Part shown: positions 1-64,000 of the stretch, in pieces
Layout of the letters: each line of letters opens with the position of its first letter
Position numbering within the stretch: the first letter of the stretch is position 1
NCBI GenBank assembly: GCA_030583745.1
Contig: CP129473.1
Coordinates: 76,551 to 140,550 of the forward strand
Origin: Minisyncoccota bacterium
GTDB lineage: Bacteria; Patescibacteriota; Minisyncoccia; Phycocordibacterales; BOKC01
Length of the DNA: 64,000 nucleotides
Direction: 5' to 3'
Notes under the pieces: model-generated
The model's input: the letters and a program-made list of their open reading frames with translations, nothing else
Told to the model about the DNA's origin: nothing
Databases searched by the model: none
Position numbers and translations under genes: made by a program

Positions 1-1
1 A

Positions 2-1273
2 ATTGGTTATGCCAAAGACAGGTGGCAGGACTTAATAGATTTTTTAAAGAACAAAGGTTTTAAAGAGTCTGAATTGCAGAAAACAGGTCTTGCTAAGAAA
101 ACTGAAGATGGCAAGTTATATGATGTCTTCAGAAATCGAATCATCTTTCCGATTTTTGATAGCGCCGGACGAATAATCGCTTTTTCAGGCAGATTGTTTC
201 CGGAAAAAGAAAATGCGCCAAAATATTTGAATAGTCCGGAGACCGAGTTTTTCAACAAGTCGGAAATTCTCTACGGCTTTGATCGGGCAAAAAACGAAAT
301 TAGGACAAAGAATTATTCAATTTTGGTTGAGGGCCAAATGGATTTGATTTTGTCGCATCAGGCGGGATTTTGTAACACTGTCGCTACCTCCGGAACTGCT
401 TTGACAGAAAAACAACTTCAAAGATTGAAAAGACTTTCGGAAAGAATAATTTTCGCTTATGATGGAGACGCGGCCGGATTCAAGGCAATAGAGCGGGCGG
501 CTAAACTGGCGATTCCTTTTCATATGAATGTCAGAGTTGCCGCTTTGCCGAACGGTGAGGACCCGGCTTCATTTATTGCCAAAGATAAAAACGAATATCT
601 AAAAATCTTGAAAGACTCGCGTCACATAATTGATTTCTATCTTGATAAAATTTTGGAAGCTAAAATGGACAGACGTCGACAAGACCAAGAGATTATGAAA
701 AAAGTTCTGCCATTTTTAAAGCTTTTGCCCTCAAGCATTGAGCAGGCGCGTTTTGTTGCCTCGGTTTCCGAGAGAGTAAACATCCCGGAGGCAGCTGTTT
801 GGAGCGATTTACAAAAGGTTGATCTTGAGCTTGATTCGGTTGAGTCTGAAATCTCGGTTCCGGATAAGTCGTTGACAGATAGAAAATCAAGTATAATGTT
901 GAGACTGGCTGGCATCGCTTTCTGGCTTGATGGCAAAGGACAGAAACCAACCATTTCTGATATTAAAGGCAAGATAGAAGAATTTTCAGATCTGGATTTC
1001 GAGCTTTTTTTAAAGCAGAACGATTCTAAAAAAGACGAGCTTACTTTTGAAGCTGAAGCGTATTTTTCTGATAGAGACGACATTGGAGACATTGTTGAGG
1101 ATTTAATTTTTAATTTGCATGAAGAGGTTTTAAAAAACGCCTTGACCGAGGTCTTTAAAGAAATTCAGCAAGCTGAGAATGGTCGAGATAGAGATAAGGT
1201 TGAGACACTGCTTCTCAAGAGTCAGGATTTGAGCAAAAAAATAAATCAGTTGAAACTGGAAAGACAAAAATAA
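2..1273 (+). CDS. dnaG: DNA primase DnaG (5'-truncated by window edge)
   Basis: The reading frame is open from position 2. The TOPRIM motifs 'EGQMDLI' and 'YDGDAAG' are present, the N-terminal region resembles DnaG ('[22 protein letters not shown]'), and rpoD follows directly in the classic MMS operon order. Confidence 0.9.
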
Positions 1274-1280
1274 AATTTTT

Positions 1281-2528
1281 ATGAAAAGAAAAAAACCCAA
1301 AGCTATTAAAAAGAAAAACCTTCGGAACAAATCTCTGAAAAAGGGCCGAAAGTCGACGAAGGTTAAAAATAAAAAAAAGGTTGCTGTAAAAGCCAAGAAA
1401 TCTTCTATCAGAAAGACACGGGGTGCCCGGGCTCTTTCTCCTAAGACGCAGAAAACCAAGGAGAGTATTGAATCGGCAGTAGAGAAGATTTTGAACAAAG
1501 GCAAAGAAAGAGGTTTTGTTACTTATGATGAAATCTTAAAAGAATTTCCAAATATCGAAAGCGATATAATGCTACTTGACGACCTTTATTCCAAAATTGA
1601 GGTCGCTGGCATTGACCTTTTGGAAGGTGGAAATCTCTTAGAATCCAGCGATGAATTGATGAAGGAGAAGGACATATACAAATCTTCTTTGTCCGCAGAT
1701 TCAATTCAGATGTATTTGAAAGAAATCGGACAATACCCTCTGATCTCCGGTGCTCAAGAAAAAGAATTGGCCCAAAGAATCGTAAAGGGGGACATGGAGG
1801 CAAAAAATATTTTGGCTAGGTCAAACTTGCGTCTTGTAGTCTCAATTGCCAAGAAATATGTTGGCCGAAGTCCTGATTTGACACTTTTGGACTTGATTCA
1901 GGAAGGCAATCTTGGCCTCTTTAAGGCAGTTGATAAATTTGATTGGGAAAAAGGATTTAAGTTTTCAACTTATGCTACTTGGTGGATTAGGCAAGCTATT
2001 ACAAGAGCGCTTGCCGACCAATCACGCACCATTCGTGTTCCGGTTCACATGGTTGAGACAATCGCGAAATATAAGCAAATCGTCCGACGACTGTCGCAGG
2101 ATTTGGGGCGCGACCCGATGCCAGAAGAAGTGGCGATTGAAATGGGAATGGACGTTGACAAAATTCACAACATTACCAAAATTGACCAAGCAACAGTGTC
2201 TTTGGAAAGTCCGGCTGGCCCTGACGATGACGATGGCAAATCCACTCTCGGGGACTTTATCGCTGATGATAAAATTCTTTCTCCGGCTGAAGAAACATCA
2301 AGAAGAATTGTAGCGGATCAAGTCAAAGAAATTCTTTCTGACTTACCACCGAAAGAAAGGCGGATTCTGGAAATGCGCCACGGTTTACTTGACGGTATTA
2401 CCCACACTCTTGAAGAGGTTGGTAGGGAATTTGGTGTGACTCGCGAGAGAATAAGACAAATTGAAGCTAAGGCGCTTGAAAAATTAAGGAATCACCAAAA
2501 GATAGAACGTCTCAAAAATTACCTTTAA
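1281..2528 (+). CDS. rpoD: RNA polymerase sigma-70 factor RpoD
   Basis: Region 2 '[40 protein letters not shown]' and region 4 '[27 protein letters not shown]' are both present. The N-terminus is lysine-rich. Confidence 0.95.
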
Positions 2529-2571
2529 AAAGGAAAAGCCGACTCAAATGCCGGCTTGTTGATGTTTCGGA

Positions 2572-2883
2572 TCACCCAACCTCTTCTTTAAAGATTTCCC
2601 GTAGTTGTGACTGGATTTTTTTCCGGTCAAGCGACTTAGGGAAAATGATATAGAATTCCTGCCTGCCGCTACTTATGGCCGCGACAATTTTAAACCCGGT
2701 TTCCGTATCAGTTACTTTCATGGAGGGTTGACCTGACCTGTTCCCCTTTCCTGTTAACTCTCCAGTTCTGACACTTACCCCGCCAATCTTTGAGATAGCT
2801 CTCAAAAAGGATTCTAGCCCCCTTAGGATTGTTGAATGTCCGCCGGAATTTACTCCCTTCAGTAATCTTGGTCTAGTTGACAC
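2572..2883 (-). CDS. hypothetical protein (103 aa)
   Basis: A 103-codon ORF in AT-rich DNA lies between the convergent rpoD and the helicase gene. No family was recognised. Confidence 0.35.
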   Translation of the reverse strand: MSTRPRLLKGVNSGGHSTILRGLESFLRAISKIGGVSVRTGELTGKGNRSGQPSMKVTDTETGFKIVAAISSGRQEFYIIFPKSLDRKKIQSQLREIFKEEVG

Positions 2884-2992
2884 TTTAACCTCTCTTTTCT
2901 TTTTACAAGATGGATTATCCTGCAGTCTTTTTTCATAATATCATTTTTCTAAAAAAAGCCAAGAATTGTTTTGTGTTAAAATCTATCAGAAT

Positions 2993-5900
2993 ATGTTTTC
3001 TAAATTCAAGACTTATTATGACAAATTAAATCCTGAACAGAGAAGGGCGGTTGATGCGATTGAGGGGCCGGTTATGGTTATTGCCGGTCCGGGTACTGGC
3101 AAGACCCAGGTTCTAGGATTAAGGATTGCCAATATCTTGCGCAAAACCGATACTCCACCTGATGGTATTTTGGCGCTAACTTTTACCGAATCCGGGGTCT
3201 ATTCAATGCGTGGACGTTTGGTAGAGATAATCGGTGCCGACGCCTATCGAGTCAATATTTTTACTTTTCACAGTTTTTGTAATGAGGTGATAAGAAGTTA
3301 TCCGGATTTTTTTCCAAGGGTTGTCGGTGGCAACACCGCTTCGGAGGTTGAGCAGATTCAGATTTTGGAAGAGATAATTGATAATTCAAATTTTGATAAA
3401 ATCAAACCCTTCGGAAATCCTATTTTTTACATAAAACCAATTCTTTCGGTAATCAGGGAATTGAAAAGAGAAAACATCGGGGTTTCTGATTTTAAAAAAT
3501 CTATTCTTGATTATGAAAAAAGAAACAGGCCAGAGACCCCATCCTCATTAAAAAGAAAGTCAATCGAAGACGAAGATTCAGAACACCTTAGAAAAAACCG
3601 AGAGCTTTGCGAGGTTTATGAGCGTTATGAAAAAGCTCTTCACGAACGCTCGCTTTACGATTATGAAGATATGATACTTGAGGTGGTTCGGGCCTTGGGA
3701 AAAAACAAAAAGCTTTTAGCAGAGCTTCAAGAGCAATATTTGTATATTTTGGCCGATGAACATCAAGATGCTAACCGCGCCCAAAATCGAATTCTGGAAC
3801 TGCTTTTAGGTTTTCATAAATCACCGAATATTTTTATTGTTGGCGATGAGAAGCAGGCGATTTTTCGGTTCCAAGGCGCCTCTTTGGAGAATTTTCTCTA
3901 CTTTAAAGAAATTTATCCTGATGCTTTAATTTTAACTTTGGAAAAAAATTATCGCTCGCCGCAAGGGATTTTGGACGCCTCACATTCTTTGATAGAAAAA
4001 AATTCAGTAAATGATCCAATGTTGCGTCGACGCCTTGTTTCTGTTTCCGACCCGCTTTCAAATAATCCAAAAATTTTTCTGCGAGAGTTTAGCAAGCCAA
4101 TTTTTGAAGAATCGTTTATTGCTGAAGATATATCAAAAAAAATTAAAAGTGGGATTAAACCTTCCTCAATTGGAGTTTTTTACCGAGACAATAATGATGT
4201 TTTTTCGATTGCAAACTCTTTGCAAAAAAAAGGTGTTCCGTTTGAAATATATTCCGGTCAACGTTTGTTTCTAGATGAAAACATTAGAAAAATACTTTCT
4301 TTGCTTCGTGCGATTGACCGTTTTGGTGACGACGAACTTTTGGCCGAAACTCTTTTTATAGATTTTCTAAATATTGATATTTTGGATGTTTTTAAGGTTT
4401 TGGAATATTGCCGGCGAAAAAAAATTAGCTTGCACGACTGTCTCCGTTCTCCAAAAATTTTAGAAAAAATAAATCTGGAAGATCAAAAAAATATTCTGTC
4501 TTTTTATGAATTACTGAAAGACTTGTCCAGAAAGGCTGATAACCAAAATCTAATGGATTTTCTGGAGAACTTGATTGAGCGTTCTGGATATATTAAATTT
4601 GCTTTATCCAACAAAAATTCGTGGGAGGAATTAAATAAGCTCGAAGCTTTCTTTGGGCAGGCCAGAAAATTAGCGCAAAATCATAAAGATGCGAAGTTGT
4701 CCGATCTTGTAAGTTTTTTAAATTTACTAAAACGTTATGATGTCTTTTTAAAGGTCCCAGACTCTTATGGACCGAAAAAGGAAGCTGTAAATTTAATGAC
4801 GGCCCACAGCGCTAAGGGGTTGGAATTTGATTACGTTTATATTACCGGACTTTTTGACGGTCATTGGGGGCATCGTAAAAGGAGGAAGAATTTTAATCTT
4901 CCAATCGATGTCTTTTTAGAAGTCGGACTTGAGGATGAACGCCGGCTTTTCTATGTGGCTTTGACTCGGGCCAAGAGAGAGATCTTTTTGAGCTTTTCCC
5001 GTGAAGACCAAAATCAAAAACTTCGTTTGCCTTCCCAGTTTATTTCGGAAATTAATCCAAAACTAGTCAAGGAAATTAAGACCGCCTCACTTGAATCCGA
5101 ATTCTTGAAAAAAGTTGTTTTGAAAAAGCCGGTGAAAAAGCCCGCAGAGAACGATATTTTTAAAGACGAAGTCTTTTTGGCAAATATGTTTTTTGATCAA
5201 GGGCTTTCGGTCAGTGCTTTGAATAATTATCTAGAATGTCCGTGGAAATATTTTTTTGAAAATCTCCTGCGACTTCCTAAGGCGCCGAACAAAAATCAGA
5301 TGTATGGCACCGCGGTCCATTTGGCTTTTGAAGAATTTTTTAAACGATATCGCAACAATGAAAAACCAAACTCCAAAGACTTAATAGTTTTTTTTGAAAA
5401 TGCCTTAAGAAGACAACCTTTAGATAAAAATGATTACGAAGATGCTTTGAAAAAAGGTAGAAAATCACTTTCAGCTTATTATGATTTTTATAAAAACAGT
5501 TGGCCAAAAAATATCAAGACCGAGTTTACTATAAATGGTGTGATTTTGGGTGAGGTAAAAATTGGTAGTAAAAAAAGGGAATTAGTCCTGCGCGGCAAGC
5601 TTGATAAGCTAGAATTTATTGGGGTGTCTGATAGGGAAGTTAATGTCGTTGATTACAAGACTTCTAAACCAAAGAGTCGTAATGATATACTCGGAAAAAC
5701 CAAACATTCTTCGGGCAATCTTTACCGTCAGCTCGTATTCTACAAACTACTTTTAAATCAATTTGCCGATGGGCGATACAAAATGGTGTCTGGCGAGATT
5801 GACTTTATTGAGCCGAATCAAACCGGTCGTTTCAAGAAAGAGAAGTTTTTTATTGGAGATAATGAAGTCGAAGATTTAGTATCGCTTGCAAAAGAAAAAG

Positions 5901-5998
5901 CGACGGAAATCGCCACTCTTTCTTTTTGGGATAAGACTTGCTCTGACTCACACTGTAAATATTGTCTCTTGAAGAAGTCTGTTGTATCAAGACGCTAG
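2993..5998 (+). CDS. UvrD/PcrA-family DNA helicase fused to a C-terminal RecB-like PD-(D/E)xK nuclease domain with a Cys cluster
   Basis: Walker A 'AGPGTGKTQVL' and helicase motifs 'FTFHSFC', 'ILADEHQD', 'KNYRS' are present. The C-terminus carries 'VVDYKTSKPK' (DxK) and terminal 'CSDSHCKYC'. The likely start is the ATG at 2993; the track offers TTG at 2966. Confidence 0.85.
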   Translation: MFSKFKTYYDKLNPEQRRAVDAIEGPVMVIAGPGTGKTQVLGLRIANILRKTDTPPDGILALTFTESGVYSMRGRLVEIIGADAYRVNIFTFHSFCNEVIRSYPDFFPRVVGGNTASEVEQIQILEEIIDNSNFDKIKPFGNPIFYIKPILSVIRELKRENIGVSDFKKSILDYEKRNRPETPSSLKRKSIEDEDSEHLRKNRELCEVYERYEKALHERSLYDYEDMILEVVRALGKNKKLLAELQEQYLYILADEHQDANRAQNRILELLLGFHKSPNIFIVGDEKQAIFRFQGASLENFLYFKEIYPDALILTLEKNYRSPQGILDASHSLIEKNSVNDPMLRRRLVSVSDPLSNNPKIFLREFSKPIFEESFIAEDISKKIKSGIKPSSIGVFYRDNNDVFSIANSLQKKGVPFEIYSGQRLFLDENIRKILSLLRAIDRFGDDELLAETLFIDFLNIDILDVFKVLEYCRRKKISLHDCLRSPKILEKINLEDQKNILSFYELLKDLSRKADNQNLMDFLENLIERSGYIKFALSNKNSWEELNKLEAFFGQARKLAQNHKDAKLSDLVSFLNLLKRYDVFLKVPDSYGPKKEAVNLMTAHSAKGLEFDYVYITGLFDGHWGHRKRRKNFNLPIDVFLEVGLEDERRLFYVALTRAKREIFLSFSREDQNQKLRLPSQFISEINPKLVKEIKTASLESEFLKKVVLKKPVKKPAENDIFKDEVFLANMFFDQGLSVSALNNYLECPWKYFFENLLRLPKAPNKNQMYGTAVHLAFEEFFKRYRNNEKPNSKDLIVFFENALRRQPLDKNDYEDALKKGRKSLSAYYDFYKNSWPKNIKTEFTINGVILGEVKIGSKKRELVLRGKLDKLEFIGVSDREVNVVDYKTSKPKSRNDILGKTKHSSGNLYRQLVFYKLLLNQFADGRYKMVSGEIDFIEPNQTGRFKKEKFFIGDNEVEDLVSLAKEKATEIATLSFWDKTCSDSHCKYCLLKKSVVSRR

Positions 5999-6682
5999 TT
6001 AGATATTTTTTAGCGCTTCCTCCACGACTTGTTTGGCGCTTTCATAAGGTAGGGCACCCGGAATAACTGCCATCGGTTCATTTTTAGCGTTTACAATCAA
6101 AGTGTAAGGTGTGCCTTGCGCACCGGCATTTGCGGCATTTTGTCTTTCAGCCAAAATCTTTTCTTCAAATTTTCTGCTTTCTTGGCATGTTCTAAATTTT
6201 TCCATATCTAGCCCTACTCCTTTTGCAACAGTTTCTATAGAAGCACTGACAGGAAATCTGGCGTTGTCGTTTTTAGCGGTAAACATAGCATCAATAAATT
6301 TCCAGAACATTTCATTTCCTCCTTGGTCGGCGGCGCATTCCGTAGCATGGGCTTCAGTGACTGATTCGGGTCCCAATATTGCAAAGTGACGATAGACCCA
6401 AGCTACTTTGCCTTCCGGCGCGAAATCAGCCATCAACATTTTCATTGTTTGGTGGAAGGCTCGGCAATAAGGGCATTGGGTATCAGAATACTCGACAAGT
6501 TTTATTGGAGCACTCGGGTTACCAAATATGTGATCACCCTCACTAACGGGGCTCATCTTTTCGAAAGAGGGCTCTTCAGCGTCATTACTTACTCTGTCAC
6601 CATTTCCTCCAAAATATAAAGCTCCGGCTATCAATCCTCCGGCAATGATTATTGCCAAAGGCAGAAAAATTTTATTTTGCAT
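5999..6682 (-). CDS. DsbA-like thiol:disulfide oxidoreductase (thioredoxin fold, membrane-anchored)
   Basis: It has an N-terminal TM segment and a 'CPYC' active site in a DsbA-like context ('LVEYSDTQCPYCRAFH'). Confidence 0.8.
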   Translation of the reverse strand: MQNKIFLPLAIIIAGGLIAGALYFGGNGDRVSNDAEEPSFEKMSPVSEGDHIFGNPSAPIKLVEYSDTQCPYCRAFHQTMKMLMADFAPEGKVAWVYRHFAILGPESVTEAHATECAADQGGNEMFWKFIDAMFTAKNDNARFPVSASIETVAKGVGLDMEKFRTCQESRKFEEKILAERQNAANAGAQGTPYTLIVNAKNEPMAVIPGALPYESAKQVVEEALKNI

Positions 6683-6725
6683 AGTTTTATCTATTTAAAT
6701 TTTAAAAGGTAAACGAATCTTATCA

Positions 6726-6762
6726 TACAAAAAAATAAAGTCCATTTTGGCGTTTTAGCCGT
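6726..6762 (-). terminator. intrinsic terminator after the exonuclease gene
   Basis: On the minus strand a hairpin 'ccattttaaacggctaaaacgccaaaatgg' is followed by a U-run. Confidence 0.5.
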
Positions 6763-7338
6763 TTAAAATGGCAGTGCCCCGGTTGTTCCGTTTTGTTCAG
6801 ATTCTTGCCAGCTTTTAACATCTAGCTTAATTTCCATAATTTTGCCACCCTCGGCAAATTTGAGCTCGCTGTTTTTTAATGCATATTCGTAGATTTCTTT
6901 GGTAATTTTTACATCATCAAGGCAATATTTTTTGACTTTTTCAACCTCACCTTTTTTCCACCACTCGGTAGCTTGCAGTCCAAAACCTGATTTTCTAATT
7001 CCCAACGTACCTTCGGCAATTTGATCAAGCTTCATACGTCTTCCGAAACTTTCTTTTATCTCTTTCAGAATATCCAAACTTTTGATTTTAGTCAGGTCTC
7101 CCGGATAATATTTGTTTAAGAGCGGGATATCAAAGTGGTCGCTGTTAAAGCCGATTAACAGATTGGCACGGCTTAAAATTGGCCACAGTTTGTTAAATTC
7201 TTCTTCTAAAAAAGTTTTATATTCTCCGCTTCGGTAATCGTATATTCCGACGACCGAAATATCCAGCGCCGCCGGGTTTCTTTCGCCGACATCAGAAAAT
7301 ATATTTTTGGTTTCAATATCAAAAACAATCTTGGACAT
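6763..7338 (-). CDS. DnaQ-like (DEDDy) 3'-5' exonuclease
   Basis: Exo motif I 'FDIETKN', motif II 'FNSDHFDIP' and motif III 'YCLDDV' (Y-x3-D) are present. Confidence 0.7.
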   Translation of the reverse strand: MSKIVFDIETKNIFSDVGERNPAALDISVVGIYDYRSGEYKTFLEEEFNKLWPILSRANLLIGFNSDHFDIPLLNKYYPGDLTKIKSLDILKEIKESFGRRMKLDQIAEGTLGIRKSGFGLQATEWWKKGEVEKVKKYCLDDVKITKEIYEYALKNSELKFAEGGKIMEIKLDVKSWQESEQNGTTGALPF

Positions 7339-7353
7339 AAGAATTCGGATTTT

Positions 7354-8646
7354 TTAGCTCAAATTTTTCTTTACAAAATCTGCTATTTCTCCCACGCTTA
7401 AATCTGTTTCCTCTCCGCTTTCAAGATTTTTAACCTTAAATCTGTTTGATTTTATCTCATTTTCTCCGAGGCAGACAATGAAAGGTATTTTCTTTTTAGC
7501 TGCAGTTTTTATCTGGTCACCGGTTTTTTTGGTGGTTAAATCTACTGCTGAATTTATTCCTTGTTTTCTTAAATCTTGGGCAAGTCTATTTGCTTCATCA
7601 GTAAATTTCTGATCAAGTCGGCAAATATAGATTTGAGTCTGACTTCTGTAATCAGGAAGCAGGTTGTGGGTTTCTAGAAAATCAAGCAGGGTTACATCTC
7701 CGGCGCCAAAGCCCACTGCCGGTATGCTTGCCTCACCAAAAATTTGCAGAAGTTCGTCAAATCGTCCGCCACCAAATAGCGATCGGCTGTTTTTAGGATT
7801 GGTATCAAATATTTCAAAAATCGTGCCGGTGTAATAATCAAAACCTCGCATCAGATTTTGATTGAACTCAATGTTTTTGATTCCGAACTTGTATAGTCCG
7901 TCGATTAGTGCGGTCAATTCTTTGATTTCCGGACTTTGTTCCCCGAGTAGATCAATCATTTTTTTATTTGAATCCATGATCTCTATAAATCTTTCAGCTT
8001 TTTCTTGTAGTAGAGTTTCTGCTGCGGTTTTAAATTCGTTTTCCGAAATTTTGTCTCTTTTGTCTATAACTTTTGAGATTTTATATTTTTGTTCAGAATT
8101 AAGGCCGAGTTTTTCAAAAGTCATTTCGGCGACTTTTCTGTTATTGATGATTATTTTGAAATCCTCATCTTTGGCGCCAAGGTTTTTTAGAAGTGAGTAG
8201 GCCAGTATTAAAATTTCCAAATCGGCCTCTCTCGGCTCTCCACCAAAAATATCGACATTTAGTTGGAAGTGTTCTCTCAGGCGACCTCTTTGAGTATTTT
8301 CGTATCGGAAGAGGTTGGGGATTGAGTACCAGCGTAAGGGGAAAGCCAAATCCCTTTTTCTTTTTGCGACCATTCTGGCCAAAGTCGGCGTCATCTCTGG
8401 GCGCAGTGTTACCTCTCTTTCTCCACGGTCTAAAAAAGTATAGGTTTGCTCATTAACTATTTCTTCACCACTTTTGGCGCGATAGAGTTCGGCCGGCTCA
8501 AGAATCGAAGCCCCGTATTCTTCGTAGCCAAAACTTTCTACCGTTTCTCTCATTTTTTGGAAGAGGTATTTCTGAATAAATAAGTCCTCGGGATAAAAAT
8601 CCCGGACCCCTTTGTATGGTTCGGTGTTAACCATTTTTTTGCTCAT
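7354..8646 (-). CDS. hisS: histidyl-tRNA synthetase
   Basis: The protein aligns with HisRS throughout, including 'VRDFYPED' and the class II motifs 'TLRPEMTPTLARMVA' and 'GGGRFD'. Confidence 0.95.
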   Translation of the reverse strand: MSKKMVNTEPYKGVRDFYPEDLFIQKYLFQKMRETVESFGYEEYGASILEPAELYRAKSGEEIVNEQTYTFLDRGEREVTLRPEMTPTLARMVAKRKRDLAFPLRWYSIPNLFRYENTQRGRLREHFQLNVDIFGGEPREADLEILILAYSLLKNLGAKDEDFKIIINNRKVAEMTFEKLGLNSEQKYKISKVIDKRDKISENEFKTAAETLLQEKAERFIEIMDSNKKMIDLLGEQSPEIKELTALIDGLYKFGIKNIEFNQNLMRGFDYYTGTIFEIFDTNPKNSRSLFGGGRFDELLQIFGEASIPAVGFGAGDVTLLDFLETHNLLPDYRSQTQIYICRLDQKFTDEANRLAQDLRKQGINSAVDLTTKKTGDQIKTAAKKKIPFIVCLGENEIKSNRFKVKNLESGEETDLSVGEIADFVKKNLS

Positions 8647-8765
8647 TTGTCGTCTATAATATCACTTTGCCTATTTCCGGCAAATCGTTGATTATTGATT
8701 TATGGTATATAATTGTAGAATGTTTTAGTCATAGTTTTCGTTTTTTATTAGTTTTAATTTTTAAT

Positions 8766-9146
8766 ATGAGTATTATGAACATTGTTTTAAATTGGTTGAT
8801 TTCTGCCGTAATTATTCTGGCAATTGCTTATATTTTGCCGGGTGTTACAGTCGCCACTTTTTGGGTAGCTTTAGTCGTAGCTTTAGTTCTGGGCTTGATA
8901 AATGCTTTTATTAGGCCGATTGTTATTTTATTGACTCTGCCGATTAACATTCTGACTCTTGGGCTCTTTACTTTAGTCATAGACACCATTCTTGTTATCT
9001 TGGCAGCTTGGATTGTTGAGGGCTTTAGTATTGATAGTTTTTGGTGGGCGCTTGTCTTTGCGCTCGTGCTTTGGTTGGTTAATTCTTTTGTTAAAAAGAC
9101 CGCTAAAAATAAAGCCATAAGTTTTAACGACAATTCAGCTAAATAA
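8766..9146 (+). CDS. YvlD/phage-holin-4-like 4-TM membrane protein (DUF360-type)
   Basis: The hydrophobic 4-TM pattern 'WLISAVIILAIAYILPGVTV…FIRPIVILLTLPINILTLGLFTLVID' is present. An internal ATG at 8766 is preferred over the track start at 8667. Confidence 0.65.
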   Translation: MSIMNIVLNWLISAVIILAIAYILPGVTVATFWVALVVALVLGLINAFIRPIVILLTLPINILTLGLFTLVIDTILVILAAWIVEGFSIDSFWWALVFALVLWLVNSFVKKTAKNKAISFNDNSAK

Positions 9147-9555
9147 ATCTTCCCGCCTTAAGGTTTCGGTGGTAAGTATCTCTGTCATTAAATTTGAGTT
9201 TTGAAAGAGCCCCGCTGACGTGTTTACACGCCAGCGGGGCTCGAAGAAAGAGCTTGACAGCTACAGGCCGGCCGAAATTGTCCGGTCGTGCGGATCAATC
9301 CGCACTGTTCTAGACCTGTCTGGTCTTTTCGTTTTCTCTCCACCCCTGTTCTTAAGTCCCCCTTTCTTTTCCTCTCTCTTGCGGTCATTGGGCGGTTTGG
9401 ACTTTGTGCCGTCTTTTGCCTGGTCCACGAGTCGCTCCTTTCTTTTGTCGTCTTGTTTCCATCCTTGAATTTATAATTTAATTTTGGTTGTGTCCAGGAA
9501 AATTTCCACAGTTTTTTTCAACCTCCTATAAATTTTTTGTGATATTATTCATAAT

Positions 9556-9813
9556 ATGGAAGAGGGGACTTTAGAAAATTCTCTGAATTTTAACTTGGGT
9601 TTCCCGAGCTCGAGCTTTGTTGTAAACAGTGATTTCTTGTGGCTCATTTTGTCTGTAGTCTTTTTAGTTTTTCTAGTTTTAAGCTTAATTCTTATTTTCC
9701 ACTGGAATAAATTTGGTTTGCACGCTACTGCCGTTGGTACAGCTGAGATAGTTTATTTTTCTGTTTCTGCTTTTCTTATTCTCGGCGCTGTCGCTTCTAT
9801 CTTGTTGTTTTAG
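9556..9813 (+). CDS. small membrane protein
   Basis: The 85-aa product has two predicted TM segments. It lies directly upstream of the bPH_2 membrane protein. Confidence 0.35.
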   Translation: MEEGTLENSLNFNLGFPSSSFVVNSDFLWLILSVVFLVFLVLSLILIFHWNKFGLHATAVGTAEIVYFSVSAFLILGAVASILLF

Positions 9814-9827
9814 AAAAATGATTAAAT

Positions 9828-10382
9828 ATGTTTAAACTTGATTCAGACGAGAAGGTGGTTTTGGAGCTTCGCAAGCACTGGTTTGTAATTTTTGTCCAGG
9901 GTTTTATCTTGTCTATAATTGCTTTATTGCCCGGCATTTTGGCGTTTGTGGTTTTGAAATTTTTCCCAACTATCAAACAAATTGATTTTGGCGGAAGTCT
10001 GGTCTATCTTTTTTCTTTCGGATATTTTATTTGGCTTCTTATTTTGTGGCTAATATTTTTTCTTGAATGGACCGACTATTATCTAGATGTTTGGTATGTA
10101 ACTCCAACCAGAATTATTGCTATTGAACAAAAAGGCCTTTTTCGGCGAGAAACTATAAACTTGCGCTTTGAAAAAGTTCAAGATGCGACAGTGGAAATCA
10201 GCGGTATCATCCCGACCTTTTTGGGATTTGGTGAAATTCATGTTCAAACTGCCGGCGCTGGACGAGAAATTATACTGAAAGACGCAAAAAATCCTCACGA
10301 GGCGAAGAAGATTATTCTTGACCTCCATTCAAAAATTCTTGAGAAAGAAAGCGGTCATGACCACTTGGTCCGTCATGAATAG
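9828..10382 (+). CDS. bacterial PH-domain (bPH_2/YdbT-like) membrane protein
   Basis: A 2-TM N-terminus is followed by 'YYLDVWYVTPTRIIAIEQKGLFRRETINLRFEKVQD…EIHVQTAG', which matches the bPH_2 pattern. Confidence 0.7.
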   Translation: MFKLDSDEKVVLELRKHWFVIFVQGFILSIIALLPGILAFVVLKFFPTIKQIDFGGSLVYLFSFGYFIWLLILWLIFFLEWTDYYLDVWYVTPTRIIAIEQKGLFRRETINLRFEKVQDATVEISGIIPTFLGFGEIHVQTAGAGREIILKDAKNPHEAKKIILDLHSKILEKESGHDHLVRHE

Positions 10383-10402
10383 TTCCGTTTAGGACTTGAT
10401 TT

Positions 10403-11023
10403 TTGTCCGACTTTTGCCATTCTTTAGTAATGGAATTTGAATTTAAAGGTAAAACTCTGTCGTTTGATCCCAATAAGCCGAGAAACCGACCGGATTATTT
10501 GAAATGGATGTCTGACGAAGAGGTAAAAAAGTATCTGGATGGTCGTAAGTTGAATTTTGGCGTCTTAATAGCCAACCTTCTTTATGATAATAATGCTGGC
10601 AATATAATTCGTACCGCCAACGCTTTTGGGGCGAAAGAAATTATTCTCTACGGCCGGAAAAAATTTGATCGGCGGGCAAGTGTTGGCACCGAGTTTTATA
10701 TGAAGTTTAAGCACGTCAAATTTATTGAAGACTTGGATGAAATTTTTTCCGGCTACGACTTGGCGGTGGCGGCCGAAAACACGGAAGATTCAACGACGCT
10801 TAATGAATTTGAATGGGACGTTTCAAAAAAGACCTTACTTGTCTTTGGCCAAGAGAGCGATGGTATTCCTAAAGAAGTTTTGGAGAGGTGTGATTATAAA
10901 GTCCAAATTATCCAATTTGGTAGTGTCCGCTCACTTAACGTTTCAGTCGCCGCCGGAATAGTAATGCATGACTATTGCTTGAAAACCGGCGCACTCGATA
11001 AATTTAAAAAACAAACGTTCTAG
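10403..11023 (+). CDS. SpoU/TrmH-family RNA 2'-O-methyltransferase
   Basis: The SpoU motifs 'NAGNIIRTANAFG', 'LVFGQESDGIP' and 'QFGSVRSLNVSVAAGIVM' are present. Confidence 0.85.
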   Translation: MSDFCHSLVMEFEFKGKTLSFDPNKPRNRPDYLKWMSDEEVKKYLDGRKLNFGVLIANLLYDNNAGNIIRTANAFGAKEIILYGRKKFDRRASVGTEFYMKFKHVKFIEDLDEIFSGYDLAVAAENTEDSTTLNEFEWDVSKKTLLVFGQESDGIPKEVLERCDYKVQIIQFGSVRSLNVSVAAGIVMHDYCLKTGALDKFKKQTF

Positions 11024-11814
11024 AGAAAATTTGCGATTAAAAGCAAGATTCCGAAAAAGATAGCAAAATAACCAAAATTTATTTTTCTCGCTAGTCTAAG
11101 GAGTATGTCAATTGTCAGTATGCCGGCGAGAAAGGAGACGATGAGTGCAACAATGAGTTCTAAAGATACACTGAATGATCTAAAGTTTAAGAAAAGGTTG
11201 CCTAAAAAAACTATAGGTAAACTCAAAAGGAAACTCAAACGCAAAGCGGTTGTGTCATTAAATTTTTTCAAAAGCAGGGCGGAGACTGTCAATCCGGAGC
11301 GCGAAAGTCCCGGAACTACTGATAATCCTTGCATTATTCCCAAGGCAAGACCGTCCCAGATATTAAGATTTTTTTCTTCTTTCAGTCCGGTTTTTTTCGA
11401 GCTTAATTGTAAAGTTGCGGTTATAAAAAGCATCAGAGCGATTAGGGTATTTGCAAAGACACTGCCGAGCTTTAATTTTTCTTCAAACCTACCAATAAAT
11501 TGAAGTAGTAAAAATCCAAAAAGCCCGCTAACCAAGGTGGCTATAAAAATAAATCTAAAAATTTTACGGTCTTCTTCTGAAGATTCTTTCGGACGAAAGG
11601 CGGTTTTGGTCAGATTGAAAACATCTTTTCTGAAATAAACCAAGGCCGAAAGAAAAGTCCCGAAGTGTAAAAAGAGCGCCAACCTGATTAAGTCAACAAT
11701 AGTTTTATCTCCAGAAAAAAAATTGCTTTTTATAGCAACAATCAATCCTTCTGAGCTGATTGGGATCCATTCAGCTAGTCCTTGAGCTAGACCTAAAATA
11801 ACCGCTTCAAGCAT
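11020..11814 (-). CDS. uppP: undecaprenyl-diphosphatase UppP/BacA
   Basis: 'GLAQGLAEWIPISSEG' and 'PGLSRSGLTVSALLL' match the BacA signature. Confidence 0.9.
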   Translation of the reverse strand: MLEAVILGLAQGLAEWIPISSEGLIVAIKSNFFSGDKTIVDLIRLALFLHFGTFLSALVYFRKDVFNLTKTAFRPKESSEEDRKIFRFIFIATLVSGLFGFLLLQFIGRFEEKLKLGSVFANTLIALMLFITATLQLSSKKTGLKEEKNLNIWDGLALGIMQGLSVVPGLSRSGLTVSALLLKKFNDTTALRLSFLLSLPIVFLGNLFLNFRSFSVSLELIVALIVSFLAGILTIDILLRLARKINFGYFAIFFGILLLIANFL

Positions 11815-11903
11815 ACTTAAATTTTATCATAACTTTTTGCTGACTTTGCTTTAAATTACTCGTTTTGTTATAAATATGACAGACAAAGCACAAGGAGAAG
11901 AAG

Positions 11904-12404
11904 ATGCCGAATAGCGAAAATCTGATGGAAATCTTCGAAAGGCAGATAGGGGCTGGTTTCAGGTTTGTGGATAAGGTGGTTAAGATTGATAAGGATGAAG
12001 GAACTATAATCACAACATTCGACTACTCGCTTGAAGACGAATCCAAACACTTCCTGCGCGACCATTTTTTGGGTAGACCGGCCATGCCGCTTTCTCTCAT
12101 CATTGAGATGATGGCACAGACCTGCGGTTTGTTTGTTGCAGGTGTTCTCGGAAACGGCAAGTGTTTCGTTGTCCGTTATGACAAGTGTCAGTCCGGTAGC
12201 GAGCTCGTTACTCCGCCGGTTCAGCTAGTTATCACAGCGAATTTGTTGAAAAGGAGGGGGCGGGGCACTAGAAGCTTATGGATATTTGCCGTCAAGGTGG
12301 AAACTGATCAGGCGAAGAGTGTCGGCCAGGGCGAGATCACACTTTTCGCCGGAGTTGGTTCCTCGAGATCTTCGGAAGAGCTTCAAGACGAGATTCGAGA
12401 CTGA
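11904..12404 (+). CDS. FabZ/FabA-like hotdog-fold dehydratase
   Basis: 'FRFVDKVVKID…DHFLGRPAMPLSLIIEMMAQTCG' matches the FabZ active-site region 'HFPGxPVMPGVLxIEAMAQ'. Confidence 0.7.
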   Translation: MPNSENLMEIFERQIGAGFRFVDKVVKIDKDEGTIITTFDYSLEDESKHFLRDHFLGRPAMPLSLIIEMMAQTCGLFVAGVLGNGKCFVVRYDKCQSGSELVTPPVQLVITANLLKRRGRGTRSLWIFAVKVETDQAKSVGQGEITLFAGVGSSRSSEELQDEIRD

Positions 12405-12410
12405 AATCCC

Positions 12411-12445
12411 TCCCCGCGCCCACAAGGCGCGGGGATTTTGATTTT
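12411..12445 (+). terminator. intrinsic terminator after the FabZ-like gene
   Basis: The hairpin 'tccccgcgcc-cacaa-ggcgcgggga' is followed by 'ttttgatttt'. Confidence 0.7.
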
Positions 12446-12517
12446 ATATAGTCCCTCGGGGCAGAGCCACGAGGTAATGTCGGAATCCTCCGCCAGCTGG
12501 CGAACTACGTCACTTAT

Positions 12518-12760
12518 AAAAAGAAAAAGGCCCCACGCGCGACAGGATGACACGCGGGGGCCGGAGGGCTGGGCGGAAAGAAGGTAGAGGTTGGTTTGCG
12601 ATTCAGGAATCGCTCTAGAACGACTCAACCGTTTCGCTTTACCGCTACACCCGATCAATTTTTTTCATCGGGTGCCGGATTAACCGGAGGCGGCTCCTAT
12701 GGGGGACCGACCGCGACCTTTTTCCGCCCAAGCCCTAGGGAGGGTCTCTAATCTAATATT
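12518..12760 (-). ncRNA. candidate ~240-nt ncRNA (promoter to intrinsic terminator, no ORF)
   Basis: On the minus strand an extended -10 'TGTATAAT' lies at ~12768-12775 with 'TTGCTT' upstream. A GC-rich body follows with local hairpins (CCGGUUAAUCCGG, CCGAUGAAAAAAAUUGAUCGG, GAGCGAUUCCUGAAUCGC). It ends at a strong hairpin 'ggccccacgcgcgacagg…cgcgggggcc' plus a U-tract at 12518-12562. No family was recognised. Confidence 0.35.
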
Positions 12761-12828
12761 ATACATATCCTGTAAAAAAAGCAACTCCAGACTCTTTTTA
12801 AACCTCAATTAGTATCGATAGTAGGATT

Positions 12829-12936
12829 TCAGAAGAGCTGGAAAATCAACCATGCCAAGGAGTAAACAGTGGCACCTATGGCAAATCCGGTGATCTTCCG
12901 CCTGATGATTTCTGATGCACTGTGTGGGGCGTTCAT
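12829..12936 (-). CDS. small hydrophobic peptide (35 aa) with strong RBS
   Basis: 'AAGAGGAGAGAGAA-ATG' gives MNAPHSASEIIRRKITGFAIGATVYSLAWLIFQLF, which has one predicted TM segment. It is below the 60-aa ORF-track cutoff. Confidence 0.4.
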   Translation of the reverse strand: MNAPHSASEIIRRKITGFAIGATVYSLAWLIFQLF

Positions 12937-13010
12937 TTCTCTCTCCTCTTTTATTTAAGGATGTCTTTTGAAGAACACTTGCGATATTGTATTTGAAATA
13001 TTAAAAATTT

Positions 13011-13062
13011 CAAGAGAAAAACCCGCCATCGTGTGCGCCTACAAGTCGCGAGCGATGGCGGG
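13011..13062 (-). terminator. intrinsic terminator (minus strand)
   Basis: The stem 'cccgccatcg…cgatggcggg' is followed on the minus strand by 'tttttctcttg'. Confidence 0.55.
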
Positions 13063-13192
13063 TTAAAGGGACGGGCCGAAGAATTACACTGGCGGAAAGG
13101 GGGATAGACTGGGGTGTTTTTGTCTTCCCCCGCCGTATCGTAGTGGGGGTGGAACGATATTCCGCCAGATTCTTTCGGCCCCTGGTTCCTCT

Positions 13193-13531
13193 TTAGTCTT
13201 CGACGACCCTCCTGACGACTCCATCACAGACCAGCCACTGTTTCGGCAGGTTTCGGTCGTCGTATAGTTCATCAATCCGAACCACCAAGAGGCGGCTTTC
13301 ATCTGCTTTGAATTTGAAAACCGCTACACTGTTTGGTTCAGACGGGAAGTCTCGGCCGTGTTTTTTCTCGTATTCCGAGACGGCCGAAAATGCTGCAGTA
13401 GCACTGTTTTTGACTGTCGGACTCTTTTCGATGAGGTTGATACTTTGCCAGATGACGTGGCCCATTGCCAGTATCAAAATAACGACAATGACGATGTTTA
13501 TCACGATCGTCGGGTTAGATTTTCTTCGCAT
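13193..13531 (-). CDS. membrane-anchored hypothetical protein (112 aa)
   Basis: A strong RBS 'GGGAGGCAAAAATG' precedes the start. An N-terminal TM segment 'IVINIVIVVILILAMGHVIW' is followed by a soluble domain. Confidence 0.55.
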   Translation of the reverse strand: MRRKSNPTIVINIVIVVILILAMGHVIWQSINLIEKSPTVKNSATAAFSAVSEYEKKHGRDFPSEPNSVAVFKFKADESRLLVVRIDELYDDRNLPKQWLVCDGVVRRVVED

Positions 13532-13600
13532 TTTTGCCTCCCGTTCGTGTGTGTTTGTGTACAGAAATCTACACTCTTTATATCATTTTCTAGAAAAAAG

Positions 13601-13658
13601 AAAAACCCGTCCTGGCGGGTGGGCTGGGGGAGATGGGCAAGTGCCCGACCAGGACGGG
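13601..13658 (-). terminator. intrinsic terminator after the DUF167 gene
   Basis: A 10-bp stem 'cccgtcctgg/ccaggacggg' is followed on the minus strand by 'tttttcttttttc'. Confidence 0.55.
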
Positions 13659-13787
13659 TTGAAATGGGGGGCTACGAACCGGGGAGTTGGAATGGGCGAC
13701 ACAGTCGAATTAGTGTGTCGTTTTCCCACGGCGCCCCCTTTCTAAAGTGATAATAACAAATTATGTTTTAAAGACAAGTGGGGTGTG

Positions 13788-14066
13788 TCAGAAACTGATC
13801 AAGACAATTTTGTTTGGTTGGCGCTGACCTTTTGTAATTTTTAGCTTTCTTATAGGTAGGTTTAGATGTTCAGCAAGGAGAGCTAGCATTTTTTTGTTGG
13901 CCAAATTATTTTCCGGTTTTTCTCTGACAAAACACTGAAATCTGCCTTCTGAAATTTTTTCCAACTTGTCTTTTTTTGCGTTGGTGAAAACCTTTACTTT
14001 AAGATGCATATGTTCACATTTTAACTCAATTTTGATATTATCTTTTGGTTCTTTGATATAAAACAT
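13788..14066 (-). CDS. DUF167/YggU-family protein
   Basis: 'KVKVFTNAKKDKLE…NNLANKKMLALLAEHLNLPIRKLKITKGQRQPNKIVLI' matches the YggU pattern (…GKAN.ali.fla…v.iv.G…K.v.i). Confidence 0.75.
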   Translation of the reverse strand: MFYIKEPKDNIKIELKCEHMHLKVKVFTNAKKDKLEKISEGRFQCFVREKPENNLANKKMLALLAEHLNLPIRKLKITKGQRQPNKIVLISF

Positions 14067-14141
14067 TCCGGCGTAGCTCAGTGGTAGAGCAAGCGACTGT
14101 TAATCGCTGGGTCGTAGGTTCGAATCCTACCGCCGGAGCCA
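14066..14141 (+). tRNA. tRNA-Asn (GUU)
   Basis: It folds as a cloverleaf with acceptor UCCGGCG/CGCCGGA, D-arm GCUC…GAGC, anticodon stem AGCGA/UCGCU with loop CUGUUAA (GUU), T-arm GUAGG-UUCGAAU-CCUAC, discriminator G and an encoded CCA. Confidence 0.9.
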
Positions 14142-14180
14142 ATAATAAAATCCTTCCCTTTTTGGGAGGGATTTTATTAT
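14141..14180 (+). terminator. long hairpin immediately 3' of tRNA-Asn
   Basis: 'aataataaaatccttccc-ttttt-gggagggattttattatt' forms an ~18-bp stem. Confidence 0.6.
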
Positions 14181-14390
14181 TGGCTCCCGAATTAAAACCT
14201 TCGCAAACTTTTGAAATTATTTTGCCAAATTTGATACACAAATCCAAAAAGCGAAATCTGAAATGATGCGCCCCGCCACTATTTTTCTGGGGTAAAGGAG
14301 GCGGGGCGATGGACTCGCCCGCGCGGAGGAGGGGTCTGGGGAGGAATCCGCGCGGGCTTCGGCTTTCTTTTTCGAAAGAATTGGCGGCTA
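14180..14390 (+). repeat. inverted repeat copy A (211 bp)
   Basis: It is ~97% identical (7 mismatches) to the reverse complement of 16305-16514. The internal hairpin 'gcgccccgccac…ggcggggcg' is present. Confidence 0.9.
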
Positions 14391-14468
14391 CAAATTGAAG
14401 AAAGAAGAAATTCATGTTAGTATAGTTGTGAGGGTTAAGTTCAACGCTCATACTTATACTATCATACT

Positions 14469-14681
14469 ATGGAAAGTAAGAACAACAGACAAATTGGGGA
14501 TAAAATAAAAGCCATGCGCACAAAGCAAGGATTGACGCAAGACGCTCTTGCGAGAAAATGCGATATTCCCTATACAACACTGACAAAGATTGAATCAAAT
14601 GTGATAAAAAAACCCTCAATTCAAACAGTTACCAAGATTGCCGAGGGGTTAGGAATAAGTATTGACGATTTAATTAAATAA
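14469..14681 (+). CDS. XRE-family HTH transcriptional regulator
   Basis: 'IGDKIKAMRTKQGLTQDALARKCDIPYTTLTKIESN' is an HTH_3 helix-turn-helix. Confidence 0.85.
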   Translation: MESKNNRQIGDKIKAMRTKQGLTQDALARKCDIPYTTLTKIESNVIKKPSIQTVTKIAEGLGISIDDLIK

Positions 14682-14682
14682 C

Positions 14683-15282
14683 ATGAATTCAATTTGTATT
14701 TTTGGAGACAGTACCGCTTGGGGTGCTTGGGATATGAAGAAAGGTGGTTGGGCAAATCGTCTATGGCTTTACGCTGGTAAGAAAACTGATGGTGAATGCG
14801 AAATTTACAATTTAAGTATTTCTGGTGGCACAACAGAAACGATACTTGAAAGGTTTGAGTCCGAAGCGAAAATCCGCGAAGCGGACGCCCTCATTTTCCA
14901 GTCCGGCGGCAATGATTCCTATCTAAAAGGCAAGAATGGCCCCAATCAAATTCCAGTTGATCAATTTAGGAAAAATCTGCAGGAAATAATCAGGAAAGCC
15001 AAAAATATCACACCAAACATAATTTTCATCGGCTTCAAAAATGTTGACGAGACAAAAACAATGCCGGTCTCATGGAAAGATATTTACTACGTCAACGCCG
15101 AAATCAAAAAGTACGACGAGATTATGAAAGATGTTTGCAAAGAAAACAACATTCCGTACTTGGATATTTTTGGCCTTCTCAAAAATGAGGATTTTGAGGA
15201 TGGTCTTCACCCCAATACTTTAGGGCATAAGAAAATTTTTGAGAAAGTGAAAAACTTTCTTGAAGAAAATAAATGGATATGA
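14683..15282 (+). CDS. SGNH/GDSL hydrolase
   Basis: Block I 'ICIFGDSTAWG', block III 'SGGND' and block V 'DGLHPN' are present. Confidence 0.85.
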   Translation: MNSICIFGDSTAWGAWDMKKGGWANRLWLYAGKKTDGECEIYNLSISGGTTETILERFESEAKIREADALIFQSGGNDSYLKGKNGPNQIPVDQFRKNLQEIIRKAKNITPNIIFIGFKNVDETKTMPVSWKDIYYVNAEIKKYDEIMKDVCKENNIPYLDIFGLLKNEDFEDGLHPNTLGHKKIFEKVKNFLEENKWI

Positions 15283-15602
15283 ATACGAAGAATGTAAAAT
15301 TTGTAGTTTTTGTTCCGCTTTCGCACGCTGATATCGTACGACAAGCGCTCGGCAAAGCCGGAGCAGGCAAAATCGGCAACTATGACTTCTGCTCATTTTC
15401 TTCTCGCGGAATCGGCCGCTTTCGCGGAAACAAAAAGACAAACCCCGCTATCGGCGAGGCAGGAAAATATGAGGTGGTAGAGGAAGAACGAATTGAGGCA
15501 GTCGTGCCACGAGAGATTTTGGGGGGAGTCATTGAGAAAGTGAAAAGCGTCCACCCATACGAAGAAGTCGCTTTTGATATTTACCCGCTAGAAAACTACT
15601 AG
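15273..15602 (+). CDS. NIF3-like small protein (C-terminal 'HPYEEVAFDIYPLEN' motif)
   Basis: The 'VHPYEEVAFDIYPLEN' terminus is typical of NIF3/YqfO-family C-termini. The protein is only 109 aa. Confidence 0.5.
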   Translation: MDMNTKNVKFVVFVPLSHADIVRQALGKAGAGKIGNYDFCSFSSRGIGRFRGNKKTNPAIGEAGKYEVVEEERIEAVVPREILGGVIEKVKSVHPYEEVAFDIYPLENY

Positions 15603-15605
15603 ATT

Positions 15606-16307
15606 ATGGCAACAATTCACAAAAAAGTTTGGCGAGAATACTTTGAGAAAATTATTTCCGGCAAGAAAAAGCTGGAGTTGCGCCTTGCCGATTTTGAGAT
15701 AAACGAGGGTGATACTTTGATTTTGGAGGAATGGGACAAAGATAAAAAAGAATATACTGGCAGAAAATTTGAAGCTGTTGCTACCTATATTCTCAAAACC
15801 AAAGACCAAACTTTTTGGTCGCAGGAGGAAGTAGAAAAGCATGGTTTTCAGATTATCCAATTTGAGCCGAAAGACAGCCTTGCTCAACGTCCGAAAGTTG
15901 GTGTTGGCGTGATGATTTTGAAGGAAAATAAAATTTTGCTAGGAAAGCGAAAAGGTTCGCATGGCGAGGGCGAGTATGCCTTCCCCGGCGGCCATTTGGA
16001 ATACATGGAATCTTTTGCGGATTGTGCTCGGCGCGAAGTGAATGAGGAATGTGGAATTGAGATTGAAAATATCCATTTCCAATATTTGGCGAATATCATA
16101 AAGTACGCGCCGAAGCACTATACGCATATCGGTCTTGTGGCAGATTGGAAAAGCGGTGAGCCAAAAGTTTTAGAACCGGAAAAATCAGAATCGTGGGGTT
16201 GGTATGAAATAGACAACTTGCCTCTACCGATTTTTGAGATGTGCAAGTTGGCTGTTCAATGCCACAAGACCGGAAAGAATTATTTGGATGTTTCCGATTT
16301 GAAATAG
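15606..16307 (+). CDS. ASCH-domain / NUDIX hydrolase fusion protein
   Basis: The N-terminal ASCH-like part is 'KVWREYFEKIISGKKKLELR'. The C-terminal Nudix box is 'GGHLEYMESFADCARREVNEECGIE'. Confidence 0.8.
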   Translation: MATIHKKVWREYFEKIISGKKKLELRLADFEINEGDTLILEEWDKDKKEYTGRKFEAVATYILKTKDQTFWSQEEVEKHGFQIIQFEPKDSLAQRPKVGVGVMILKENKILLGKRKGSHGEGEYAFPGGHLEYMESFADCARREVNEECGIEIENIHFQYLANIIKYAPKHYTHIGLVADWKSGEPKVLEPEKSESWGWYEIDNLPLPIFEMCKLAVQCHKTGKNYLDVSDLK

Positions 16308-16514
16308 CCGCCAATTCTTTCGAAAAAGAAAGCCGAAGCCCGCGCGGATTCCTCCCCAGACCCCTCCTCCGCGCGGACAAGTCCGTCGCCCCGCCTCCTT
16401 TGCCCCAGAAAAATAGTGGCGGGGCGCATCATTTCAGATTTCGCTTTTTAGATTTGTGTATCAGATTTGGCAAAATGATTTCAAAAGTTTGCGAAGGTTT
16501 TAATTCGGGAGCCA
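16305..16514 (-). repeat. inverted repeat copy B (210 bp)
   Basis: It is the reverse complement of copy A. Its outer end 'aattcgggagccaa' mimics the tRNA-Asn 3' end. Confidence 0.9.
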
Positions 16515-16618
16515 AGAAACTAGATACGAACTCATTTTTTGAATATGAGAGTGTTCGCTCCGCCTTCGCTAAAGCTATGACGGACACGCCGTCTAGCCCC
16601 GAGAGTGGCGGGGCTGTT

Positions 16619-16645
16619 GAGGCACAGCAAGGAAATTCCTTGATA
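16619..16645 (+). promoter_or_regulatory. 27-bp motif copy 1 with palindrome CAAGGA-AAT-TCCTTG
   Basis: 'gaggcacagcaaggaaattccttgata' repeats exactly at 17306-17332. Each copy sits ~50-80 bp upstream of a consensus promoter. Confidence 0.6.
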
Positions 16646-16696
16646 TTATGTCATACGACAGGTTGTTTGAGTTTCGAGATTCACGGTAACCCATAC

Positions 16697-16725
16697 TTGA
16701 CATAATCCATGTAATGGTGTATACT
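16697..16725 (+). promoter_or_regulatory. sigma-70 promoter (TTGACA-17-TATACT)
   Basis: This is a perfect -35 with 17-nt spacing and a near-consensus -10, upstream of the 16837 gene. An RBS 'AAAGGAG' precedes the ATG. Confidence 0.7.
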
Positions 16726-16836
16726 GGTATCAGATTCTTAGTCGTATGACTAAGTCGTCTCTTGCACCGAAAGGTGGGAGGTAAGGGAGTATGTGGGTTC
16801 TCCATTTAACCCATAGTTCAATGAAAGGAGTGTCGT

Positions 16837-17241
16837 ATGACACGCAATAGAATCATCAACGCCCCGTCCAAGTTCGACCTCAGCATCGCCTTCTTCGATC
16901 GGCCAAATCCCGAGCAGCTCGGTGGCCGTCGGTCGGTGACCTTCACCATCGAGGGTCCCAGCTGTCCGAACGGCCAGCGCCAGATCGAAGTCGTCATCAA
17001 CCACATCTCGTGGGAAGACGGCTCCGGTGAGAGCTGGTGCTTCGAGGGATACTGTAAGACCGATGTCGGCCAGCCTCAAAACTCGACTGCCGAGGTCAAG
17101 GGTTGGTTCCGGACTTCGGACCGCAAGGGTTGGATCAACATCGACGCGTCTGCTCAAAGCAATACGAGCGGGACTGCTGGTCAGGGTGACTCTGGCCTTC
17201 GCAACGTGATCGATCAGATCGCCACGCAGCGGAATCAGTAA
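16837..17241 (+). CDS. GC-rich hypothetical protein (134 aa)
   Basis: The gene is ~58% GC with its own promoter, RBS and terminator. No family was recognised. Confidence 0.6.
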   Translation: MTRNRIINAPSKFDLSIAFFDRPNPEQLGGRRSVTFTIEGPSCPNGQRQIEVVINHISWEDGSGESWCFEGYCKTDVGQPQNSTAEVKGWFRTSDRKGWINIDASAQSNTSGTAGQGDSGLRNVIDQIATQRNQ

Positions 17242-17256
17242 GCGTTGAGAAATTCA

Positions 17257-17296
17257 GGGCGACCAAGGCAATAGCCAAGGTCGCCCTTTCTCTTTA
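17257..17296 (+). terminator. intrinsic terminator
   Basis: The stem 'agggcgacc…ggtcgccct' is followed by 'ttctcttt'. Confidence 0.65.
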
Positions 17297-17305
17297 TTTA
17301 TACTC

Positions 17306-17332
17306 GAGGCACAGCAAGGAAATTCCTTGATA
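17306..17332 (+). promoter_or_regulatory. 27-bp motif copy 2
   Basis: It is identical to 16619-16645. Confidence 0.6.
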
Positions 17333-17359
17333 CGCTGTTATTGGGATATTACGCATTAC

Positions 17360-17388
17360 TTGACAGTATTCGTATAGTATGCTAGCAT
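17360..17388 (+). promoter_or_regulatory. sigma-70 promoter (TTGACA-17-TAGCAT)
   Basis: It lies upstream of the 17432 gene. An RBS 'AAGGAAAGGAG' precedes the ATG. Confidence 0.55.
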
Positions 17389-17431
17389 CTATATTAGACA
17401 CAAACACTGCAACCAAGGAAAGGAGTGATAA

Positions 17432-17671
17432 ATGCGTAAGTTCACACTTCACTGTCTCGGCGGAAAGACCGAGGGAGTCGAAGGGACAGACATCGCCGAC
17501 GCTTGCCGTAGGGCTGGCATCGGTGCGGGAGACCTTCCTGCTCTCGACTACTTCGAGGAGAAGGGTGAGAAGACCCAGGTCGCTGGTGCATCCAGTTCCT
17601 GTGGGTGCTGGTATCACGCAGAAGAAGGAACTGCGTGCCAGCACGACCTCGAGGTGGTTGGGCTCAAGTAG
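17432..17671 (+). CDS. GC-rich Cys-containing small protein (79 aa)
   Basis: The gene is ~60% GC. The product has 6 Cys, including 'SSSCGCWYH'. It has its own promoter, RBS and terminator. Confidence 0.55.
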   Translation: MRKFTLHCLGGKTEGVEGTDIADACRRAGIGAGDLPALDYFEEKGEKTQVAGASSSCGCWYHAEEGTACQHDLEVVGLK

Positions 17672-17678
17672 CTCTCTC

Positions 17679-17728
17679 CGCCCCGACAAAGAGATTCGTC
17701 TCTGCGTCAGGGGCGGATTTCTTTTTAT
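17679..17728 (+). terminator. intrinsic terminator
   Basis: The stem 'ccgccccgac…gtcaggggcgg' is followed by 'atttctttttat'. Confidence 0.65.
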
Positions 17729-17898
17729 GGAATTAGTTCTGAAGAATAGCACTTAGAACCATCTCTAAAATCCCACTAAACTGCAATTCACTCTTTATCT
17801 TCCTCCAATTTGCAGTTCTGAACTTGTCCAGCAAGGGGAGCCATTACAAATCGAAGTAAAATGTCTTTTTATTTTCATTTTTGCTAATATAGATCAGT

Positions 17899-18759
17899 AT
17901 GAAAAAAACTATAATTATATTAATTTTAATTTTTATTATCGGCGGGATTTGGTGGCTCTTATCGAAAGAACAAAATCCATTACCAAGTTCATCTCAGACT
18001 TACTCATCGGAAGAATTTGTATTATCTTTTGAATATCCAAACGAGTATTTTATTAACGAGGTAAACATGGATACCGGCGAAAGAGAGAGGTATGCAATTG
18101 TGATATTTGAGGATAATCAATTTAATCGTGATTTGGTTGCTGGAAAAATCAAAGAAACTGATTCCCCGCCAACTATTACAATCAGTATTTTCCAGAATAA
18201 TCTGGACAACTACACCGCCAGGAGCTTTGTTGAAGGAACTAATTTCTCAAACTTTAAACTCTCTGACGGAAATATAGAAGAGATTAAAATCGCTGACGAA
18301 ACGGCATTAAAATATAAAGCTGACGGACTTTGGCAAAGTTATAATGCCGTAGTTGCCAGACCAGATTATGTCTATATGTTTACCGTCTTCTTTAACTCGC
18401 CTGAAGATAAACTGGTTTCAGTCTTTGAAGATCTCTTAAAGACAGTGGAATTTAGAACTGAAACTCCGACTTCGGCTGATAACGCCCCTCCGGGAAGCAT
18501 TCACAACTTACCACTACCAGAAGCTGTCTCTAAGGTAAAGAAGCTTGTTGCCGAAACTTATAATGTGGAGGAAGGGAAAGTCATTGTTATGACTGCATTT
18601 GAAAAAGAATGGACAGATTCCTGTCTCGGCCTTGGTGAAGCTCATGAAAGCTGTGCTCTAGTAATAACTCCGGGATATGAAGTGGCAGTCCAAGCTGGAG
18701 GAAAAAGTTACACCTATCGAACTGATATAAACGGAAGTCAGATAAGATTAGAGAAATAA
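17899..18759 (+). CDS. secreted/membrane-anchored protein with conserved 2-Cys C-terminal domain
   Basis: An N-terminal signal anchor is present. The C-terminal 'WTDSCLGLGEAHESCALVITPGYEVAVQAGGKSYTYRTDINGSQIR' is paralogous to the C-terminus of the 26293..26688 protein. Confidence 0.7.
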   Translation: MKKTIIILILIFIIGGIWWLLSKEQNPLPSSSQTYSSEEFVLSFEYPNEYFINEVNMDTGERERYAIVIFEDNQFNRDLVAGKIKETDSPPTITISIFQNNLDNYTARSFVEGTNFSNFKLSDGNIEEIKIADETALKYKADGLWQSYNAVVARPDYVYMFTVFFNSPEDKLVSVFEDLLKTVEFRTETPTSADNAPPGSIHNLPLPEAVSKVKKLVAETYNVEEGKVIVMTAFEKEWTDSCLGLGEAHESCALVITPGYEVAVQAGGKSYTYRTDINGSQIRLEK

Positions 18760-19126
18760 AGTTTTGTCTCGTCCTATCCCAGCGCTAATCCGCCAGCTGG
18801 CGGAACGGGCATAGGACGAGACATCAGGGAAAACTTTGTTGCAGAAGTGTCGGCTCCGCCGACTCTTTGCACGACTCGCCTCCTCATCCCCGTGCTTTTA
18901 GCACGGGGATGAGGAGGCGAACTACAATAAAAAACTTGCTTAATTTTTCAAATAATTTTAAAAATCTTAAACTTCTCAATCTCTCTTTTGATCTTCCTCT
19001 AGGTTGCAGTTTTCCTTCAATAAATTCAGGATAAAATAACTCATCTAAGCACAGGATCAAGCCAAAACAAAAGCGCCTTTCCAGCGCTTTTGTTTTGGCA
19101 GAATTGTAATTTATTTTAAGTTTTTT

Positions 19127-19375
19127 CTACCTTCGTATTGCTTTAACAATCCAAATAAGGACGACTGCGCCGAGAAGCGCTACGAGAAAACTGTAGATAT
19201 TGAAGCCACCTACGCCAGTTTCTCCAAAAAGACTCATAAGCCAACCGCCGATAACTGCACCAACAATACCAACAACCACGTTGAGGATGATGCCTTGTTG
19301 AGCATCGGTTTTCATAATAAGAGATGCGATCCAGCCGACAAGCCCGCCAAATACAATCCAGAGAATAATTCCCAT
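19127..19375 (-). CDS. GlsB/YeaQ/YmgE-family transglycosylase-associated membrane protein
   Basis: '[20 protein letters not shown]…[11 protein letters not shown]' is the typical repeat of this family. Confidence 0.8.
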
Positions 19376-19568
19376 ATATTTATTTCATTAAATTACTATT
19401 AATAGTTGTGCTGTGAACACAAAATATATGCCGAACAATCTATATGAATATTACAAATGAATATTACAGAAAGTTGAGATGATTGTAATTGTTTGTGTAA
19501 TACAACCTTAGTCGAGTCGGCTCCATTTGTAGGTCACATTTATTAAAAGTTAATGTTTGTAAAATATT

Positions 19569-19799
19569 ATGACAACAGTAATTAATACTCCTCCAAACAG
19601 AGAACGTGCTGATGGTGGTGGTTGGGCTTTATCCGTTATTATGCTAATTGTGGTTATCGGAATTGGTGTGTTTTTCTGGCTAAATTTTCGCGACACTTCA
19701 ACAGCGCAAACCCCAGAAACAATGGACACCTCGACCAACATAAGCGTCACACTCCCGAGTGCAAATACTCTAGCGCCGGAGACCGCCCAGTTAGAATAG
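19569..19799 (+). CDS. small membrane protein
   Basis: It has one TM segment 'WALSVIMLIVVIGIGVFFWL'. Confidence 0.3.
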   Translation: MTTVINTPPNRERADGGGWALSVIMLIVVIGIGVFFWLNFRDTSTAQTPETMDTSTNISVTLPSANTLAPETAQLE

Positions 19800-19811
19800 T
19801 TACTAAATTAA

Positions 19812-20093
19812 GTGGAAACATTAGTAAAAGCAGATATTTTTTTCTTCATTGCCTCTATTGCGACTATAGTATTAACAATACTGATTTCTTTCCTTCTATT
19901 TTATCTAATAAAAGCTGGAAAAAATTTGTATAGGTTATCTGAAGTCTTGAAAAGTGGGTTTAAAGAATCGGAAGAATTTGTCGAGGATTTGAAAGATCGA
20001 CTCGAGAACAATGTTGTCTTTCGATTCTTTTTTCCCCCAATTCGCAAAAATAAAAAATTAATGAAAAAAGATTCTGCAAGAGATACGGATTAA
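19812..20093 (+). CDS. small membrane protein
   Basis: It has an N-terminal TM hairpin. Confidence 0.35.
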   Translation: METLVKADIFFFIASIATIVLTILISFLLFYLIKAGKNLYRLSEVLKSGFKESEEFVEDLKDRLENNVVFRFFFPPIRKNKKLMKKDSARDTD

Positions 20094-20135
20094 AAAGATA
20101 CTTAACGGTTCTTTACTAAATTAAAACAAAAAGAT

Positions 20136-20519
20136 ATGGCAAATAAAAAGACAGAAGAGACGTCTAATACATTAAAATACACCGCAATTGGAATAAGTTT
20201 GGCCAGTCTTGCTGCTGGAGCTTATTTTTTCTTTGGACCAAAAGGAAAAAAACATCAAAAGCACGCCAAAGCTTGGGTAATTAAAATGAAAGGTGACATT
20301 ATAGAAAAATTAGAATCAGCAAAAGAAGTTACAGAACCAATTTATCACGCCATCATCGACACGGTTGCTTTAGACTACAAGAAAAAAATAAAAGATAGCC
20401 AAGGAGACATAGCCGAAATTGTAGATGATTTAAAGAAACAATGGAAAAATCTTCAAAAATCAGTTAAATCAAAAACAAAAAATTCTACTAAAAAGAAAGC
20501 TGTGGTAAAAGAAGCTTAA
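20136..20519 (+). CDS. hypothetical lysine-rich protein with one TM segment
   Basis: The ORF has a plausible start. No family was recognised. Confidence 0.45.
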   Translation: MANKKTEETSNTLKYTAIGISLASLAAGAYFFFGPKGKKHQKHAKAWVIKMKGDIIEKLESAKEVTEPIYHAIIDTVALDYKKKIKDSQGDIAEIVDDLKKQWKNLQKSVKSKTKNSTKKKAVVKEA

Positions 20520-20625
20520 CCTCAAATGTTATCAACTTAATCAACGATGAAAGCCGGCTCTCAATTAACAACAAGTGAGAGACGGTTTATCTAAACAGAA
20601 AATTATTAAATAATATGAAAAATCT

Positions 20626-23532
20626 ATGAGAAAATTTTTTTCGTTTCTAAGAGATTTACCGGCGCCATTTATTGGCACCAGAACTCTTTTTGGAAAATTA
20701 GTTCTATTGGTCGCAATTTTTTCTTTACTGGCTGTTGCTTCTATTTTCGGAATTTTTAGTTTACAGAACGTGACTGCGCAAGGGTCTATAAATTCAGAAA
20801 ATCAAATAGAGAGGGATGGAAGTAGTAACTTAGACGTAGAATGCAAGGACCATGGCTTTGATTTTGGTATAGCAAAATGGGAGTGGGAGGATGAATCTTG
20901 GCAGGTTGAAAACAACCCCCCCTTTCCTCTAGCCGATTACAATACATTTGTGTCCGGAGACGATCAAGTGTCTGATTGGACATCTGATCCTATCGCTGCC
21001 GGTGTTGTTGCCAAAACTGCAACAGATTCTTATGTTTTTGACGGTGGAATATCAGGCCAGATAAATAATACAGACACAGGAAACCATGATATTAGTCATA
21101 TAACTTTCTGCGGTAATGAATCTGAATCAGAAACTCAAACTGCAACCATCATTGCCCATAAGGTCGTCTGCGATTCAGAAGAGCTTCTACCAAATTTAGA
21201 AGAGCGTTCGCCAAATATAACAATTAATAATATAACCTCTACTACTGCAAGTACTTTCGCTTCTGGTACCGATGGCTGTGAACTTGTAGAAGACTGGGAC
21301 TTTGAATATAAAATTACTGATGATCAAAGCAATCCGGGTGGCAACACTGTTGGCCCTAAAGGTGGCGACTGGACTACTTTCACTAACACGACTGAAATTC
21401 CCATTGACGACTTATCTCTTATTCAACTAAGAGAAGTTTTGCCGTCTGGTTATATTCCTTTCTCTGATAGTGATGATGGTGTTTCTGCTGAATTTTACTG
21501 TCGCGTAGATGTCTCTGTCTATGACAGTTGGAACTATGACAATTGGGAGTTTATAAAAAATCCGCAAGACAAGGAGACATATTATTGTGTCGGTTTCAAT
21601 GTGCCTAAACCAAGCACAGATAACGACCTCACGATAGTTGGTACTAAAATAATGTGTGATTCTGAAACTTATTTACCAAACTGGGGCGATGGAAGCTCCG
21701 GTCCGATTACTGCAACTACCGCGACAGACTGGCTTTCTGAAGGAGATAATAGCGAGCACTGTCAGATAGTGCCTTGGGACTTTGAATGGTCTCCAGCTGA
21801 CATTACTAACCCAGGTGATAATCAAGGATTGGTTGGGGGCGACTGGACTCAATTTAGCGGTTCAACTACAATTTCTTCTCTGGAAGACATTGGCGATAAG
21901 ATCTGGGTTAGAGAAGACTGGAATAACACTCTAGTGCCGTTCACCGGCTTGAACACTGATCAAGACGAAAGCGCTGAAATCTACTGCCACACCGATGTCT
22001 TGCACTACGATAATTATGACTTTATTGTTAATCCTGAATTAGGGGAGACCTATTACTGTGTTGCTTGGAACGCACCAGCTGAAGTAAAAGAACCTTTGAT
22101 TTGCGAACCGGGCGTTAATCTTCTGATTAATTCTGGTTTTGAAGAACCGGTGGTCAATAACAGCGCTGGTTGGGATATCTTTGATTCAGGCACTCTTGGA
22201 CTTGGTTGGATAGTAAAGTGGGTTTCTGATTTTGCTGGTGCTCCAGAAATAGCCAAACTAGAGCTTCACCGCGGATTAAACGGATGGCTCCCTTCGGCCG
22301 GCAATCAATACGCCGAGCTTGATACTGACTGGGACGGTCCCGACGGTAGTATAAACGGTGAAGAAGCTTCTGTATCTATCTATCAGAATATTCCTACTGT
22401 TAGTGGCAAAACCTACAATCTCTCTTATGATTTCTCTCCTAGACCAGACACCCCGACCACCACCCAGAATGTGCTGGAAGTTTTGATTGATGACTCACTC
22501 TTAGACACTCATACAGCTGTAGGTCTGTCGCAAACTTCATGGACTTCACATTCCCTAAATTTTACCGGAACCGGAGAGCCAACTAAGATTGAATTCAGAG
22601 ATGGGGGCACGCCAGATTCGCTAGGTACATTTCTTGATAATACAAGTTTAATCTGCGAAGAAGATTGTAAAGAAACTATCGGGACTATCTCAAGTAATAG
22701 TCAGACAGAAGTTACTAATATAGTCTTTGCTTTAGATGACCCCGATGCTACTCCTGATTATTCAGCACTCCCTGTCTCTGTTGTTACGGAAATTCAAACT
22801 CTTGGAGACGGTGTCTGGGCGGCTGATGTTGGTGATCTTGAAGCAGAATGGATATGGTCTAACGACCCTTACGACCCTGACTGGGAAGTAGATAAATGGG
22901 TAACTTTTAAAAGAGTATTTGAAGTTTCTGGCATTCCTCAAGTTGGCACTTTAGAGATTGCTGCTGATAATTCTTATGAAGTCTGGATTAACGGAAATCC
23001 GGCCGGCTCCGATTCTTCTGAAAATAACCATTCAGTAGCTGACTCTTGGGACATTACGGGTCTTCTAGTTGACGGCTCAAACACTCTTGAAGTTCGCGTC
23101 AAAAACTGGGCTCTACCCGGATCTGCCCAAGAAAGTAATCCGGGAGGTCTCCTCTACTCATTGTCTTGGGGGGCCGAAAATTGCGATAATAGTGACGACG
23201 AAGAAATTGATCCTCCTAATAGTGGCGGAGGAAGTGGTGATGGTAATTCTGGTGGTGGTTCTTCTTCCAGCAGTCGCTCCGGTGATTTTAATCGGGGTGG
23301 CGGAGGTGGCAGCTTCTTACCGTCCGTAGCCGGAGCATTTACGGAAGGAGCATTTACACAGTTCCCAGAATCACAAATCTTGGGGGCAACAATTGGTCTT
23401 CCTAACACCGGCCGGGCAGAAGAAAATTTCAAAAACTTAGTATTCGTTTTTACTCTCATCTTAGGAACACTGATCTTGCTTACTCTGAATTATCAAGTTC
23501 TTAGAAAAATTAAAACTAAGAAAAGTATTTAA
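20626..23532 (+). CDS. large LPXTG-anchored surface protein with tandem ~150-aa repeats and Gly/Ser-rich stalk
   Basis: An N-terminal signal/TM segment is present. Two repeats share 'CDSE..LPN…WDFE(Y/W)…GGDWT.F…YC..DV..YD…ETYYCV'. The C-terminus is 'LPNTGRAEE' plus a hydrophobic segment and a basic tail. Confidence 0.85.
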   Translation: MRKFFSFLRDLPAPFIGTRTLFGKLVLLVAIFSLLAVASIFGIFSLQNVTAQGSINSENQIERDGSSNLDVECKDHGFDFGIAKWEWEDESWQVENNPPFPLADYNTFVSGDDQVSDWTSDPIAAGVVAKTATDSYVFDGGISGQINNTDTGNHDISHITFCGNESESETQTATIIAHKVVCDSEELLPNLEERSPNITINNITSTTASTFASGTDGCELVEDWDFEYKITDDQSNPGGNTVGPKGGDWTTFTNTTEIPIDDLSLIQLREVLPSGYIPFSDSDDGVSAEFYCRVDVSVYDSWNYDNWEFIKNPQDKETYYCVGFNVPKPSTDNDLTIVGTKIMCDSETYLPNWGDGSSGPITATTATDWLSEGDNSEHCQIVPWDFEWSPADITNPGDNQGLVGGDWTQFSGSTTISSLEDIGDKIWVREDWNNTLVPFTGLNTDQDESAEIYCHTDVLHYDNYDFIVNPELGETYYCVAWNAPAEVKEPLICEPGVNLLINSGFEEPVVNNSAGWDIFDSGTLGLGWIVKWVSDFAGAPEIAKLELHRGLNGWLPSAGNQYAELDTDWDGPDGSINGEEASVSIYQNIPTVSGKTYNLSYDFSPRPDTPTTTQNVLEVLIDDSLLDTHTAVGLSQTSWTSHSLNFTGTGEPTKIEFRDGGTPDSLGTFLDNTSLICEEDCKETIGTISSNSQTEVTNIVFALDDPDATPDYSALPVSVVTEIQTLGDGVWAADVGDLEAEWIWSNDPYDPDWEVDKWVTFKRVFEVSGIPQVGTLEIAADNSYEVWINGNPAGSDSSENNHSVADSWDITGLLVDGSNTLEVRVKNWALPGSAQESNPGGLLYSLSWGAENCDNSDDEEIDPPNSGGGSGDGNSGGGSSSSSRSGDFNRGGGGGSFLPSVAGAFTEGAFTQFPESQILGATIGLPNTGRAEENFKNLVFVFTLILGTLILLTLNYQVLRKIKTKKSI

Positions 23533-23594
23533 AAGGTAACATAAAACAAAAACTCCGCTCCATGGAGTTTTTGTTTTATACTTAATTATCTTTA

Positions 23595-24212
23595 ATGAAA
23601 AGAAAAATTATCTTTAAAAATATTGTTCTTTTGGTAATGGTCTTTGTTATTGTTCTAATTTTTATCTTTCAAAGTAATAAAGACAAGCGATCGCCTGTTG
23701 TTGTTCTGCCAGCGCCACCTACAACAGAATCTCTTTCAGAATCAGAGTTTGGCACCGGATATCCCAAAACTATAATTATTCCTTCTGTAGAAGTTAGGGC
23801 TAGGGTTGAAAATGTGGGTGTTACAGAAAGTGGTAATATGGATGTACCAGAAGATTATGACGATGTCGGTTGGTTTCGCCATGGTGCAAGACCAGGATCA
23901 CCGGGTTCGGCTGTAATTGCCGGACATTTGGATACCGGACGAGGACAGCCGGCGGTATTCTACAATCTGTCGGGAATAAAAATAGGAGACGAGGTTTTTA
24001 TTGAAGATGACACAGGAGAAGTTTTGAGATTTGTTGTAAGTGGATATAGGTTGGTAGATTATGAAAATCCGCCCGATGATCTTCTTAGAGAAATTTTTTC
24101 AGCAGAAGGAGAGAGGTCTCGGTTGGTTTTGATAACTTGCGATGGGGACTGGGTGCCGGAAGAAAAAACTTACACTTCCAGATTTATTGTTTTTGCGGAT
24201 CTTGTTGTTTAA
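23595..24212 (+). CDS. sortase (transpeptidase)
   Basis: An N-terminal TM segment is present, with active-site His 'VIAGHLDT' and catalytic 'LVLITCDG'. Confidence 0.85.
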   Translation: MKRKIIFKNIVLLVMVFVIVLIFIFQSNKDKRSPVVVLPAPPTTESLSESEFGTGYPKTIIIPSVEVRARVENVGVTESGNMDVPEDYDDVGWFRHGARPGSPGSAVIAGHLDTGRGQPAVFYNLSGIKIGDEVFIEDDTGEVLRFVVSGYRLVDYENPPDDLLREIFSAEGERSRLVLITCDGDWVPEEKTYTSRFIVFADLVV

Positions 24213-24244
24213 TTTCTGCCAACTCAAAAACCTAGGCGCATTCA

Positions 24245-24278
24245 AAAACACGCTCCGCCACTGCGGGTCGTGTTTTTG
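24245..24278 (+). terminator. intrinsic terminator after sortase
   Basis: 'aaaacacg-ctccgccactgcgggt-cgtgtttt' is followed by 'tgg'. Confidence 0.6.
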
Positions 24279-24711
24279 GTTGGAAAAACCCGTAAAAATA
24301 TAAAGTGGCAATAATGCTATGTGACGTAGACCAAACTTACCTAAAGAATTAGAGAAAAAACTTTAACTTGAGGTTTGGAAATGTTAAAATCTACTCGTAG
24401 ATATGAAGGTTAAGAAAAACCAAAAGTTGATTTTGGCGGAAATTGCTCTGATCGTCGCATCTGTTTTTATATTCCGAGGCCTCTGACTTTTTTAGGACAG
24501 CATTGAATTTATGAACAGTTCTCAAGCCCTCTTGGTTTCGATCGTCGCGGGTATTGTTGTCTCTATTCCGGCCCTGCGATATATCATAAGAAATTCATAA
24601 TACCTACACAGATTTTTTGCGAAGAGAAGTCTTAGAAACAGTAATTGATTTTTTAGATCCAAAACATTGATCATTTAAAGTCGGTGCATTAAATTTAAAA
24701 ATTAAAATCAT

Positions 24712-25752
24712 ATGGACAAAAAACATCAATCTCACTATTTCCTTTTTATCGCGCTTTCGGTGTCAATTGTCGTCGTGTATTTTATAATCAAGCCGTTCTT
24801 GGGCCCGCTTATTTTAGCGGCCGTATTTGCGTTTCTCTTTCAGCCGATTTATAAAAAGTTTTTGAATTATCTAAAGAAACGAGAAAGTGTGGCGGCGTTT
24901 TCTACAACCATCGTCGCTATTTTTTTAATCTTATTACCAATTTCGATTCTGGGAACTCAAATTTTTAAGGAATCCAGTCAACTGTATCAAACGTTAACAA
25001 GCGAAAACAATAACTTTGTCAGCTCGATGGAAGAAATACTAAACCGAACCCGCACTGTCCTTCCGATCCCAGCAGATTTTAAACTTGACTTTGGTCAATA
25101 CGCCAAGCAGGGGCTTGAGGTTTTGATTCAAAACTTTGGCGCCGTGTTCTCGAGTTTTGCCAAAATAATAATCAATGCATTTGTGTTCCTTACGGCCTTT
25201 TATTTTTTCATCAAAGATGGCAATAGGTTAAAAAATTATTTTGTTGATTTAAGTCCACTAGATGATACAGATGATGAGTTTATCGTGTCACGGTTAAAAT
25301 CAGCGGTGTCGGCGGCTATGAAGGGCAATCTTGCTATTGGGATTATTCAGGGCGCTTTGACAGGTATCGGTTTTGCGATTTTTGGCGTGCCGAATCCTGT
25401 TCTTTGGGGAGGTGTTGCTGCTATTGCCGCTTTTCTTCCAGGTATTGGCACGTCGCTTGTCATTATTCCGGCGATTATCTTTCTGTTTCTTACCGGCAAT
25501 ACATTTGGCGGAGTCGGGCTTTTGGTGTGGGGAGTGACCGCTGTAGGTCTTGTTGATAATTTCCTAGGTCCAAAGCTTGTTGGTCGCGGCATGCAGTTGC
25601 ACCCCCTTGCTGTGTTTATTGCTGTTTTGGGCGGTTTAGTCTTTTTTGGTCCGTTAGGATTTCTCTTGGGACCGCTTGCCATGAGTGTTTGTCTTGCTCT
25701 ATTTGATATCTATTCTTCACTTAAATTAAAGGAAAGTCAGATATCACATTGA
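24712..25752 (+). CDS. AI-2E family transporter (PerM/YhhT-like)
   Basis: Eight TM segments and 'VDNFLGPKLVGRGMQLHPLAVFIAVLGG' match the UPF0118 pattern. Confidence 0.85.
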   Translation: MDKKHQSHYFLFIALSVSIVVVYFIIKPFLGPLILAAVFAFLFQPIYKKFLNYLKKRESVAAFSTTIVAIFLILLPISILGTQIFKESSQLYQTLTSENNNFVSSMEEILNRTRTVLPIPADFKLDFGQYAKQGLEVLIQNFGAVFSSFAKIIINAFVFLTAFYFFIKDGNRLKNYFVDLSPLDDTDDEFIVSRLKSAVSAAMKGNLAIGIIQGALTGIGFAIFGVPNPVLWGGVAAIAAFLPGIGTSLVIIPAIIFLFLTGNTFGGVGLLVWGVTAVGLVDNFLGPKLVGRGMQLHPLAVFIAVLGGLVFFGPLGFLLGPLAMSVCLALFDIYSSLKLKESQISH

Positions 25753-25828
25753 CATTGTGAGTAAATTTTTATAACTTTATTTTTGGAACATTTTAAATAA
25801 TAACTGGCTGTGATAGAAAGGGGAATGT

Positions 25829-26230
25829 ATGCTGGAAGCCATCCTGCTTCTTGAGGTCATTGCGATTCTTGTCATTGTCATCTCTTACTCTCTGAAGATC
25901 GTTGAGGACACGGCAAAGAAAAAAAGAAATTACAGAGAACACAGATTCAGGGCGTGGCTTCTTTTCTTCTTGCTGACAGGGGTTGTTGCGTCTCTTGAGA
26001 CGCTGATTCGTTTTGGTCTTGTGGAATTCTTCTCCCCCAGCCCTCTCTACTGGACCCACCTGATTTCGGCCATGCTTTTCTACATTACCTTTGTCGCCAA
26101 GGGATTGACGGCTTCCACAGGGCTTCAGAAGCTTCACATCGCTCTCTCCAAGCCCCTGTGGTTCTTGTGGTCTATGACGGGGGTGACTGCGCTCTGTATT
26201 GGTCTCTGGAATCTCTTAATACAAAGGTGA
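25829..26230 (+). CDS. 4-TM membrane protein (GC-richer than its neighbours)
   Basis: The gene is ~50% GC and is followed by a terminator 'acccgggg-cttca-accccgg ttttcttttt'. Confidence 0.5.
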   Translation: MLEAILLLEVIAILVIVISYSLKIVEDTAKKKRNYREHRFRAWLLFFLLTGVVASLETLIRFGLVEFFSPSPLYWTHLISAMLFYITFVAKGLTASTGLQKLHIALSKPLWFLWSMTGVTALCIGLWNLLIQR

Positions 26231-26292
26231 CCGACCTTCTCCACCCGGGGCTTCAACCCCGGTTTTCTTTTTATTTAGAAAACTAAATTTTA

Positions 26293-26688
26293 TTAGTATG
26301 CTTCTCTAATTTGACTGCCGTCGGAGTTAGTTCGGTAGGTATAGTTTTGTCCGCCAATTTCAAAAACCACTTCATAGCCAGAAGTTATGACTTGGGCACA
26401 CATTTCTTCTGCTTCGGGCAAACCAAGACAGCTGTCCGGCCAACTTTTTTCTTGAGCACTTGTGACGATAATATTTTCCTCTCCAATCTCACGAGCTTCG
26501 GCAATTGATTTTCTAGCCACCAAGACTGCTTCCGGTAAGGATTCATCGTCTGTGCCGTTCATGTCACCCGTTGAGGAACCGTTGGGAGAAACCGGCTCTA
26601 TTTCCTGTCCTTGTGGAGCAAACCACCAGATAGCGCCAAGAACAATCACAATCGCCAAAACAATCAGAAAATTTTTCATATTTTTCAA
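26293..26688 (-). CDS. secreted protein carrying the paralogous 2-Cys C-terminal domain
   Basis: A signal anchor is present. 'WPDSCLGLPEAEEMCAQVITSGYEVVFEIGGQNYTYRTNSDGSQIR' aligns with the C-terminus of 17899..18759. Confidence 0.7.
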   Translation of the reverse strand: MKNMKNFLIVLAIVIVLGAIWWFAPQGQEIEPVSPNGSSTGDMNGTDDESLPEAVLVARKSIAEAREIGEENIIVTSAQEKSWPDSCLGLPEAEEMCAQVITSGYEVVFEIGGQNYTYRTNSDGSQIREAY

Positions 26689-26780
26689 AACTTTATTTTC
26701 TTAACTTTTAAATAATAGATTAGCAGTGATTATATATCAAAGATATTTTTTGCAAAGTCTTTTTAGTGTATAATTATTTT

Positions 26781-27230
26781 ATGAAGGGACTTTTCTTACT
26801 CATATTTGTTTTTTTGGTGGTTGCCGCAGGTGGTTTATTTTTAGATATGCTTAAACAAGGCGGGGGCGGGGGACCAAGAGTCGCTTGCACCCTTGAGGCG
26901 CTTTTGTGTCCGGACGGTTCATCTGTCGGACGAGTCGGCCCGCTTTGCGAATTCAGCCCTTGTCAAAATCAAGAATATTTTTCCGGCAGACTCTCCAGTC
27001 AAGGTGGAGAATTTAGCTTGATTACCCCTATACCTTTCGGAGACAGTCTTTATGGGACATCCTATTTTTTGCCACTTAAGTTTTCGCATATTAGCAGTAC
27101 CTTGTCAGATTTTATTGGAAAAGAAGTTTTAGTTAGAGGAGATTTTTCATTTGGAAATACTTTACAAGTTTCCGAGATTGAATTATTGCAGACTATTGAA
27201 AGTGAAGAAGTCGAGTCGGTTCAACCATAA
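26781..27230 (+). CDS. secreted Cys-containing protein
   Basis: A signal anchor 'MKGLFLLIFVFLVVAAGG' is present, with four Cys in 'RVACTLEALLCPDG…PLCEFSPCQ'. Confidence 0.55.
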   Translation: MKGLFLLIFVFLVVAAGGLFLDMLKQGGGGGPRVACTLEALLCPDGSSVGRVGPLCEFSPCQNQEYFSGRLSSQGGEFSLITPIPFGDSLYGTSYFLPLKFSHISSTLSDFIGKEVLVRGDFSFGNTLQVSEIELLQTIESEEVESVQP

Positions 27231-27248
27231 TCTTTGTGTCTAGAAGCT

Positions 27249-27728
27249 ATGGGAAAAATAAATTTCAAAAAACTTCTTATTTCTTTTCTTTTGCCTTTTG
27301 TCGCTGGTTTTATCGGTTCATTTTTTACTGTATCAGCAATTTCCGTTTGGTATGAAAATTTATTAAAACCCTCGCTTAATCCGCCAAGCTGGGTCTTTGC
27401 TCCGGTTTGGACAATTCTCTATTTCTTGATGGGTCTTTCTTTGTATCTCGCTTGGAGTAAGGTTGGTACTAAAATGAGATTGACTCGTCGGCCGATTTTT
27501 GTTTTTTTTATTCAGATTTTTCTGAATACCAGTTGGTCTCTATTTTTCTTCGGTTTACAAAATCCGCTTTTAGCCCTCATAAATATTGCCTTGCTCTGGC
27601 TTTCTATCATCTGGATGATTTCGGTGTTTAGTAAATTTTCAAAAACAGCTTCTTGGCTTATTATCCCTTATTTCTTTTGGGTCAGTTTTGCTTTCTATCT
27701 GAACTTCGCGATTTGGTTTTTGAATTAG
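27249..27728 (+). CDS. TspO/MBR family tryptophan-rich sensory protein
   Basis: 'PPSWVFAPVWTILYFLMGLS' and five TM segments are present. Confidence 0.85.
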   Translation: MGKINFKKLLISFLLPFVAGFIGSFFTVSAISVWYENLLKPSLNPPSWVFAPVWTILYFLMGLSLYLAWSKVGTKMRLTRRPIFVFFIQIFLNTSWSLFFFGLQNPLLALINIALLWLSIIWMISVFSKFSKTASWLIIPYFFWVSFAFYLNFAIWFLN

Positions 27729-27824
27729 TAAAATTATTTTTTTTGTCTATTTTTTGTTGGCAAACACGGATAGTCCGTGATAGTCTTTGCTTTAGATAGA
27801 ACACCAAAAAGAAAGGAGCGAAAC

Positions 27825-28691
27825 ATGGAGATGAAGACTGACGGGACTCTTGATGCTTTCGCTCAAATCCCGGAGTTTCTCAAAGCAAACCGGAGAATCG
27901 TTGACGGCTGGATTTCTCAAATAACCTCCAGAATCACAAGAGTACTTTTTGTGGCCCATGGAGACTGGACTACGATTCGTCTCTTCCTTGAGGCTCGAAA
28001 GGAGAAATTTTTGCCGCCCCCGACCCTGTATTGTCTTGACAGCTCTAGCTTGACCCTTCAACTGGCGCAAAAGAACTTGGCTGATGTTTTGCCGGAAGAG
28101 AAGCTCAAGATGGTTCATGCCGACGTCCGGCAACTTGACTGCAGTCAGATTGGCGGGTGCGTTGACCTCGTCATTTGGGGCAACGGTATCCATTGCCTCT
28201 CTTCGAAAGATCAAGATGAGGCGTTTCGTCGGATTGCCGAAGCACTTCGACAGAGTGGTCTCTTTGGATTTTCTACTGCTTTTCACGAAGAAGCTCGGCC
28301 GGAAAATACCTTGCCTTTCTACAGAAGGCACGTTGCTCTTTCGATGAGAACTCTCAAAGAAAAGGGCATCACTCCAGATTCTAGAGTGGGGGTAACGAAA
28401 ACAGCAAGCTTCCTGCCTCCAAGCCACTACCTTGCGCTTCTGGAATCGCATCGTTTCCGTCCCGTTCTAACCGAGACTCTTCCGGTCGATACAACTCTGG
28501 GTTTCTGGGAGGCCGTTAGCAGTTACTATCAGTACGTATCTAGCACCCTCCCTGGCTATCCGACGGATGAAGCCGTCCGAGCACTCGTCAAGAATGCTGA
28601 TCCGGCTCTTGAAAAGTGTGGAAAGCGGTACGAAAACAAAAACCCCTTCATTCGCTTGGACTGGTTCTCTGTCCTTGCAGTGAAGATCTGA
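27825..28691 (+). CDS. class I SAM-dependent methyltransferase-like protein
   Basis: 'LYCLDSSSLTLQLAQ…DLVIWGNGIHCL…FRRIAEALRQSGLF' matches a methyltransferase fold pattern. The RBS 'AAAGGAG' is 7 nt before the ATG at 27825. The gene is ~50% GC. Confidence 0.6.
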   Translation: MEMKTDGTLDAFAQIPEFLKANRRIVDGWISQITSRITRVLFVAHGDWTTIRLFLEARKEKFLPPPTLYCLDSSSLTLQLAQKNLADVLPEEKLKMVHADVRQLDCSQIGGCVDLVIWGNGIHCLSSKDQDEAFRRIAEALRQSGLFGFSTAFHEEARPENTLPFYRRHVALSMRTLKEKGITPDSRVGVTKTASFLPPSHYLALLESHRFRPVLTETLPVDTTLGFWEAVSSYYQYVSSTLPGYPTDEAVRALVKNADPALEKCGKRYENKNPFIRLDWFSVLAVKI

Positions 28692-28698
28692 ATCATGA

Positions 28699-28740
28699 TC
28701 CCGCGATGGCGCCAAACGCCGACGCGGGATTTTTCTTTTC
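28699..28740 (+). terminator. intrinsic terminator
   Basis: 'atcccgcg…cgcgggat' is followed by 'ttttctttt'. Confidence 0.65.
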
Positions 28741-28771
28741 TGAATTCTCTATTTTTTGGTATAATTAAAAA

Positions 28772-29323
28772 ATGTTTTTAAATCTCTTGCCGCAAATTTT
28801 TGAAAAAGCAGAAAAAATTATTCTCAACGCTCTAATTTTTCTCCTGATTTTTGTCTTGGCTTATTTTATCGCGCAAATTGCAAGGACAATAACCAGAAAC
28901 CGGGTTTTTAACTACTTACCGCAAAAAGAAGTTGCGACGTTTTCTTCAGACCTGCTTTTTTATTTGATAATGGTCGTCGGTGTGGGTATCGGGTTGACGG
29001 CGGTTGGCGCCAACATTAATGCGGTTATTGCTGGCTTGGGGCTTGGCGGTTTTGCTTTAGGTTTTGCTCTACGGGATATAATTGGCAATTTTGTCAGCGG
29101 GCTTTTGATAATTTTAACTAAGACTGTTAAAGCCGGCGATTCTTTGAAAATTATGAATTTTGAAGGCACTGTTCGCTCGGTTAATTTGAGGCACACTATT
29201 CTTTCAAGAGATTCCGAAGATGGTGCCCCTGAAAGTGTCTTGGTGCCGAACAATAGCATTTTTTCTTCGGTAGTGATTGTTAAAAAGAAAAAAAATTCAA
29301 AGAAAGCCGAAAAGAAAAATTAA
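28772..29323 (+). CDS. small-conductance mechanosensitive channel (MscS-like)
   Basis: TM helices are followed by 'DIIGNFVSGLLIILTKTVKAGDSLKI…GTVRSVNLRHTIL'. Confidence 0.75.
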   Translation: MFLNLLPQIFEKAEKIILNALIFLLIFVLAYFIAQIARTITRNRVFNYLPQKEVATFSSDLLFYLIMVVGVGIGLTAVGANINAVIAGLGLGGFALGFALRDIIGNFVSGLLIILTKTVKAGDSLKIMNFEGTVRSVNLRHTILSRDSEDGAPESVLVPNNSIFSSVVIVKKKKNSKKAEKKN

Positions 29324-29353
29324 TTTTTATCAATCTTTTTTAAAATTAAAAAT

Positions 29354-29575
29354 ATGTCTTGGTCATCAAAAAGAATTCAAGAGTACAAAGAGGGTGGGGA
29401 AGCCAGTTGGCTGGAGAAACGCGCTTTAGAGCATGCCGAACCAATTCACTTGATTTTAATAATTTTAAGTTTACCACTTTTGGTCTATGGTCTTTGGGAG
29501 CACAGCTGGTTTTTTATTGGAATTGGGATTGCCTTGAATTTTGTCGGCCACATAAACACTTGGATTAGGAAATAG
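29354..29575 (+). CDS. small membrane protein
   Basis: It is 73 aa with two TM segments. Confidence 0.35.
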   Translation: MSWSSKRIQEYKEGGEASWLEKRALEHAEPIHLILIILSLPLLVYGLWEHSWFFIGIGIALNFVGHINTWIRK

Positions 29576-29576
29576 T

Positions 29577-30029
29577 ATGGGAAAACTGATTGGTGAAATA
29601 GACAGATGGATTATCGGCAAATTTAAGAAATTGGAATCATTTATCGCCAGACTGGCGATTTTTGTAGTTTATTTCTGGTTTGGGCTTTTGAAATTTCTTG
29701 GTTTAAGTCCGGCTGAACCACTAGTCTACGGCTTGTTTGATAAAACTTTGGGTTTTTTGAATTTCCCTGTGTTTTTTAGTTTCTTCGCACTTTTTGAAAT
29801 GGCAATAGGAATCTTGTTTTTGGCTAAGGGGTTTGAACGGTTGGCAATTTTATTTATCGGCGTGCATGTTTTTACAACTATTTTGCCACTCGTTCTTCTT
29901 CCGGAAATAGCGTGGCAGGCGGCTTTTGTGCCGACTTTGGCTGGTCAGTACATTATTAAGAACATCCTGATTGCTGCACTTGCGATTGTAATTGGCTCAA
30001 GACTTGCGCCGATAAAAAGCCGAAACTGA
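29577..30029 (+). CDS. 4-TM membrane protein
   Basis: The profile is hydrophobic. No family was confidently recognised. Confidence 0.5.
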   Translation: MGKLIGEIDRWIIGKFKKLESFIARLAIFVVYFWFGLLKFLGLSPAEPLVYGLFDKTLGFLNFPVFFSFFALFEMAIGILFLAKGFERLAILFIGVHVFTTILPLVLLPEIAWQAAFVPTLAGQYIIKNILIAALAIVIGSRLAPIKSRN

Positions 30030-30067
30030 TTATTTTAGGATAAAAATTTGTGTGATAAAATACAGGA

Positions 30068-30964
30068 ATGCTCGGCCGGTTTAAAAACAAAAGTTTGCCT
30101 CTTGTCTGGGCGCTTTCTGCCTCGATAATTCTTTCTCTTATTTTAAGTTATAGCTATTTTGTCTTGGATAATAAATTTTCTGCTTCCAAGAAAGAGCTGT
30201 CGCTTGAGATTTTGGATTTACAAAAAAAGGTTGTTGGTTTGGAAGAGGTATTAAGAAATAAGGAAGAAGAAAATCGTTATCTTTCTGAAGCACTTTATTC
30301 AGAAAGAAGTAAAAATCAGATGTTCGAACAACAGATAGGTGATATTGCTAGCACGGTTGGGATTTTGGACAAATTACGAAAGATCGACCCAGAACTTCTC
30401 CAGAAATATTCAAAAGTTTATTTTTTGAATGAACACTATGTGCCAAGCGAGCTTGATAGTATAAAATCGGAATTTATTTACGAGACAAATCGGCCAATGC
30501 TTATCCATTCGGGTGTTAATCCTTTTCTAGAGAGAATGATGAGGGAGGCGTTTGGTCGCGGTATTAATTTGCGAATTCTTTCGGCCTTCCGTTCTTTTGA
30601 TGACCAAGAATTTTTGAAATCAAATTACAAAACTATATATGGCAGTGGTGCTAATCAGTTTAGCGCTGACCAAGGATATTCTGAACATCAGCTCGGCGCG
30701 GCGGTTGATTTTACAACTCTTGAGCGGGGCGCGACTTTTTCTGATTTTGAAAAAACCGAAGCTTTTAAATGGCTTTCTCAAAATGCCCACCGCTTTGGCT
30801 TCACATTGTCTTACCCAGAAAACAACAGCTATTATCAATTTGAGCCTTGGCACTGGCGGTTTGTTGGGGTGGGCTTGGCGACAAAACTTTATTCGGAAGG
30901 TAAATACTTTTATGATTTAGACCAGCGGGAAATTGATAAATATCTTGTTCATATTTTTGACTAG
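30068..30964 (+). CDS. VanY-like D-Ala-D-Ala carboxypeptidase (peptidase M15) with N-terminal TM and coiled coil
   Basis: 'SAFRSFDDQ' and 'SEHQLGAAVDF' match the M15 Zn-binding motifs (SxHxxGxAxD). Confidence 0.8.
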   Translation: MLGRFKNKSLPLVWALSASIILSLILSYSYFVLDNKFSASKKELSLEILDLQKKVVGLEEVLRNKEEENRYLSEALYSERSKNQMFEQQIGDIASTVGILDKLRKIDPELLQKYSKVYFLNEHYVPSELDSIKSEFIYETNRPMLIHSGVNPFLERMMREAFGRGINLRILSAFRSFDDQEFLKSNYKTIYGSGANQFSADQGYSEHQLGAAVDFTTLERGATFSDFEKTEAFKWLSQNAHRFGFTLSYPENNSYYQFEPWHWRFVGVGLATKLYSEGKYFYDLDQREIDKYLVHIFD

Positions 30965-30989
30965 TTGTAGCAAGTATAGGCAAAAAACC

Positions 30990-31268
30990 ATGACAAGAGA
31001 AGAAGAGGTGTCTAGTAAGAGAAAGCCGTTTTGTGACAAAGATAGGTGCCAAGAGGGTGGTGACTTAAGATTACCCTCGAATAAAAAAAATCGTCTTTCA
31101 AAAAAAATTATCGGTTTATTTCTTATTCTTATCGGCTTTTTTGCTCTTATTACCCCCTTTACTCCCGGCTCTTGGTTGATTTTTATTGGGCTTGGAATGC
31201 TTGGTCTTAATATTGTTTTTTGGAATAAAATAAAAATCTTTTTGAATAAGTCGAAAGACAAGTTATAA
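30990..31268 (+). CDS. small 2-TM membrane protein
   Basis: 'IIGLFLILIGFFALITPFTPGSWLIFIGLGMLGL' is hydrophobic. Confidence 0.4.
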   Translation: MTREEEVSSKRKPFCDKDRCQEGGDLRLPSNKKNRLSKKIIGLFLILIGFFALITPFTPGSWLIFIGLGMLGLNIVFWNKIKIFLNKSKDKL

Positions 31269-31302
31269 TAGTAAAAGTTTAAAATCTTTTAAAAAAATAA
31301 AA

Positions 31303-31677
31303 ATGCAAGTAAATATAAAAACTTCAGGCATTGGTTTAACTCCAGAGATTTCGACTTATGTTGATAAGAAGCTTGATGCGGTCAGAAAGCTTATAAACAA
31401 AGAAGATTCCGGTGCACTCTGTGAATTTGAAGTCGGGCGAACCACTCGTCATCACAAAAGCGGAGACATCTTCAGGGCGGAAATTAATTTGACTACAGAA
31501 GGTAAGAGCTTTTACGCCGCTTCGGAAAAAGAAGATTTATACGCGGCGATTGACGAGGTCAAAGATGAAATAAGAAGTCGTTTATTGAGTCATAAGACCA
31601 AAAAAGAAACCCTCTTTAAAAGGGGTGGTCGGCAAATGAAATCGTTGATTAAAAATCTCCGTTGGCCGAAACGTTAA
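31303..31677 (+). CDS. hpf: ribosome hibernation promoting factor (HPF/RaiA family)
   Basis: 'MQVNIKTSGIGLTPEISTYVDKKLDAVRKL' and 'LYAAIDEVKDEIRSRL' are present. Confidence 0.85.
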   Translation: MQVNIKTSGIGLTPEISTYVDKKLDAVRKLINKEDSGALCEFEVGRTTRHHKSGDIFRAEINLTTEGKSFYAASEKEDLYAAIDEVKDEIRSRLLSHKTKKETLFKRGGRQMKSLIKNLRWPKR

Positions 31678-32504
31678 TTAGATTTTAAAAATTGTTCATA
31701 TTCCACCTCCTTTTTGCCCTCCGGCACAACCTTGTTTATTGTGAATTTTCCATCTCGCAAAGAGGCGTCCGTTATTTTTATTCTTTTATCTTTTTCAAAA
31801 AAATAAATTCCCGGGGAAGGGTGGTAGGCCAAAAACTTTCGATAGTTTAATTCCGGATCATCGTCAAAATTGATCAAGCCGTCCTCCTTTTTAATTTTTT
31901 CGGTGTAGGTGGCGTTTTGATGGTTTTGTTCTTGCGGTTTAATTTTGTCTGCCAGCCAATCTTTCATTGCTTCTGCTAAAAGCTGGCCGCCGATTTCATT
32001 TAGTTTTTTGAAAACTTTTTCCTTGGACAAAGGCCAGTTTTCAAAATAAATTTCTTTTTGTGCCAGAATCGGCCCGTGATCCATTTTTTCATCCATTAGC
32101 ATTACTGATACTCCGGTCGGGTTGATGTTTTCCAAAATGGCGGTTTCAACCGGCGAAGCCCCGCGCAAGTGAGGTAGTAGGGAATAGTGGAGATTTAAAA
32201 CGCCTTTCTTGGGAATTTGAAGAATCTCTTTCGGTAAAATTTTTCCATAAGCGACAACGGCAAATAGGGTATAGCCACTAGGGTCTAGGGTTTTAATAAA
32301 TTCGGAATCAAGTTTTTCGGGTTGTAAAACCGAAATGTTGTTGTTTTTTGCCCAGATTTTTACCGGCGGGGGAGCAAGCTTCAGACCTCGACCCTGCGGT
32401 CTGTCTGGGGAAGTTATGATAAGAGACGGTAATAAACCTTCTGATTTTAGAATTTCCAGAATTTCAACTGACACCTGCGGAGTGCCGAAAAATATAAAGT
32501 TCAT
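31674..32504 (-). CDS. fmt: methionyl-tRNA formyltransferase
   Basis: 'IFFGTPQVSVEILE', 'VLNLHYSLLPHLRGASPV' and a C-terminal domain are present. It forms an operon with def. Confidence 0.9.
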   Translation of the reverse strand: MNFIFFGTPQVSVEILEILKSEGLLPSLIITSPDRPQGRGLKLAPPPVKIWAKNNNISVLQPEKLDSEFIKTLDPSGYTLFAVVAYGKILPKEILQIPKKGVLNLHYSLLPHLRGASPVETAILENINPTGVSVMLMDEKMDHGPILAQKEIYFENWPLSKEKVFKKLNEIGGQLLAEAMKDWLADKIKPQEQNHQNATYTEKIKKEDGLINFDDDPELNYRKFLAYHPSPGIYFFEKDKRIKITDASLRDGKFTINKVVPEGKKEVEYEQFLKSN

Positions 32505-32522
32505 ATTTAAATTAACTTAATT

Positions 32523-33074
32523 TTAAGTATTTTGTTCAGGTAAGATTTCTTCAATACTCTGGGCTTTATCTATAAAAAGAATTCCATCAAGATGGTCAAT
32601 TTCGTGCTGGAAAATCTGGGCTAAAAGTCCGGAAGCGCCGCGTTTGATTTTTTCACCTTTTTCGTTGTAGGCCTCTATACTGACTTTTTCAGCTCTTTTA
32701 ACTTCGCCGTAAAGCCAGCGAACAGAAAGACACCCCTCTTCCATCATTTCTGTTTTTCTGGATTTTTTAATTATGACCGGATTTATATAAATTTCATCCG
32801 GTTTTTCTTTTTTTATTTTTGTAAAATCGGTTTCCAAATCCGGATTGTTTTTTGAGAGTTCCAAAATTTGCTTAACTTTTCCGGAGACGATAAAAATCCG
32901 CCAAAGTTCACCGATCTGCGGGGCGGCGATAGCAACGCCGTCATCTTGAGAATCAAGAGCGTCTTGCATTTTTTTTAAAACCTTCTTTATTTTTTCGGAT
33001 GAGATTTCGGAAGTCGGAACCTCTTTTGATTTTTGCCTCAAGACGGGGCTTTCTTTCTGTAAAATTTTGATCAT
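32523..33074 (-). CDS. def: peptide deformylase
   Basis: Motifs 'GVAIAAPQIG', 'EGCLSV' and 'QHEIDHLDG' are present. Confidence 0.9.
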   Translation of the reverse strand: MIKILQKESPVLRQKSKEVPTSEISSEKIKKVLKKMQDALDSQDDGVAIAAPQIGELWRIFIVSGKVKQILELSKNNPDLETDFTKIKKEKPDEIYINPVIIKKSRKTEMMEEGCLSVRWLYGEVKRAEKVSIEAYNEKGEKIKRGASGLLAQIFQHEIDHLDGILFIDKAQSIEEILPEQNT

Positions 33075-33184
33075 AAGATAAATATATCACAAACAAATAT
33101 CATCTAAATTTAATAAGGGATGTCAGACGTCCCTTATAATATTAAGGACTTGCGATGTCCTTAATATTAAAAAAGAAAAAACCC

Positions 33185-33225
33185 GCGCTGGCCGGCTCTT
33201 GCGAGCGGCTAGCGCGGGGGTATGG
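33185..33225 (-). terminator. intrinsic terminator after the GC-rich membrane-protein gene
   Basis: On the minus strand 'cccgcgctagccgctcgcaagagccggccagcgcggg' is followed by 'ttttttc'. Confidence 0.6.
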
Positions 33226-33226
33226 C

Positions 33227-33700
33227 TTAAGCCGAGATCCCTCGGTTCTGTCCTCGGATCAGACCCAGAAGGAATCGGGTTGAGAATAACCCGATTCCCC
33301 AGACCGTGCCGACGACCGGCAATGCCGTAAGCCACATAACCCAGAACGGCTCCTTAGCTCCTTCGTCCTTGGCGGTGCTGGAGGCGACAGCAGTCATGAG
33401 GGCAACGAGGACGAGGAGGGAGACGGTGGAGACCACACTGGAGGTTGCGGTGCGGAGGGCGAGAACGGCGATTGCGGTGGCACAGGCGGCGAAGGCGGCG
33501 GGGATGATGAGGGCGAAGACGCGAGAAGTGAAGGCGCAGGAGACGAAGGCGGCGGCGAAGAGGGCGAAGGCGGCGGCGAGGGCGGCGAGGGCGGCGGAGG
33601 TAGAGGCAGTTCTGAAATCGCCGGTAATGGCGTATACGCCGCCTCCTACGATACACTGAAGGCCGAGTACGAACGTCGTATAGATCCACAGCTTCTTCAT
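33227..33700 (-). CDS. GC-rich (~65%) Ala-rich multi-TM membrane protein
   Basis: The RBS 'GGGAGAACGAA-ATG' gives MKKLWIYTTFVLGL… Its composition is atypical for this genome. Confidence 0.5.
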   Translation of the reverse strand: MKKLWIYTTFVLGLQCIVGGGVYAITGDFRTASTSAALAALAAAFALFAAAFVSCAFTSRVFALIIPAAFAACATAIAVLALRTATSSVVSTVSLLVLVALMTAVASSTAKDEGAKEPFWVMWLTALPVVGTVWGIGLFSTRFLLGLIRGQNRGISA

Positions 33701-33859
33701 TTCGTTCTCCCTTTCTTTTTTTATCATTGCCGAAATCACATGATTTCGGAAAATTTTCCACTTAAGATTCTAATAGATGTTATCCATGTTGTCAAATTTA
33801 ATTTTGTAAAAATTTATGACCCGAAGTTTGAAATTTGAAATCAAAAATCTCAAACAAAA

Positions 33860-35755
33860 TCACAGAATGTTCTCCGGATCTACCTTGACCAAAAAATTAG
33901 GTGGTAACTCGCGCAGTTTTTCCACAAGTTCGCCAACAGGCCACTTTTTCGGATCTATCTTTAGGAGCACATTAATTAAGTGTTTGCCTTTAATTTTTGA
34001 AGTAAAGGCCGGATAGGAAACTGATTGATATTCAGCCATTTTTTCTTTTATTTTTTCCGCTTCTTTTTCTGCCACCGATTTTTGCGCGCTTTGAATGGTT
34101 ATTTTTATAAAAAGTGAGAAGGGTGGGTAATTGAATTCTCGACGTGCCTCAAGTTCACTTCTGTAAAAATCAATTAAATTTCCGGAAAGCAAATATTGCC
34201 AGAGTGGTAAATCCGGAAGTCTGGTCTGGATCAAAAATTTCTTTGCTGATAAATTTTTCAAGCGCAAGAGTAGTGAAAAAATTCTTTCATTAATGCGAAA
34301 ATCAGGTATGGAAAATAGGGAATCAGTTGAAGCACAAATTACATTATCAATTTTTTTATTGAGATAAAATACCGCCATTTCATTACTAACAAGAATACTA
34401 CCTGGAGTTTTCAAGAAATCAGATATTATTTTTACCGCTTGTTTGCCAGTTCTAGCTTTTTCTTTGTCTAGTCGGAAAACCGAAGCTTTGGGGTAGGTTT
34501 TTTTTATTTCTTTCTCCAAAGCTTCCAGCCCGACACCAAAGCCCTGGATTCTCCACCCTCCGCAATTTTTGCATTTGTCCACCGCTTTCTTTTTTAGCCC
34601 GCATTTGTGGCAAGAAATCTTTCTTTCATTATTTTCTTCGTGAAGAACAATTGGAGCCGAGCAGTTGGAGCACTCCATTATTTGACCGCAGTCAAGACAG
34701 GACAAAAGCGGAGACAGACCCTTGCGCGCGCCGAAGACGAAAGTTGTTTCTTTGTTTTTTTGTGATTCTTCAAGGATATCTTTAGCCGTATTAGACAAAA
34801 GAGAAAACTCTTTCTCTTTTGTCTCTTTTTCTCTATCTCTTAAATCCACAAGGTTTTGATTGGCATTGGTTAAAATTCTAAATTTAAGCGGTATCAATTC
34901 TGAAAAATCCAAATTTTCTTGTCGCCAGAGAGTTTCAGTTCTTAAGAAAAAATCGCCGAACAAAAGCCGTATTCCAAGCTTTTTTGAAAAAATCTCGGCA
35001 AAAGTTCTGATATCAAGATACGGCCGACGCAGGTCTTTGTATGCCGAAGAGTTCTCCCTCTCAACAATCATGGTTCCAAAATCACTTCTCGGTAGATACA
35101 TAAATTGCGCAGTGGTTATGATTAGAACCGGGTGTTTCAAAGACACTGCTGTGTTCCAATTCTTTTCAATTTCTTTGCCTGTCATTGAGCCGTTGAAACA
35201 AAAAACAAAGTTCTCTATGCCTTTTTCAAGAATTTTTTTAGAGCGATTCAACTCTTCTATGGTGGGGACGATAAAAATTACAGAAAGATTTTTGGCAAAC
35301 TCTTCTCGTATCAAATTTCTGTAAGTTGAAAATCTTTCATCTTCGCCGGCTTGCAGTAGCAGTTTTTCATGACGGTCTCTCGGGCTGTCTTTGTTGGTGT
35401 TTAAAATTCTTAACTTATCGGCTCTCTCTAATGTTTGTTTTGAGACAAGGTTGTTTAAAATCGCGCCGGTTGAAGATGCGAAATAATTACCGGCTTCTTC
35501 CACGCTTTCTACAAAAGCCGTCGGTAAAAATTTCTTTACTTTTACCGATTTTATTTTTTTTACCGCAAAATCAGCTTTTTTAAGTTGGCTTTTTATTTCA
35601 ATTACCTTCGTTTTGCCGGAAACCAAAGCTTTCACTGTTTTCCTTCTTAAGGGAACTTCAACGATTGCTCCAAGTGGAATATCTTTGTTGCTAAAGTAGG
35701 TTAATTTCTCTTTTAAGATGCCTTTGGCGATGGGAATGACTTCGATCGTATACAT
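33860..35755 (-). CDS. priA: PriA-like primosomal protein N' with degenerate ATPase motifs
   Basis: The N-terminal 3'-DNA-binding region, the Cys4 zinc region 'CLDCGQIMECSNCSAPIVLH…CHKCG…CKNCGG' and the C-terminal domain are all present. Walker A is replaced ('LLLQAGEDERFS' for 'GVTGSGKT'). The DEEH box is replaced ('MIVERENSSAYK' for 'IVDEEHDSSYKQ'). Confidence 0.75.
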   Translation of the reverse strand: MYTIEVIPIAKGILKEKLTYFSNKDIPLGAIVEVPLRRKTVKALVSGKTKVIEIKSQLKKADFAVKKIKSVKVKKFLPTAFVESVEEAGNYFASSTGAILNNLVSKQTLERADKLRILNTNKDSPRDRHEKLLLQAGEDERFSTYRNLIREEFAKNLSVIFIVPTIEELNRSKKILEKGIENFVFCFNGSMTGKEIEKNWNTAVSLKHPVLIITTAQFMYLPRSDFGTMIVERENSSAYKDLRRPYLDIRTFAEIFSKKLGIRLLFGDFFLRTETLWRQENLDFSELIPLKFRILTNANQNLVDLRDREKETKEKEFSLLSNTAKDILEESQKNKETTFVFGARKGLSPLLSCLDCGQIMECSNCSAPIVLHEENNERKISCHKCGLKKKAVDKCKNCGGWRIQGFGVGLEALEKEIKKTYPKASVFRLDKEKARTGKQAVKIISDFLKTPGSILVSNEMAVFYLNKKIDNVICASTDSLFSIPDFRINERIFSLLLRLKNLSAKKFLIQTRLPDLPLWQYLLSGNLIDFYRSELEARREFNYPPFSLFIKITIQSAQKSVAEKEAEKIKEKMAEYQSVSYPAFTSKIKGKHLINVLLKIDPKKWPVGELVEKLRELPPNFLVKVDPENIL

Positions 35756-35853
35756 TAGTTAATATTATCATCAAGCTCGTCTTTAAGACCAATTCTTACT
35801 TCTGCTGATTTTCAATTTGTAAAAAAACGGCTGTACCCTTAATATGAGTATAA

Positions 35854-37146
35854 ATGAAGAAAGAAAGTTTTTTCATAAAAGGCCTGGCTGGGAAAAGAAA
35901 ATTGAGTGGCGAAATTGTGGTCAATGGCGCAAAAAATGCTTGCTTGCCCGTCATGGCGTCATCCTTGCTTTTTGAGGGTGGAATTTCTATTTCTAATGTT
36001 CCAAAAATTGAAGATGTGTCCAGGATGTCTGAACTTTTAGAAAATCTCGGCGCTAAGATTAATTCTAGCGAAAACCAGATGAATATTAGCTTTAGTAAGG
36101 AAATATCCGGAGACTTGGACGAGGAAATATCAAAAAGAATGCGCGCCTCTATTTTTTTAATCGGGCCTTTGCTCTCCAGAGTAGGAGCGGTATCTTTTCC
36201 ACATCCGGGAGGATGTGTTATCGGTGAGAGGCCAATCGATCTTTTTCTCTTTGGTTTTGAGAAAATGGGCGCAAGTGTTGAAGAAAAAAACGGCAAATAT
36301 TTTTTGAAAGCCGGCAGAGGAGGTCTTAAGGGGGCAGAAATCTTTTTCCCTTTTCAGAGCGTTGGGGCAACTGAAACTCTTATGATGGCAGCTGTTTTAG
36401 CCAAAGGAAAGACTATTTTGAAAAATGTGGCTTTGGAGCCGGAAGTTGTATCACTTGGCAAATTTCTTTCTTCTTGTGGTGCAAAAATAAAGGGTCTTGG
36501 GACAACAACTCTTGAAATAGAAGGCGGGGGACTTTTAAAAAGTAACAAGCGCGAGCATAAAATTATTCCGGACCGGATTGAGGCCGGCTGTTTCTTGATT
36601 CTTGGTGCTCTTTCTGCCACTGATCTTTTAATCAAAAATTGTGAACCGAATCATCTTGAAGCCCTGATCGCGCTTCTGGGTTCTTCTGGAGTAAATATTG
36701 AAATTGGAGAAAATTGGATTCGTGTTAAAAATGACATTTTGTCAAAAAGTTTTTCAGGTTTTAATATTAAGACTCATGAATATCCGGGTTTTCCAACCGA
36801 CTTGCAGGCGCCGATTACCGTATTTTTGACACAAGCAAACGGCTCATCTGTTGTTTTTGAAACACTTTTTGATAGCCGTTTAAACTACACCGCCGATTTA
36901 ATTAAAATGGGCGCGGACATTACTCTCTGGGATGCTCATCGGGCAATGGTAAAAGGGCCGACTCCGCTAAAGGGGCGCGAGCTTGATGGGCCCGACATCA
37001 GGGCTGGTCTGGCATTTGTCATTGCGGCAATTATTGGAAGAGGTAATTCGACTATAAACAACATATACTATATTGACCGTGGATATGAGAAAATAGAGGA
37101 AAGATTAAGAAAAATAAAAGTAAATATTGAAAGAGTTGGTTCGTAA
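35854..37146 (+). CDS. murA: UDP-N-acetylglucosamine 1-carboxyvinyltransferase
   Basis: 'KLSGEIVVNGAKNACLPVMASSLL' matches MurA and the architecture is MurA throughout. Confidence 0.9.
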   Translation: MKKESFFIKGLAGKRKLSGEIVVNGAKNACLPVMASSLLFEGGISISNVPKIEDVSRMSELLENLGAKINSSENQMNISFSKEISGDLDEEISKRMRASIFLIGPLLSRVGAVSFPHPGGCVIGERPIDLFLFGFEKMGASVEEKNGKYFLKAGRGGLKGAEIFFPFQSVGATETLMMAAVLAKGKTILKNVALEPEVVSLGKFLSSCGAKIKGLGTTTLEIEGGGLLKSNKREHKIIPDRIEAGCFLILGALSATDLLIKNCEPNHLEALIALLGSSGVNIEIGENWIRVKNDILSKSFSGFNIKTHEYPGFPTDLQAPITVFLTQANGSSVVFETLFDSRLNYTADLIKMGADITLWDAHRAMVKGPTPLKGRELDGPDIRAGLAFVIAAIIGRGNSTINNIYYIDRGYEKIEERLRKIKVNIERVGS

Positions 37147-37158
37147 GATTACAAAAAA

Positions 37159-38172
37159 ATGAGTATTTTTACAAAAAAACTTGGAATTGACCTTGGGACG
37201 ACAAGCGTTCTCGTTTATGTTCCGGGGAAAGGAGTGGTTTTGAATGAGCCTTCTGTGGTCGCGGTGTCAGAAGATGACAATAAAATTTTGGCGATCGGTG
37301 TTGAGGCCAAGAAGATGATAGGTAAGACGCCGGAAAATATTATTGCTTACCGGCCGATGAAAGATGGAGTAATTGCCGACTATCGAGTTACAGAAGCTAT
37401 GTTGCGCTACTACATCAGGAAAGCTCTTGGTCGTTTTAATATCGCAAAGCCGGATGTTTTGGTTTCAGTTCCGGCTGGCGTTACTTCTACCGAAAGGCGA
37501 GCGGTGGTGGAGGCAGCACTTAAGGCCGGCGCCAAAAACGCCTACATTGTCAAAGAGCCGATTTTGGCGGCGATTGGTGCTGGTATTCCGATTTATGAAT
37601 CAATGGGGCATATGATTGTGGACATTGGTGGAGGCACAACTGACGTAGCGGTTATTTCTTTAGGTGGAATCGTTGCCGCAACTTCCGTAAAATGCGCCGG
37701 TAACAAAATTGATACCGCGATTGCGGACTATGTCAAAAAGACTTTTAATTTGGCGATTGGCGATAAGACCGCCGAGGATATAAAAATTACAATCGGATCG
37801 GCTATTCCGCTAGACGAAGAACTTTCAATGAATATAAAAGGCCGAGATTTTATAACCGGTCTCCCGCGTTCTATTGAAATCAAAACTAATGAAATAGTTA
37901 AAGCTATTCATCGTGAATTAAAAGAAATAGTTAAAGCCATTAAAGATGTTTTTCAAGAAACTCCGCCCGAACTTGCTTCGGACATTATTGACCAAGGAAT
38001 AATTATGACTGGCGGAACCTCTCAACTACGAAATTTGCCAGAATTGATATATCGTCGAACGGGAGTCAAAGCGATTCTGGCTGACAATCCGGTCTATTGC
38101 GTGGCGCGTGGCACTGGCATTGCTCTGGATCATTTGAATGTCTATAAAAAATCAATAATTTCTAAAAAGTAG
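37159..38172 (+). CDS. mreB: rod-shape protein MreB (actin-like), paralog 1
   Basis: 'LGIDLGTTSVLVY…EPSVVAV' and 'DIGGGTTDVAVISLGG' are present. Confidence 0.9.
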   Translation: MSIFTKKLGIDLGTTSVLVYVPGKGVVLNEPSVVAVSEDDNKILAIGVEAKKMIGKTPENIIAYRPMKDGVIADYRVTEAMLRYYIRKALGRFNIAKPDVLVSVPAGVTSTERRAVVEAALKAGAKNAYIVKEPILAAIGAGIPIYESMGHMIVDIGGGTTDVAVISLGGIVAATSVKCAGNKIDTAIADYVKKTFNLAIGDKTAEDIKITIGSAIPLDEELSMNIKGRDFITGLPRSIEIKTNEIVKAIHRELKEIVKAIKDVFQETPPELASDIIDQGIIMTGGTSQLRNLPELIYRRTGVKAILADNPVYCVARGTGIALDHLNVYKKSIISKK

Positions 38173-38177
38173 AAATA

Positions 38178-38861
38178 ATGTCTTCGGTTTTAAACTTGAA
38201 AAAACACCATGCTTATTTGGTTTTGTCGGCAAACGGCAATGGTTTGGAATTGTTGAAAAAAATTGTTCAGTCTGGTTTGGATATTGAGACTACTGGTAAT
38301 CCTGACTATTGGGAAAAACAAATTGAAACTTTTGGTATAGATGATAGCCGAGATTTGAAAAGGATATATTTAAGTCGGGCTTTAAAAGAAAACAACCCTA
38401 AGGTTATTTTGGTAAAGACTTCTTTTATAACTACCGAAGCTCAAAATGCGCTTTTGAAAATTCTTGAGGATCCCAGTCCGCAGACCTTTTTCTTTTTTTT
38501 GATGCCCTCAAAAGAAGGTCTTATCCCGACTTTGTTGTCGCGTTTTATGGTTTTGGAAAAAGCGATAGTGGGAGAAGAAGAAAAACCCCCACTCGAGCCA
38601 GAGATTTTTTTGAGTTTAAGTGTTCCGGCTAGATTAAAATCAGTAGCTAAAATTATTGCAGTTAAAGACAGGGCGGTGGCCGAAAAAGCAATTGATGCCT
38701 TGGAAACCTGTCTTTATAGAAAAGTTGATTGGCTGTCTTTAGATTTAAAACAAGCCGAAATATTTAAAATATTTGCTGAAAGTCGGAATTATTTGCGAAG
38801 CCGTGGTGGTTCAATAAAGCTCGTTCTAGAAAATCTATGCTTGGTTTTGCCGAAAGTCTGA
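38178..38861 (+). CDS. DNA polymerase III delta'-like subunit (HolB-like, no Walker A)
   Basis: 'HAYLVLSANG…' and 'NALLKILEDPSPQTFFFFLMPSKEGLIPTLLSRF' match the delta' pattern 'NALLKTLEEPP…SRC'. Confidence 0.65.
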   Translation: MSSVLNLKKHHAYLVLSANGNGLELLKKIVQSGLDIETTGNPDYWEKQIETFGIDDSRDLKRIYLSRALKENNPKVILVKTSFITTEAQNALLKILEDPSPQTFFFFLMPSKEGLIPTLLSRFMVLEKAIVGEEEKPPLEPEIFLSLSVPARLKSVAKIIAVKDRAVAEKAIDALETCLYRKVDWLSLDLKQAEIFKIFAESRNYLRSRGGSIKLVLENLCLVLPKV

Positions 38862-38907
38862 ATTAAAGCTTGGAATTTTAGGGTTCGTAGTTTATGATGT
38901 TTAACAA

Positions 38908-39456
38908 ATGTATAATTTTTCAAATTTAAAAATCAAAACTCAAGAAGTCGTAGATTGGTTAAAAAAAGAATTTCAACTAATTCGTACCAGTCGGGCAACT
39001 CCAGCGATCTTAGATGGTGTGCGAGTGGAGGCCTATGGCTCGCGGATGCCGATAAGCCAGATGTCAACGATAACCGGCGAAGATCCGAAGACGCTTAGAG
39101 TTTCGCCTTGGGATATGAGCCAGAGTAAGGCGATAGAGAAGGCCATTCAAGATTCTGGTTTGGGATTGTCGGTGACTTCTGACGATCGTGGGGTGCGAGT
39201 TCATTTTCCGGAATTATCAGACGAACGACGAGCTACTCTCATAAAACTTTGCAAACAAAAGCTTGAGGAGGCCAGAATTAGTGTAAAAGCGGAGAGGGAA
39301 AAAATTTGGGAAGAAATACAAAAAAAGGAAAAAGATGGGGTGATTAGTGAAGACGATAAGTTTCGATTGAAAAATGACATGCAAAAGATTATTGACGAGA
39401 CAAATAAAAGGCTTGAAGAAATGGCAGAATCCAAAGAAAAAGAAATTTCTAATTAG
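38908..39456 (+). CDS. frr: ribosome recycling factor
   Basis: 'IRTSRATPAILDGVRVEAYGSRMPISQ' matches RRF. Confidence 0.9.
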   Translation: MYNFSNLKIKTQEVVDWLKKEFQLIRTSRATPAILDGVRVEAYGSRMPISQMSTITGEDPKTLRVSPWDMSQSKAIEKAIQDSGLGLSVTSDDRGVRVHFPELSDERRATLIKLCKQKLEEARISVKAEREKIWEEIQKKEKDGVISEDDKFRLKNDMQKIIDETNKRLEEMAESKEKEISN

Positions 39457-39462
39457 ACTACT

Positions 39463-40548
39463 ATGACTATTCTTATTTTTGTAATAGTTTTGGCCGTTTT
39501 AATTCTCGTTCATGAATTTGGGCATTTTATCTCTGCCAAGAAATCAGGAATTCGGGTTGATGAATTTGGCATCGGTTTTCCACCACGCTTATTGACTCTT
39601 TTTAATTGGCAAGGGACAAAATTTTCGCTTAATGCTTTGCCGTTTGGCGGATTTGTAAAAATTTTTGGAGAAAATCCACTGGAAACTCCGACTTCAGAAG
39701 AAGAAAAACAGAAACATTTTTCTCACAAGCCGAAAATTGTGCAGGCCTGGGTTTTAAGCGCCGGCGTAGTCTTCAATATTTTATTTGCTTGGATTTTAAT
39801 TTCTCTTGGTTTTATGCACGGTCTGCCAACGCCAATAGACCACAGTGATAATGTCTCTGATGCGCGTCTTGTTATAACTTCTATCTTGCCTAACTCTCCA
39901 GCCCAAGAAGCTGATTTGAAAGTCGGAGATACAGTCTCCGGAGTTTCTTTTTCCGGAGAAGAGTTGTTAGAAATCAGCCCAGAGAGTTTTTCAGATTTTT
40001 TAAGTGATAAGGATGGGGTGGTGGTATTAAAAATTTCAAGAGGGCAAGAAATTTTGGAAAAAGAAATTGAGCCAGCCGTCGGTATTTTAGAAGACCGGCG
40101 GGCGATTGGGATTTCTATGGGTATGATAGGCACTTTACGTCTGCCCGTCCACTTGGCTTTTTGGGAAGGAGGGAAGACAACACTAAATCTTCTTGGCGCT
40201 ATTGTTGTCGGCTTGTTTTCTTTTTTAAGTCAGGCGATTGTCGGACAAGCTGATTTGTCGCAGGTTGCCGGTCCGGTTGGCATTGTTGGTCTTGTTGGTG
40301 ATGCCACGAGTCTTGGCTTTATATATCTTTTGCAATTTACGGCCTTTATTTCTTTGAATTTGGCGGTGATAAATCTTTTACCGTTTCCAGCGCTTGATGG
40401 TGGACGTCTACTGTTTTTGGCAATTGAAGCAATTACAAGAAGAAGTATCAATCCGAAAGTTGCCGGCGCGCTGAATGCTATCGGCTTTCTTCTCTTGATT
40501 CTGCTCATGGTTGTAATAACTATTAGCGACATTTCTCGATTTTTCTAA
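39463..40548 (+). CDS. rseP: RIP metalloprotease RseP (site-2 protease, M50 with PDZ)
   Basis: 'HEFGHF' (HExxH) sits in TM1. A PDZ domain lies mid-protein and 'LNLAVINLLPFPALDGG' near the C-terminus. Confidence 0.85.
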   Translation: MTILIFVIVLAVLILVHEFGHFISAKKSGIRVDEFGIGFPPRLLTLFNWQGTKFSLNALPFGGFVKIFGENPLETPTSEEEKQKHFSHKPKIVQAWVLSAGVVFNILFAWILISLGFMHGLPTPIDHSDNVSDARLVITSILPNSPAQEADLKVGDTVSGVSFSGEELLEISPESFSDFLSDKDGVVVLKISRGQEILEKEIEPAVGILEDRRAIGISMGMIGTLRLPVHLAFWEGGKTTLNLLGAIVVGLFSFLSQAIVGQADLSQVAGPVGIVGLVGDATSLGFIYLLQFTAFISLNLAVINLLPFPALDGGRLLFLAIEAITRRSINPKVAGALNAIGFLLLILLMVVITISDISRFF

Positions 40549-40550
40549 GG

Positions 40551-40579
40551 GTTGCCGGAGTTTGAGATTTATGTATAAT
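40551..40579 (+). promoter_or_regulatory. promoter (TTGCCG-17-TATAAT with upstream TG) for the proS leader
   Basis: The -35 is 'ttgccg' and the extended -10 is 'tgtataat'. Confidence 0.5.
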
Positions 40580-40626
40580 CATATTAGAGTTTTGTACTGT
40601 CTCCATATCTTGGGAAAGGGACGATT

Positions 40627-40654
40627 CCTGACAAAGATCTCCTGACAAAGATCT
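40627..40654 (+). repeat. tandem direct repeat 2 x 14 bp (cctgacaaagatct)
   Basis: Two exact copies are adjacent within the proS upstream leader. Confidence 0.85.
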
Positions 40655-40750
40655 AGAGAAGGACAGAATGTTCCAACCCTCGAAACAGGACAAAGATGTT
40701 CAGACTTGATGTTCGGCAGGGTCTTTCCCCGGGACTCTGTCGACCCATCG

Positions 40751-40790
40751 CCCCGTCGTGTGTTGCATTTGTAGCGCCGGCGGGGTTTTT
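40751..40790 (+). terminator. attenuator-like hairpin plus U-tract in the proS leader
   Basis: 'ccccgtcg…cggcgggg' is followed by 'tttttc'. It lies 40 nt upstream of the proS ATG. Confidence 0.45.
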
Positions 40791-40828
40791 CATTTGTTTT
40801 AGAATTCTTGTTGATATAATATTGTTCT

Positions 40829-42070
40829 ATGCGCCAATCAGCTATATTTTCTAAAACCAGAAAGGAAGCACCCAAGGACGAGGTTTCTCAAAACGCCGCT
40901 CTTTTAATCAGAGCTGGTTTTGTCCACAAAGAGATGGCCGGAGTTTATTCTCTTCTACCTTTTGGCTTGAGAGTCTTAAACAAAATTGCCGGAATTATAA
41001 GAGAGGAAATGAACACGCTCGGAGGACAGGAAATATCTTTGACCTCTCTTCAAGAGCCATCAATTTGGAACAGCACCGGACGTTGGGAAGAGATTGATGT
41101 TTGGTTTAAGACTAAATTTAAAAATGGTGCGGATGTTGGTCTTGCGACGACTCATGAAGAGCCTTTGACCAATCTTCTCAAAGAACACTTATCTTCTTAC
41201 AAAGATCTACCATTTTCAGTCTTTCAAATTCAGACAAAATTTAGAAACGAAATTCGTGCGAAAAGCGGTCTTATGAGGGGAAGAGAGTTTTTAATGAAAG
41301 ATCTATATTCTTTTTCTAGAGATGAAGCCGAGCATCAGAAATTTTACGAAAAGGTTAAGAAGGGTTATTTGAAAATTTTTAAAAAAGTCGGGCTGAAAGA
41401 ATTCTATCTAACTTTTGCTTCTGGTGGTAGTTTTTCAAAATTCAGTCATGAATTTCAGGCGCTCTCGGAAGCTGGCGAAGATACGATTTATCTTCACTCA
41501 AAAAAGAAAATCGCCGTAAATAAGGAGGTTATGGAGGATTCAGTTTTGGCCGAACTTGGTTTGGAAAGAGAATCTCTTGAAGAACGTCGGTCCATAGAAA
41601 TCGGTAACATTTTTTCTCTCGGTACTAAATTTTCTGAGCCACTTGGCCTTTTGTATCTTGATGAAAAAGGCGAAAAGAAACCGGTAATTATGGGAAGCTA
41701 TGGGATTGGTTTGGGACGGCTTATGGCAACTGTTGCAGAAACTCTTTCTAACAGTCGGGGTCTAGTTTGGCCCGAGACAATCGCACCTTTTAAAATCCAC
41801 CTTTTGGTTTTAGGTACAAATAAAAAAACACGCAAAAAAGCTGAAGTGATTTACAATCAATTTGTTAAAAAGAACATTGAAGTTCTTTTTGACGATCGAG
41901 AGGCAACGGCTGGAGAGAAGTTTGCAGATGCAGATTTAATAGGTATTCCTTGGCGAATTATTATTAGCGAAAAAACTGAAGCGACAGGAAAGTTGGAGGT
42001 CAAAGAAAGAAAAAGTGGCAAAATAAGTTTTCTAACCGAGAGTCAATTATTTAAAAAATTCGATGAATAA
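40829..42070 (+). CDS. proS: prolyl-tRNA synthetase (short form without large editing insertion)
   Basis: Class II motifs are present, together with 'FQIQTKFRNEIRAKSGLMRGREFLMKD' and the C-terminal anticodon-binding domain. Confidence 0.9.
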   Translation: MRQSAIFSKTRKEAPKDEVSQNAALLIRAGFVHKEMAGVYSLLPFGLRVLNKIAGIIREEMNTLGGQEISLTSLQEPSIWNSTGRWEEIDVWFKTKFKNGADVGLATTHEEPLTNLLKEHLSSYKDLPFSVFQIQTKFRNEIRAKSGLMRGREFLMKDLYSFSRDEAEHQKFYEKVKKGYLKIFKKVGLKEFYLTFASGGSFSKFSHEFQALSEAGEDTIYLHSKKKIAVNKEVMEDSVLAELGLERESLEERRSIEIGNIFSLGTKFSEPLGLLYLDEKGEKKPVIMGSYGIGLGRLMATVAETLSNSRGLVWPETIAPFKIHLLVLGTNKKTRKKAEVIYNQFVKKNIEVLFDDREATAGEKFADADLIGIPWRIIISEKTEATGKLEVKERKSGKISFLTESQLFKKFDE

Positions 42071-43121
42071 TCTTTTTAAAAAGATTAGTGGGACTTTTTC
42101 AAACGATATTGGTATTGATCTTGGGACAGCCAATACTTTGGTCTATTTGCGTGGTAAGGGAATTGTCATAAACGAGCCATCCGTTGTTGCTCTCAATCAA
42201 AAGACTGGAAGGGTGGTCGCGGTTGGTGAACAAGCCAAGCAAATGCTCGGCCGGACACCGGCTCATATTACTGCCGTCCGACCACTTGTAGATGGAGTTA
42301 TCTCTGATTTTGAAGTGACCGAAGAAATGATTTCTTATCTTGTTAATAAAGCGCAGAAGGGTGCACAGAAATTTTTTGGTCCACGAGTGGTTGTTGGTGT
42401 ACCGTCTGGAATCACCTCGGTTGAAATTCGGGCGGTAAGAGATGCCACTAAAAACGCTGGCGCTAGAGAAGTTCACATTGTTGAGGAACCGGTGGCAGCC
42501 GCCATTGGAATTCATCTACCGGTAATGGATCCGGTTGGCTCAATGGTTATTGATATCGGAGGAGGAACAACCGACATCGCTGTGATTTCTCTTGGCGGTG
42601 TTGTTCGTTCAAAAAATCTAAGGATTGCCGGAGACAAATTAAATTCAGACATAATTTCTTATATCAGGAGCGAATTTAAAATTTTAATTGGTGAGAAAAC
42701 GGCTGAAGCTGTGAAAATTGCAGTCGGGTCAGTTGCCGATGGCGAGACGATTGAATCTGTCATAAAGGGCCGAGATTTGGTGACGGGTCTGCCGAAAGAA
42801 GTGATAATTACCAGTTCAGACATAAGAGAGGCAATCTCATCTTCAATCGCCGCTCTTCTTGACGCAATTAAGGAAGTCTTGGAGACAACTCCGCCAGAAA
42901 TCTTGTCGGATGTTATGCAACGCGGTGTTTACCTGGTCGGTGGTGGCTCTCTTATACGAGGATGGTCAGAGCTTCTGAAAAGCCAGCTAAAAATTCCGGT
43001 CTTTATTGCTGATGAGCCGATGACGGCGGTAGCTCGGGGCGCCGGAATAATTTTGGAGAACTTGGATTATTATAAAGAGGTCTTGATTGTAAATGACAAT
43101 GAATTACCTCCGGCCCGCTGA
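42063..43121 (+). CDS. mreB: MreB/Mbl actin-like protein, paralog 2
   Basis: 'IGIDLGTANTLVY…EPSVVAL' and 'DIGGGTTDIAVISLGG' are present. It is followed by mreC. Confidence 0.9.
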   Translation: MNNLFKKISGTFSNDIGIDLGTANTLVYLRGKGIVINEPSVVALNQKTGRVVAVGEQAKQMLGRTPAHITAVRPLVDGVISDFEVTEEMISYLVNKAQKGAQKFFGPRVVVGVPSGITSVEIRAVRDATKNAGAREVHIVEEPVAAAIGIHLPVMDPVGSMVIDIGGGTTDIAVISLGGVVRSKNLRIAGDKLNSDIISYIRSEFKILIGEKTAEAVKIAVGSVADGETIESVIKGRDLVTGLPKEVIITSSDIREAISSSIAALLDAIKEVLETTPPEILSDVMQRGVYLVGGGSLIRGWSELLKSQLKIPVFIADEPMTAVARGAGIILENLDYYKEVLIVNDNELPPAR

Positions 43122-43896
43122 CAAAAGACCGAAGAGAGCCACGAAGTTTGTGATTGTGGTGGTTTTTCTTGTACTTATCGCTTTCTTTTTTTCCGGCGCA
43201 ATCGGGAGCTTAGGCAAAAACTTTTTAAACTCACTTGGTTTTCCTGTTTGGAAAGCCGGACTTGCATCGTCGGAAAAATTTTATTTTCTCGGTTCGTTCT
43301 TCAATTCTAGGATTAAGCAAGCCGAAGAGATTAGAATTTTAAAAGACGAACTTCTGCTTGCAAATTTAAACTTGAAAGAGTTTGAATCAATGGTAGAGGA
43401 AAACAGGAATCTGAAAGCCCTCTTGAATCGTGAGGATAATCAAGAGGCGATTTCAGCTTCTGTTCTGGTCAGACCCCCACAGTCGCTTTATGATGTATTT
43501 ATAATTGATATTGGCAGAAGGCACGGGCTTGTCGGTGGGGAAAAAGTTTTTTTTGAAAATGTTTTACTCGGGTTTGTTGACGAGGTTTTTAACAAAACTT
43601 CAAAAGTTAAAATTGTTTCTTCTCCCGGTTTTGAAATCTCTGCTTTCATTGAGAGAGTTAATCTGCCGGTTGTAGTTGTTGGTCGAGGTGGCGGAAATTT
43701 TCAGGCAAGTCTACCACAAGAGGTAGAAGTGGAAGTTGGTGATTTTTTGGTTGTGCCCGGATTGCCACAAAAACTTTTGGGTCAGATTGAGGAAGTTGAA
43801 CAGACCGAAACTGGTTCTTTTAAGAAAATACTTTTCAGGTTGCCGGTCAATCTTTCAGAAATAAGGTGGGTAGCGGTTGAAATAGGGGCGGACTAA
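43093..43896 (+). CDS. mreC: rod shape-determining protein MreC
   Basis: An N-terminal TM segment and a coiled coil 'LKDELLLANLNLKEFESMVEENRNLK' precede a beta-rich C-terminus. Confidence 0.75.
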   Translation: MTMNYLRPADKRPKRATKFVIVVVFLVLIAFFFSGAIGSLGKNFLNSLGFPVWKAGLASSEKFYFLGSFFNSRIKQAEEIRILKDELLLANLNLKEFESMVEENRNLKALLNREDNQEAISASVLVRPPQSLYDVFIIDIGRRHGLVGGEKVFFENVLLGFVDEVFNKTSKVKIVSSPGFEISAFIERVNLPVVVVGRGGGNFQASLPQEVEVEVGDFLVVPGLPQKLLGQIEEVEQTETGSFKKILFRLPVNLSEIRWVAVEIGAD

Positions 43897-43922
43897 ATCA
43901 TTGTTATTTTGTATTTAAAGAT

Positions 43923-44204
43923 ATGAGTTTTTTACTCAACAAACATTTTTTAAGAATTCTAGCCAATTTGCTAGTTTTGGCATCCGTCTTTATTCTGCCT
44001 TGGTGGACACTTTTTTTGCTTTCCATTTTTTTTCTATTTTATTTTCATCTTTATCTAGAAGCAGTTTTAGTCGCTTGGTTTTTTGATATTTTGTATTCAA
44101 CTGAAAGTTGGTTTTTAGGTATGTATTGGGTAACTTTTGTTATGTTCCTAATTTTTTTATTATCAGAATTCTTGAAACGTAAAATAATATTTATCAATGA
44201 TTAG
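43923..44204 (+). CDS. MreD-like small membrane protein
   Basis: It is a 93-aa polytopic membrane protein lying between mreC and PBP2. Confidence 0.4.
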   Translation: MSFLLNKHFLRILANLLVLASVFILPWWTLFLLSIFFLFYFHLYLEAVLVAWFFDILYSTESWFLGMYWVTFVMFLIFLLSEFLKRKIIFIND

Positions 44205-45888
44205 CTGGTGGAGTAAAAAAATAAAATACTGGTTTAAGAGAAGGCACAATATTGAAATTACTCCGGATGAGATACTTTTGGATGCGAGTAATCTGCCGAA
44301 TTTTGACACTGATCAATTCGAAGGTCGGCTTGAAAAACCAATTTCTAAAAAATCTTTGAAGCTGGTGTTTGTGTTTTTTGTTACCATAAGTGTTTTACTT
44401 TTTGCTCGAACTTGGTTTTTACAGGTCCAACAGGGCGAAGCTTTTCTTGAAAGGAGCGAGAATAATCGTCTTCGTTACACTTTTATATTTTCTAATCGCG
44501 GAATAATTTATGACCGTAACGGTCAGGAGTTGGTCTTTAATGTCAGGGATGACACTGAAGATTTTTCAAAAAGAAAGTATCTTGAAATCCCGGGTTTCTC
44601 TCACCTTTTAGGTTATGTTAAATACCCAAGTAAAGACAAGCACGGTTTTTACTGGGAAACCAATTATGTTGGTAAGAGCGGTGTTGAACTTGCTTTTAAC
44701 GAAATCTTACTTGGAGAAAATGGTTTGAAGATTGTTGAAACCGATGCTTTTAATGAAATTCATTCTCAAGCTGTTACCAAACCGCCGAAAGATGGCAATA
44801 ATGTTTATTTATCTATTGATGCTGGAATCCAAGCTAAATTATTTGAAATAATTTCTAAAACCGCTGGGACCTTCAACTATCAAGGTGGGTCCGGTGCAAT
44901 TATGAATGTCAAAACCGGCGAGCTTATCGCCGCGACAAGTTTTCCAGAATATAGTTCAGAGATTCTAAGTAACGGTAAACAGGAGGAGATTGAGAGTTAT
45001 TTGAACGACAAGAATAACCCTTTTCTTTATCGACTAATTGGCGGTCTTTATGCTCCGGGTTCAGTGGTCAAGCCCTTCCTCTCGGTCGCTGCTTTGAATG
45101 AAGGAGTCATAGATCCAAAAAAACAGATTTTAAGCACTGACCGAATGGCAGTACCGAACCCATATGTCCCCGGACAATTCTCATATTTTACTGATTGGAA
45201 AGCACATGGCTGGGTGGATATGATTGATGCCCTAGCTTTTTCTTCAAATATTTATTTCTACCACATTGGCGGTGGGTTTGGTGAACAGAGAGGTCTTGGA
45301 ATCAGTAAAATTAATAAATATCTTTCGGACTTTGGGATTGGCGAAATAACCAAAATTAAATTGTCAGGCGAAGTTTCCGGCACTATTCCGAATCCAGAGT
45401 GGAAGAAATCTCGTTTTGACGATGACTGGAGACTTGGTGATACCTATAATACCTCAATCGGACAATACGGTTTTCAGGTTACTCCAATTCAAATTTTAAG
45501 AGCCGTTTCGGCTTTGGCTAATGGTGGCAATCTTTTAACACCATCTTTACTGAAGGGAGGGGAAGGGAATAAAGACTCTTATAGTCTGTCACTGACAAGG
45601 GAATCTTTTGAAATTACAAGATTGGGAATGAGGCGGGCTGTTGAAAAAGGAACAGCGTCTGGGTTAAATGTTCCTTACGTTTCAGTGGCAGCAAAAACAG
45701 GAACAGCTGAAATAGGCAGGTCCTTTATCCACTCTTGGATTGTTGGATTTTTTCCGTTTGAAAATCCGAAATATGCTTTTGTTGTAGTTATGGAAAGGGG
45801 TCCGTATAGTAATACCACCGGTGGGGTTTATGTGATGAGGCAGTTGTTGGATTGGATGAATCAGAATACACCGGAGTATTTTAAATAA
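44197..45888 (+). CDS. mrdA: penicillin-binding protein 2 (transpeptidase, MrdA-like)
   Basis: An N-terminal TM segment is present. The SxxK motif is 'APGSVVKPF', SxN is 'SSNIYFY' and K(T/S)G is 'KTGTAE'. Confidence 0.85.
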   Translation: MISWWSKKIKYWFKRRHNIEITPDEILLDASNLPNFDTDQFEGRLEKPISKKSLKLVFVFFVTISVLLFARTWFLQVQQGEAFLERSENNRLRYTFIFSNRGIIYDRNGQELVFNVRDDTEDFSKRKYLEIPGFSHLLGYVKYPSKDKHGFYWETNYVGKSGVELAFNEILLGENGLKIVETDAFNEIHSQAVTKPPKDGNNVYLSIDAGIQAKLFEIISKTAGTFNYQGGSGAIMNVKTGELIAATSFPEYSSEILSNGKQEEIESYLNDKNNPFLYRLIGGLYAPGSVVKPFLSVAALNEGVIDPKKQILSTDRMAVPNPYVPGQFSYFTDWKAHGWVDMIDALAFSSNIYFYHIGGGFGEQRGLGISKINKYLSDFGIGEITKIKLSGEVSGTIPNPEWKKSRFDDDWRLGDTYNTSIGQYGFQVTPIQILRAVSALANGGNLLTPSLLKGGEGNKDSYSLSLTRESFEITRLGMRRAVEKGTASGLNVPYVSVAAKTGTAEIGRSFIHSWIVGFFPFENPKYAFVVVMERGPYSNTTGGVYVMRQLLDWMNQNTPEYFK

Positions 45889-46101
45889 AAAAACACTCCG
45901 ACTACGTGTCGGAGTGTTGCGGGCTGTCGTGAACCAGAACTCTCGTTCTTGTGCTGTTCTCTTTTCCCTCCGTGTTATTTGGATCTGGAAGGGCAGCGGC
46001 TATTTGCTCGGCACTGTTGCCTCACGATGTACCTCCGACAGTTGCGGAGAAGTGCTTTGATTGGAAAGCCAACCATGGTGCCTATACCCCAAACCCCAAT
46101 T

Positions 46102-46135
46102 TTAGTTGACTTTTTTGACCCTGTTGATACAATTC
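46102..46135 (+). promoter_or_regulatory. promoter for greA (TTGACT-17-TACAAT)
   Basis: 'ttgacttttttgaccctgttgatacaat' lies ~30 nt before the greA ATG. Confidence 0.5.
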
Positions 46136-46162
46136 ATCTCACTAAAATTAAGCAAAAATAAG

Positions 46163-46627
46163 ATGGAAGTTACAGAATATTTAACTCAAGAAAAGTTTGA
46201 TGAGCTTCAAAAAGAGTTGGAGTATCTCAAAAAAGATAAAAGGAAAGAGATAGCCGAACAGCTTGAGTATGCTCGATCTCTTGGCGATTTGTCCGAAAAC
46301 GCGGAATACCACGAAGCTCGAGAAGAACAGGCAAATTTGGAAGACAGGATCGTGAAGATAGAAAATCTCTTGAAGAACGCGAGCATAGTATCTTCGTCTG
46401 GTGGAAAGGAAGTTTCGATAGGTTCTACAGTCGTTGTTCAAAGAGATAAAGAAAATGAATCTAAGACTTTTACTATAGTTGGTTCTGAAGAAGCCGACAT
46501 GTCGGTTGGCAAGATTTCTGTTAGGTCTCCATTCGGAGAATCTGTTTTAGGAAGAAAGAAAGGGGACGAATTTTCTTTTAAAACTCCGACCGGGGCCGCT
46601 AAATACAAGATTATCTCGGTGAAGTAG
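46163..46627 (+). CDS. greA: transcription elongation factor GreA
   Basis: 'LTQEKFDELQKELEYL…DLSENAEYHEAREEQ' matches GreA. The ATG at 46163 is preferred over the track's TTG at 46106. Confidence 0.9.
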   Translation: MEVTEYLTQEKFDELQKELEYLKKDKRKEIAEQLEYARSLGDLSENAEYHEAREEQANLEDRIVKIENLLKNASIVSSSGGKEVSIGSTVVVQRDKENESKTFTIVGSEEADMSVGKISVRSPFGESVLGRKKGDEFSFKTPTGAAKYKIISVK

Positions 46628-46637
46628 TTATTCCATA

Positions 46638-46668
46638 AAAGCCCCCGCCCTTTGGGCGGGGGCTTTAG
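46638..46668 (+). terminator. intrinsic terminator after greA
   Basis: The hairpin is 'aaagcccccgccc-tttg-ggcgggggcttt'. Confidence 0.7.
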
Positions 46669-46709
46669 GTATGCTAAAATAATCAGCGTAATTAAAATTT
46701 TTAAAGGCA

Positions 46710-48167
46710 ATGTCTACTCTAGAAAACATTAGATCAGAGCGTCTTAAAAAAATAGAAATTTTAAAAGAAAACGGTCTTAATCCTTATCCGGCCAAAACAG
46801 AGCGAGATCTTGAAATCTCTCAATTTATAGAAAATTTTGATCAATATCTTTCTTCGGCAGAGGAGCATGTTTTAGCAGGCAGAATTATGTCAATCCGTAG
46901 CCACGGGGGCTCAACCTTTTTAGATATTTTTGATGGTACGGAAAAGGTTCAAATATTTCTTTCAGAAGCCGAAGTTGGAGAAAAATCTTACGAGCTTTTC
47001 AAACACACAACAGACCTTGGAGATTTCGTCGAAGTAAAAGGCAAAGCTTTTCAAACTCAGCGCGGCGCCAAGAGTTTAGCCGCCAATTTCTGGACAATGC
47101 TTTCCAAGAGCTTGCTACCAATTCCGGATGAATGGTATGGCCTCAAAGACGAAGATGAAAGGTATCGAAAGCGATTTCTTGATTTGCTTTTGAATAAAGA
47201 TCTTCGAAGTTTATTTGAGAAAAAAGCTAAGTTTTGGAATGAGACTCGAAATTTTCTTATTGAAAGAGGTTTTCTTGAAGTTGAAACCCCAACACTTGAA
47301 TTAACAACGGGTGGCGCTGAAGCCAGACCATTTCAAACCCATCATAATGACTTTGACTTGGATGTTTATCTCCGAATTTCTGTTGGTGAATTGTGGCAGA
47401 AGCGCTTGATGGCCGCCGGTTTTCCAAAAACTTTTGAAATCGGCCGAGTTTACAGAAATGAAGGTACGAGTCCAGAACATCTGCAAGAGTTTACCAACGT
47501 GGAATTTTATGCCGCTTACATGGATTATGAAGAAGGTATGAATTTAACTGAAGAAATGATAAAAACAGTTGTCTATAAAGTTTTTGGAACTTACAAGTTT
47601 TCCGCCAAAGGTCATGAATTTGATTTGGAAAGTAAGTGGCCGAGAATAGATTATGTTGAGACGGTAAAGAAAATGGCGGGGATTGATATTTTGAATGCTT
47701 CTGAAAAAGAAATGAAAGATAAACTCGATGAATTAGAAGTTAAATATGATGGTGATAATAGAGAAAGGTTAACAGATACTTTATGGAAATATTGTCGCAA
47801 ACAAATTAGCGGTCCGGCCTGGCTTATCAATCATCCTAAAATAGTCTCGCCACTGTCAAAAGCTAAAAAAGATAATCCAAAGTTAACTGAAAGAGTCCAG
47901 CTTCTTTTAGCCGGAGCGGAAATGACAAATGGATTTTCGGAGTTAAATGATCCGCTTGACCAAAGAGAGAGATTTGAAATTCAACAAAAACTTCTTGAAG
48001 AAGGGGATGAAGAGGCGATGATGGCTGATTGGGAATTCGTAGAAATGCTTGAATACGGTATGCCACCAACTTTTGGTTTTGCATATGGAGAAAGACTTTT
48101 TGCAACATTAGCTGGACTTCCAGTTAGAGAAACCCAACTATTTCCTCTGATGAGGCCGAGAGAATAA
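46710..48167 (+). CDS. lysS: lysyl-tRNA synthetase (class II)
   Basis: An OB-fold N-terminus is followed by 'RYRKRFLDLLLN', 'FLEVETPTL' and class II motifs 2 and 3. Confidence 0.95.
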   Translation: MSTLENIRSERLKKIEILKENGLNPYPAKTERDLEISQFIENFDQYLSSAEEHVLAGRIMSIRSHGGSTFLDIFDGTEKVQIFLSEAEVGEKSYELFKHTTDLGDFVEVKGKAFQTQRGAKSLAANFWTMLSKSLLPIPDEWYGLKDEDERYRKRFLDLLLNKDLRSLFEKKAKFWNETRNFLIERGFLEVETPTLELTTGGAEARPFQTHHNDFDLDVYLRISVGELWQKRLMAAGFPKTFEIGRVYRNEGTSPEHLQEFTNVEFYAAYMDYEEGMNLTEEMIKTVVYKVFGTYKFSAKGHEFDLESKWPRIDYVETVKKMAGIDILNASEKEMKDKLDELEVKYDGDNRERLTDTLWKYCRKQISGPAWLINHPKIVSPLSKAKKDNPKLTERVQLLLAGAEMTNGFSELNDPLDQRERFEIQQKLLEEGDEEAMMADWEFVEMLEYGMPPTFGFAYGERLFATLAGLPVRETQLFPLMRPRE

Positions 48168-48187
48168 GAAACCTATAAATCTACACC

Positions 48188-48214
48188 AAAAAACCGCCTT
48201 CTGGCGGTTTTTTG
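48188..48214 (+). terminator. intrinsic terminator after lysS
   Basis: The hairpin is 'aaaaaaccgcc-ttct-ggcggtttttt'. Confidence 0.75.
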
Positions 48215-48421
48215 GTGTTAGGCACAGTTGTGGATAACTTTCTTTTCAGTATTTTGGAATTTTGTGGTATATTTTCCCTTGAAGTGGGATAAAGTGGGAA
48301 ATATGAAAATAGTTAAGAGAACTTACACTGTCCATTTTAAAAACAACAAGCTCCCGCTTGAATTCCTGGTTCTTTGTAATAAGAAAATTGGTCGGAGGGT
48401 CAAAGTTAAACGAGCTTAAAT

Positions 48422-48859
48422 ATGTTACTTATCGGCGAATACATCCACACCCTGGACGATAAAAAGCGGGTCTCTTTACCTTCCAAATTCAGGAAGGCGG
48501 TTGGTCGGAAAATAATCGCGACAAGAGGTCTTGATAATTGTCTATTTATCTACGAATTGTCTGAATGGCAAAAAATCGCACAGAAACTTTCTGATTCAGG
48601 GATGGGACGAGCTGACAAAAGAAGCTTTGACCGATTTTTCCTGTCTTCGGCTGTTGAAATGGAAGTTGATAACGCTGGGCGATTTCTTATCCCAGAGCAT
48701 TTGAGAGATTTCGCTGATCTGAAAGGAAAAATTGTTTTTGCCGGTGTAGGAAACAGAATAGAAGTCTGGAACGAAAACCGTTGGACTGAATACAAAAACA
48801 GGATAGACAAAGAAGCCGATATTTTAGCTGAAAAATTGGGAGAAATCGGAGCGTTTTAA
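48422..48859 (+). CDS. mraZ: transcriptional regulator MraZ
   Basis: It has duplicated 'DxxxR' MraZ repeats: 'LDDKKRVSLPSKFRK' and 'DNAGRFLIPEHLR'. Confidence 0.9.
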   Translation: MLLIGEYIHTLDDKKRVSLPSKFRKAVGRKIIATRGLDNCLFIYELSEWQKIAQKLSDSGMGRADKRSFDRFFLSSAVEMEVDNAGRFLIPEHLRDFADLKGKIVFAGVGNRIEVWNENRWTEYKNRIDKEADILAEKLGEIGAF

Positions 48860-48941
48860 TTAGGCGTTAGGGAATTAGGCTTTAGGCGTTAGACAATTTC
48901 TAATTTCTAGAGCCTAGGACCTAGAGCCTAGAGACTAATAT

Positions 48942-49829
48942 ATGCACGTTCCCGTTCTTTTAAAAGAAACAATAGACTGCTTAGGATTTACTGATAAAGA
49001 CAAGATTTTTCTAGATGCGACTGTTGGAGCAGGCGGGCATAGTTTGGAAATTTGCAAACGGTTCCCTTGGCTTCAGATAATTGCTATTGATGCGGATGAA
49101 GAAGCTCTAAGTTTGGCGGAAGAAAATCTGAAAATCGGCGGTTGTCAGTTTGAAGTTAAGATTGAAAATTTCCGAAATCTTGCCAAGACCATGGATGAAT
49201 TGGGTATTCAGAAAGTTGACAAGATTTTGTTTGATATCGGAATGTCCTCCATGCACATTGATATTTCGGGCAGGGGATTTAGTTTCCAAAAAGACGAGCC
49301 GCTTCTCATGACGATGAAAAAAGAGTTGGAAGGATCATTGACTGCCTATGAAATAGTAAACAGCTGGCCGAAAGATGAAATTGAAAAAATTCTTAGAGAT
49401 TACGGCGAAGAGTCTTTTGCCAGAAAAATTGCCGAGCAGATTGTGAAAGAAAGAAAGAAGGGGCCTATAAAAACCACCCTTGATTTGGTCAAAGTGATTG
49501 AAGATGCGACCCCGAAATTTTACCGACACAAAAGAATTCATCCGGCGACTAAAACTTTCCAAGCGATTCGGATAGCTGTAAACGACGAACTTGAATCGCT
49601 GAAAGAGGGGATAGGTCAGGCGTTTGAGAGGTTGAGAGTTGGTGGTCGGCTGGCAGTCATATCATTTCATAGTTTGGAAGACAGGATAGTAAAGAAAAAT
49701 TTTAAAGAACTTGAAAAAAACGGTAAGGGCAAATTGATAACAAAAAAACCTCTAACTGCAAGTTTTGAAGAAATAAAAATCAATTCAAGAAGTAGGAGCG
49801 CAAAATTAAGAGTAATAGAAAAAATTTAA
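48942..49829 (+). CDS. rsmH: 16S rRNA (cytosine1402-N4)-methyltransferase RsmH
   Basis: 'MHVPVLLKETID…DATVGAGGHS…FDIGMSS' matches RsmH. Confidence 0.9.
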   Translation: MHVPVLLKETIDCLGFTDKDKIFLDATVGAGGHSLEICKRFPWLQIIAIDADEEALSLAEENLKIGGCQFEVKIENFRNLAKTMDELGIQKVDKILFDIGMSSMHIDISGRGFSFQKDEPLLMTMKKELEGSLTAYEIVNSWPKDEIEKILRDYGEESFARKIAEQIVKERKKGPIKTTLDLVKVIEDATPKFYRHKRIHPATKTFQAIRIAVNDELESLKEGIGQAFERLRVGGRLAVISFHSLEDRIVKKNFKELEKNGKGKLITKKPLTASFEEIKINSRSRSAKLRVIEKI

Positions 49830-49833
49830 AAAA

Positions 49834-50163
49834 ATGAACACTTTGTCAAAAACCATAACAGTTTTCAAAAGAAGGCAGAAACCCGTGTCTTGGTTTTTAT
49901 TTTTTTTGGCTTCTGTTCTTGTTTTATCTTATTTATTGAGCGTAAATTTGACTGTATTCAGTACTGCCAAACGAGTGAAGATTAATAAAGAAATAAATCT
50001 CTTGAATTTTCAGGTTGGGCAATTAGAATTTGAGCTTCTCTCAAAGAAAAATGAAATAAATATGAATTTGGCTCGTTCGTTGGGTTTTGACGAAGCTCGT
50101 GACGTCAGGTTTATTTCTAGAAAATCAGTTGCTACAATACTTGGGACGGCTAATATTCAATGA
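49834..50163 (+). CDS. FtsL-like cell-division membrane protein
   Basis: This small single-TM protein carries a coiled coil and sits in the dcw cluster between rsmH and ftsI. Confidence 0.5.
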   Translation: MNTLSKTITVFKRRQKPVSWFLFFLASVLVLSYLLSVNLTVFSTAKRVKINKEINLLNFQVGQLEFELLSKKNEINMNLARSLGFDEARDVRFISRKSVATILGTANIQ

Positions 50164-50184
50164 GAATTGAGTTAAATCAGGTCT

Positions 50185-51903
50185 ATGAAAAATAAAAAAT
50201 CGCCAGCCTTCAGAATCTGGCTTTTGTTTTTTGGTATTTCGGCTTTTGCCCTGATTTTGGTTTTTCGACTTTATCATTTGCAAATTCTACAAGGTGAAGT
50301 CTACAAAGAAAGAGCCGAGAAACAGTATTATTTTCCTCAAACTAATATTTTTAATCGCGGTTCAATTTTCTTTACCAATAAGGATGGAACATCATTTCCA
50401 GCCGCCTTGCAAAAGAACAGTTTTTCGGTCGTGGTCAATCCTTCTGTAATAAGAAGCCATGATTTCTTGTTTTACCAAATTTCTTCAATTATCGATTTGG
50501 ACGAGGAAGATTTTATTGGAAAGCTTAGCAAGGGTGGGGATTATCAAAAAATTGCTTCTAATCTTGATGTTGCAACCGCTGAAAAAATAAAAAAATTGAA
50601 TTTGATTGGTGTTAGTGTTGAACATCAAAAAGAGCGGGTTTATCCAGCTGGCAACTTAGCTTCCCATGCTTTGGGTTTTGTTGGTTTTGTGGAGCATAGT
50701 CGAGTTGGCCAATATGGCATCGAAAGATATTATGAAAATACTTTAAAGAGAGAAAACCAATCAGTTTTTGTAAATTTCTTTGCAGAGGTTTTTGCTGGTA
50801 TAAAAGACAGCGTTTCCATTGCGGAAGTTCAGGAGAAGGAGGGAGATGTTTTAGTCTCAATAGAACCACAAGTTCAGGCTTTTGTTGAAGAAGAGTTAAG
50901 AGATTTAAACAAAAATTTTAATTCACGTTATTCTGGGGCGATTGTGATAAATCCCAAAGACGGAGCGATTGTTGCAATGGCTTCCCATCCGGATTTTGAC
51001 CCAAACAATTATGGAAAAGAGTCTTCAAATTCAATCTTTATTAATCCGTTGGTCGAGAATGTCTATGAGATGGGTTCAATTATCAAAGCTCTGACTTTAG
51101 CCGCGGGTTTGGATTTTGGCACAATTAAACCGGAATCTACTTATTTTGATCCAGGGGTTATAACTTTGAACAATCGCCAGATTTCAAATCACGATGGTCG
51201 TGGGCGCGGACTTGTTGATATGCAGACAGTCTTAAACGAATCTTTAAACACCGGCGCATCTTTTATTGTCCAGCAAATGGGTAATCAAAATTTTGCCAGA
51301 TACATGTTTGATTTTGGTCTGGGAGAAGCATCTGGAATTGATTTGCCAAACGAAGCCGTTAATATTGTTTCCAACTTGAGCAGTAGTCGAGATTTGGAAT
51401 ATGCCACCGCTTCTTTCGGACAAGGCATTGCTTTAACTCCGGTTTCAACAGCCCGCGCTTTGTCGGTTTTGGCTAACGGCGGTTATCTAATCAATCCTCA
51501 TTTAACAAAAAAGGTTCAGTACAAAAATGGTTTTTCGCGCCAGATTTCTTATCAATCTGGTAAAAGAGTCTTAAAACCGGAAACTTCAGAAGAGATAAGC
51601 AGAATGCTGGTTAAAACTTTTGATGAAGCGCTTTTAGGGGGCAGTTTGAAGATGGAAAATTATAGTATCGCGGCAAAAACCGGTACCGCCCAAGTAGCGA
51701 AGGAAGGCGGGCGAGGTTATTATGACGACAGGTTTTTGCATACTTTTTTTGGTTATTTCCCCGCTTTCGACGCTAAATTTTTGGTCTTTCTGTTTACTTA
51801 CGATCCGAAAGGCGTAAGATATGCTTCCGAATCTTTATCTGTGCCGTTTATGGATATTGCCAAATATCTCATCAATTATTATGAAATAACGCCGGACAGA
51901 TAA
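50185..51903 (+). CDS. ftsI: penicillin-binding protein FtsI-like (PBP3 transpeptidase)
   Basis: An N-terminal TM segment is present, with SxxK 'MGSIIKAL' and KTG 'AAKTGTAQ'. It sits in dcw cluster context. Confidence 0.85.
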   Translation: MKNKKSPAFRIWLLFFGISAFALILVFRLYHLQILQGEVYKERAEKQYYFPQTNIFNRGSIFFTNKDGTSFPAALQKNSFSVVVNPSVIRSHDFLFYQISSIIDLDEEDFIGKLSKGGDYQKIASNLDVATAEKIKKLNLIGVSVEHQKERVYPAGNLASHALGFVGFVEHSRVGQYGIERYYENTLKRENQSVFVNFFAEVFAGIKDSVSIAEVQEKEGDVLVSIEPQVQAFVEEELRDLNKNFNSRYSGAIVINPKDGAIVAMASHPDFDPNNYGKESSNSIFINPLVENVYEMGSIIKALTLAAGLDFGTIKPESTYFDPGVITLNNRQISNHDGRGRGLVDMQTVLNESLNTGASFIVQQMGNQNFARYMFDFGLGEASGIDLPNEAVNIVSNLSSSRDLEYATASFGQGIALTPVSTARALSVLANGGYLINPHLTKKVQYKNGFSRQISYQSGKRVLKPETSEEISRMLVKTFDEALLGGSLKMENYSIAAKTGTAQVAKEGGRGYYDDRFLHTFFGYFPAFDAKFLVFLFTYDPKGVRYASESLSVPFMDIAKYLINYYEITPDR

Positions 51904-51919
51904 TGACGGCCTGCAAGAT

Positions 51920-53221
51920 ATGAAAGATTTTCTTAAAAAAACCATTGTTCATCTTATTACTTTTGAATCTAAGCTGATAATCAAAAAATATCAGCCGAAG
52001 ATTGTTGCTATCACCGGCAGTGTCGGCAAAACCGGCACCAAAGATGCAGTTCACGCTCTTTTTTCTAAATTGTTCTATGCCGAAAAAAGTCCAAAAAGTT
52101 TTAACAGCGAAGTTGGGATTCCACTTTCAATTATCGGTGGCCAAAAAAGTGGGTGGAGAAATCCGCTATCTTGGCTTAAGGTTGTTTTGGACGGCTTATT
52201 TTTAATTATTTTACCAAATCATTATCCGAGGTGGCTAATTCTCGAGGTTGGGGCTGACAGGCCGGGAGACATAGAGGAAATTTCAAATTGGCTGAAAACT
52301 GACGTTGCGATCTTCACCAGAATGAGCGAAGTGCCGGTTCACGTTGAGTTTTTTGATTCACCGCAATCAGTCTTAAAAGAAAAAATGTTTTTGTTAAAAT
52401 CTCTTAGGTCGGAGCAGGGCGTTGCAGTTTACAATTACGATGATGAAATTATAAGAAGGGAGATTGAGGACAGAAAAGAATTGACCAAGTTGTCTTATGG
52501 TTTTGACAAAAAAGCCAGAGTCTCTGCTTCAAACTATGCAATTATTTATGATAGAAAAACTGGTTTTCCTTCGGGTATAAATTTCAAAATTAATTTTGAT
52601 GGTTCAAGTGTACCAGCCACGATTTACGACACAGTTGGCCGTCAGCAAGTTTATGCTGTCTTGGCCGGGGTTACGGCCATTTTGTCTCAAGGTGGTAATC
52701 CAGTAAAAGCAATTGAAGGTCTTCTTGATTATAGAAGTCAGCCGGGCCGAATGAAGATTTTAGAAGGTGTAAAAAATTCTCTTATTATTGACGATAGCTA
52801 CAATTCTTCTCCGGTTGCCCTGTTTGAATCGCTTGATACTTTGAAATCTATCAAGTGCGCTGGAAGAAAAATTGTAATTTTGGGCGATATGATGGAGATA
52901 GGACGCTATTCAATTGACGAACATAAAAAAGCCGGAGCTTTAGTGGCCGAGTTTGCCGATTTTATTTTTACTGTTGGTGTTCGAGCAAAATGCATCAATG
53001 ATGGCGCTTTAGAAAGGGGGTTTTCGCCTGAAAAAATTTTTAATTTTGGCGATTCCAGAGAAGCCGGAAAACAAGTGGAAATTATGGTTCAGCCAGGCGA
53101 CATCGTCTTAGTAAAAGGTTCACAATCAGCTAGAATGGAGCGGGCAGTTGAAGAAATCATGAATGATCCGATGAAAAAAGAAGAACTTTTGGTAAGGCAA
53201 GAACAAAGCTGGCGTTTCTGA
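51920..53221 (+). CDS. murF: Mur ligase, probably UDP-MurNAc-pentapeptide synthetase MurF
   Basis: The P-loop 'ITGSVGKTGTKD' and Mur ligase middle and C-terminal domains are present. The 433-aa size and its position after ftsI also fit. Confidence 0.7.
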   Translation: MKDFLKKTIVHLITFESKLIIKKYQPKIVAITGSVGKTGTKDAVHALFSKLFYAEKSPKSFNSEVGIPLSIIGGQKSGWRNPLSWLKVVLDGLFLIILPNHYPRWLILEVGADRPGDIEEISNWLKTDVAIFTRMSEVPVHVEFFDSPQSVLKEKMFLLKSLRSEQGVAVYNYDDEIIRREIEDRKELTKLSYGFDKKARVSASNYAIIYDRKTGFPSGINFKINFDGSSVPATIYDTVGRQQVYAVLAGVTAILSQGGNPVKAIEGLLDYRSQPGRMKILEGVKNSLIIDDSYNSSPVALFESLDTLKSIKCAGRKIVILGDMMEIGRYSIDEHKKAGALVAEFADFIFTVGVRAKCINDGALERGFSPEKIFNFGDSREAGKQVEIMVQPGDIVLVKGSQSARMERAVEEIMNDPMKKEELLVRQEQSWRF

Positions 53222-53359
53222 TAAAAATTTTTGTTTAAGATGTGGTTTGCTAGTTGGCAAAGAGAGAAAAAGAGAAGGTTACTTTTTCATTCCCTCGCCA
53301 TACAGCGCGCCTTCGGCGCGCCCAGATTTTGCGCTTACTTCCGACCAAGTTTCTGAATG

Positions 53360-53603
53360 TGACGATATTATAGCCTTTGCTCGAACCTATTTCGAGTCAA
53401 AGACCGACTGACTTCGCACGCGCGGAGCGCGTGGTGGCTTGGAACTACATCGTACGCTCCGATCGCGTGGTGATGCCAACTCATGCTGCCAGCGCCTCGA
53501 CAAGCTCGGCGCTCCGCCCTCGCCCCGTTTCCGCTCTCCATGCTTTTTCTTTTTTCGCGGGGGGATTTTTTTAAAAATTGAATGGGCGGAAAACGGGGCT
53601 CGG
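53360..53603 (+). repeat. inverted repeat IR244 left copy
   Basis: It is 100% identical to the reverse complement of 59256-59498. The track ORFs 53377..53574 (+) and 59284..59481 (-) give identical 65-aa translations. Confidence 0.9.
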
Positions 53604-53604
53604 T

Positions 53605-54260
53605 CGGGCTTCACCTAAAAGGGTGAAGCGTGGCGTCATTCGTTCAGTGGTGCCTCGGATCTATTCTATCAATTTTGCGTTCATGGCTAAAGGGACGGCA
53701 CCCTCGGCATCCACCTCGGGCTATTTCCGCTAGGGCTACGAGCGCCTAGATGCCTAGGAGTGTCGCTTTTCCTCGCAAGTGCGCCTTGCTAGGCGCTTGC
53801 TCGGGCGACACGCAGTTTGGGGGAAGGAAGGAATCCTTCCCCCAGCTTCGGGCTCCTCCTCGCAGTGGTCGTTCGGAGTGTACGGTGCCGTACAGATAAC
53901 AAGGTACGTCGTGAGTTTCTCTCTCGCTTTGACGTGCCTTCGGAGTCCGCCTTCGCACAACCCCCATCCTCGTTTTCAATATTTCTTTCGTGGTGTCGCT
54001 TCCGCTACGATACTTTGTTTTGCAATATAACGTCGGCGCTCGTCCTTTAGCCCTGGACGCTCCTAGCGGAAATAGCCCGAGGGCTCTGCCTTATGTGCTT
54101 GCCCCAGGCCGTGTTAGTACACGGCTCCCACCCGTGCGCGCACAAACCCCGCCCGCAAGCGGGCGGGACTCCCTGCAAAATGCAAGTGCCCTCGGGAGGA
54201 TTCGAACCTCCAAGATCGGGGTAGAGGCCCGACAGTTTATCCATTAGCTTACGAGGGCAA
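53605..54260. ncRNA. candidate large structured RNA (GC-rich, ORF-free, extensive self-complementarity); identity unknown
   Basis: The region is ~58% GC. The long-range pair 'cctcgggctatttccgctagg' (53722-53742) faces its reverse complement at 54061-54081. Many local hairpins are present (gggggaagg…ccttccccc, gtacggtgccgtac, cccgcccgcaagcgggcggg). The strand of transcription is uncertain. Confidence 0.35.
54185..54256 (-). other. tRNA-like element (T-arm GGAGG-UUCGAAU-CCUCC and 7-bp acceptor GCCCUCG/CGAGGGC; irregular D/anticodon arms; no CCA)
   Basis: On the minus strand it reads 'gccctcgtaagctaatggataaactgtcgggcctctaccccgatcttggaggttcgaatcctcccgagggca'. The anticodon stem 'ucggg/cccga' has loop 'ccucuac' (C at position 33). 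The D-arm is poorly paired, so it is likely a pseudo-tRNA or a structural mimic. Confidence 0.4.
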
Positions 54261-54345
54261 AGAGAAAGAAGCGCATAAATGCGCTGGGGGAATTCTTTAT
54301 CTTCTGTGCCTCGTATTAAACATTACTGTTTACATTAACATTTTT

Positions 54346-54373
54346 TTGAAAAAATAAAAACAAGAGTTATAAT
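54346..54373 (+). promoter_or_regulatory. sigma-70 promoter (TTGAAA-16-TATAAT)
   Basis: It lies upstream of a ~170-nt GC-rich leader that precedes the YjzC-like ORF. Confidence 0.5.
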
Positions 54374-54544
54374 TCAACAATTGAAGTCCTTTGAAATGCT
54401 GGCGGGATAGTCGGAGCGCCCTTTTCTGCATCTTAGGGGATCATCTCACCTCCTCCCCCCTGGTCAGTGCTTTTTCGAGCATTGACTCGGGGGCGCGTAG
54501 CAGGTCGAGCCCCTGGATTACCAGAATTAAGCGAAACGATTGTT

Positions 54545-54706
54545 ATGACTAAAGTCAAAACAGGCGGTACTGCTAAAAAATCTGGACAGTATAGAGTCGA
54601 GGGTACAAAAACCCTCGAGATTACATTGTCTAGAGGCGATCGCGTTCCACCTCATGGAGGAAAGGCGAGAACCTTTGTGCTCGTTGATAAGACGAAACAC
54701 AAATAG
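54545..54706 (+). CDS. YjzC-like small protein (53 aa)
   Basis: 'VKTGGTAKKSGQYRVEGTKTLEITLSRGDRVPPHGGKARTFVLVDK' follows the YjzC pattern (K.G..AP..G.Y.e.G…i.L..GD.fP…..W). The start is at the internal ATG and the RBS is weak. Confidence 0.4.
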   Translation: MTKVKTGGTAKKSGQYRVEGTKTLEITLSRGDRVPPHGGKARTFVLVDKTKHK

Positions 54707-54750
54707 TAAGTAACCGCTAAACTTTTCCTGCCAGCATTTCAGAGGATTTT

Positions 54751-56238
54751 CTATTTTATTCTCAAAAATGGTTTGCTAAGGGTTAAGCGATAATCTCCAA
54801 AAAACTCTTTTATCGTCTTTCTGGTCCTGTGTTTTTCAATGTATTGATCTAAATAAGTGAGTAGTTCTTTTTCAACCTCGACGAAGCTGTCTGGGCAAAT
54901 AGATTTGTAATGATTGACCCAACCGCCAGCAAAAGATTTGTATGCCTTAATTACTTCTCCAAAATCAAATTTTTTGACGATACCAACATTTACAATTTCG
55001 CGCTCAAAAGTGTTTTTAAATTCCTGGATTGCCTCCTTGGGAATGAAAAGACTATTTTTCGAAATACCAACCCCAAGGAATTCGAAACTATTTCCATCAA
55101 TATTTAATAACTGTGTTTTACTACCAACCTCAAGTGGGTGTAATTTCAATTTAAGTTTCTCGCTTCCTGATTTAATTAACTCATATACATTATTTGCTTG
55201 ACCTTCACTTTTTGAAAGAACGATCATGTCATCAAGGTATCTGAAACCCTTGCACCCTTTTACTTTGTTAGGAATTTTATCAAGTGGTAAGGCGTAATAA
55301 CTTGAGAGAAATGGTGAGTATGAAAGACCCTGCGGAATGCCAGTGGTCTTTAGTTTAAGGTGTCCAAATGTTCCATGAAAATCTGAATCTGCCTCAATTT
55401 TATTTTCTATGGATACCTTTATTAATCGAAATAATCTGCGTTGATCTTTGCCTCTGAATTTTTTACTCAGTTGCTTTAATAAAATACTTCTATCAATGGA
55501 TGAGAAAAAATCTTTAAAATCTAATTTTAAAATATAGCGAGCCTCGCCATTTTTTAAAGCTCTCTGTATTTCATTGAGTATTCGCTTACATTCACTGGTG
55601 TCTTTTTCTTTCTTAATACCAAGTCCAAGTGCACCGTATTCCTCTAAGGCTGGTTTTAGAATATTACAAACTTTTGGAAATACGGCTGATAAAACGATCC
55701 GGTCTTTTGAAGAAGGGATAAGAAGGGGTCTATATTTTCCGTTAGATTTTCTTATTTTCAAACCAGAATATGGTAAGAAAGAAAATCGCCGTAATTCTTT
55801 CGAGTAGAATTCGGCTACACTTATCTTCTTTATGTATTTCCCTAGATCATTTAGCTCCCGCTCCTCTATTCCTGAAAATCTTTTTAAATCTGAAAAGTTT
55901 TTGCGAAATACTTTACGTCTCAAACTCTTAAATGCACTTGCGATTTGTTCTTGAGTTAAAAGCAGTTGCAGGTTCACATAATTTTCTATGATAGACGACC
56001 TCACTGGACTCGAACCAGTGCATGTTCCGAAAGATCGTGCTCCCTTAAGGGTAGAGGCTACTGCCGAAGCGATAGCCTCACCATTAAGGGTACTACTTTT
56101 CAGTCCGTTCGTCAACCGAAGTTGATAGACTTTCCTAATCGGTAGGTGGCGACCTGCAAGAGTAAAGTTTATGGCGTGCATAATTCTTTTCCCTCGCAGG
56201 AAGTCGTGAGCCGAAGCCCACTGTAAAATATTATACAT
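54751..56238 (-). CDS. group-II-intron-like reverse transcriptase with maturase/X (thumb) domain, not embedded in an intron ribozyme (G2L-type)
   Basis: RT motifs 1-7 are present: 'NGKYRPLLIPSSKDRIV', 'LKLDFKDFFSSI', 'GIPQGLSYSPFL', 'FRYLDDMIVL' and 'LHPLEV…'. The X-domain 'AGGWVNHYKS' is also present. No D1-D3 or D5/D6 intron RNA is found; flanks are occupied by other genes. The first ~85 codons of the track ORF overlap structured RNA (see findings). Confidence 0.8.
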   Translation of the reverse strand: MYNILQWASAHDFLRGKRIMHAINFTLAGRHLPIRKVYQLRLTNGLKSSTLNGEAIASAVASTLKGARSFGTCTGSSPVRSSIIENYVNLQLLLTQEQIASAFKSLRRKVFRKNFSDLKRFSGIEERELNDLGKYIKKISVAEFYSKELRRFSFLPYSGLKIRKSNGKYRPLLIPSSKDRIVLSAVFPKVCNILKPALEEYGALGLGIKKEKDTSECKRILNEIQRALKNGEARYILKLDFKDFFSSIDRSILLKQLSKKFRGKDQRRLFRLIKVSIENKIEADSDFHGTFGHLKLKTTGIPQGLSYSPFLSSYYALPLDKIPNKVKGCKGFRYLDDMIVLSKSEGQANNVYELIKSGSEKLKLKLHPLEVGSKTQLLNIDGNSFEFLGVGISKNSLFIPKEAIQEFKNTFEREIVNVGIVKKFDFGEVIKAYKSFAGGWVNHYKSICPDSFVEVEKELLTYLDQYIEKHRTRKTIKEFFGDYRLTLSKPFLRIK

Positions 56239-56303
56239 TAACCGGCTTATTCAGCAATAGAAAATCTGTGGATAACTCGCTGTAGTTTTCGGTATTCTTT
56301 CGG

Positions 56304-56325
56304 TTATAATATGCTTATATTATAA
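56304..56325. promoter_or_regulatory. palindrome TTATAATAT-gctt-ATATTATAA in the divergent RT / LexA-MTase promoter region
   Basis: It has 9-bp inverted arms and lies 20 bp upstream of the LexA-MTase ATG. It is a candidate operator. Confidence 0.4.
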
Positions 56326-56345
56326 CATATAACTTTTTATAAATT

Positions 56346-57914
56346 ATGAGATCTCTTACCATAAGACAAAAGCAAATATTCGATTTCATTGACTCCTATA
56401 TAGCGAAGAAAGGCATTTCTCCCACAATAGACGAGATAAGGAAAAAGTTTAAATTAAAATCAGTTTCTACTATTCATCAGCATATAAACGCTTTAGTTGA
56501 AAAAGGTTATTTAGAAAAAGATGAAAAATCCGTCCGAGGTCTTAAAATAAAAGGAGAAACTGACTCTATAAGAATTCCCGTTGTTGGAATGATTGCCGCC
56601 GGACAGCCGATTGAAGCAATAGAGAATATTGAGAGACATATCGGTGTAAGCCGAAGCGTAGTGAAAAATAGCGATGATCATTATGCCTTGCGAGTAACTG
56701 GAGAGAGTATGATTGATGAAGGTATTTTTGATGGAGATATTGTTATCATAAAAAAGCAGTCAGTGGCTGAAAACGGACAAACTGTAGTAGCAATAATCGA
56801 TGACAATGAGGCTACGTTGAAAAAAATATATAGGGAGAAAAACAGATTTAAACTTGAACCGGCAAATCAGAGCATGCTCCCTTTTTATCGCAAAGAGGTG
56901 GAAGTGCGAGGTGTCGTTGTGCAGGTTATCAGAAATATTGATAATCGTCCCGAGGATAAAAAAATTCAGAAAAATGGCTATAAGACCGTTGACTTGTTTG
57001 CTGGTGTAGGAGGAATACGTCTCGGATTTGAAAAAGTCGGTTTTGAAACTGTGTTTGCAAATGATTTTGAACCGCAATGCAAGGACACTTATGATCTTAA
57101 TTTTGACACCTCAAAGCTCGTCGTAGAAGACATAAGAAAAATTGGCATCGAAGATTTGCCTGAATTTGATTTTCTCCTCGGGGGTTTCCCGTGCCAGGCG
57201 TTCTCTATTGCCGGATATAGGCAGGGATTTGGAGATGAGAAAGGTCGCGGAAATTTATTTTTTGACATAGCAAGAATGTTAGAAGCAAGAAAGCCGACAG
57301 GATTTCTTTTAGAGAATGTAAAAAATCTAATGGGCCATGACAAAGGCAGGACTTTCAAAATTATTAAAGAAACTCTTGAGGGTCTAGGTTATCATGTCCA
57401 TGCAAAGGTTCTCAACACTATGGAGTACGGAAACATTCCGCAAAATCGCGAGAGAATTTATATTGTTGGATTTAGGGACAAAAAGCATTTTGAAAGGTTT
57501 GAATATCCTAAGCCCGTTAAACTAGCTGTAAGCGTTACCGACATGCTAGAGGACGAGGTGGATAAAAAATATTATTACAATGGAAAACCCCTATTCCCAA
57601 GGTTAAAAGACGATGTTAAAAAAGAAGGAACGGTTTATCAGTGGAGGAGGAAATATGTCCGGGAAAACAAAAGCGGAGTATGCCCAACGCTTACCGCAAA
57701 TATGGGAACCGGCGGGCATAATGTTCCGATTATCAAAGATAAAAAAGGAATAAGAAAACTAACCCCTTTAGAGTGTTTTAGAATTCAGGGATTTCCAAAA
57801 CACTACAAGCTTCCAGAATTGGCTGACTCTGCACTGTACAAGCAGGCAGGAAATTCGGTTTCTGTGCCAGTAATAGAAGCCGTGGCAAAAGAGATGCTGA
57901 ACGCCGTTAGTTAG
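56346..57914 (+). CDS. LexA repressor (HTH + S24 peptidase) fused in-frame to DNA (cytosine-5)-methyltransferase
   Basis: Residues 1-~200 align with E. coli LexA. This includes the cleavage-site 'IAAGQP', catalytic Ser 'TGESM' and Lys 'TLKKIY', and 'GVVVQVIRNI'. Residues ~205-522 carry C5-MTase motif I 'FAGVGGIRLGF', motif IV 'GGFPCQAFS' and motif VI 'LLENVKNL'. Confidence 0.85.
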   Translation: MRSLTIRQKQIFDFIDSYIAKKGISPTIDEIRKKFKLKSVSTIHQHINALVEKGYLEKDEKSVRGLKIKGETDSIRIPVVGMIAAGQPIEAIENIERHIGVSRSVVKNSDDHYALRVTGESMIDEGIFDGDIVIIKKQSVAENGQTVVAIIDDNEATLKKIYREKNRFKLEPANQSMLPFYRKEVEVRGVVVQVIRNIDNRPEDKKIQKNGYKTVDLFAGVGGIRLGFEKVGFETVFANDFEPQCKDTYDLNFDTSKLVVEDIRKIGIEDLPEFDFLLGGFPCQAFSIAGYRQGFGDEKGRGNLFFDIARMLEARKPTGFLLENVKNLMGHDKGRTFKIIKETLEGLGYHVHAKVLNTMEYGNIPQNRERIYIVGFRDKKHFERFEYPKPVKLAVSVTDMLEDEVDKKYYYNGKPLFPRLKDDVKKEGTVYQWRRKYVRENKSGVCPTLTANMGTGGHNVPIIKDKKGIRKLTPLECFRIQGFPKHYKLPELADSALYKQAGNSVSVPVIEAVAKEMLNAVS

Positions 57915-58956
57915 TTGATATCTTATCAAACAGATCCACAAGATCTTGCGTGGAGTCATTGCCAAATTTCTCAAGCGTGTATTTTAGCGCAATGTTCTCA
58001 TTCCATTTAGAGCTCCGGTCAAATTTATTGAGGTTGATGACAATGTTACCTTTTTGAACAGGAATTCCACTAATTCTAATATCATCTGTAGAATGTATAT
58101 ACAAAGAGCCTTTGTTTTTCTTTAGAATTGTTATCTCTGTTTTGTTTTCACTTTCAATAGCGAACGGAAGACAAACATATCCTTTATCGTATGTATAGGT
58201 AAACCTATTGTTTCCGTCCAAAACCATTTTCTCTTTAAGATTTGCCCCGCGAGGATCTTTATTTTCAGCGCCGGCAAAATAGTACGGGCTCACATCCTTT
58301 TTGCAAAGCGTGAAATTATTTTGAACCTCGCCTTTTGTGTAAATGCCAATTAAGCGCATTGTGCCAACTTTTGCGGTTTTAGAAACAGTAGAATGAGGAA
58401 TAATTTGTTTGTCTTTGTCGCTTTCAATAAATTCGTCGCTCATTTTAAGCTCCTCAAAATATTTGTCAGCAAATGTTTCTTCTTCAAACAGCGATGTCAA
58501 ATAATCTCCCTCCAGATCGGACTCAATAAATGCATAATAATCATCAATCATTTGCGGTTCCCGTACCCCAAGTAACGCCTGATCTTTCCGCACAACTTTA
58601 ACCTCGATCCTCGGCATGCCATCAATATTTGTCCAGGTTCCGTTATTGTATTTTACAAAAGGAATAGTCTTTCCGTCGGAAGTTTGAAGTCCGAGAATAT
58701 CAGGCGCGTTCTTATCAGAGTCGTTAGCATATATAAAATAATCTGAAATAACTTTATATTTGTTATCCTCCAGCAATTTTTCAAAGATAACTGTTTCTGC
58801 GATTTTATTGAACCACCTTTCAATATAACCGCCGATTAAATCTCTTTTAGCAGAAGTGCCCTGGCGATGAAGCGGGTCGCCTTTAAACTTCATTAGAATG
58901 AAGTAAACAATTTTTCTAAGATCATCTTTTGTTATTTCTATTTCCGGGTATTTCAT
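57907..58956 (-). CDS. putative type II restriction endonuclease (PD-(D/E)xK)
   Basis: It converges on and overlaps the MTase by 8 bp. It lies directly downstream of a C-protein gene. A candidate 'PD…(E)VK' motif is 'APDILGL…RIEVKVV'. Confidence 0.55.
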   Translation of the reverse strand: MKYPEIEITKDDLRKIVYFILMKFKGDPLHRQGTSAKRDLIGGYIERWFNKIAETVIFEKLLEDNKYKVISDYFIYANDSDKNAPDILGLQTSDGKTIPFVKYNNGTWTNIDGMPRIEVKVVRKDQALLGVREPQMIDDYYAFIESDLEGDYLTSLFEEETFADKYFEELKMSDEFIESDKDKQIIPHSTVSKTAKVGTMRLIGIYTKGEVQNNFTLCKKDVSPYYFAGAENKDPRGANLKEKMVLDGNNRFTYTYDKGYVCLPFAIESENKTEITILKKNKGSLYIHSTDDIRISGIPVQKGNIVINLNKFDRSSKWNENIALKYTLEKFGNDSTQDLVDLFDKISTN

Positions 58957-58958
58957 AA

Positions 58959-59171
58959 TTATTTGAATCGCAAAAGCTCATCAGGATCCACATCCAGAGC
59001 GTCTGATATCTTTTTTATATTCTCAACAGAAACATTGCGCTCGCCTCGTTCAATATCGCTCATGTATGTTCTGTGCAGTTTCGCTTTTGTAGCGAGTTTT
59101 TCCTGCGAAATACCCGCCTCCAAGCGAAGTTCTTTAATTTTCTGTCCTAATTGTTTCTTAATATTTGACAT
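58959..59171 (-). CDS. controller (C) protein, XRE-family HTH
   Basis: The 70-aa product contains 'LGQKIKELRLEAGISQEKLATKAKLHRTYMSDIERGERNVS'. The stop abuts the downstream REase start. A C-box lies upstream. Confidence 0.75.
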   Translation of the reverse strand: MSNIKKQLGQKIKELRLEAGISQEKLATKAKLHRTYMSDIERGERNVSVENIKKISDALDVDPDELLRFK

Positions 59172-59228
59172 GCAAAGTCTGGTAACTTATTGACTACATC
59201 ATATCTTTTTGAGTAAAATAGGGCTACA

Positions 59229-59249
59229 GACTATAAGTGACGTATAGTC
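59229..59249. promoter_or_regulatory. C-box-like palindrome GACTATA-N7-TATAGTC
   Basis: It lies ~58 bp upstream of the C-protein start and matches the GACT…AGTC C-box consensus. Confidence 0.55.
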
Positions 59250-59255
59250 TAAGCC

Positions 59256-59498
59256 CGAGCCCCGTTTTCCGCCCATTCAATTTTTAAAAAAATCCCCCCG
59301 CGAAAAAAGAAAAAGCATGGAGAGCGGAAACGGGGCGAGGGCGGAGCGCCGAGCTTGTCGAGGCGCTGGCAGCATGAGTTGGCATCACCACGCGATCGGA
59401 GCGTACGATGTAGTTCCAAGCCACCACGCGCTCCGCGCGTGCGAAGTCAGTCGGTCTTTGACTCGAAATAGGTTCGAGCAAAGGCTATAATATCGTCA
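59256..59498 (-). repeat. inverted repeat IR244 right copy
   Basis: It is the perfect reverse complement of 53360-53603. Confidence 0.9.
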
Positions 59499-59578
59499 CA
59501 ATTTAGAACTTTTCCCAATGCGCGTCGCTCCGCGACGAATTCGGACGGAACTGGCGCGCCGAAGCGCGCGGATTTGTC
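59496..59578 (+). repeat. inverted repeat IR83 left copy
   Basis: It is the perfect reverse complement of 60994-61076. It contains the GCGCGC-UUCG-GCGCGC hairpin and lies in the recombinase promoter region. Confidence 0.9.
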
Positions 59579-59604
59579 TCTTGTTTCGTATCTAAAAAAA
59601 ATCT

Positions 59605-61092
59605 ATGTCCAAACCAAAATATTTTCTTTACGCTCGCAAATCGACGGAAGATGATGACAAGCAGGTCATGTCTATCGAGGCTCAACTTTTTGAATTGCGA
59701 GAGTTTGCACGTAAAGAAAATCTTGAAATTGTTGAGACATTTCAAGAGTCGAAAAGCGCAAAGACTCCGGGCAGGCCTCTGTTCAACAAGATGATGGCGA
59801 AGATAGAGGAAATGGAGAATGTCGGCATTCTTGCGTGGCATCCGGATCGTCTCGCGAGAAATAGCGTGGACGGCGGTCGCATCATCTATCTTGTTGACCA
59901 GAAGAAAATCACGTCTTTGCGCTTTCCGACATTTTGGTTTGAACCCACCCCGCAGGGGCTCTTTATGTTGCAAGTGGCGTTCGGTCAATCGAAGTATTAC
60001 TCCGACAACTTGGTGGAGAACACCAAGCGCGGGATGCGCCAAAAAGTGCGGCGAGGCGAGTGGCTCACAAAAGCGCCGTTCGGGTACGTGAACAATCCGA
60101 AGACGAGGAATATCGAACCGCACCCGACTCATTCCAAAATCATCGTCCGCGCTTTTGAGGAGTATGCGAAAAAATCGCACACGCTGAAATCACTCGCCGA
60201 TTTTTTGGCGCTTCACGGAGTAAGTACTTCCAAAGGTACGCCACTTGGCAAAGCTTCCATCAAACGAATGCTGACCAACAGGGCATATTTGGGATTTGTG
60301 AAGCATAAGGAGGAATGGTTTGACGGAAGCTTTGCGCCAATTCTTTCCCCGAAATTGTTTGAAGCCGTGCAAAAGGTATTAGCGACAAGAGAACGCCCGC
60401 GCAAAACAAAGACCGGCCACAATTTTCCTTTCGTTGGACTTTTTCGTTGCGGAGAGTGCGGGAGCATGATCACTGCGCAGTGGGCGACGGGGAAATCAGG
60501 AGGACGGTATCGGTACTATCGGTGCACGAAAAAGAAAGGAAATTGTGACCAAGGGTATATGCGCGAGGAATCTCTTGTCGCAGACGTAAAGGAACGGCTC
60601 CAAACAATTTCGCTTTGCGATGAGGATACTGATTATATGCTCAAGTGCGTTCTGCAATTCGAGCAAGAGGAAAACCGCTCATCGCAAAGCCGCGTTCAAA
60701 ATCTTTCTTTCAAACTCAAAGCAAGCGAGGAGAAGCTTGACCGTCTTGTCTCGGCCTTTATTGATGGTGACATTCCAAAGGAAATTTATCTCGCCAAGAA
60801 GGACAAGCTGATGCGGGAATCACTTGCTTTGCGGGAACAGCGGAAAGATTTTGAACGCGAGGGAAAGAATTGGGTCGAACCCCTACGGGAGTGGATTTTA
60901 GATACGAAACAAGCCAATTTTTTGAGCTCATCCGCTGATTTTCACAAAATCAGCTCCTTCGTCAAAAAAGTTGGAACGAACCCTACGGTTCGTGACAAAT
61001 CCGCGCGCTTCGGCGCGCCAGTTCCGTCCGAATTCGTCGCGGAGCGACGCGCATTGGGAAAAGTTCTAAATTGTGACCCTATCGGGATTTGA
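59605..61092 (+). CDS. large serine recombinase (resolvase/integrase)
   Basis: The N-terminal resolvase domain 'YARKSTEDDDKQVMSIEAQ' carries the catalytic Ser. A recombinase domain and zinc ribbon 'CGECGSM…YYRCTKKKGNC' follow, with a C-terminal coiled coil. Confidence 0.9.
   Translation: MSKPKYFLYARKSTEDDDKQVMSIEAQLFELREFARKENLEIVETFQESKSAKTPGRPLFNKMMAKIEEMENVGILAWHPDRLARNSVDGGRIIYLVDQKKITSLRFPTFWFEPTPQGLFMLQVAFGQSKYYSDNLVENTKRGMRQKVRRGEWLTKAPFGYVNNPKTRNIEPHPTHSKIIVRAFEEYAKKSHTLKSLADFLALHGVSTSKGTPLGKASIKRMLTNRAYLGFVKHKEEWFDGSFAPILSPKLFEAVQKVLATRERPRKTKTGHNFPFVGLFRCGECGSMITAQWATGKSGGRYRYYRCTKKKGNCDQGYMREESLVADVKERLQTISLCDEDTDYMLKCVLQFEQEENRSSQSRVQNLSFKLKASEEKLDRLVSAFIDGDIPKEIYLAKKDKLMRESLALREQRKDFEREGKNWVEPLREWILDTKQANFLSSSADFHKISSFVKKVGTNPTVRDKSARFGAPVPSEFVAERRALGKVLNCDPIGI
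60994..61076 (-). repeat. inverted repeat IR83 right copy
   Basis: It overlaps the last ~30 codons of the recombinase and ends 3 nt inside the tRNA-Glu 3' end. Confidence 0.9.
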
Positions 61093-61148
61093 ACCCGAGT
61101 TTTCGCCTTGAGAAGGCGACGTCCTAGACCAGACTAGACGATAGGGCC
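61074..61148 (-). tRNA. tRNA-Glu (CUC)
   Basis: On the minus strand it reads GGCCCUA-UC-GUC…GAC-G-UCGCC-UUCUCAA-GGCGA-AAAC-UCGGG-UUCAAAU-CCCGA-UAGGGUC-A. Acceptor stem is 7 bp (one G·U), D-stem 3 bp. Anticodon loop is UUCUCAA, giving anticodon CUC. No CCA is encoded. Confidence 0.75.
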
Positions 61149-61189
61149 GCGCCTATAATTTTCCACAAAAATCAGGTTGTCGCAAGATT

Positions 61190-61645
61190 TTAAGAAAAAT
61201 ATCCTTCAACAATTTTTTTAACCTCTCCACCGTCGGCTTGACCTTTCAATTCTTTCATCACCACGCCGATCAGGATTCCAATTTTGCTTTTGTCAGTGAT
61301 TCCTAACTCTTCTTTTTTAGCTAGAGCAACTTTTCTTATTTCATCCAAACCAATTTCTGCCGGCAAGTATTGCTTCAAAATTTCCAATTCTTTTTCTTCC
61401 TGCAGAGCCAAATCAGCACGCCCACCTTTTTGGAATTGTTCTATGGAATCTTTTCTTTGCTTAACAGCCCTTTTAATGACTGCGAAACAATCATTTTCGT
61501 CCAATACTTCCTGTGGTTTACGTCCTTTGGCAACAAGCTCGTTGGTAAAAGCGGCGAGCAACCCCTTCAGAGTATCGGATTTAAGCTGATCTCTTTCTAT
61601 CATAGACTTTTTTAAATCCCCCCTTATTTTGTCGTTTATCTTCAT
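61190..61645 (-). CDS. GatB/YqeY-domain protein
   Basis: 'KDSIEQFQKGGRADLALQEEKELEILKQYLP' matches the YqeY family pattern. Confidence 0.8.
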   Translation of the reverse strand: MKINDKIRGDLKKSMIERDQLKSDTLKGLLAAFTNELVAKGRKPQEVLDENDCFAVIKRAVKQRKDSIEQFQKGGRADLALQEEKELEILKQYLPAEIGLDEIRKVALAKKEELGITDKSKIGILIGVVMKELKGQADGGEVKKIVEGYFS

Positions 61646-61665
61646 TTGTTTGTTATAATTAAATT

Positions 61666-62715
61666 ATGGAAACTTTTCTTATAATTTTGACGATAGTTTT
61701 GGTTTTATCAAATGGTTTTTTGGTTTGGTTTTTTTTGAAATCAAAAAATAGCTCAAAAGCAGGCGATTCCGGACTTAATCTGATTTTACAGCAAATGAAT
61801 GAGCTTGCCAAAGTGGTAGACTCAAAAATGGGCGAGACTTCGCGTCAAGTCAATGAAGCTATCCGCTTTCATTATGGTGATTCGCAAAAGCTTATAAAGG
61901 AAATTACCAGAGAATTGACCGAAGTCAAAGAGACCGGAAAACAAGTAATTTTTTTTGCCGACCAGCTTCAAAGCTTGCAGGATATTTTAAAAAATCCAAA
62001 ACAGAGAGGAGTTCTTGGCGAATATTATCTGGAAACGCTTTTAAAAAATGTTTTACCTCCGGGATCTTTTCAAATGCAATATTCTTTTCCCGATGGAACA
62101 ATTGTTGATGCCGTGGTTTTTGTCAAAGACAGGATAATTCCGATTGACTCTAAATTCTCCTTGGAAAATTACAATAGATTGGCCGAAGAAAGAGACCAGC
62201 CGGAGCGCAAAAGATTGGAAAAGGTTTTTGAAAACGATTTGAAAAACCGTATTGTTGAAACCTCAAAATATATTCAGCCGGATAAGGGGACCATGGAATT
62301 TGCGTTTATGTTCATTCCTCATGAAGCTATTTATTACGATCTGCTTATTGGGAAGGTCGGTTTGATTTCAGAAGAAAATCTTATTCAACGAGCGGCTTCT
62401 AAATATAAAGTCATTATTGTTTCCCCGACCTCGTTTTTAGCTTACCTTCAGACAGTCTTGCAAGGTTTAAATGCTCTCCAAATTGAGGAAAAAGCCCAAG
62501 ATATTGTTAAAAGAGTTGGAGAACTAGGGAAGCATATAAAGGCCTTTGAAGACTACAATTTAAAGCTTGGAAATTCTCTAAAAACCACGGTTAATCAATA
62601 TAATTTGGGCTCAAAAGAGCTTAATAAAATTGACAAAGACGTTCTGCGAATTACTGGTTCAGCCCCGGGAATTGTGACTGAATTTATAGATAAGCCGGCT
62701 GACGAAGATAGCTAA
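61666..62715 (+). CDS. rmuC: DNA recombination protein RmuC
   Basis: An N-terminal TM segment and coiled coils are present, with 'YKVIIVSPTSFLAYLQTVLQGL' in the C-terminal RmuC domain. Confidence 0.85.
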   Translation: METFLIILTIVLVLSNGFLVWFFLKSKNSSKAGDSGLNLILQQMNELAKVVDSKMGETSRQVNEAIRFHYGDSQKLIKEITRELTEVKETGKQVIFFADQLQSLQDILKNPKQRGVLGEYYLETLLKNVLPPGSFQMQYSFPDGTIVDAVVFVKDRIIPIDSKFSLENYNRLAEERDQPERKRLEKVFENDLKNRIVETSKYIQPDKGTMEFAFMFIPHEAIYYDLLIGKVGLISEENLIQRAASKYKVIIVSPTSFLAYLQTVLQGLNALQIEEKAQDIVKRVGELGKHIKAFEDYNLKLGNSLKTTVNQYNLGSKELNKIDKDVLRITGSAPGIVTEFIDKPADEDS

Positions 62716-62756
62716 AAGTTGCAATCGGCGGCTAATTGTGTAGAATTAACAACAAT

Positions 62757-63131
62757 ATGCCCGCCGAAAACAAAAAAACAAAAACAGCTAAAAAAACCGT
62801 AAAGGCAAGTAAGGACGAATTTGCCGTGATTTTGACTGGTGGCAAGCAATATCAGGTTTCGGTTGGCGACACTCTTAAAATTGAGAAAATAAAGGGCGAT
62901 TTCAAAAAAGGCGACAAAGTTGTCTTTGATAGAGTTCTTTTAGTTGATGATGGAAAAGATACTACTATTGGCGCGCCTTACATAGATGGCGCTAAAGTTG
63001 AAGCGGTTTTTGAAGAAGCTGGAAAAAACAAAAAAATTGAAGTTGTAAAATACAAAGCTAAGAGCCGATATTATAAAAGGCGTGGCCACCGACAACCTTT
63101 CTTTAAAGTTAAAATTCAAGCGATTAAGTAG
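62757..63131 (+). CDS. rplU: 50S ribosomal protein L21 with Lys-rich N-terminal extension
   Basis: 'FAVILTGGKQYQVSVGDTLKIEKI…EVVKYKAKSRYYKRRGHRQPFFKVKI' matches bL21. The track offers an alternative upstream start at 62736. Confidence 0.85.
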   Translation: MPAENKKTKTAKKTVKASKDEFAVILTGGKQYQVSVGDTLKIEKIKGDFKKGDKVVFDRVLLVDDGKDTTIGAPYIDGAKVEAVFEEAGKNKKIEVVKYKAKSRYYKRRGHRQPFFKVKIQAIK

Positions 63132-63267
63132 GCGCTAGGAGATTAGGCGCTAGGCGCTAGGAGAAATAGGAGAAAAAATTCTTGTAGTTTGCAAGTTTTT
63201 TTTGTTTCTGTTGATTTATTAAATAAAGAATGTCAGCTGTTTCTTGAAAGTTTATTTAATAAAAATC

Positions 63268-63298
63268 CACCTCGCGGTCGAGGTGGATGGTGCGGCGG
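63268..63298 (-). terminator. intrinsic terminator after the Clp_N gene
   Basis: On the minus strand 'ccatccacctcgaccgcgaggtggattttt' forms the hairpin and U-tract. Confidence 0.6.
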
Positions 63299-63318
63299 CG
63301 GGGGCTATGAGGTCAGTA

Positions 63319-63873
63319 TCAATGTTCGCCCATGATACGAACAATCTCTGCAAGATCCAGAAGTCGTCTGGCATCTCTCTTGAGTTTAGCCACGATCTGC
63401 TCCGTACTCTCGTCTTCGGGGTCAGAACTGTCGTTTCCCCTCAAAAGCGCGTGGACTTCATCGATATCCAGATTGAGGTCCGTGAGGAACTGTGCGTCAC
63501 AACCATAGGTCTCGCGGAGCAGGCCGAAGAGCAGATGATCGGTGCCGACACGTTTGTGGTTGAGTATGCGCGCCATTTCTCTGGCGTACTCAACGACTCT
63601 TTCGGCACTCTGTGTTCGGGGAAGAAAGTTACCCAAGATAGTGGGCATCTCTAGGGTGGCGCTCTCGATGACGAGTGCGTCTTTCAACTTAAGAAGCGCC
63701 TCGCTCGGTCTCACACCAAGGTGTTGGAGTATATCCGTGCTGGCGCTTGGGTTCTCTTCCATTAATCCCAACAGGAGGTATTCGGGTCGAATGCTGTCAC
63801 GGCCTTGATGCAATGACCACCAATTGGCTCGAATCATCGCTTTGGTGGCCGTAGTGGAAAGCCCCTGAAACAT
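63319..63873 (-). CDS. stand-alone double Clp-N (ClpA/B/C N-terminal) domain protein, GC-rich
   Basis: Two Clp_N repeats are 'PEYLLLGLMEE…' and 'TDHLLFGLLRE…'. The RBS 'AAGGAG' is 7 nt before the ATG at 63873. The gene is ~55% GC. Confidence 0.6.
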   Translation of the reverse strand: MFQGLSTTATKAMIRANWWSLHQGRDSIRPEYLLLGLMEENPSASTDILQHLGVRPSEALLKLKDALVIESATLEMPTILGNFLPRTQSAERVVEYAREMARILNHKRVGTDHLLFGLLRETYGCDAQFLTDLNLDIDEVHALLRGNDSSDPEDESTEQIVAKLKRDARRLLDLAEIVRIMGEH

Positions 63874-64000
63874 ATACCATCTCCTTTCTTGTTTTCTACA
63901 AAAAGCAACGAGCTTTTTGTTTGCGCTCTGTCCTCTTTCTTTATAACAAACCAAACCCCGCCTGACAACCACTTGAAAGCAAAGCTCCCAAGCTTTTTTA

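Follow-up and report, generated by a model that had tools for sequence, protein, structure and literature searches.

The minus strand of the window, by which we mean the whole 64,000-nt stretch of DNA that was analysed, carries an annotated open reading frame of 495 codons at 54751–56238 (record WKZ26603.1), with the Pfam domain RVT_1 spanning residues 162–391 of its product. Read from a GTG codon at 55977–55975, the same frame gives a corrected reverse transcriptase (RT) gene at 54751–55977 encoding 408 residues, including the catalytic residues D153 and Y247-L-D249-D250 and the thumb/X motif G352-W353...Y357; D153, D249 and D250 are invariant among the homologues. Directly upstream on the same strand, at 55978–56223, a structured non-coding RNA (ncRNA) of ~245 nt occupies the interval between the predicted transcription start and the RT start codon. 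A gap of 107 bp (56239–56345), the spacing given in the earlier note, leads to a divergent gene on the plus strand (56346–57914) in which a LexA DNA-binding domain and an S24 peptidase are fused to a C5 cytosine methyltransferase (Pfam, PADLOC).

The start codon and promoter of the RT gene

The earlier note proposed that the first ~85 codons of the annotated frame are structured RNA and that translation begins downstream, at a GTG near 55981. Both proposals are borne out, with the start codon placed at 55977–55975. The RT homologues begin at the position matching this GTG and lack the N-terminal extension. In the three closest loci (L019, L039 and L040) an in-frame TAA stands two codons 5′ of the GTG, where the source genome has GAA, and at the remaining loci the region 5′ of the RT start has stops in all frames. 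Amino-acid-level selection over the first ~87 codons was also looked for: substitutions are distributed over the codon positions as 8:4:6 in the upstream region versus 63:39:177 in the RT gene, so that there is no third-position bias upstream. The 246 nt preceding the GTG contain 15–18 differing sites and the RT gene 266–279 of 1224, substitutions being 3–4 times rarer in the upstream region. Finally, the annotated ATG (56238–56236) abuts a conserved −10 box. On account of the conserved start, the upstream stops, the lack of codon periodicity and the position of this ATG, we conclude from the sequences that the 495-codon ORF is an overcall and that its codons 1–87 are structured non-coding RNA.

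That the annotation is right and the RT is a 495-residue protein with an 87-residue N-terminal extension has, in our judgement, practically no chance. The upstream frame is indeed open for 91 codons in the source genome, and several database proteins of the family are also called with N-terminal extensions, but the likeness among these 'extensions' tracks the conserved RNA helices. The same type of false extension occurs in at least eight family representatives; gene callers repeatedly absorb the RNA into the RT ORF, and record WKZ26603.1 is to be corrected from 495 to 408 residues.

A sigma-70-type promoter for the RNA–RT transcript is predicted at 56230–56257 (minus strand) from sequence and conservation. 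It comprises the −35 element TTGCTG (56257–56252), a 16-nt spacer and the −10 element TATAAT (56235–56230), and the predicted transcription start is ~56223. In 12 loci the TATAAT lies at much the same distance upstream of the RT start (−247 to −265 nt), and the arrangement TTGCnn-16/17-TATAAT is kept in the four closest loci. This promoter was not listed by a generic promoter scan because its −35 element matches at only three of six positions. About 10 nt upstream of the −35 element, beside two direct repeats (ACCGAAA), lies the DnaA-box consensus TTATCCACA (56267–56275, minus strand), within an 11-nt block, AGTTATCCACA, that the four closest loci share without change and that is possibly an operator.

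Structure and conservation of the non-coding RNA

The ncRNA is conserved in at least 16 loci and forms a GC island of 45–50%, compared with ~34% in the RT gene. Its predicted fold has a z-score of −4.4, none of 100 shuffled sequences folding as well, and independent predictions for most of the 16 loci give the same arrangement of helices. Across 15 homologous loci the named structure is paired in 91.5% of cells, against 32–49% for slid controls, and 18 of its 30 pairs show compensatory changes, a count reached by none of 500 shuffles; in the RNAalifold consensus 20 of 30 pairs do so. A covariance model of the 120-nt 3′ domain matches only in front of RT genes of this family. No Rfam family matches at E ≤ 1 over 50000–64000 or at E ≤ 10 over 55960–56240. 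The three UUCG hairpins, the nested stem and the T-arm mimic that the earlier note had picked out were all found in their places and recur in the folds. Overall, we conclude that the ncRNA is real, structured and conserved.

The RNA opens, directly after the predicted transcription start, with the 5′ terminal hairpin P1 (56206–56221, minus strand, as are all its elements), GUGGGC-UUCG-GCUCAC, which is present in nearly all loci and whose stem pairs covary (alignment columns 40–53). P2 (56153–56200), a long-range stem of CCUGCGAGGG with CUCUUGCAGG in the MFE folds, encloses AAAG/CUUU and the hairpin UUAUG-CACGC-CAUAA; its GGG/CUC pairs become AGA/UCU in L019 and L040, a change seen by eye and left uncounted, the alignment of the 5′ half being poor. 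The central region (56093–56146) folds into P4, AGUC..CAAC-UUCG-GUUG..GACU, with CAAC-UUCG-GUUG at 56124–56113, and into a tentative long-range helix P3 pairing CUAC (56145–56142) with GUAG (56096–56093). A helix at the P3 position recurs in L041, L042, L020, L021, L036 and L043, each instance being short and no better than shuffled sequence. P5 (56042–56090) is a long hairpin, CCCUUAA-UGGUGAGGCUA...UAGCCUCUACC-CUUAAGGG, in which GC-UUCG-GC (56070–56063) caps the nested stem GAGGCUA/UAGCCUC. Nine of its 17 pairs (helices 1–2) are compensatory. P5, a helix, is the most sequence-conserved part of the ncRNA, and is nearly identical in L035 although the RT there is only 65% identical.

The RNA ends in a tRNA-like minihelix (55995–56038). 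A 7-bp acceptor-like stem, ACGAUCU (56038–56032) with AGGUCGU (56001–55995), encloses an 11-nt linker, UUCGGAACAUG (56031–56021), with one invariant G, and a T-arm, CACUGG-UUCGAGU-CCAGUG (56020–56002). The T-arm follows the pattern GGUUCGAnUCC, and its loop, UUCGAGU (56014–56008), carries the universal residues of the tRNA T-loop. The 13 pairs of the 7-bp and 6-bp stems (helices 3–5) are 93–100% paired and nine are compensatory; G203, C218, G215, U216 and A220 are invariant, and G219 is invariant or nearly so. The feature described earlier as a T-arm mimic is consequently real, and belongs to a larger tRNA-like module with a covarying acceptor-like stem. At the minihelix of the source locus and the main clade, where the 11-nt linker takes the place of the D-arm and anticodon arm, no tRNA is called by either ARAGORN or Rfam. 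A distant clade (L026–L029, RT ~30% identical) carries a complete cloverleaf at the homologous position, which both ARAGORN and Rfam call as a tRNA (33–38 bits; gathering score 29).

No CCA is encoded at the module. Where present, it is always the 3′ end of the ncRNA, and the acceptor–T-arm stack with its elbow residues is the most strictly conserved structural feature across both clades. The module is not indispensable, since L044 has P1–P5 without it. We considered whether it might be the remnant of an integrated element's attachment site, and rejected this because both acceptor-stem strands and the T-stem covary and because its position relative to the promoter and start codon is fixed. The literature searched offered no precedent for a tRNA-like module within an RT's own RNA.

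No template-like feature was recognised in the ncRNA, either of the A-B-A′ type, as in DRT10, or of the poly-U type, as in DRT9. The conserved unpaired stretches (GAAA before P5, the UUUUGGAAC linker and GAUUAG) show by eye neither an A-B-A′ arrangement nor a homopolymer, and GUAGUA, immediately before P5, was discarded as a repeat: it varies as RURNUA between loci and probably pairs upstream.

The RNA could be a cis-regulatory leader only, the RT or a tRNA-related factor binding the tRNA-like/P5 region to control translation of an RT that copies other templates. Only 17 nt part the module from the GUG at 55977, which has no Shine–Dalgarno sequence, and in the distant clade the cloverleaf ends 3–7 nt before the RT ATG (ARAGORN coordinates). 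No terminator lies between the RNA and the ORF, it is in keeping with such a role that no template motif was recognised, and group II RTs, such as LtrA with domain IVa, are known to bind RNA beside their own start codon. We nevertheless think a leader-only role rather unlikely. With ~245 nt and at least five conserved helices the RNA far exceeds the needs of an autoregulatory operator, and substitutions accumulate in it 3–4 times more slowly than in the RT gene. Moreover, wherever a bacterial RT with a conserved ncRNA beside it has been characterised, in retrons, DRT2, DRT9 and DRT10, that ncRNA is its template (PMC12632851, PMC12483538).

The reverse transcriptase, its family and its gene neighbours

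The NCBIfam model of group II RT/maturase proteins, TIGR04416, matches the RT over nearly the whole profile (positions 18–348 of 353) with 124.5 bits against a cut-off of 300, and the thumb motif GGWVNHY is present. The AF2 model has a pLDDT of 87.9. By both sequence and fold the best solved structures are the GsI-IIC group II RT and G2L4, which Foldseek ranks first (TM 0.68–0.70 and 0.69, respectively), followed by DRT9 and DRT2. The best plasmid matches are ltrA genes, and all 41 of the nearest outgroup RT clusters match the group II model. These results agree with the earlier assignment to group II-type RTs with an X-domain. The active-site motif reads YLDD, a bulky residue replacing the A of the YADD found in group II introns. 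As the earlier note had it, D1–D3 and domain V are missing; the wider search for intact intron domains, with Intron_gpII and group-II-D1D4, gave nothing at E ≤ 1 over 50000–64000 and nothing at E ≤ 10 over 53200–54300 and 55960–56240. We conclude that the RT is group II-like and apparently not a canonical intron-encoded protein and, judged by its invariant catalytic aspartates, that it is of the active type. It fits the description of a G2L protein, being nearest to the RTs of group II introns, keeping the domain X motif and lacking intron RNA. It is not a G2L4 orthologue, since the similarity amounts to only 43.6 bits and 19% identity.

The best PADLOC match is RT_UG17 (E = 3.9e-39, 132.7 bits); Drt9 scores 59.8 bits and Drt2 51 bits. 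Membership of the UG2 or UG28 families was rejected on low scores (46 bits with the NCBIfam Drt2 model, whose cut-off is 390), as was a retron-type RT (retron_St85_RT, 57.3 bits against 235). The UG17 match invites the idea of a divergent DRT10 without its SLATT effector, making protein-primed tandem-repeat cDNA from an RNA template loop; UG17 was formerly known as the group II-like class G2L3 (PMC8632793), DRT10 likewise uses a structured ncRNA (PMC12632851), and a conserved ...Y-L C-terminus in many distant members recalls the C-terminal priming Tyr/Ser of DRT10. Yet the UG17 HMM covers only positions 56–294 of 429 and gives all 41 outgroup RTs scores in the same range (E = 1e-20 to 4e-55; 131.6 bits for P0057), and these match TIGR04416 better (best E-value 3e-85). 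The SLATT protein, which DRT10 defence requires (PMC12632851), was found neither among the neighbours in the source locus nor among ten flanking proteins (nine downstream of the RT; Pfam, PADLOC) nor in the gene tables of 12 loci. Compared with that of DRT10, the ncRNA here is ~100 nt longer; it immediately precedes the RT and shows no recognisable A-B-A′ loop, and the main clade has F, not Y, near the C-terminus. We have rejected UG17 membership on the undiscriminating HMM and the lack of SLATT, and a divergent DRT10 seems most improbable.

At 50% identity the 1.84 billion representatives yield ~36 clusters of the family, which a clear gap in score separates from everything else; its only member with a taxonomic label belongs to the Paceibacterota. 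On this census it is small, rare and patchy. A scan of viral contigs did not contain the family, only distant relatives at 23–27% identity. Scanning genome contigs with the RT returned only retron-type RTs, 24–32% identical over parts of the query through a shared LDFKDFF motif, and the matches L030–L032 of the metagenome scan (~25% identity) are DGR-type RTs.

The neighbours in the source locus are the LexA–methyltransferase, a putative restriction enzyme and a C-protein, so that the RT does stand beside a restriction–modification module, as had been noted. This context is, however, conserved only through the LexA-like domain and only in the four closest loci (the source locus, L019, L039 and L040): in L039 the LexA part, 58% identical, is joined instead to an N6/N4 methyltransferase of unrelated sequence, and the LexA-like part, the only conserved portion of the divergent neighbour, is missing from the other loci. 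Elsewhere the flanking genes differ between loci. MmeI lies near the RT at one, HsdS is fused to it by read-through at another, Shedu SduA follows it directly in L021, and Mrr, a PDC-S28 helicase and RelE occur in L023, L022 and L044, respectively; serine recombinases are present at four loci. The association with defence genes is weaker than it looks, because four of the loci are close relatives with shared synteny and the contigs are mostly short. Neither the gene tables of 12 loci nor the flanking proteins revealed a conserved partner protein, which fits a stand-alone RT–ncRNA system of the DRT2/DRT9 kind.

Group II-type RTs can act in DNA repair, as G2L4 does, and the RT might similarly be a host repair enzyme, induced by damage through the adjacent LexA-like repressor, with the RNA as a regulator or scaffold. 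G2L4 is one of the two best structural matches, the YLDD active site departs from the YADD of group II introns, and the divergent LexA-like gene of the four closest loci comes with conserved intergenic motifs. We regard this as quite improbable, given the weak sequence similarity to G2L4, the rarity and patchiness of the family, and surroundings made up of mobile and defence genes with no conserved repair context. The LexA domain is fused to restriction–modification methyltransferases and absent at other loci, and the PDB entry titles and PMC8632793 mention no ncRNA for G2L4.

In L019, L039 and L040 the RT stop is followed immediately by a second conserved GC-rich RNA, which is absent from all other family loci. 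A 15-nt motif of this RNA was sought in viral contigs and dismissed, the number of matches being about that expected by chance on our own estimate. Also set aside as chance was a 17-nt direct repeat (core ATAGAAAAT) at both ends of the RT ORF, which occurs in no other locus.

The downstream RNA, the group II-like RT and the locus-to-locus variation of flanking genes, which suggests mobility, would also suit a selfish retroelement, either a degenerate group II intron or a retroplasmid-like element with its reverse-transcription start site in the tRNA-like module; the Mauriceville-type retroplasmid RT of Neurospora mitochondria starts at a 3′ tRNA-like end. We hold this to be very improbable. 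Searches at E ≤ 1, and locally at E ≤ 10, turned up neither domain V nor any other intron domain, the 64,000-nt stretch contains a single copy, and there are no target-site duplications or conserved terminal repeats, a 9-nt repeat at both ORF ends being unconserved. The element's own promoter comes first, followed by the tRNA-like module and then the ORF, so that the module is not at the 3′ end of the coding RNA; the downstream RNA is confined to three loci, and the nearby serine recombinases can account for mobility.

A candidate RT–ncRNA module and its known counterparts

On balance it seems probable, if only modestly so, that the locus encodes a two-part module in which a G2L-type RT and its own cis-encoded ncRNA make cDNA and act as a stand-alone anti-phage system of the DRT2/DRT9 kind. 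Judged by the sequence, a single promoter (TTGCTG-16-TATAAT) starts the transcript at ~56223; its first ~230 nt fold into P1, P2, P4, P5 and the 3′ tRNA-like minihelix, and the RT frame begins 17 nt further on. The RT would bind its own ncRNA, as group II RTs bind domain IVa and as the RTs of DRT2, DRT9, DRT10 and retrons bind their ncRNAs, and would copy a segment of it into cDNA. The ribonucleoprotein and cDNA would then act against phage as a single-gene system. The tRNA-like module most likely recruits RNase P, RNase Z and the CCA-adding enzyme; such processing would sever the ncRNA from the RT mRNA and fix where it begins and ends, and the module may double as a docking handle for the RT. 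An antiviral role for the RT–ncRNA module is probable: a DRT- or retron-like part in defence is suggested by the defence-gene neighbours in many independent loci. DRT2 and DRT9 are themselves stand-alone RT–ncRNA systems (PMC9226505; PMC12483538).

It is decidedly unlikely, to our mind, that the tRNA-like module is in addition the initiation site of reverse transcription, synthesis starting, in the manner of the Neurospora retroplasmid RT, at or on a 3′ end made by processing and CCA addition. The strict conservation of the acceptor–T-arm stack and elbow and the position of the module at the ncRNA 3′ end are compatible with this reading. Were it true, this would be a bacterial RT using a 'genomic tag', and would supply the missing link joining group II-type RTs to retroplasmids and to the telomerase-like DRT10 lineage.

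Each of the RT–ncRNA defence systems known from retrons, DRT2, DRT9 and DRT10 revealed unexpected DNA synthesis, and they became genome-engineering tools. If our reading is correct, the present pair comes from a third RT lineage, group II intron-like and neither UG/Abi nor retron-type. Whether tRNA-like 'tags' serve as recognition or initiation sites for an RT, and how they relate to telomerase-like repeat synthesis, would become directly testable. In CPR bacteria, DGRs reportedly make up most of the RTs (PMC8632793). The RNA and RT described here appear to form a rare pair in these ultra-small bacteria, of which we found no earlier description.

G2L classes of free-standing, group II intron-like RTs were reportedly described by Simon and Zimmerly in 2008. 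The family RT resembles them in its length of ~400 residues, its group II N-terminal extension, fingers/palm and X/thumb with GWxNxY, and the lack of an intron ribozyme. It differs in forming a small family of its own with a clear score gap, and is only ~19–21% identical to the GsI-IIC RT and G2L4. It has a cis ncRNA with a tRNA-like end, whereas PMC2602772 and PMC8632793 mention none for G2L4 or G2L5, and its context is that of defence islands and mobile genes, not of repair.

The retroplasmid RT is also group II-related. Among tRNA-like structures that serve reverse transcriptases and replicases, the 3′ ones of the Mauriceville and Varkud plasmids, those of plant viruses and mascRNA-type processing signals share with the present module an acceptor–T-arm stack and a canonical T-loop in a transcript that is not a tRNA; the present one stands beside an RT gene. 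The module here differs in being internal and upstream of the ORF, in its reduction to a minihelix in the main clade and in the lack of an encoded CCA.

Retrons likewise have a structured ncRNA just upstream of the RT, probably bound and copied, as we propose here. The family RT is, however, ~100 residues longer with a group II thumb and is not retron-type, and neither msr/msd-like terminal inverted repeats nor an effector gene was seen. DRT10 (UG17, formerly G2L3; ncRNA, SLATT and RT) is similar in combining a group II-related RT with a multi-stem ncRNA; it differs in its SLATT gene, in the placing of the ncRNA, which here directly precedes the RT, and in the A-B-A′ loop, which inspection did not recognise here. 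DRT2 (UG2) and DRT9 (UG28) have the same arrangement. The ncRNA here belongs to another family, without an Rfam match, has a tRNA-like end and lacks the poly-U template; the match is one of architecture, not of family membership. That architecture comprises a promoter, a structured ncRNA of ~170–300 nt and an RT on one strand, sited in defence islands with no conserved partner protein, and both systems are among the top fold matches of the RT.

The start of the reverse transcriptase gene

The minus-strand open reading frame annotated at 54751–56238 encodes 495 residues, with an RVT_1 domain at residues 162–391. Its first ~87 codons form a GC island (45–50% GC versus ~34% in the remaining gene), and every hairpin claimed there by an earlier note on this sequence was found within that stretch. 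A search of 5.8 billion proteins returned an identical protein, from a 692-kb contig of a Candidatus Paceibacterota MAG, together with 16 clear relatives that are 29–80% identical. Most relatives are 405–422 residues long, with a match confined to the C-terminal ~82% of the query, and their N-termini, with the pattern M/V-N/D-L, align exactly at V88 of the annotated frame. At the DNA level, ten distinct loci have GTG as this codon and two have ATG. Because the relatives begin at V88 with one or other of these start codons, the true start is assigned to the GTG at 55977–55975, giving a predicted reverse transcriptase (RT) of 408 residues. The earlier note had placed the start downstream of the annotated one, and this conserved start bears it out.

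The stretch ahead of the GTG does not behave as coding sequence. In L019, L039 and L040, the closest homologous loci, whose RTs are ~80% identical to that of the window, an in-frame TAA, replaced by GAA in the window, stands two codons ahead of the GTG; upstream of the RT start, every more distant locus has stops in all three frames. The 246 nt preceding the GTG differ at just 15–18 positions between the window and these three loci, with no codon periodicity (e.g. 8:4:6), and in the RT gene 266–279 of 1224 positions differ, with a third-position excess (63:39:177). The earlier proposal that the first ~85 codons are RNA and not protein therefore stands, the check for amino-acid selection having given the opposite, namely upstream stops and no periodicity. 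False extensions of 45–110 residues are also present on several other database members of the family, one of which runs on by read-through into an HsdS specificity subunit, and the apparent amino-acid similarity among these extensions tracks conserved RNA helices. On these sequence grounds, we conclude that the N-terminal extension of the annotated RT is not protein.

The annotated ATG (56238–56236) abuts a TATAAT box at 56235–56230. The distance of this box from the RT start is nearly fixed, at −247 to −265 in 12 loci, and in the closest loci it is preceded at 16–17 nt by TTGCnn. No terminator was found between the ~245-nt RNA and the RT frame, and the GUG start has no Shine-Dalgarno sequence. 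An arrangement of one promoter, a ~245-nt structured RNA and an RT frame opening at GUG is thus established at the level of sequence. Between the annotated ATG and the LexA-methyltransferase gene lie 107 bp, as had been noted earlier. Within this intergenic region (56239–56345), between the divergent promoters, lies the conserved motif AGTTATCCACA (56267–56275), which contains a perfect DnaA-box consensus and is invariant in the four closest loci. Two direct repeats adjoin it, ACCGAAA in the window and L039 and ACTAGAA in L019 and L040, and TTATCCACA has three copies in the window, where 0.36 would be expected. The motif, the direct repeats and TTATCCACA are candidate operator sites.

The leader RNA and its tRNA-like 3' end

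As RNA, the stretch encoding the first ~87 codons folds with z = −4.4, and none of 100 shuffles is as good. DNA upstream of the RT was recovered for 20 loci, 16 from the main clade and four from a distant clade (L026–L029). Although their sequences diverge, most main-clade loci, folded singly, share one helix topology. It opens with a 5' hairpin (P1) and continues through a long-range stem with an apical hairpin (P2), a central hairpin (P4) and a long hairpin (P5) to a 3' element, whose outer 7-bp stem surrounds an 11-nt linker followed by a 6-bp stem and its 7-nt loop. P1, P5 and the 3' element are also predicted by RNAalifold from 16 loci, with compensatory changes in 20 of the 30 pairs. Pair counts for the named structure, made on an alignment of the 3' domain from 15 loci, give standard pairs in 91.5% of cells and changes on both sides in 18 of the 30 pairs; no shuffle in 500 reaches any of five pairing measures, and sliding the partners by 1–3 columns leaves 32–49% of cells paired. 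A covariance model of the 3' domain gives 53–132 bits at 16 sites upstream of RTs (15 distinct loci and one duplicate) and no similar score in the rest of the window or in unrelated loci; L044, at 28 bits, keeps P5 and lacks the 3' element. The 5' half of the leader is poorly alignable; P2 draws on the folds and on GGG/CUC to AGA/UCU changes seen by eye, and the pairing of a further proposed helix, P3, is not significant. No Rfam family matches the leader, even at E ≤ 10 with the 281-nt region alone.

In the 3' element, residues 56038–56032 pair with 56001–55995 to form the 7-bp stem, which the 3' strand of the 6-bp stem directly adjoins, as the acceptor and T stems do in tRNA. The loop following the closing G-C pair is UUCGAGU; the residues corresponding to G53, U54, C56, R57 and A58 are G, U, C, G and A, all invariant or nearly so. 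The T-arm mimic described in the earlier note is therefore real, and it is stacked on an acceptor-like stem. The linker, UUCGGAAC, contains an invariant G that could act as the D-loop G that pairs with C56. Neither ARAGORN nor the Rfam tRNA model calls the window's element a tRNA.

The distant clade, whose RTs are ~30% identical, has a full cloverleaf at the same position, ending 3–7 nt before the RT ATG in ARAGORN coordinates. ARAGORN reports it as tRNA-Lys(UUU) in three loci and, in the remaining one, as 'tRNA-???' with an anticodon of four bases, and its Rfam tRNA score is 33–38 bits (gathering score 29), compared with 54–72 bits for real tRNAs nearby. This cloverleaf occupies the position of the main-clade element, so that both clades share an acceptor–T-arm module, which closes the leader on its 3' side; it is not universal, being absent from L044. 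A LOOT RNA (Rfam RF03000, 71 bits; gathering score 46) was observed at 1551–1683 on the minus strand of L027, ~350 nt upstream of the distant-clade leader.

The enzyme and its surroundings

The active-site residues D153 and Y247-L-D249-D250 are invariant in the RT. The top PADLOC match is RT_UG17 (DRT10), at 132.7 bits over profile positions 56–294 of 429 only, and the top NCBIfam match is the group II intron RT/maturase, at 124.5 bits (cut-off 300) over nearly the full length including the thumb. HMMER, run exhaustively against 1.84 billion representatives, delimits a small family: above 175 bits there are ~36 clusters at 50% identity, then comes a gap and after it a continuum at 116–158 bits. 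All 41 of the nearest outgroup proteins tested match the group II model (best E-value 3e-85), and all 41 also match RT_UG17 (best E-value 4e-55; 131.6 bits for P0057), as would fit the description of UG17 as the former group II-like class G2L3 (PMC8632793). Assignment to DRT10 from the RT_UG17 match was accordingly rejected as non-specific. No SLATT gene is present among the RT neighbours either, so the module lacks two defining features of DRT10, and we give very little credence to a SLATT-less DRT10.

An AlphaFold2 model of the RT (pLDDT 87.9, pTM 0.83) has its best fold matches in the GsI-IIC group II RT (TM 0.68–0.70) and G2L4 (0.69), followed by DRT9 (0.52–0.64), DGR RTs and DRT2 (0.47). 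The best annotated plasmid relatives are ltrA genes, 28% identical over 93% of the protein, and no intron RNA is detectable on either side. From the profile matches, the fold, the ltrA relatives and the missing intron RNA, we conclude that the RT is a free-standing group II-like (G2L-type) enzyme, in agreement with the earlier note. That the module is a degenerate retroelement is very unlikely. Many of the distant-clade RTs (P0031, P0038, P0041, P0042, P0045, P0054; L026) share a conserved terminal ...(K/N)x(Y/F/I)YL, in which the Tyr adjoining the C-terminus recalls the C-terminal priming residue of DRT10; main-clade RTs have PF(L/I)R(I/M)K in its place.

No protein gene is a conserved partner of the RT. 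The neighbours vary among loci and are rich in defence and mobility genes: a LexA-S24-Dcm fusion, a 349-residue protein and a C-protein in the window; LexA-S24 fused to an unrelated N6/N4 methyltransferase, with a second methyltransferase, in L039; an MmeI-type enzyme and a large serine recombinase at the P0006 locus; HsdS at P0045; Shedu SduA directly after the RT in L021; an Mrr-type nuclease in L023; a PDC-S28 helicase in L022; RelE in L044; and serine recombinases in L024, L028 and L035. The LexA-like neighbour is limited to the four closest loci (window 56346–57914, plus strand; L039 1653–3050, L019 291–872 and L040 3–374, all minus), across which the LexA parts are 48–58% identical. A LexA DNA-binding domain and an S24 autopeptidase domain are fused to a DNA methyltransferase, of Dcm type in the window and N6/N4 type in L039, an arrangement suggestive of a restriction-modification methylase coupled to an SOS-type repressor that cleaves itself. 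A G2L4-like repair enzyme under LexA control, a reading that the G2L4 fold match favours and the absence of LexA from the other loci opposes, is regarded as very unlikely. The 349-residue protein (57907–58956, minus strand), whose gene runs into the end of the methyltransferase gene and comes after that of the C-protein (control protein; 58959–59171, minus strand, 93 bits), has no Pfam, NCBIfam or PADLOC match; it is probably a type II restriction endonuclease of no assigned class.

Another GC-rich structured RNA was seen at about 53300–54185 on the minus strand, directly 3' of tRNA-Arg(UCU) (54186–54258). It comprises ~850 nt of non-coding sequence with 50–62% GC in a ~37% GC genome and has no Rfam family at E ≤ 10. 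The 496 nt at 53690–54185 fold with z = −6.6, closed by a ~22-bp long-range helix (about 54085–54058 with about 53735–53710). The first ~150–190 nt are homologous to sequence directly after the RT stop in L039, L040 and L019, with blocks in the order AAGGGAG, a GC hairpin, UGCGCGCA ... CAAGCACAU ... AUUUCCGCU ... GGCUAAAGGAYGAGC; none of the remaining RT loci has it. In this sub-lineage it may form part of the module as a second RNA, or have nothing to do with it. In the window, it is parted from the RT by the tRNA-Arg and a 79-residue frame (54467–54706, plus strand, no family match), which do not come between the two in L039, L040 or L019. Inverted repeats of 24 nt, 88% complementary (54384–54407 and 54726–54749), bracket this frame, and the segment looks like an insertion. 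In L040, a 171-residue frame (about 2020–2535, plus strand) in a 59% GC segment, foreign in composition to its ~34% GC host, is inserted between two AAGGGAGCCCCGCCCGC hairpin copies downstream of the RT. Further GC-rich islands (0.50–0.66) in the low-GC window, at 33201–33600, 16801–17200, 12001–12800 and 59201–61200, may be other structured RNAs, and one may be linked to tRNA-Glu (61073–61148).

Proposed working and known systems

Group II RTs attach to domain IVa, located at the start codon of their own frame. By analogy with these enzymes and with retrons, DRT2, DRT9 and DRT10 (PMC12632851; PMC12483538; PMC9226505), the RT would bind the leader RNA and copy part of it into cDNA, and the ribonucleoprotein would act as a single-gene antiviral module. 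Most plausibly, the tRNA-like end would recruit RNase P, RNase Z or the CCA-adding enzyme, releasing the RNA and defining its ends, and it may also serve as a handle for the RT. We are fairly confident that leader and RT are a functional pair. Whether the leader is the template is evenly balanced on this analogy; no template motif was found in it. A purely regulatory leader, which the lack of such a motif would suit, is unlikely. Initiation of reverse transcription at the tRNA-like end, as in mitochondrial retroplasmids, would be distinctly improbable. A role of the module in defence is somewhat favoured.

In the literature searched, a tRNA-like non-coding RNA with a defence-associated or group II-like bacterial RT is undescribed; because coverage was incomplete, it may have been described elsewhere. 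In its layout the module resembles DRT2 and DRT9, but its RT is a member of neither family. The enzyme sits with the G2L RTs, and the literature examined mentions no cognate non-coding RNA for those. Overall, we rate the module as falling among those that combine an RT with a cis-encoded non-coding RNA.

What the first reader, a model, noticed from the sequence alone, without database searches (positions are those of the whole stretch)
56346..57914. Complete LexA (HTH + S24 autopeptidase) fused to a C5-cytosine methyltransferase
The N-terminal ~200 aa align to LexA from start to end, with Ala-Gly cleavage site, Ser/Lys dyad and C-terminal beta strands. They are joined by a ~15-aa linker to a C5-MTase with motifs I, IV (PCQ) and VI. 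Some MTases carry short autoregulatory HTHs, but a full SOS-cleavable LexA module on the modification enzyme is unusual. RecA*-induced autocleavage would detach the DNA-binding domain. That could alter MTase targeting or autoregulation and couple R-M or RT activity to DNA damage or phage infection. The 9-bp-arm palindrome TTATAATAT-N4-ATATTATAA 20 bp upstream is a candidate operator.
Basis: partly seen in the sequence, partly recalled or inferred. Interest (0 to 1): 0.85.

Follow-up and report, generated by a model that had tools for sequence, protein, structure and literature searches.

The report
LexA-fused restriction-modification DNA methyltransferase
One intact gene joins a complete, apparently self-cleaving LexA repressor to the protective methyltransferase of a restriction-modification system; this design is widespread in Patescibacteria (CPR) bacteria, I found no description of it, and it probably lets DNA damage raise protective methylation.

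Summary
ORF 56346-57914 (+) is one intact 522-aa protein with three domains: LexA winged HTH, S24 autopeptidase and C5 cytosine methyltransferase. The Ala85-Gly86 cleavage site, Ser121, Lys159 and all methyltransferase motifs are present.

It is not a one-off or a frameshift. The 120 best database clusters and 80 species-level genomes, almost all labelled Patescibacteria, carry the same fusion at 62-79% identity.

It is the M subunit of a type II restriction-modification (R-M) system. A convergent PD-ExK endonuclease and a C (controller) protein with a C-box follow it. The target is probably GCNGC.

The conserved control region is a DnaA-box 9-mer, then a direct repeat TTTCGGT-N4-TTTCGGT between -35 and -10. 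The repeat's half-site co-varies with the LexA recognition helix.

All 44 long relatives of the LexA part are also LexA-methyltransferase fusions, spread over four methyltransferase classes.

Best reading: an autorepressing regulatory methyltransferase of the SsoII/Ecl18kI kind, made damage-inducible by LexA self-cleavage. DNA binding, cleavage and induction are inferred, not shown. I could not test whether it also controls a wider SOS regulon.

The parts
56267..56275 (+). DnaA-box-like 9-mer TGTGGATAA, at the upstream edge of the conserved control region
   Evidence: Exact 9-mer. It is present in 57 of 79 distinct homologous promoters. Of 82 occurrences in 960 kb, 52 lie in these promoters, 20-23 nt upstream of the operator. 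It is also present at 4 of 5 LexA fusions to other methyltransferase classes. Binding by DnaA is inferred.
56287..56304 (+). Direct-repeat operator TTTCGGT-ATTC-TTTCGGT (period 11). It fills the -35/-10 spacer and abuts the -10.
   Evidence: It is the only exact match in the 64-kb window. TTCG[GTC]-N6-TTCG[GTC] occurs in 62 of 79 homologous promoters at the same place. Variant half-sites co-vary with the LexA recognition helix. The same layout occurs at other LexA-methyltransferase classes and at a stand-alone Patescibacteria lexA.
56305..56310 (+). -10 hexamer TATAAT
   Evidence: Conserved as TATAAT or TATACT in the homologous promoters. The -35 in this window (about 56282-56287, GTAGTT) is weak; homologues have TTGnnn.
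56304..56325 (.).
   Evidence: Present here. Homologues carry ...TTATAAT-nnAATTGTAGC... instead.
56346..57914 (+). LexA-S24-C5 methyltransferase fusion gene (522 aa)
56346..56540 (+). LexA winged-HTH DNA-binding domain (residues 1-65); recognition helix STIHQHI
   Evidence: PF01726, 8e-18. Helix/operator covariation.
56577..56921 (+). S24 autopeptidase and dimerisation domain (residues 78-192). Ala85-Gly86 at 56598-56603, Ser121 at 56706-56708, Lys159 at 56820-56822.
   Evidence: PF00717, 3e-30. These residues are invariant in 79 homologues. Coordinates checked.
56937..56978 (+). Variable linker (residues 198-211)
   Evidence: 24% mean identity against 64-82% in the domains. pLDDT below 50 for residues 200-209.
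56979..57899 (+). C5 cytosine DNA methyltransferase domain (residues 212-518); catalytic Cys283 at 57192-57194; HhaI-like; target probably GCNGC
   Evidence: PF00145, 4e-92. M.HhaI, 7e-61. The target-recognition domain (TRD) averages 82% identity across the family. Partner endonucleases include the Bsp6I and NgoFVII families. GCNGC is depleted and GCGC is not.
57907..58956 (-). Putative restriction endonuclease (349 aa), convergent, overlapping the M gene's 3' end by 8 nt
   Evidence: No Pfam, PADLOC or PDB sequence match. PD86...E118-V-K120 is invariant in 10 homologues. A convergent ORF abuts the fusion in 73 of 78 loci.
58959..59171 (-). C (controller) protein, 70 aa, HTH_3, upstream of and co-oriented with the endonuclease gene
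   Evidence: PF01381, 4e-18. PADLOC Control_protein, 2e-27.
59228..59250 (-). C-box-like palindrome AGACTATA-N7-TATAGTCT, about 55 nt upstream of the C gene
   Evidence: Read directly from the sequence. Its function is inferred from C-controlled R-M systems.

Best explanation
This is the modification subunit of a type II restriction-modification system in a Patescibacteria-type genome. The target is probably GCNGC, methylated to 5-methylcytosine. Its partners are a convergent PD-ExK endonuclease and a C protein.

The N-terminal two thirds of a normal repressor-sized protein, a whole LexA, have been built onto the methyltransferase. My proposed mechanism has four steps.

1. Repression. The protein dimerises through its S24 domain. 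Its two winged HTHs bind the direct repeat TTTCGGT-N4-TTTCGGT, which fills the -35/-10 spacer of its own promoter. The enzyme therefore represses its own synthesis, as the 'regulatory methyltransferases' M.SsoII and M.Ecl18kI do.

2. Damage sensing. The Ala-Gly site and Ser/Lys dyad are intact. DNA damage, acting through RecA filaments, should trigger self-cleavage between Ala85 and Gly86. Such damage includes double-strand breaks made by the partner endonuclease at under-methylated sites. Cleavage would separate the HTH from the S24-methyltransferase part.

3. Response. Repression is lifted and methyltransferase synthesis rises. This would be a damage-triggered form of restriction alleviation, acting as negative feedback against self-restriction. 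On entry into a naive cell the unrepressed promoter would give early methyltransferase, while the C protein delays the endonuclease.

4. Further inputs. A DnaA-box just upstream of the promoter probably adds a replication-linked signal. The tail-to-tail, terminator-less M/R arrangement could let induced M transcription interfere with R transcription.

Shown here: the architecture, its conservation, the conserved operator and its covariation with the recognition helix, the R-M context, and the site avoidance. Inferred: DNA binding, RecA-dependent cleavage, induction, DnaA binding, transcriptional interference and the physiological role.
For: Architecture and residues.

The fusion is real and under selection:
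- The 120 best protein clusters all carry the three domains.
- The 80 best genome loci cover residues 1-521, and 79 of 80 complete ORFs are intact.
- Pairwise distances in the LexA part and the methyltransferase part correlate (r = 0.80).

R-M context:
- A convergent ORF abuts the fusion in 73 of 78 loci.
- These ORFs fall into seven families, including RE_Bsp6I (GCNGC), the NgoFVII C-terminal domain (GCSGC) and PDDEXK_5.
- The window's own endonuclease candidate has an invariant PD...EVK motif.
- The C protein matches PADLOC Control_protein, and a C-box-like palindrome lies upstream.
- GCNGC is the most depleted XYNY'X' palindrome in the pooled loci (observed/expected 0.61). It is depleted in all seven endonuclease groups, while GCGC is not.
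- Nine loci have a divergent vsr gene.

Operator:
- It lies in the core promoter in 62 of 79 promoters.
- It is almost confined to these promoters across 960 kb.
- Half-site TTCGG goes with helix ST[IV]H[EQ]H. TTCTA or TTCGA goes with STAHHH..KK. TTCTG or TTCAG goes with SG[VI]YQH.
- The same layout occurs in five LexA fusions to N6/N4, Eco57I-type and D12 methyltransferases.
- A stand-alone Shapirobacteria lexA has TTCGG-N6-TTCGC between its -35 and -10.

A dedicated module rather than the single host LexA:
- 44 of 44 long relatives of the LexA part are methyltransferase fusions.
- Their LexA parts are 51-71% identical to each other but only 40-49% identical to stand-alone LexAs.
- One contig carries two different LexA-methyltransferase systems.
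- Upstream neighbours are variable and defence-like.

Known precedent: regulatory methyltransferases fused to an HTH are an accepted class (PMC12707154, PMC2760811). That review never mentions LexA.
Against: - No experiment and no transcript data exist. Binding, cleavage and induction are all inferred.
- A 310-residue domain on the LexA C-terminus could hinder docking in the RecA filament groove or hinder dimerisation. The AlphaFold2 model is only moderate (pLDDT 72.7, pTM 0.58) and says nothing about this.
- RecA was not seen in the window or in any locus, so its presence in this genome rests on general knowledge.
- The -35 of this window's promoter is poor (GTAGTT), and the simple promoter scan did not call it.
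- I could not examine whole genomes. A wider LexA regulon, or a second stand-alone LexA, is neither shown nor excluded.
- The helix/operator covariation rests on a few clades, so there are few independent events.
Confidence: 0.68

Rival explanations
1. The fusion is the organism's one and only SOS master repressor. It would control a genome-wide damage regulon through the direct-repeat box, and the methyltransferase would be a passenger domain, for example an R-M system that has welded itself to an indispensable regulator. This partly overlaps the best explanation; the difference is the size of the regulon.
For: - It scores as a full-length lexA equivalog, and NCBI names it LexA.
- The operator type matches that of a stand-alone Patescibacteria lexA.
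- A paper from the Erill laboratory lists Patescibacteria among lineages whose LexA recognises a direct repeat (PMC7739468).
- The window and L004 carry the fusion at the same chromosomal place, after murF and before yqeY-rmuC, which suggests vertical descent.
- No second lexA occurs in the 64-kb window.
Against: - One contig carries two different LexA-methyltransferase genes.
- The fusion-type LexA forms its own group. A Shapirobacteria fusion is 60-63% identical to other fusions but 46% identical to a Shapirobacteria stand-alone LexA.
- Flanking genes differ in nearly every locus and are often defence genes.
- In 960 kb around 80 fusions, only about two further operator-like sites exist. One precedes a DpnI-like restriction gene; none precedes a repair gene.
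- This sampling is local rather than genome-wide, so the argument is weak.
Confidence: 0.2
2. The LexA part is only a static DNA-binding and dimerisation module. It would act as an SsoII-like autorepressor that no longer responds to RecA, with the S24 residues kept for folding, dimerisation or slow RecA-independent turnover.
For: - The regulatory-methyltransferase logic works without any cleavage (PMC2760811, PMC12707154).
- The bulky C-terminal domain might block RecA docking.
- Nothing here demonstrates cleavage.
Against: - Ala85-Gly86, Ser121, Lys159 and the surrounding cleavage-loop sequence G.IAAG.PIEAIE are invariant or nearly so in 79 C5-type fusions. This holds while the hinge and linker drift to 24-33% identity.
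- They are also invariant in 44 fusions of other classes.
- Such conservation is not expected for a dead protease.
Confidence: 0.12
3. The fusion is an artefact: a frameshift, an assembly join or a read-through of two adjacent genes (lexA and a methyltransferase gene).
For: The window comes from an assembly that has unusual long inverted repeats nearby.
Against: The same uninterrupted ORF, at 513-537 aa, occurs in 79 of 80 independently assembled loci and in more than 120 protein clusters from NCBI, JGI, ENA and Logan.
Confidence: 0.01
4. The AT-rich palindrome TTATAATAT-N4-ATATTATAA (56304-56325) is the operator.
For: It has perfect 9-bp arms and overlaps the -10, so any protein bound there would repress.
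Against: - It is absent from all other homologous promoters, which conserve the direct repeat instead.
- The LexA lineage concerned is associated with direct repeats, not palindromes (PMC7739468).
- Palindromes arise easily in AT-rich intergenic DNA.
Confidence: 0.03

Closest known systems
LexA, the SOS repressor (TIGR00498; E. coli 1JHH, Thermotoga maritima 3K2Z)
   Same: - Full-length collinear match covering the winged HTH, hinge, Ala-Gly site, Ser/Lys dyad and C-terminal beta domain.
- An operator in its own promoter.
   Different: - It carries a 310-residue DNA methyltransferase on its C-terminus.
- It belongs to a separate LexA group (51-71% identity within the group, 40-49% to stand-alone LexAs) whose 44 sampled long members are all methyltransferase fusions.
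- The operator is a direct repeat of period 11, not the classical palindrome.
- The size of its regulon is unknown.
Regulatory ('dual-function') C5 methyltransferases M.SsoII and M.Ecl18kI (also M.EcoRII, M.MspI, M.ScrFIA from my own knowledge)
   Same: A C5 methyltransferase with an N-terminal DNA-binding domain on a flexible linker. The domain binds an operator at its own promoter and autoregulates the R-M system (PMC2760811, PMC3978073, PMC12707154).
   Different: - Those N-terminal regions are about 70 residues of plain HTH, with no protease and no known signal input.
- Here the regulator is a whole self-cleaving LexA.
- In SsoII/Ecl18kI the operator sits between divergent R and M genes and also switches R on. 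Here R is convergent and has its own C protein.
C-protein-controlled type II R-M systems (PvuII, Esp1396I, AhdI, Csp231I)
   Same: A small HTH_3 controller gene directly upstream of, and co-transcribed with, the endonuclease gene. A GACT...AGTC-type palindrome lies upstream.
   Different: In those systems M is controlled by promoter methylation, by the C protein or not at all. Here M has an additional LexA-based control layer.
M.HhaI (GCGC) and the Bsp6I / Fnu4HI / NgoFVII group (GCNGC, GCSGC)
   Same: - M.HhaI is the best solved relative over the whole methyltransferase domain, including the TRD (7e-61).
- Bsp6I- and NgoFVII-family endonucleases are the partners in 33 of 76 classified loci.
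   Different: - GCGC is not avoided in these genomes, while GCNGC is. The specificity is therefore probably GCNGC, not HhaI's.
- None of those enzymes is known to me to carry a LexA domain.
Restriction alleviation and SOS-linked control of toxin-like modules (ClpXP-dependent alleviation of type I systems; LexA-repressed toxin-antitoxin genes such as tisB and symE; from my own knowledge)
   Same: The proposed outcome is the same: DNA damage shifts the balance away from self-cleavage.
   Different: The known cases act by proteolysis of the restriction subunit, or through a separate LexA acting in trans. Here the damage sensor would be part of the methyltransferase polypeptide itself.

Membership tests
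LexA repressor (TIGR00498 / PF01726 + PF00717) | N-terminal LexA-type winged HTH | tested here: met
   PF01726 covers residues 1-65, 8e-18, full profile.
LexA repressor (TIGR00498 / PF01726 + PF00717) | Ala-Gly self-cleavage site and Ser/Lys catalytic dyad in an S24 domain | tested here: met
   A85-G86, S121 and K159 are present and invariant in 79 homologues.
LexA repressor (TIGR00498 / PF01726 + PF00717) | Full-length equivalog-level match | tested here: met
   199 bits against a cut-off of 110.95, profile positions 1-202 of 203.
LexA repressor (TIGR00498 / PF01726 + PF00717) | Stand-alone protein of about 200 aa | tested here: not met
   The protein is 522 aa, with a C5 methyltransferase after residue 211.
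LexA repressor (TIGR00498 / PF01726 + PF00717) | Operator in its own promoter (autoregulation) | tested here: met
   Met at the sequence level only. A conserved direct repeat lies in the -35/-10 spacer and co-varies with the recognition helix. Binding was not measured.
LexA repressor (TIGR00498 / PF01726 + PF00717) | RecA*-stimulated autocleavage | not testable with these tools
   Needs biochemistry.
LexA repressor (TIGR00498 / PF01726 + PF00717) | Represses a multi-gene DNA-damage regulon | tested here: inconclusive
   Only the gene's own promoters and one DpnI-like gene carry the box in 960 kb of local sequence. No whole genome could be scanned.
C5 cytosine DNA methyltransferase (PF00145 / TIGR00675) | Motifs I (FxGxG), IV (PCQ), VI (ENV), VIII (QxRxR) and X (GN), with a TRD between VIII and IX | tested here: met
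   DLFAGVGG, GFPCQ, ENV, QNRER and GNS are all present. The full-length profile matches at 4e-92. M.HhaI matches at 7e-61.
Type II restriction-modification system | Adjacent restriction endonuclease gene | tested here: met
   Met by inference. The convergent 349-aa ORF has an invariant PD...EVK motif. Homologous loci carry Bsp6I-, NgoFVII- and PDDEXK_5-family genes at the same position. Nuclease activity was not tested.
Type II restriction-modification system | Avoidance of the target site in the host genome | tested here: met
   GCNGC observed/expected is 0.52 in the window and 0.61 in the pooled loci, the lowest of 16 comparable palindromes in the pool. GCGC is about 1.0. Other palindromes (GGNCC, CCNGG) are also low.
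Type II restriction-modification system | Controller (C) protein with a C-box (optional feature) | tested here: met
   PADLOC Control_protein, 2e-27. Palindrome at 59228-59250.
Regulatory methyltransferases of the SsoII/Ecl18kI type | C5 methyltransferase with an N-terminal DNA-binding domain that has an operator at the M promoter | tested here: met
   The architecture and the operator position fit. Function is inferred.
Regulatory methyltransferases of the SsoII/Ecl18kI type | Short N-terminal HTH of about 70 aa, homologous to that of M.SsoII | not tested
   No SsoII sequence was compared. Pfam assigns the region to LexA_DNA_bind plus Peptidase_S24, about 200 aa, so common descent is unlikely.
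Regulatory methyltransferases of the SsoII/Ecl18kI type | Operator shared with a divergent endonuclease promoter, so that the methyltransferase activates R | tested here: not met
   R is convergent, lies behind its own C gene and C-box, and has no direct-repeat box.

The most novel reading that the evidence does not exclude
A distinct lineage of LexA has been captured by restriction-modification systems across the Patescibacteria. It is welded to the N-terminus of at least four unrelated classes of DNA methyltransferase. Each fusion is expressed from a stereotyped promoter: a DnaA box, a direct-repeat LexA box, then the -10.

This would make R-M systems self-sensing. Breaks caused by under-methylation, or any DNA damage, would cleave the repressor half off the enzyme and boost methylation. 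DnaA would tie methyltransferase supply to replication.

Around this fixed LexA-M core the endonuclease is freely exchanged. Seven unrelated families are found for one methyltransferase specificity.
Probability: 0.45. Interest if true: 0.85.

Novelty: new variant of a known kind. Interest (0 to 1): 0.72.

Why it matters
R-M systems must keep methylation ahead of cleavage. The known controls are C proteins, promoter methylation, antisense RNA and HTH-bearing methyltransferases. None of these is known to take a signal from DNA damage.

A methyltransferase that carries the cell's damage sensor in its own polypeptide would be a new control principle, an R-M system that senses its own damage. It would link the SOS paradigm to defence and epigenetic systems.

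It would also bear on how Patescibacteria, with their very small genomes, manage many R-M systems. The DnaA-box finding adds a possible replication-methylation link.

The predictions are cheap to test in vitro: EMSA on an 18-bp operator, RecA* cleavage, and reporter assays.

For annotation: these genes are currently named either 'LexA' or 'cytosine methyltransferase'. Regulon or R-M surveys that rely on one label will misread them.

Tried and rejected
1. Metagenome scan for the operator. I wrote the pattern with the wrong spacer: N5, period 12, instead of N4, period 11. This was my error.
2. Viral-contig scan with the correct pattern.
3. Search for recA in the window and all loci, to inspect its promoter. 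None was present, so the regulon question stayed open.
4. The paper most likely to bear on this is Sanchez-Osuna, Barbe and Erill 2017, Environ Microbiol (PMID 28618189). It is not held and could not be read. Seven literature searches found no description of a LexA-methyltransferase fusion. A 2025 R-M review does not mention LexA.
5. Identifying the window's endonuclease. There was no Pfam, NCBIfam, PADLOC or PDB sequence match.
6. A link between the fusion and the reverse transcriptase. Rejected. The RT is a DRT-type UG17 enzyme found next to the fusion only in this window.
7. GCGC (HhaI-like) specificity. Rejected in favour of GCNGC on partner endonuclease families and site avoidance.
8. Rfam scans of the window and of the GC-rich stretch beside the RT. 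Only tRNAs were found.
9. Terminator scan between the M and R genes. Nothing convincing.
Full report
**1. The observation**

ORF 56346-57914 (+) is a single open frame of 522 codons.

- Pfam finds three full-length domains in order: LexA_DNA_bind (1-65), Peptidase_S24 (78-192) and DNA_methylase (212-518).
- NCBIfam's lexA equivalog model aligns over positions 1-202 of 203, at 199 bits against a cut-off of 111. The dcm model scores 340 bits.
- Against solved structures, residues 1-199 match E. coli LexA end to end, and residues 205-516 match M.HhaI end to end.
- Ala85-Gly86, Ser121, Lys159 and the methyltransferase motifs I, IV (PCQ), VI, VIII and X are all present.
- An AlphaFold2 model (pLDDT 72.7) shows three folded units joined by a low-confidence linker at 200-209.

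**2. Not an artefact, not a singleton**

- The 120 best hits among 5.8 billion protein clusters all carry the same three domains at 72-79% identity. NCBI names them 'transcriptional repressor LexA' and JGI names them 'DNA (cytosine-5)-methyltransferase 1'. Their labels are Parcubacteria, Moranbacteria, Taylorbacteria, Paceibacterota and similar.
- In one genome per GTDB species, 529 or more stretches encode a relative. The best 80 all cover residues 1 to about 521, and 79 of 80 complete copies are intact ORFs of 513-537 aa. A few contigs carry other taxon labels as deposited; I did not check those.
- Across 79 sequences, the Ala-Gly site, Ser121, Lys159 and the loop G.IAAG.PIEAIE are invariant or nearly so.
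- Mean identity is 57% in the HTH, 70% in S24, 79% in the methyltransferase core and 82% in the TRD. It is only 33% in the hinge and 24% in the linker.
- LexA-part and methyltransferase-part distances correlate (r = 0.80), so the two halves evolve as one unit.

**3. It is the M gene of an R-M system**

In the window:
- A 349-aa ORF (57907-58956, -) converges on the fusion and overlaps its end by 8 nt.
- Upstream of that ORF, on the same strand, is a 70-aa HTH_3 protein (58959-59171). It matches PADLOC 'Control_protein' at 2e-27.
- A GACT...AGTC-type palindrome lies at 59228-59250.
- The 349-aa protein has no family match. Ten homologues share an invariant PD86...E118-V-K120 nuclease motif.

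Across loci:
- In 73 of 78 loci a convergent ORF abuts the fusion's stop codon.
- These ORFs fall into seven mutually unrelated families, including RE_Bsp6I (GCNGC), an NgoFVII-type C-terminal domain (GCSGC) and PDDEXK_5.
- The families are scattered over the methyltransferase tree. The nearest neighbour shares the endonuclease family in 19 of 75 cases, against 0.17 expected by chance. The methyltransferase TRD nevertheless barely varies.

Target site:
- GCNGC is the most depleted of 16 XYNY'X' palindromes in the pooled loci (observed/expected 0.61) and the second most depleted in the window (0.52).
- It is depleted in each of the seven endonuclease groups. GCGC, the HhaI site, is not depleted.
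- Nine loci have a divergent vsr gene, the usual companion of C5 methylation.
- I conclude the target is GCNGC or a subset of it. This is an inference.

**4. The control region**

Aligning 79 distinct upstream regions shows a stereotyped layout: cTGTGGATAAC - about 6 nt - TTGnnn (-35) - TTTCGGT-N4-TTTCGGT - TATAAT - nnAATTGTAGC.

In the window:
- The DnaA-box 9-mer is at 56267-56275.
- The direct repeat is at 56287-56304. It is the only exact match in 64 kb.
- The -10 is at 56305-56310.

The direct repeat:
- TTCG[GTC]-N6-TTCG[GTC] occurs in 62 of 79 promoters. In 960 kb of loci plus window it is almost confined to them.
- The divergent members have variant half-sites that track the LexA recognition helix. 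ST[IV]H[EQ]H goes with TTCGG. STAHHH..KK goes with TTCTA or TTCGA. SG[VI]YQH goes with TTCTG or TTCAG in one half-site.
- This covariation rests on a few clades. It is still the strongest available evidence that the LexA HTH reads this repeat.
- A stand-alone lexA of a Shapirobacteria genome has TTCGG-N6-TTCGC between TTGACT and TATCAT.
- A paper from the Erill laboratory lists Patescibacteria among lineages in which LexA came to recognise a direct repeat (PMC7739468). I could not read the primary paper.

I reject it as the operator.

**5. The DnaA box**

- The exact 9-mer TGTGGATAA/TTATCCACA occurs 82 times in 960 kb.
- Of these, 52 lie in the roughly 12 kb of fusion promoters, 20-23 nt upstream of the operator.
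- This position is just upstream of the -35, which suits an activator or a co-repressor.
- That DnaA binds here is an inference from the consensus. I have no explanation beyond a link between methyltransferase supply and replication.

**6. A general LexA-methyltransferase theme**

- I searched residues 1-205 against 1.84 billion cluster representatives. Almost all relatives above about 46% identity are long proteins with LexA at the N-terminus.
- All 44 relatives of 330 aa or more contain LexA_DNA_bind, Peptidase_S24 and a DNA methyltransferase: N6_N4_Mtase in 30, Eco57I/N6_Mtase in 7, D12 (Dam-like) in 5 and C5 in 2.
- Their LexA parts are 51-71% identical to one another but 40-49% identical to stand-alone LexAs. 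That includes one from Shapirobacteria, a lineage that also has fusions.
- I fetched five such loci. Their partner genes include Alw26I-type and MwoI-type endonucleases, second methyltransferases and a C protein.
  - All five have a period-11 direct repeat between -35 and -10. The half-sites are TTCGG, TTCTA or ATCGG.
  - Four of the five also have the DnaA box.
- One contig (L061) carries two different LexA-methyltransferase systems 4.5 kb apart.
- Genes upstream of the fusion differ in almost every locus (64 clusters in 75 loci) and are often defence-like: patatin, SEC-C proteins, PD-(D/E)XK proteins, and a DpnI-like gene with its own LexA-type box.
- The window and L004 share the same chromosomal site, after mraZ-rsmH-ftsL-PBP-murF and before yqeY-rmuC. 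Their endonucleases differ.

**7. Mechanism**

The best-supported reading is a regulatory methyltransferase in the sense of M.SsoII/M.Ecl18kI (PMC2760811, PMC3978073, PMC12707154). The enzyme represses its own promoter through an N-terminal DNA-binding domain.

What is new is that the domain is a whole LexA whose self-cleavage apparatus is under strong purifying selection. I therefore propose the following:
- RecA filaments, formed after any DNA damage including self-restriction at under-methylated sites, stimulate cleavage at Ala85-Gly86.
- Cleavage removes the HTH from the dimeric S24-methyltransferase, lifts repression and raises methyltransferase output.
- The C protein independently delays the endonuclease.
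- The terminator-less, overlapping tail-to-tail gene pair could let induced M transcription dampen R transcription.

Only the sequence-level facts are shown. Binding, cleavage, induction, the DnaA input and interference are inferred.

The main rival is that this protein is also, or mainly, the cell's global SOS repressor. The two-copy contig, the separate LexA group and the variable defence-island context argue against it, but they do not exclude it.

**8. Comparison and novelty**

- The protein passes every sequence test for LexA except the stand-alone architecture.
- It passes every test for a C5 methyltransferase.
- It works like, but is not homologous to, the SsoII-type regulators. It differs from them in gene layout.
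- Seven full-text searches and a 2025 review of R-M biology that never mentions LexA gave no description of such a fusion.
- Databases already hold and name these proteins. A PADLOC methyltransferase model even extends into the S24 domain. The sequences are therefore known, while the architecture and its regulatory meaning appear unremarked.
- The unread 2017 paper on the Patescibacteria SOS network might mention it, which tempers the claim.
- I classify it as a new variant of a known kind and rate interest at 0.72.

Noticed in passing
window 53347-53603 and 59255-59511; 59490-59578 and 60994-61082: A 257-nt inverted repeat (98% complementary) brackets a 5.65-kb block. The block holds a GC-rich non-coding stretch, tRNA-Arg(tct), the RT, the LexA-methyltransferase gene, the endonuclease gene and the C gene. 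A second 89-nt inverted repeat brackets the adjacent large serine recombinase (59605-61092), and its right arm runs into tRNA-Glu(ctc) at 61073-61148. GC is 0.46-0.58 in these flanks against 0.34-0.41 around them. The syntenic locus L004 lacks the RT, the repeats and the recombinase. It could be an invertible segment, an integrated element or an assembly artefact; this is undecided.
   Followed up: partly
window 54751-56238 (-): The reverse transcriptase next to the fusion is a defence-type RT. Its best match is PADLOC RT_UG17 (DRT) at 3.9e-39, and it falls below the group II intron maturase cut-off. No Rfam RNA was found in the GC-rich 53.2-54.7 kb stretch downstream of it. It sits next to the fusion only in this window.
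   Followed up: partly
window 56267-56275, 48229-48237, 11966-11974; promoters of L004-L084, L206, L329, L331: A perfect DnaA-box 9-mer is a fixed part of the LexA-methyltransferase promoter. Of 82 occurrences in 960 kb, 52 lie there, 20-23 nt upstream of the operator. In the window another copy lies 193 nt upstream of mraZ. No explanation was tested.
   Followed up: partly
L001-L084, position directly after the fusion's stop codon: One highly conserved methyltransferase is paired with seven unrelated endonuclease families, scattered over the methyltransferase tree. The stop codons almost always touch or overlap. This suggests repeated in-place replacement of the R gene around a fixed M gene.
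   Followed up: partly
L061 2-1474 and 6001-7563: Two different LexA-methyltransferase genes lie on one contig. One is an N6/N4 type with an SPPY motif, cut by the contig end; the other is the C5 type. Each is followed by a convergent ORF.
   Followed up: yes
L073 about 3400-4190 (-): A DpnI-like methyl-dependent restriction gene, divergent from the fusion, has its own direct-repeat box fused to a TATAAT (TTTTCGTTTTTTGTTCGTGTATAAT). This hints that the LexA part can control other defence genes. The DpnI likeness is judged by eye from the sequence, not from a profile search.
   Followed up: no
promoters of most C5-type fusions, 4-6 nt after the -10 (absent in the window): A conserved block AATTGTAGC(G/A)(C/T)AAA follows the -10. 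Its function is unknown. It may be the transcript start or leader, or a second protein site. In the window it is replaced by the AT-rich palindrome.
   Followed up: no
window 56346-57914, residues 155-521: The PADLOC type II methyltransferase model PDLC03272 aligns from residue 155, that is, from inside the S24 domain (421 bits). The REBASE-derived training set therefore probably already contains N-terminally clipped members of this family.
   Followed up: no
L007, L012, L026, L042, L049, L053, L055, L079, L080, just upstream of the fusion: A divergent gene of 133-142 aa resembling vsr (very-short-patch repair endonuclease) starts about 95 nt from the fusion's ATG. It would share the DnaA-box region. 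It was identified by eye from the sequence, not from a profile search.
   Followed up: no
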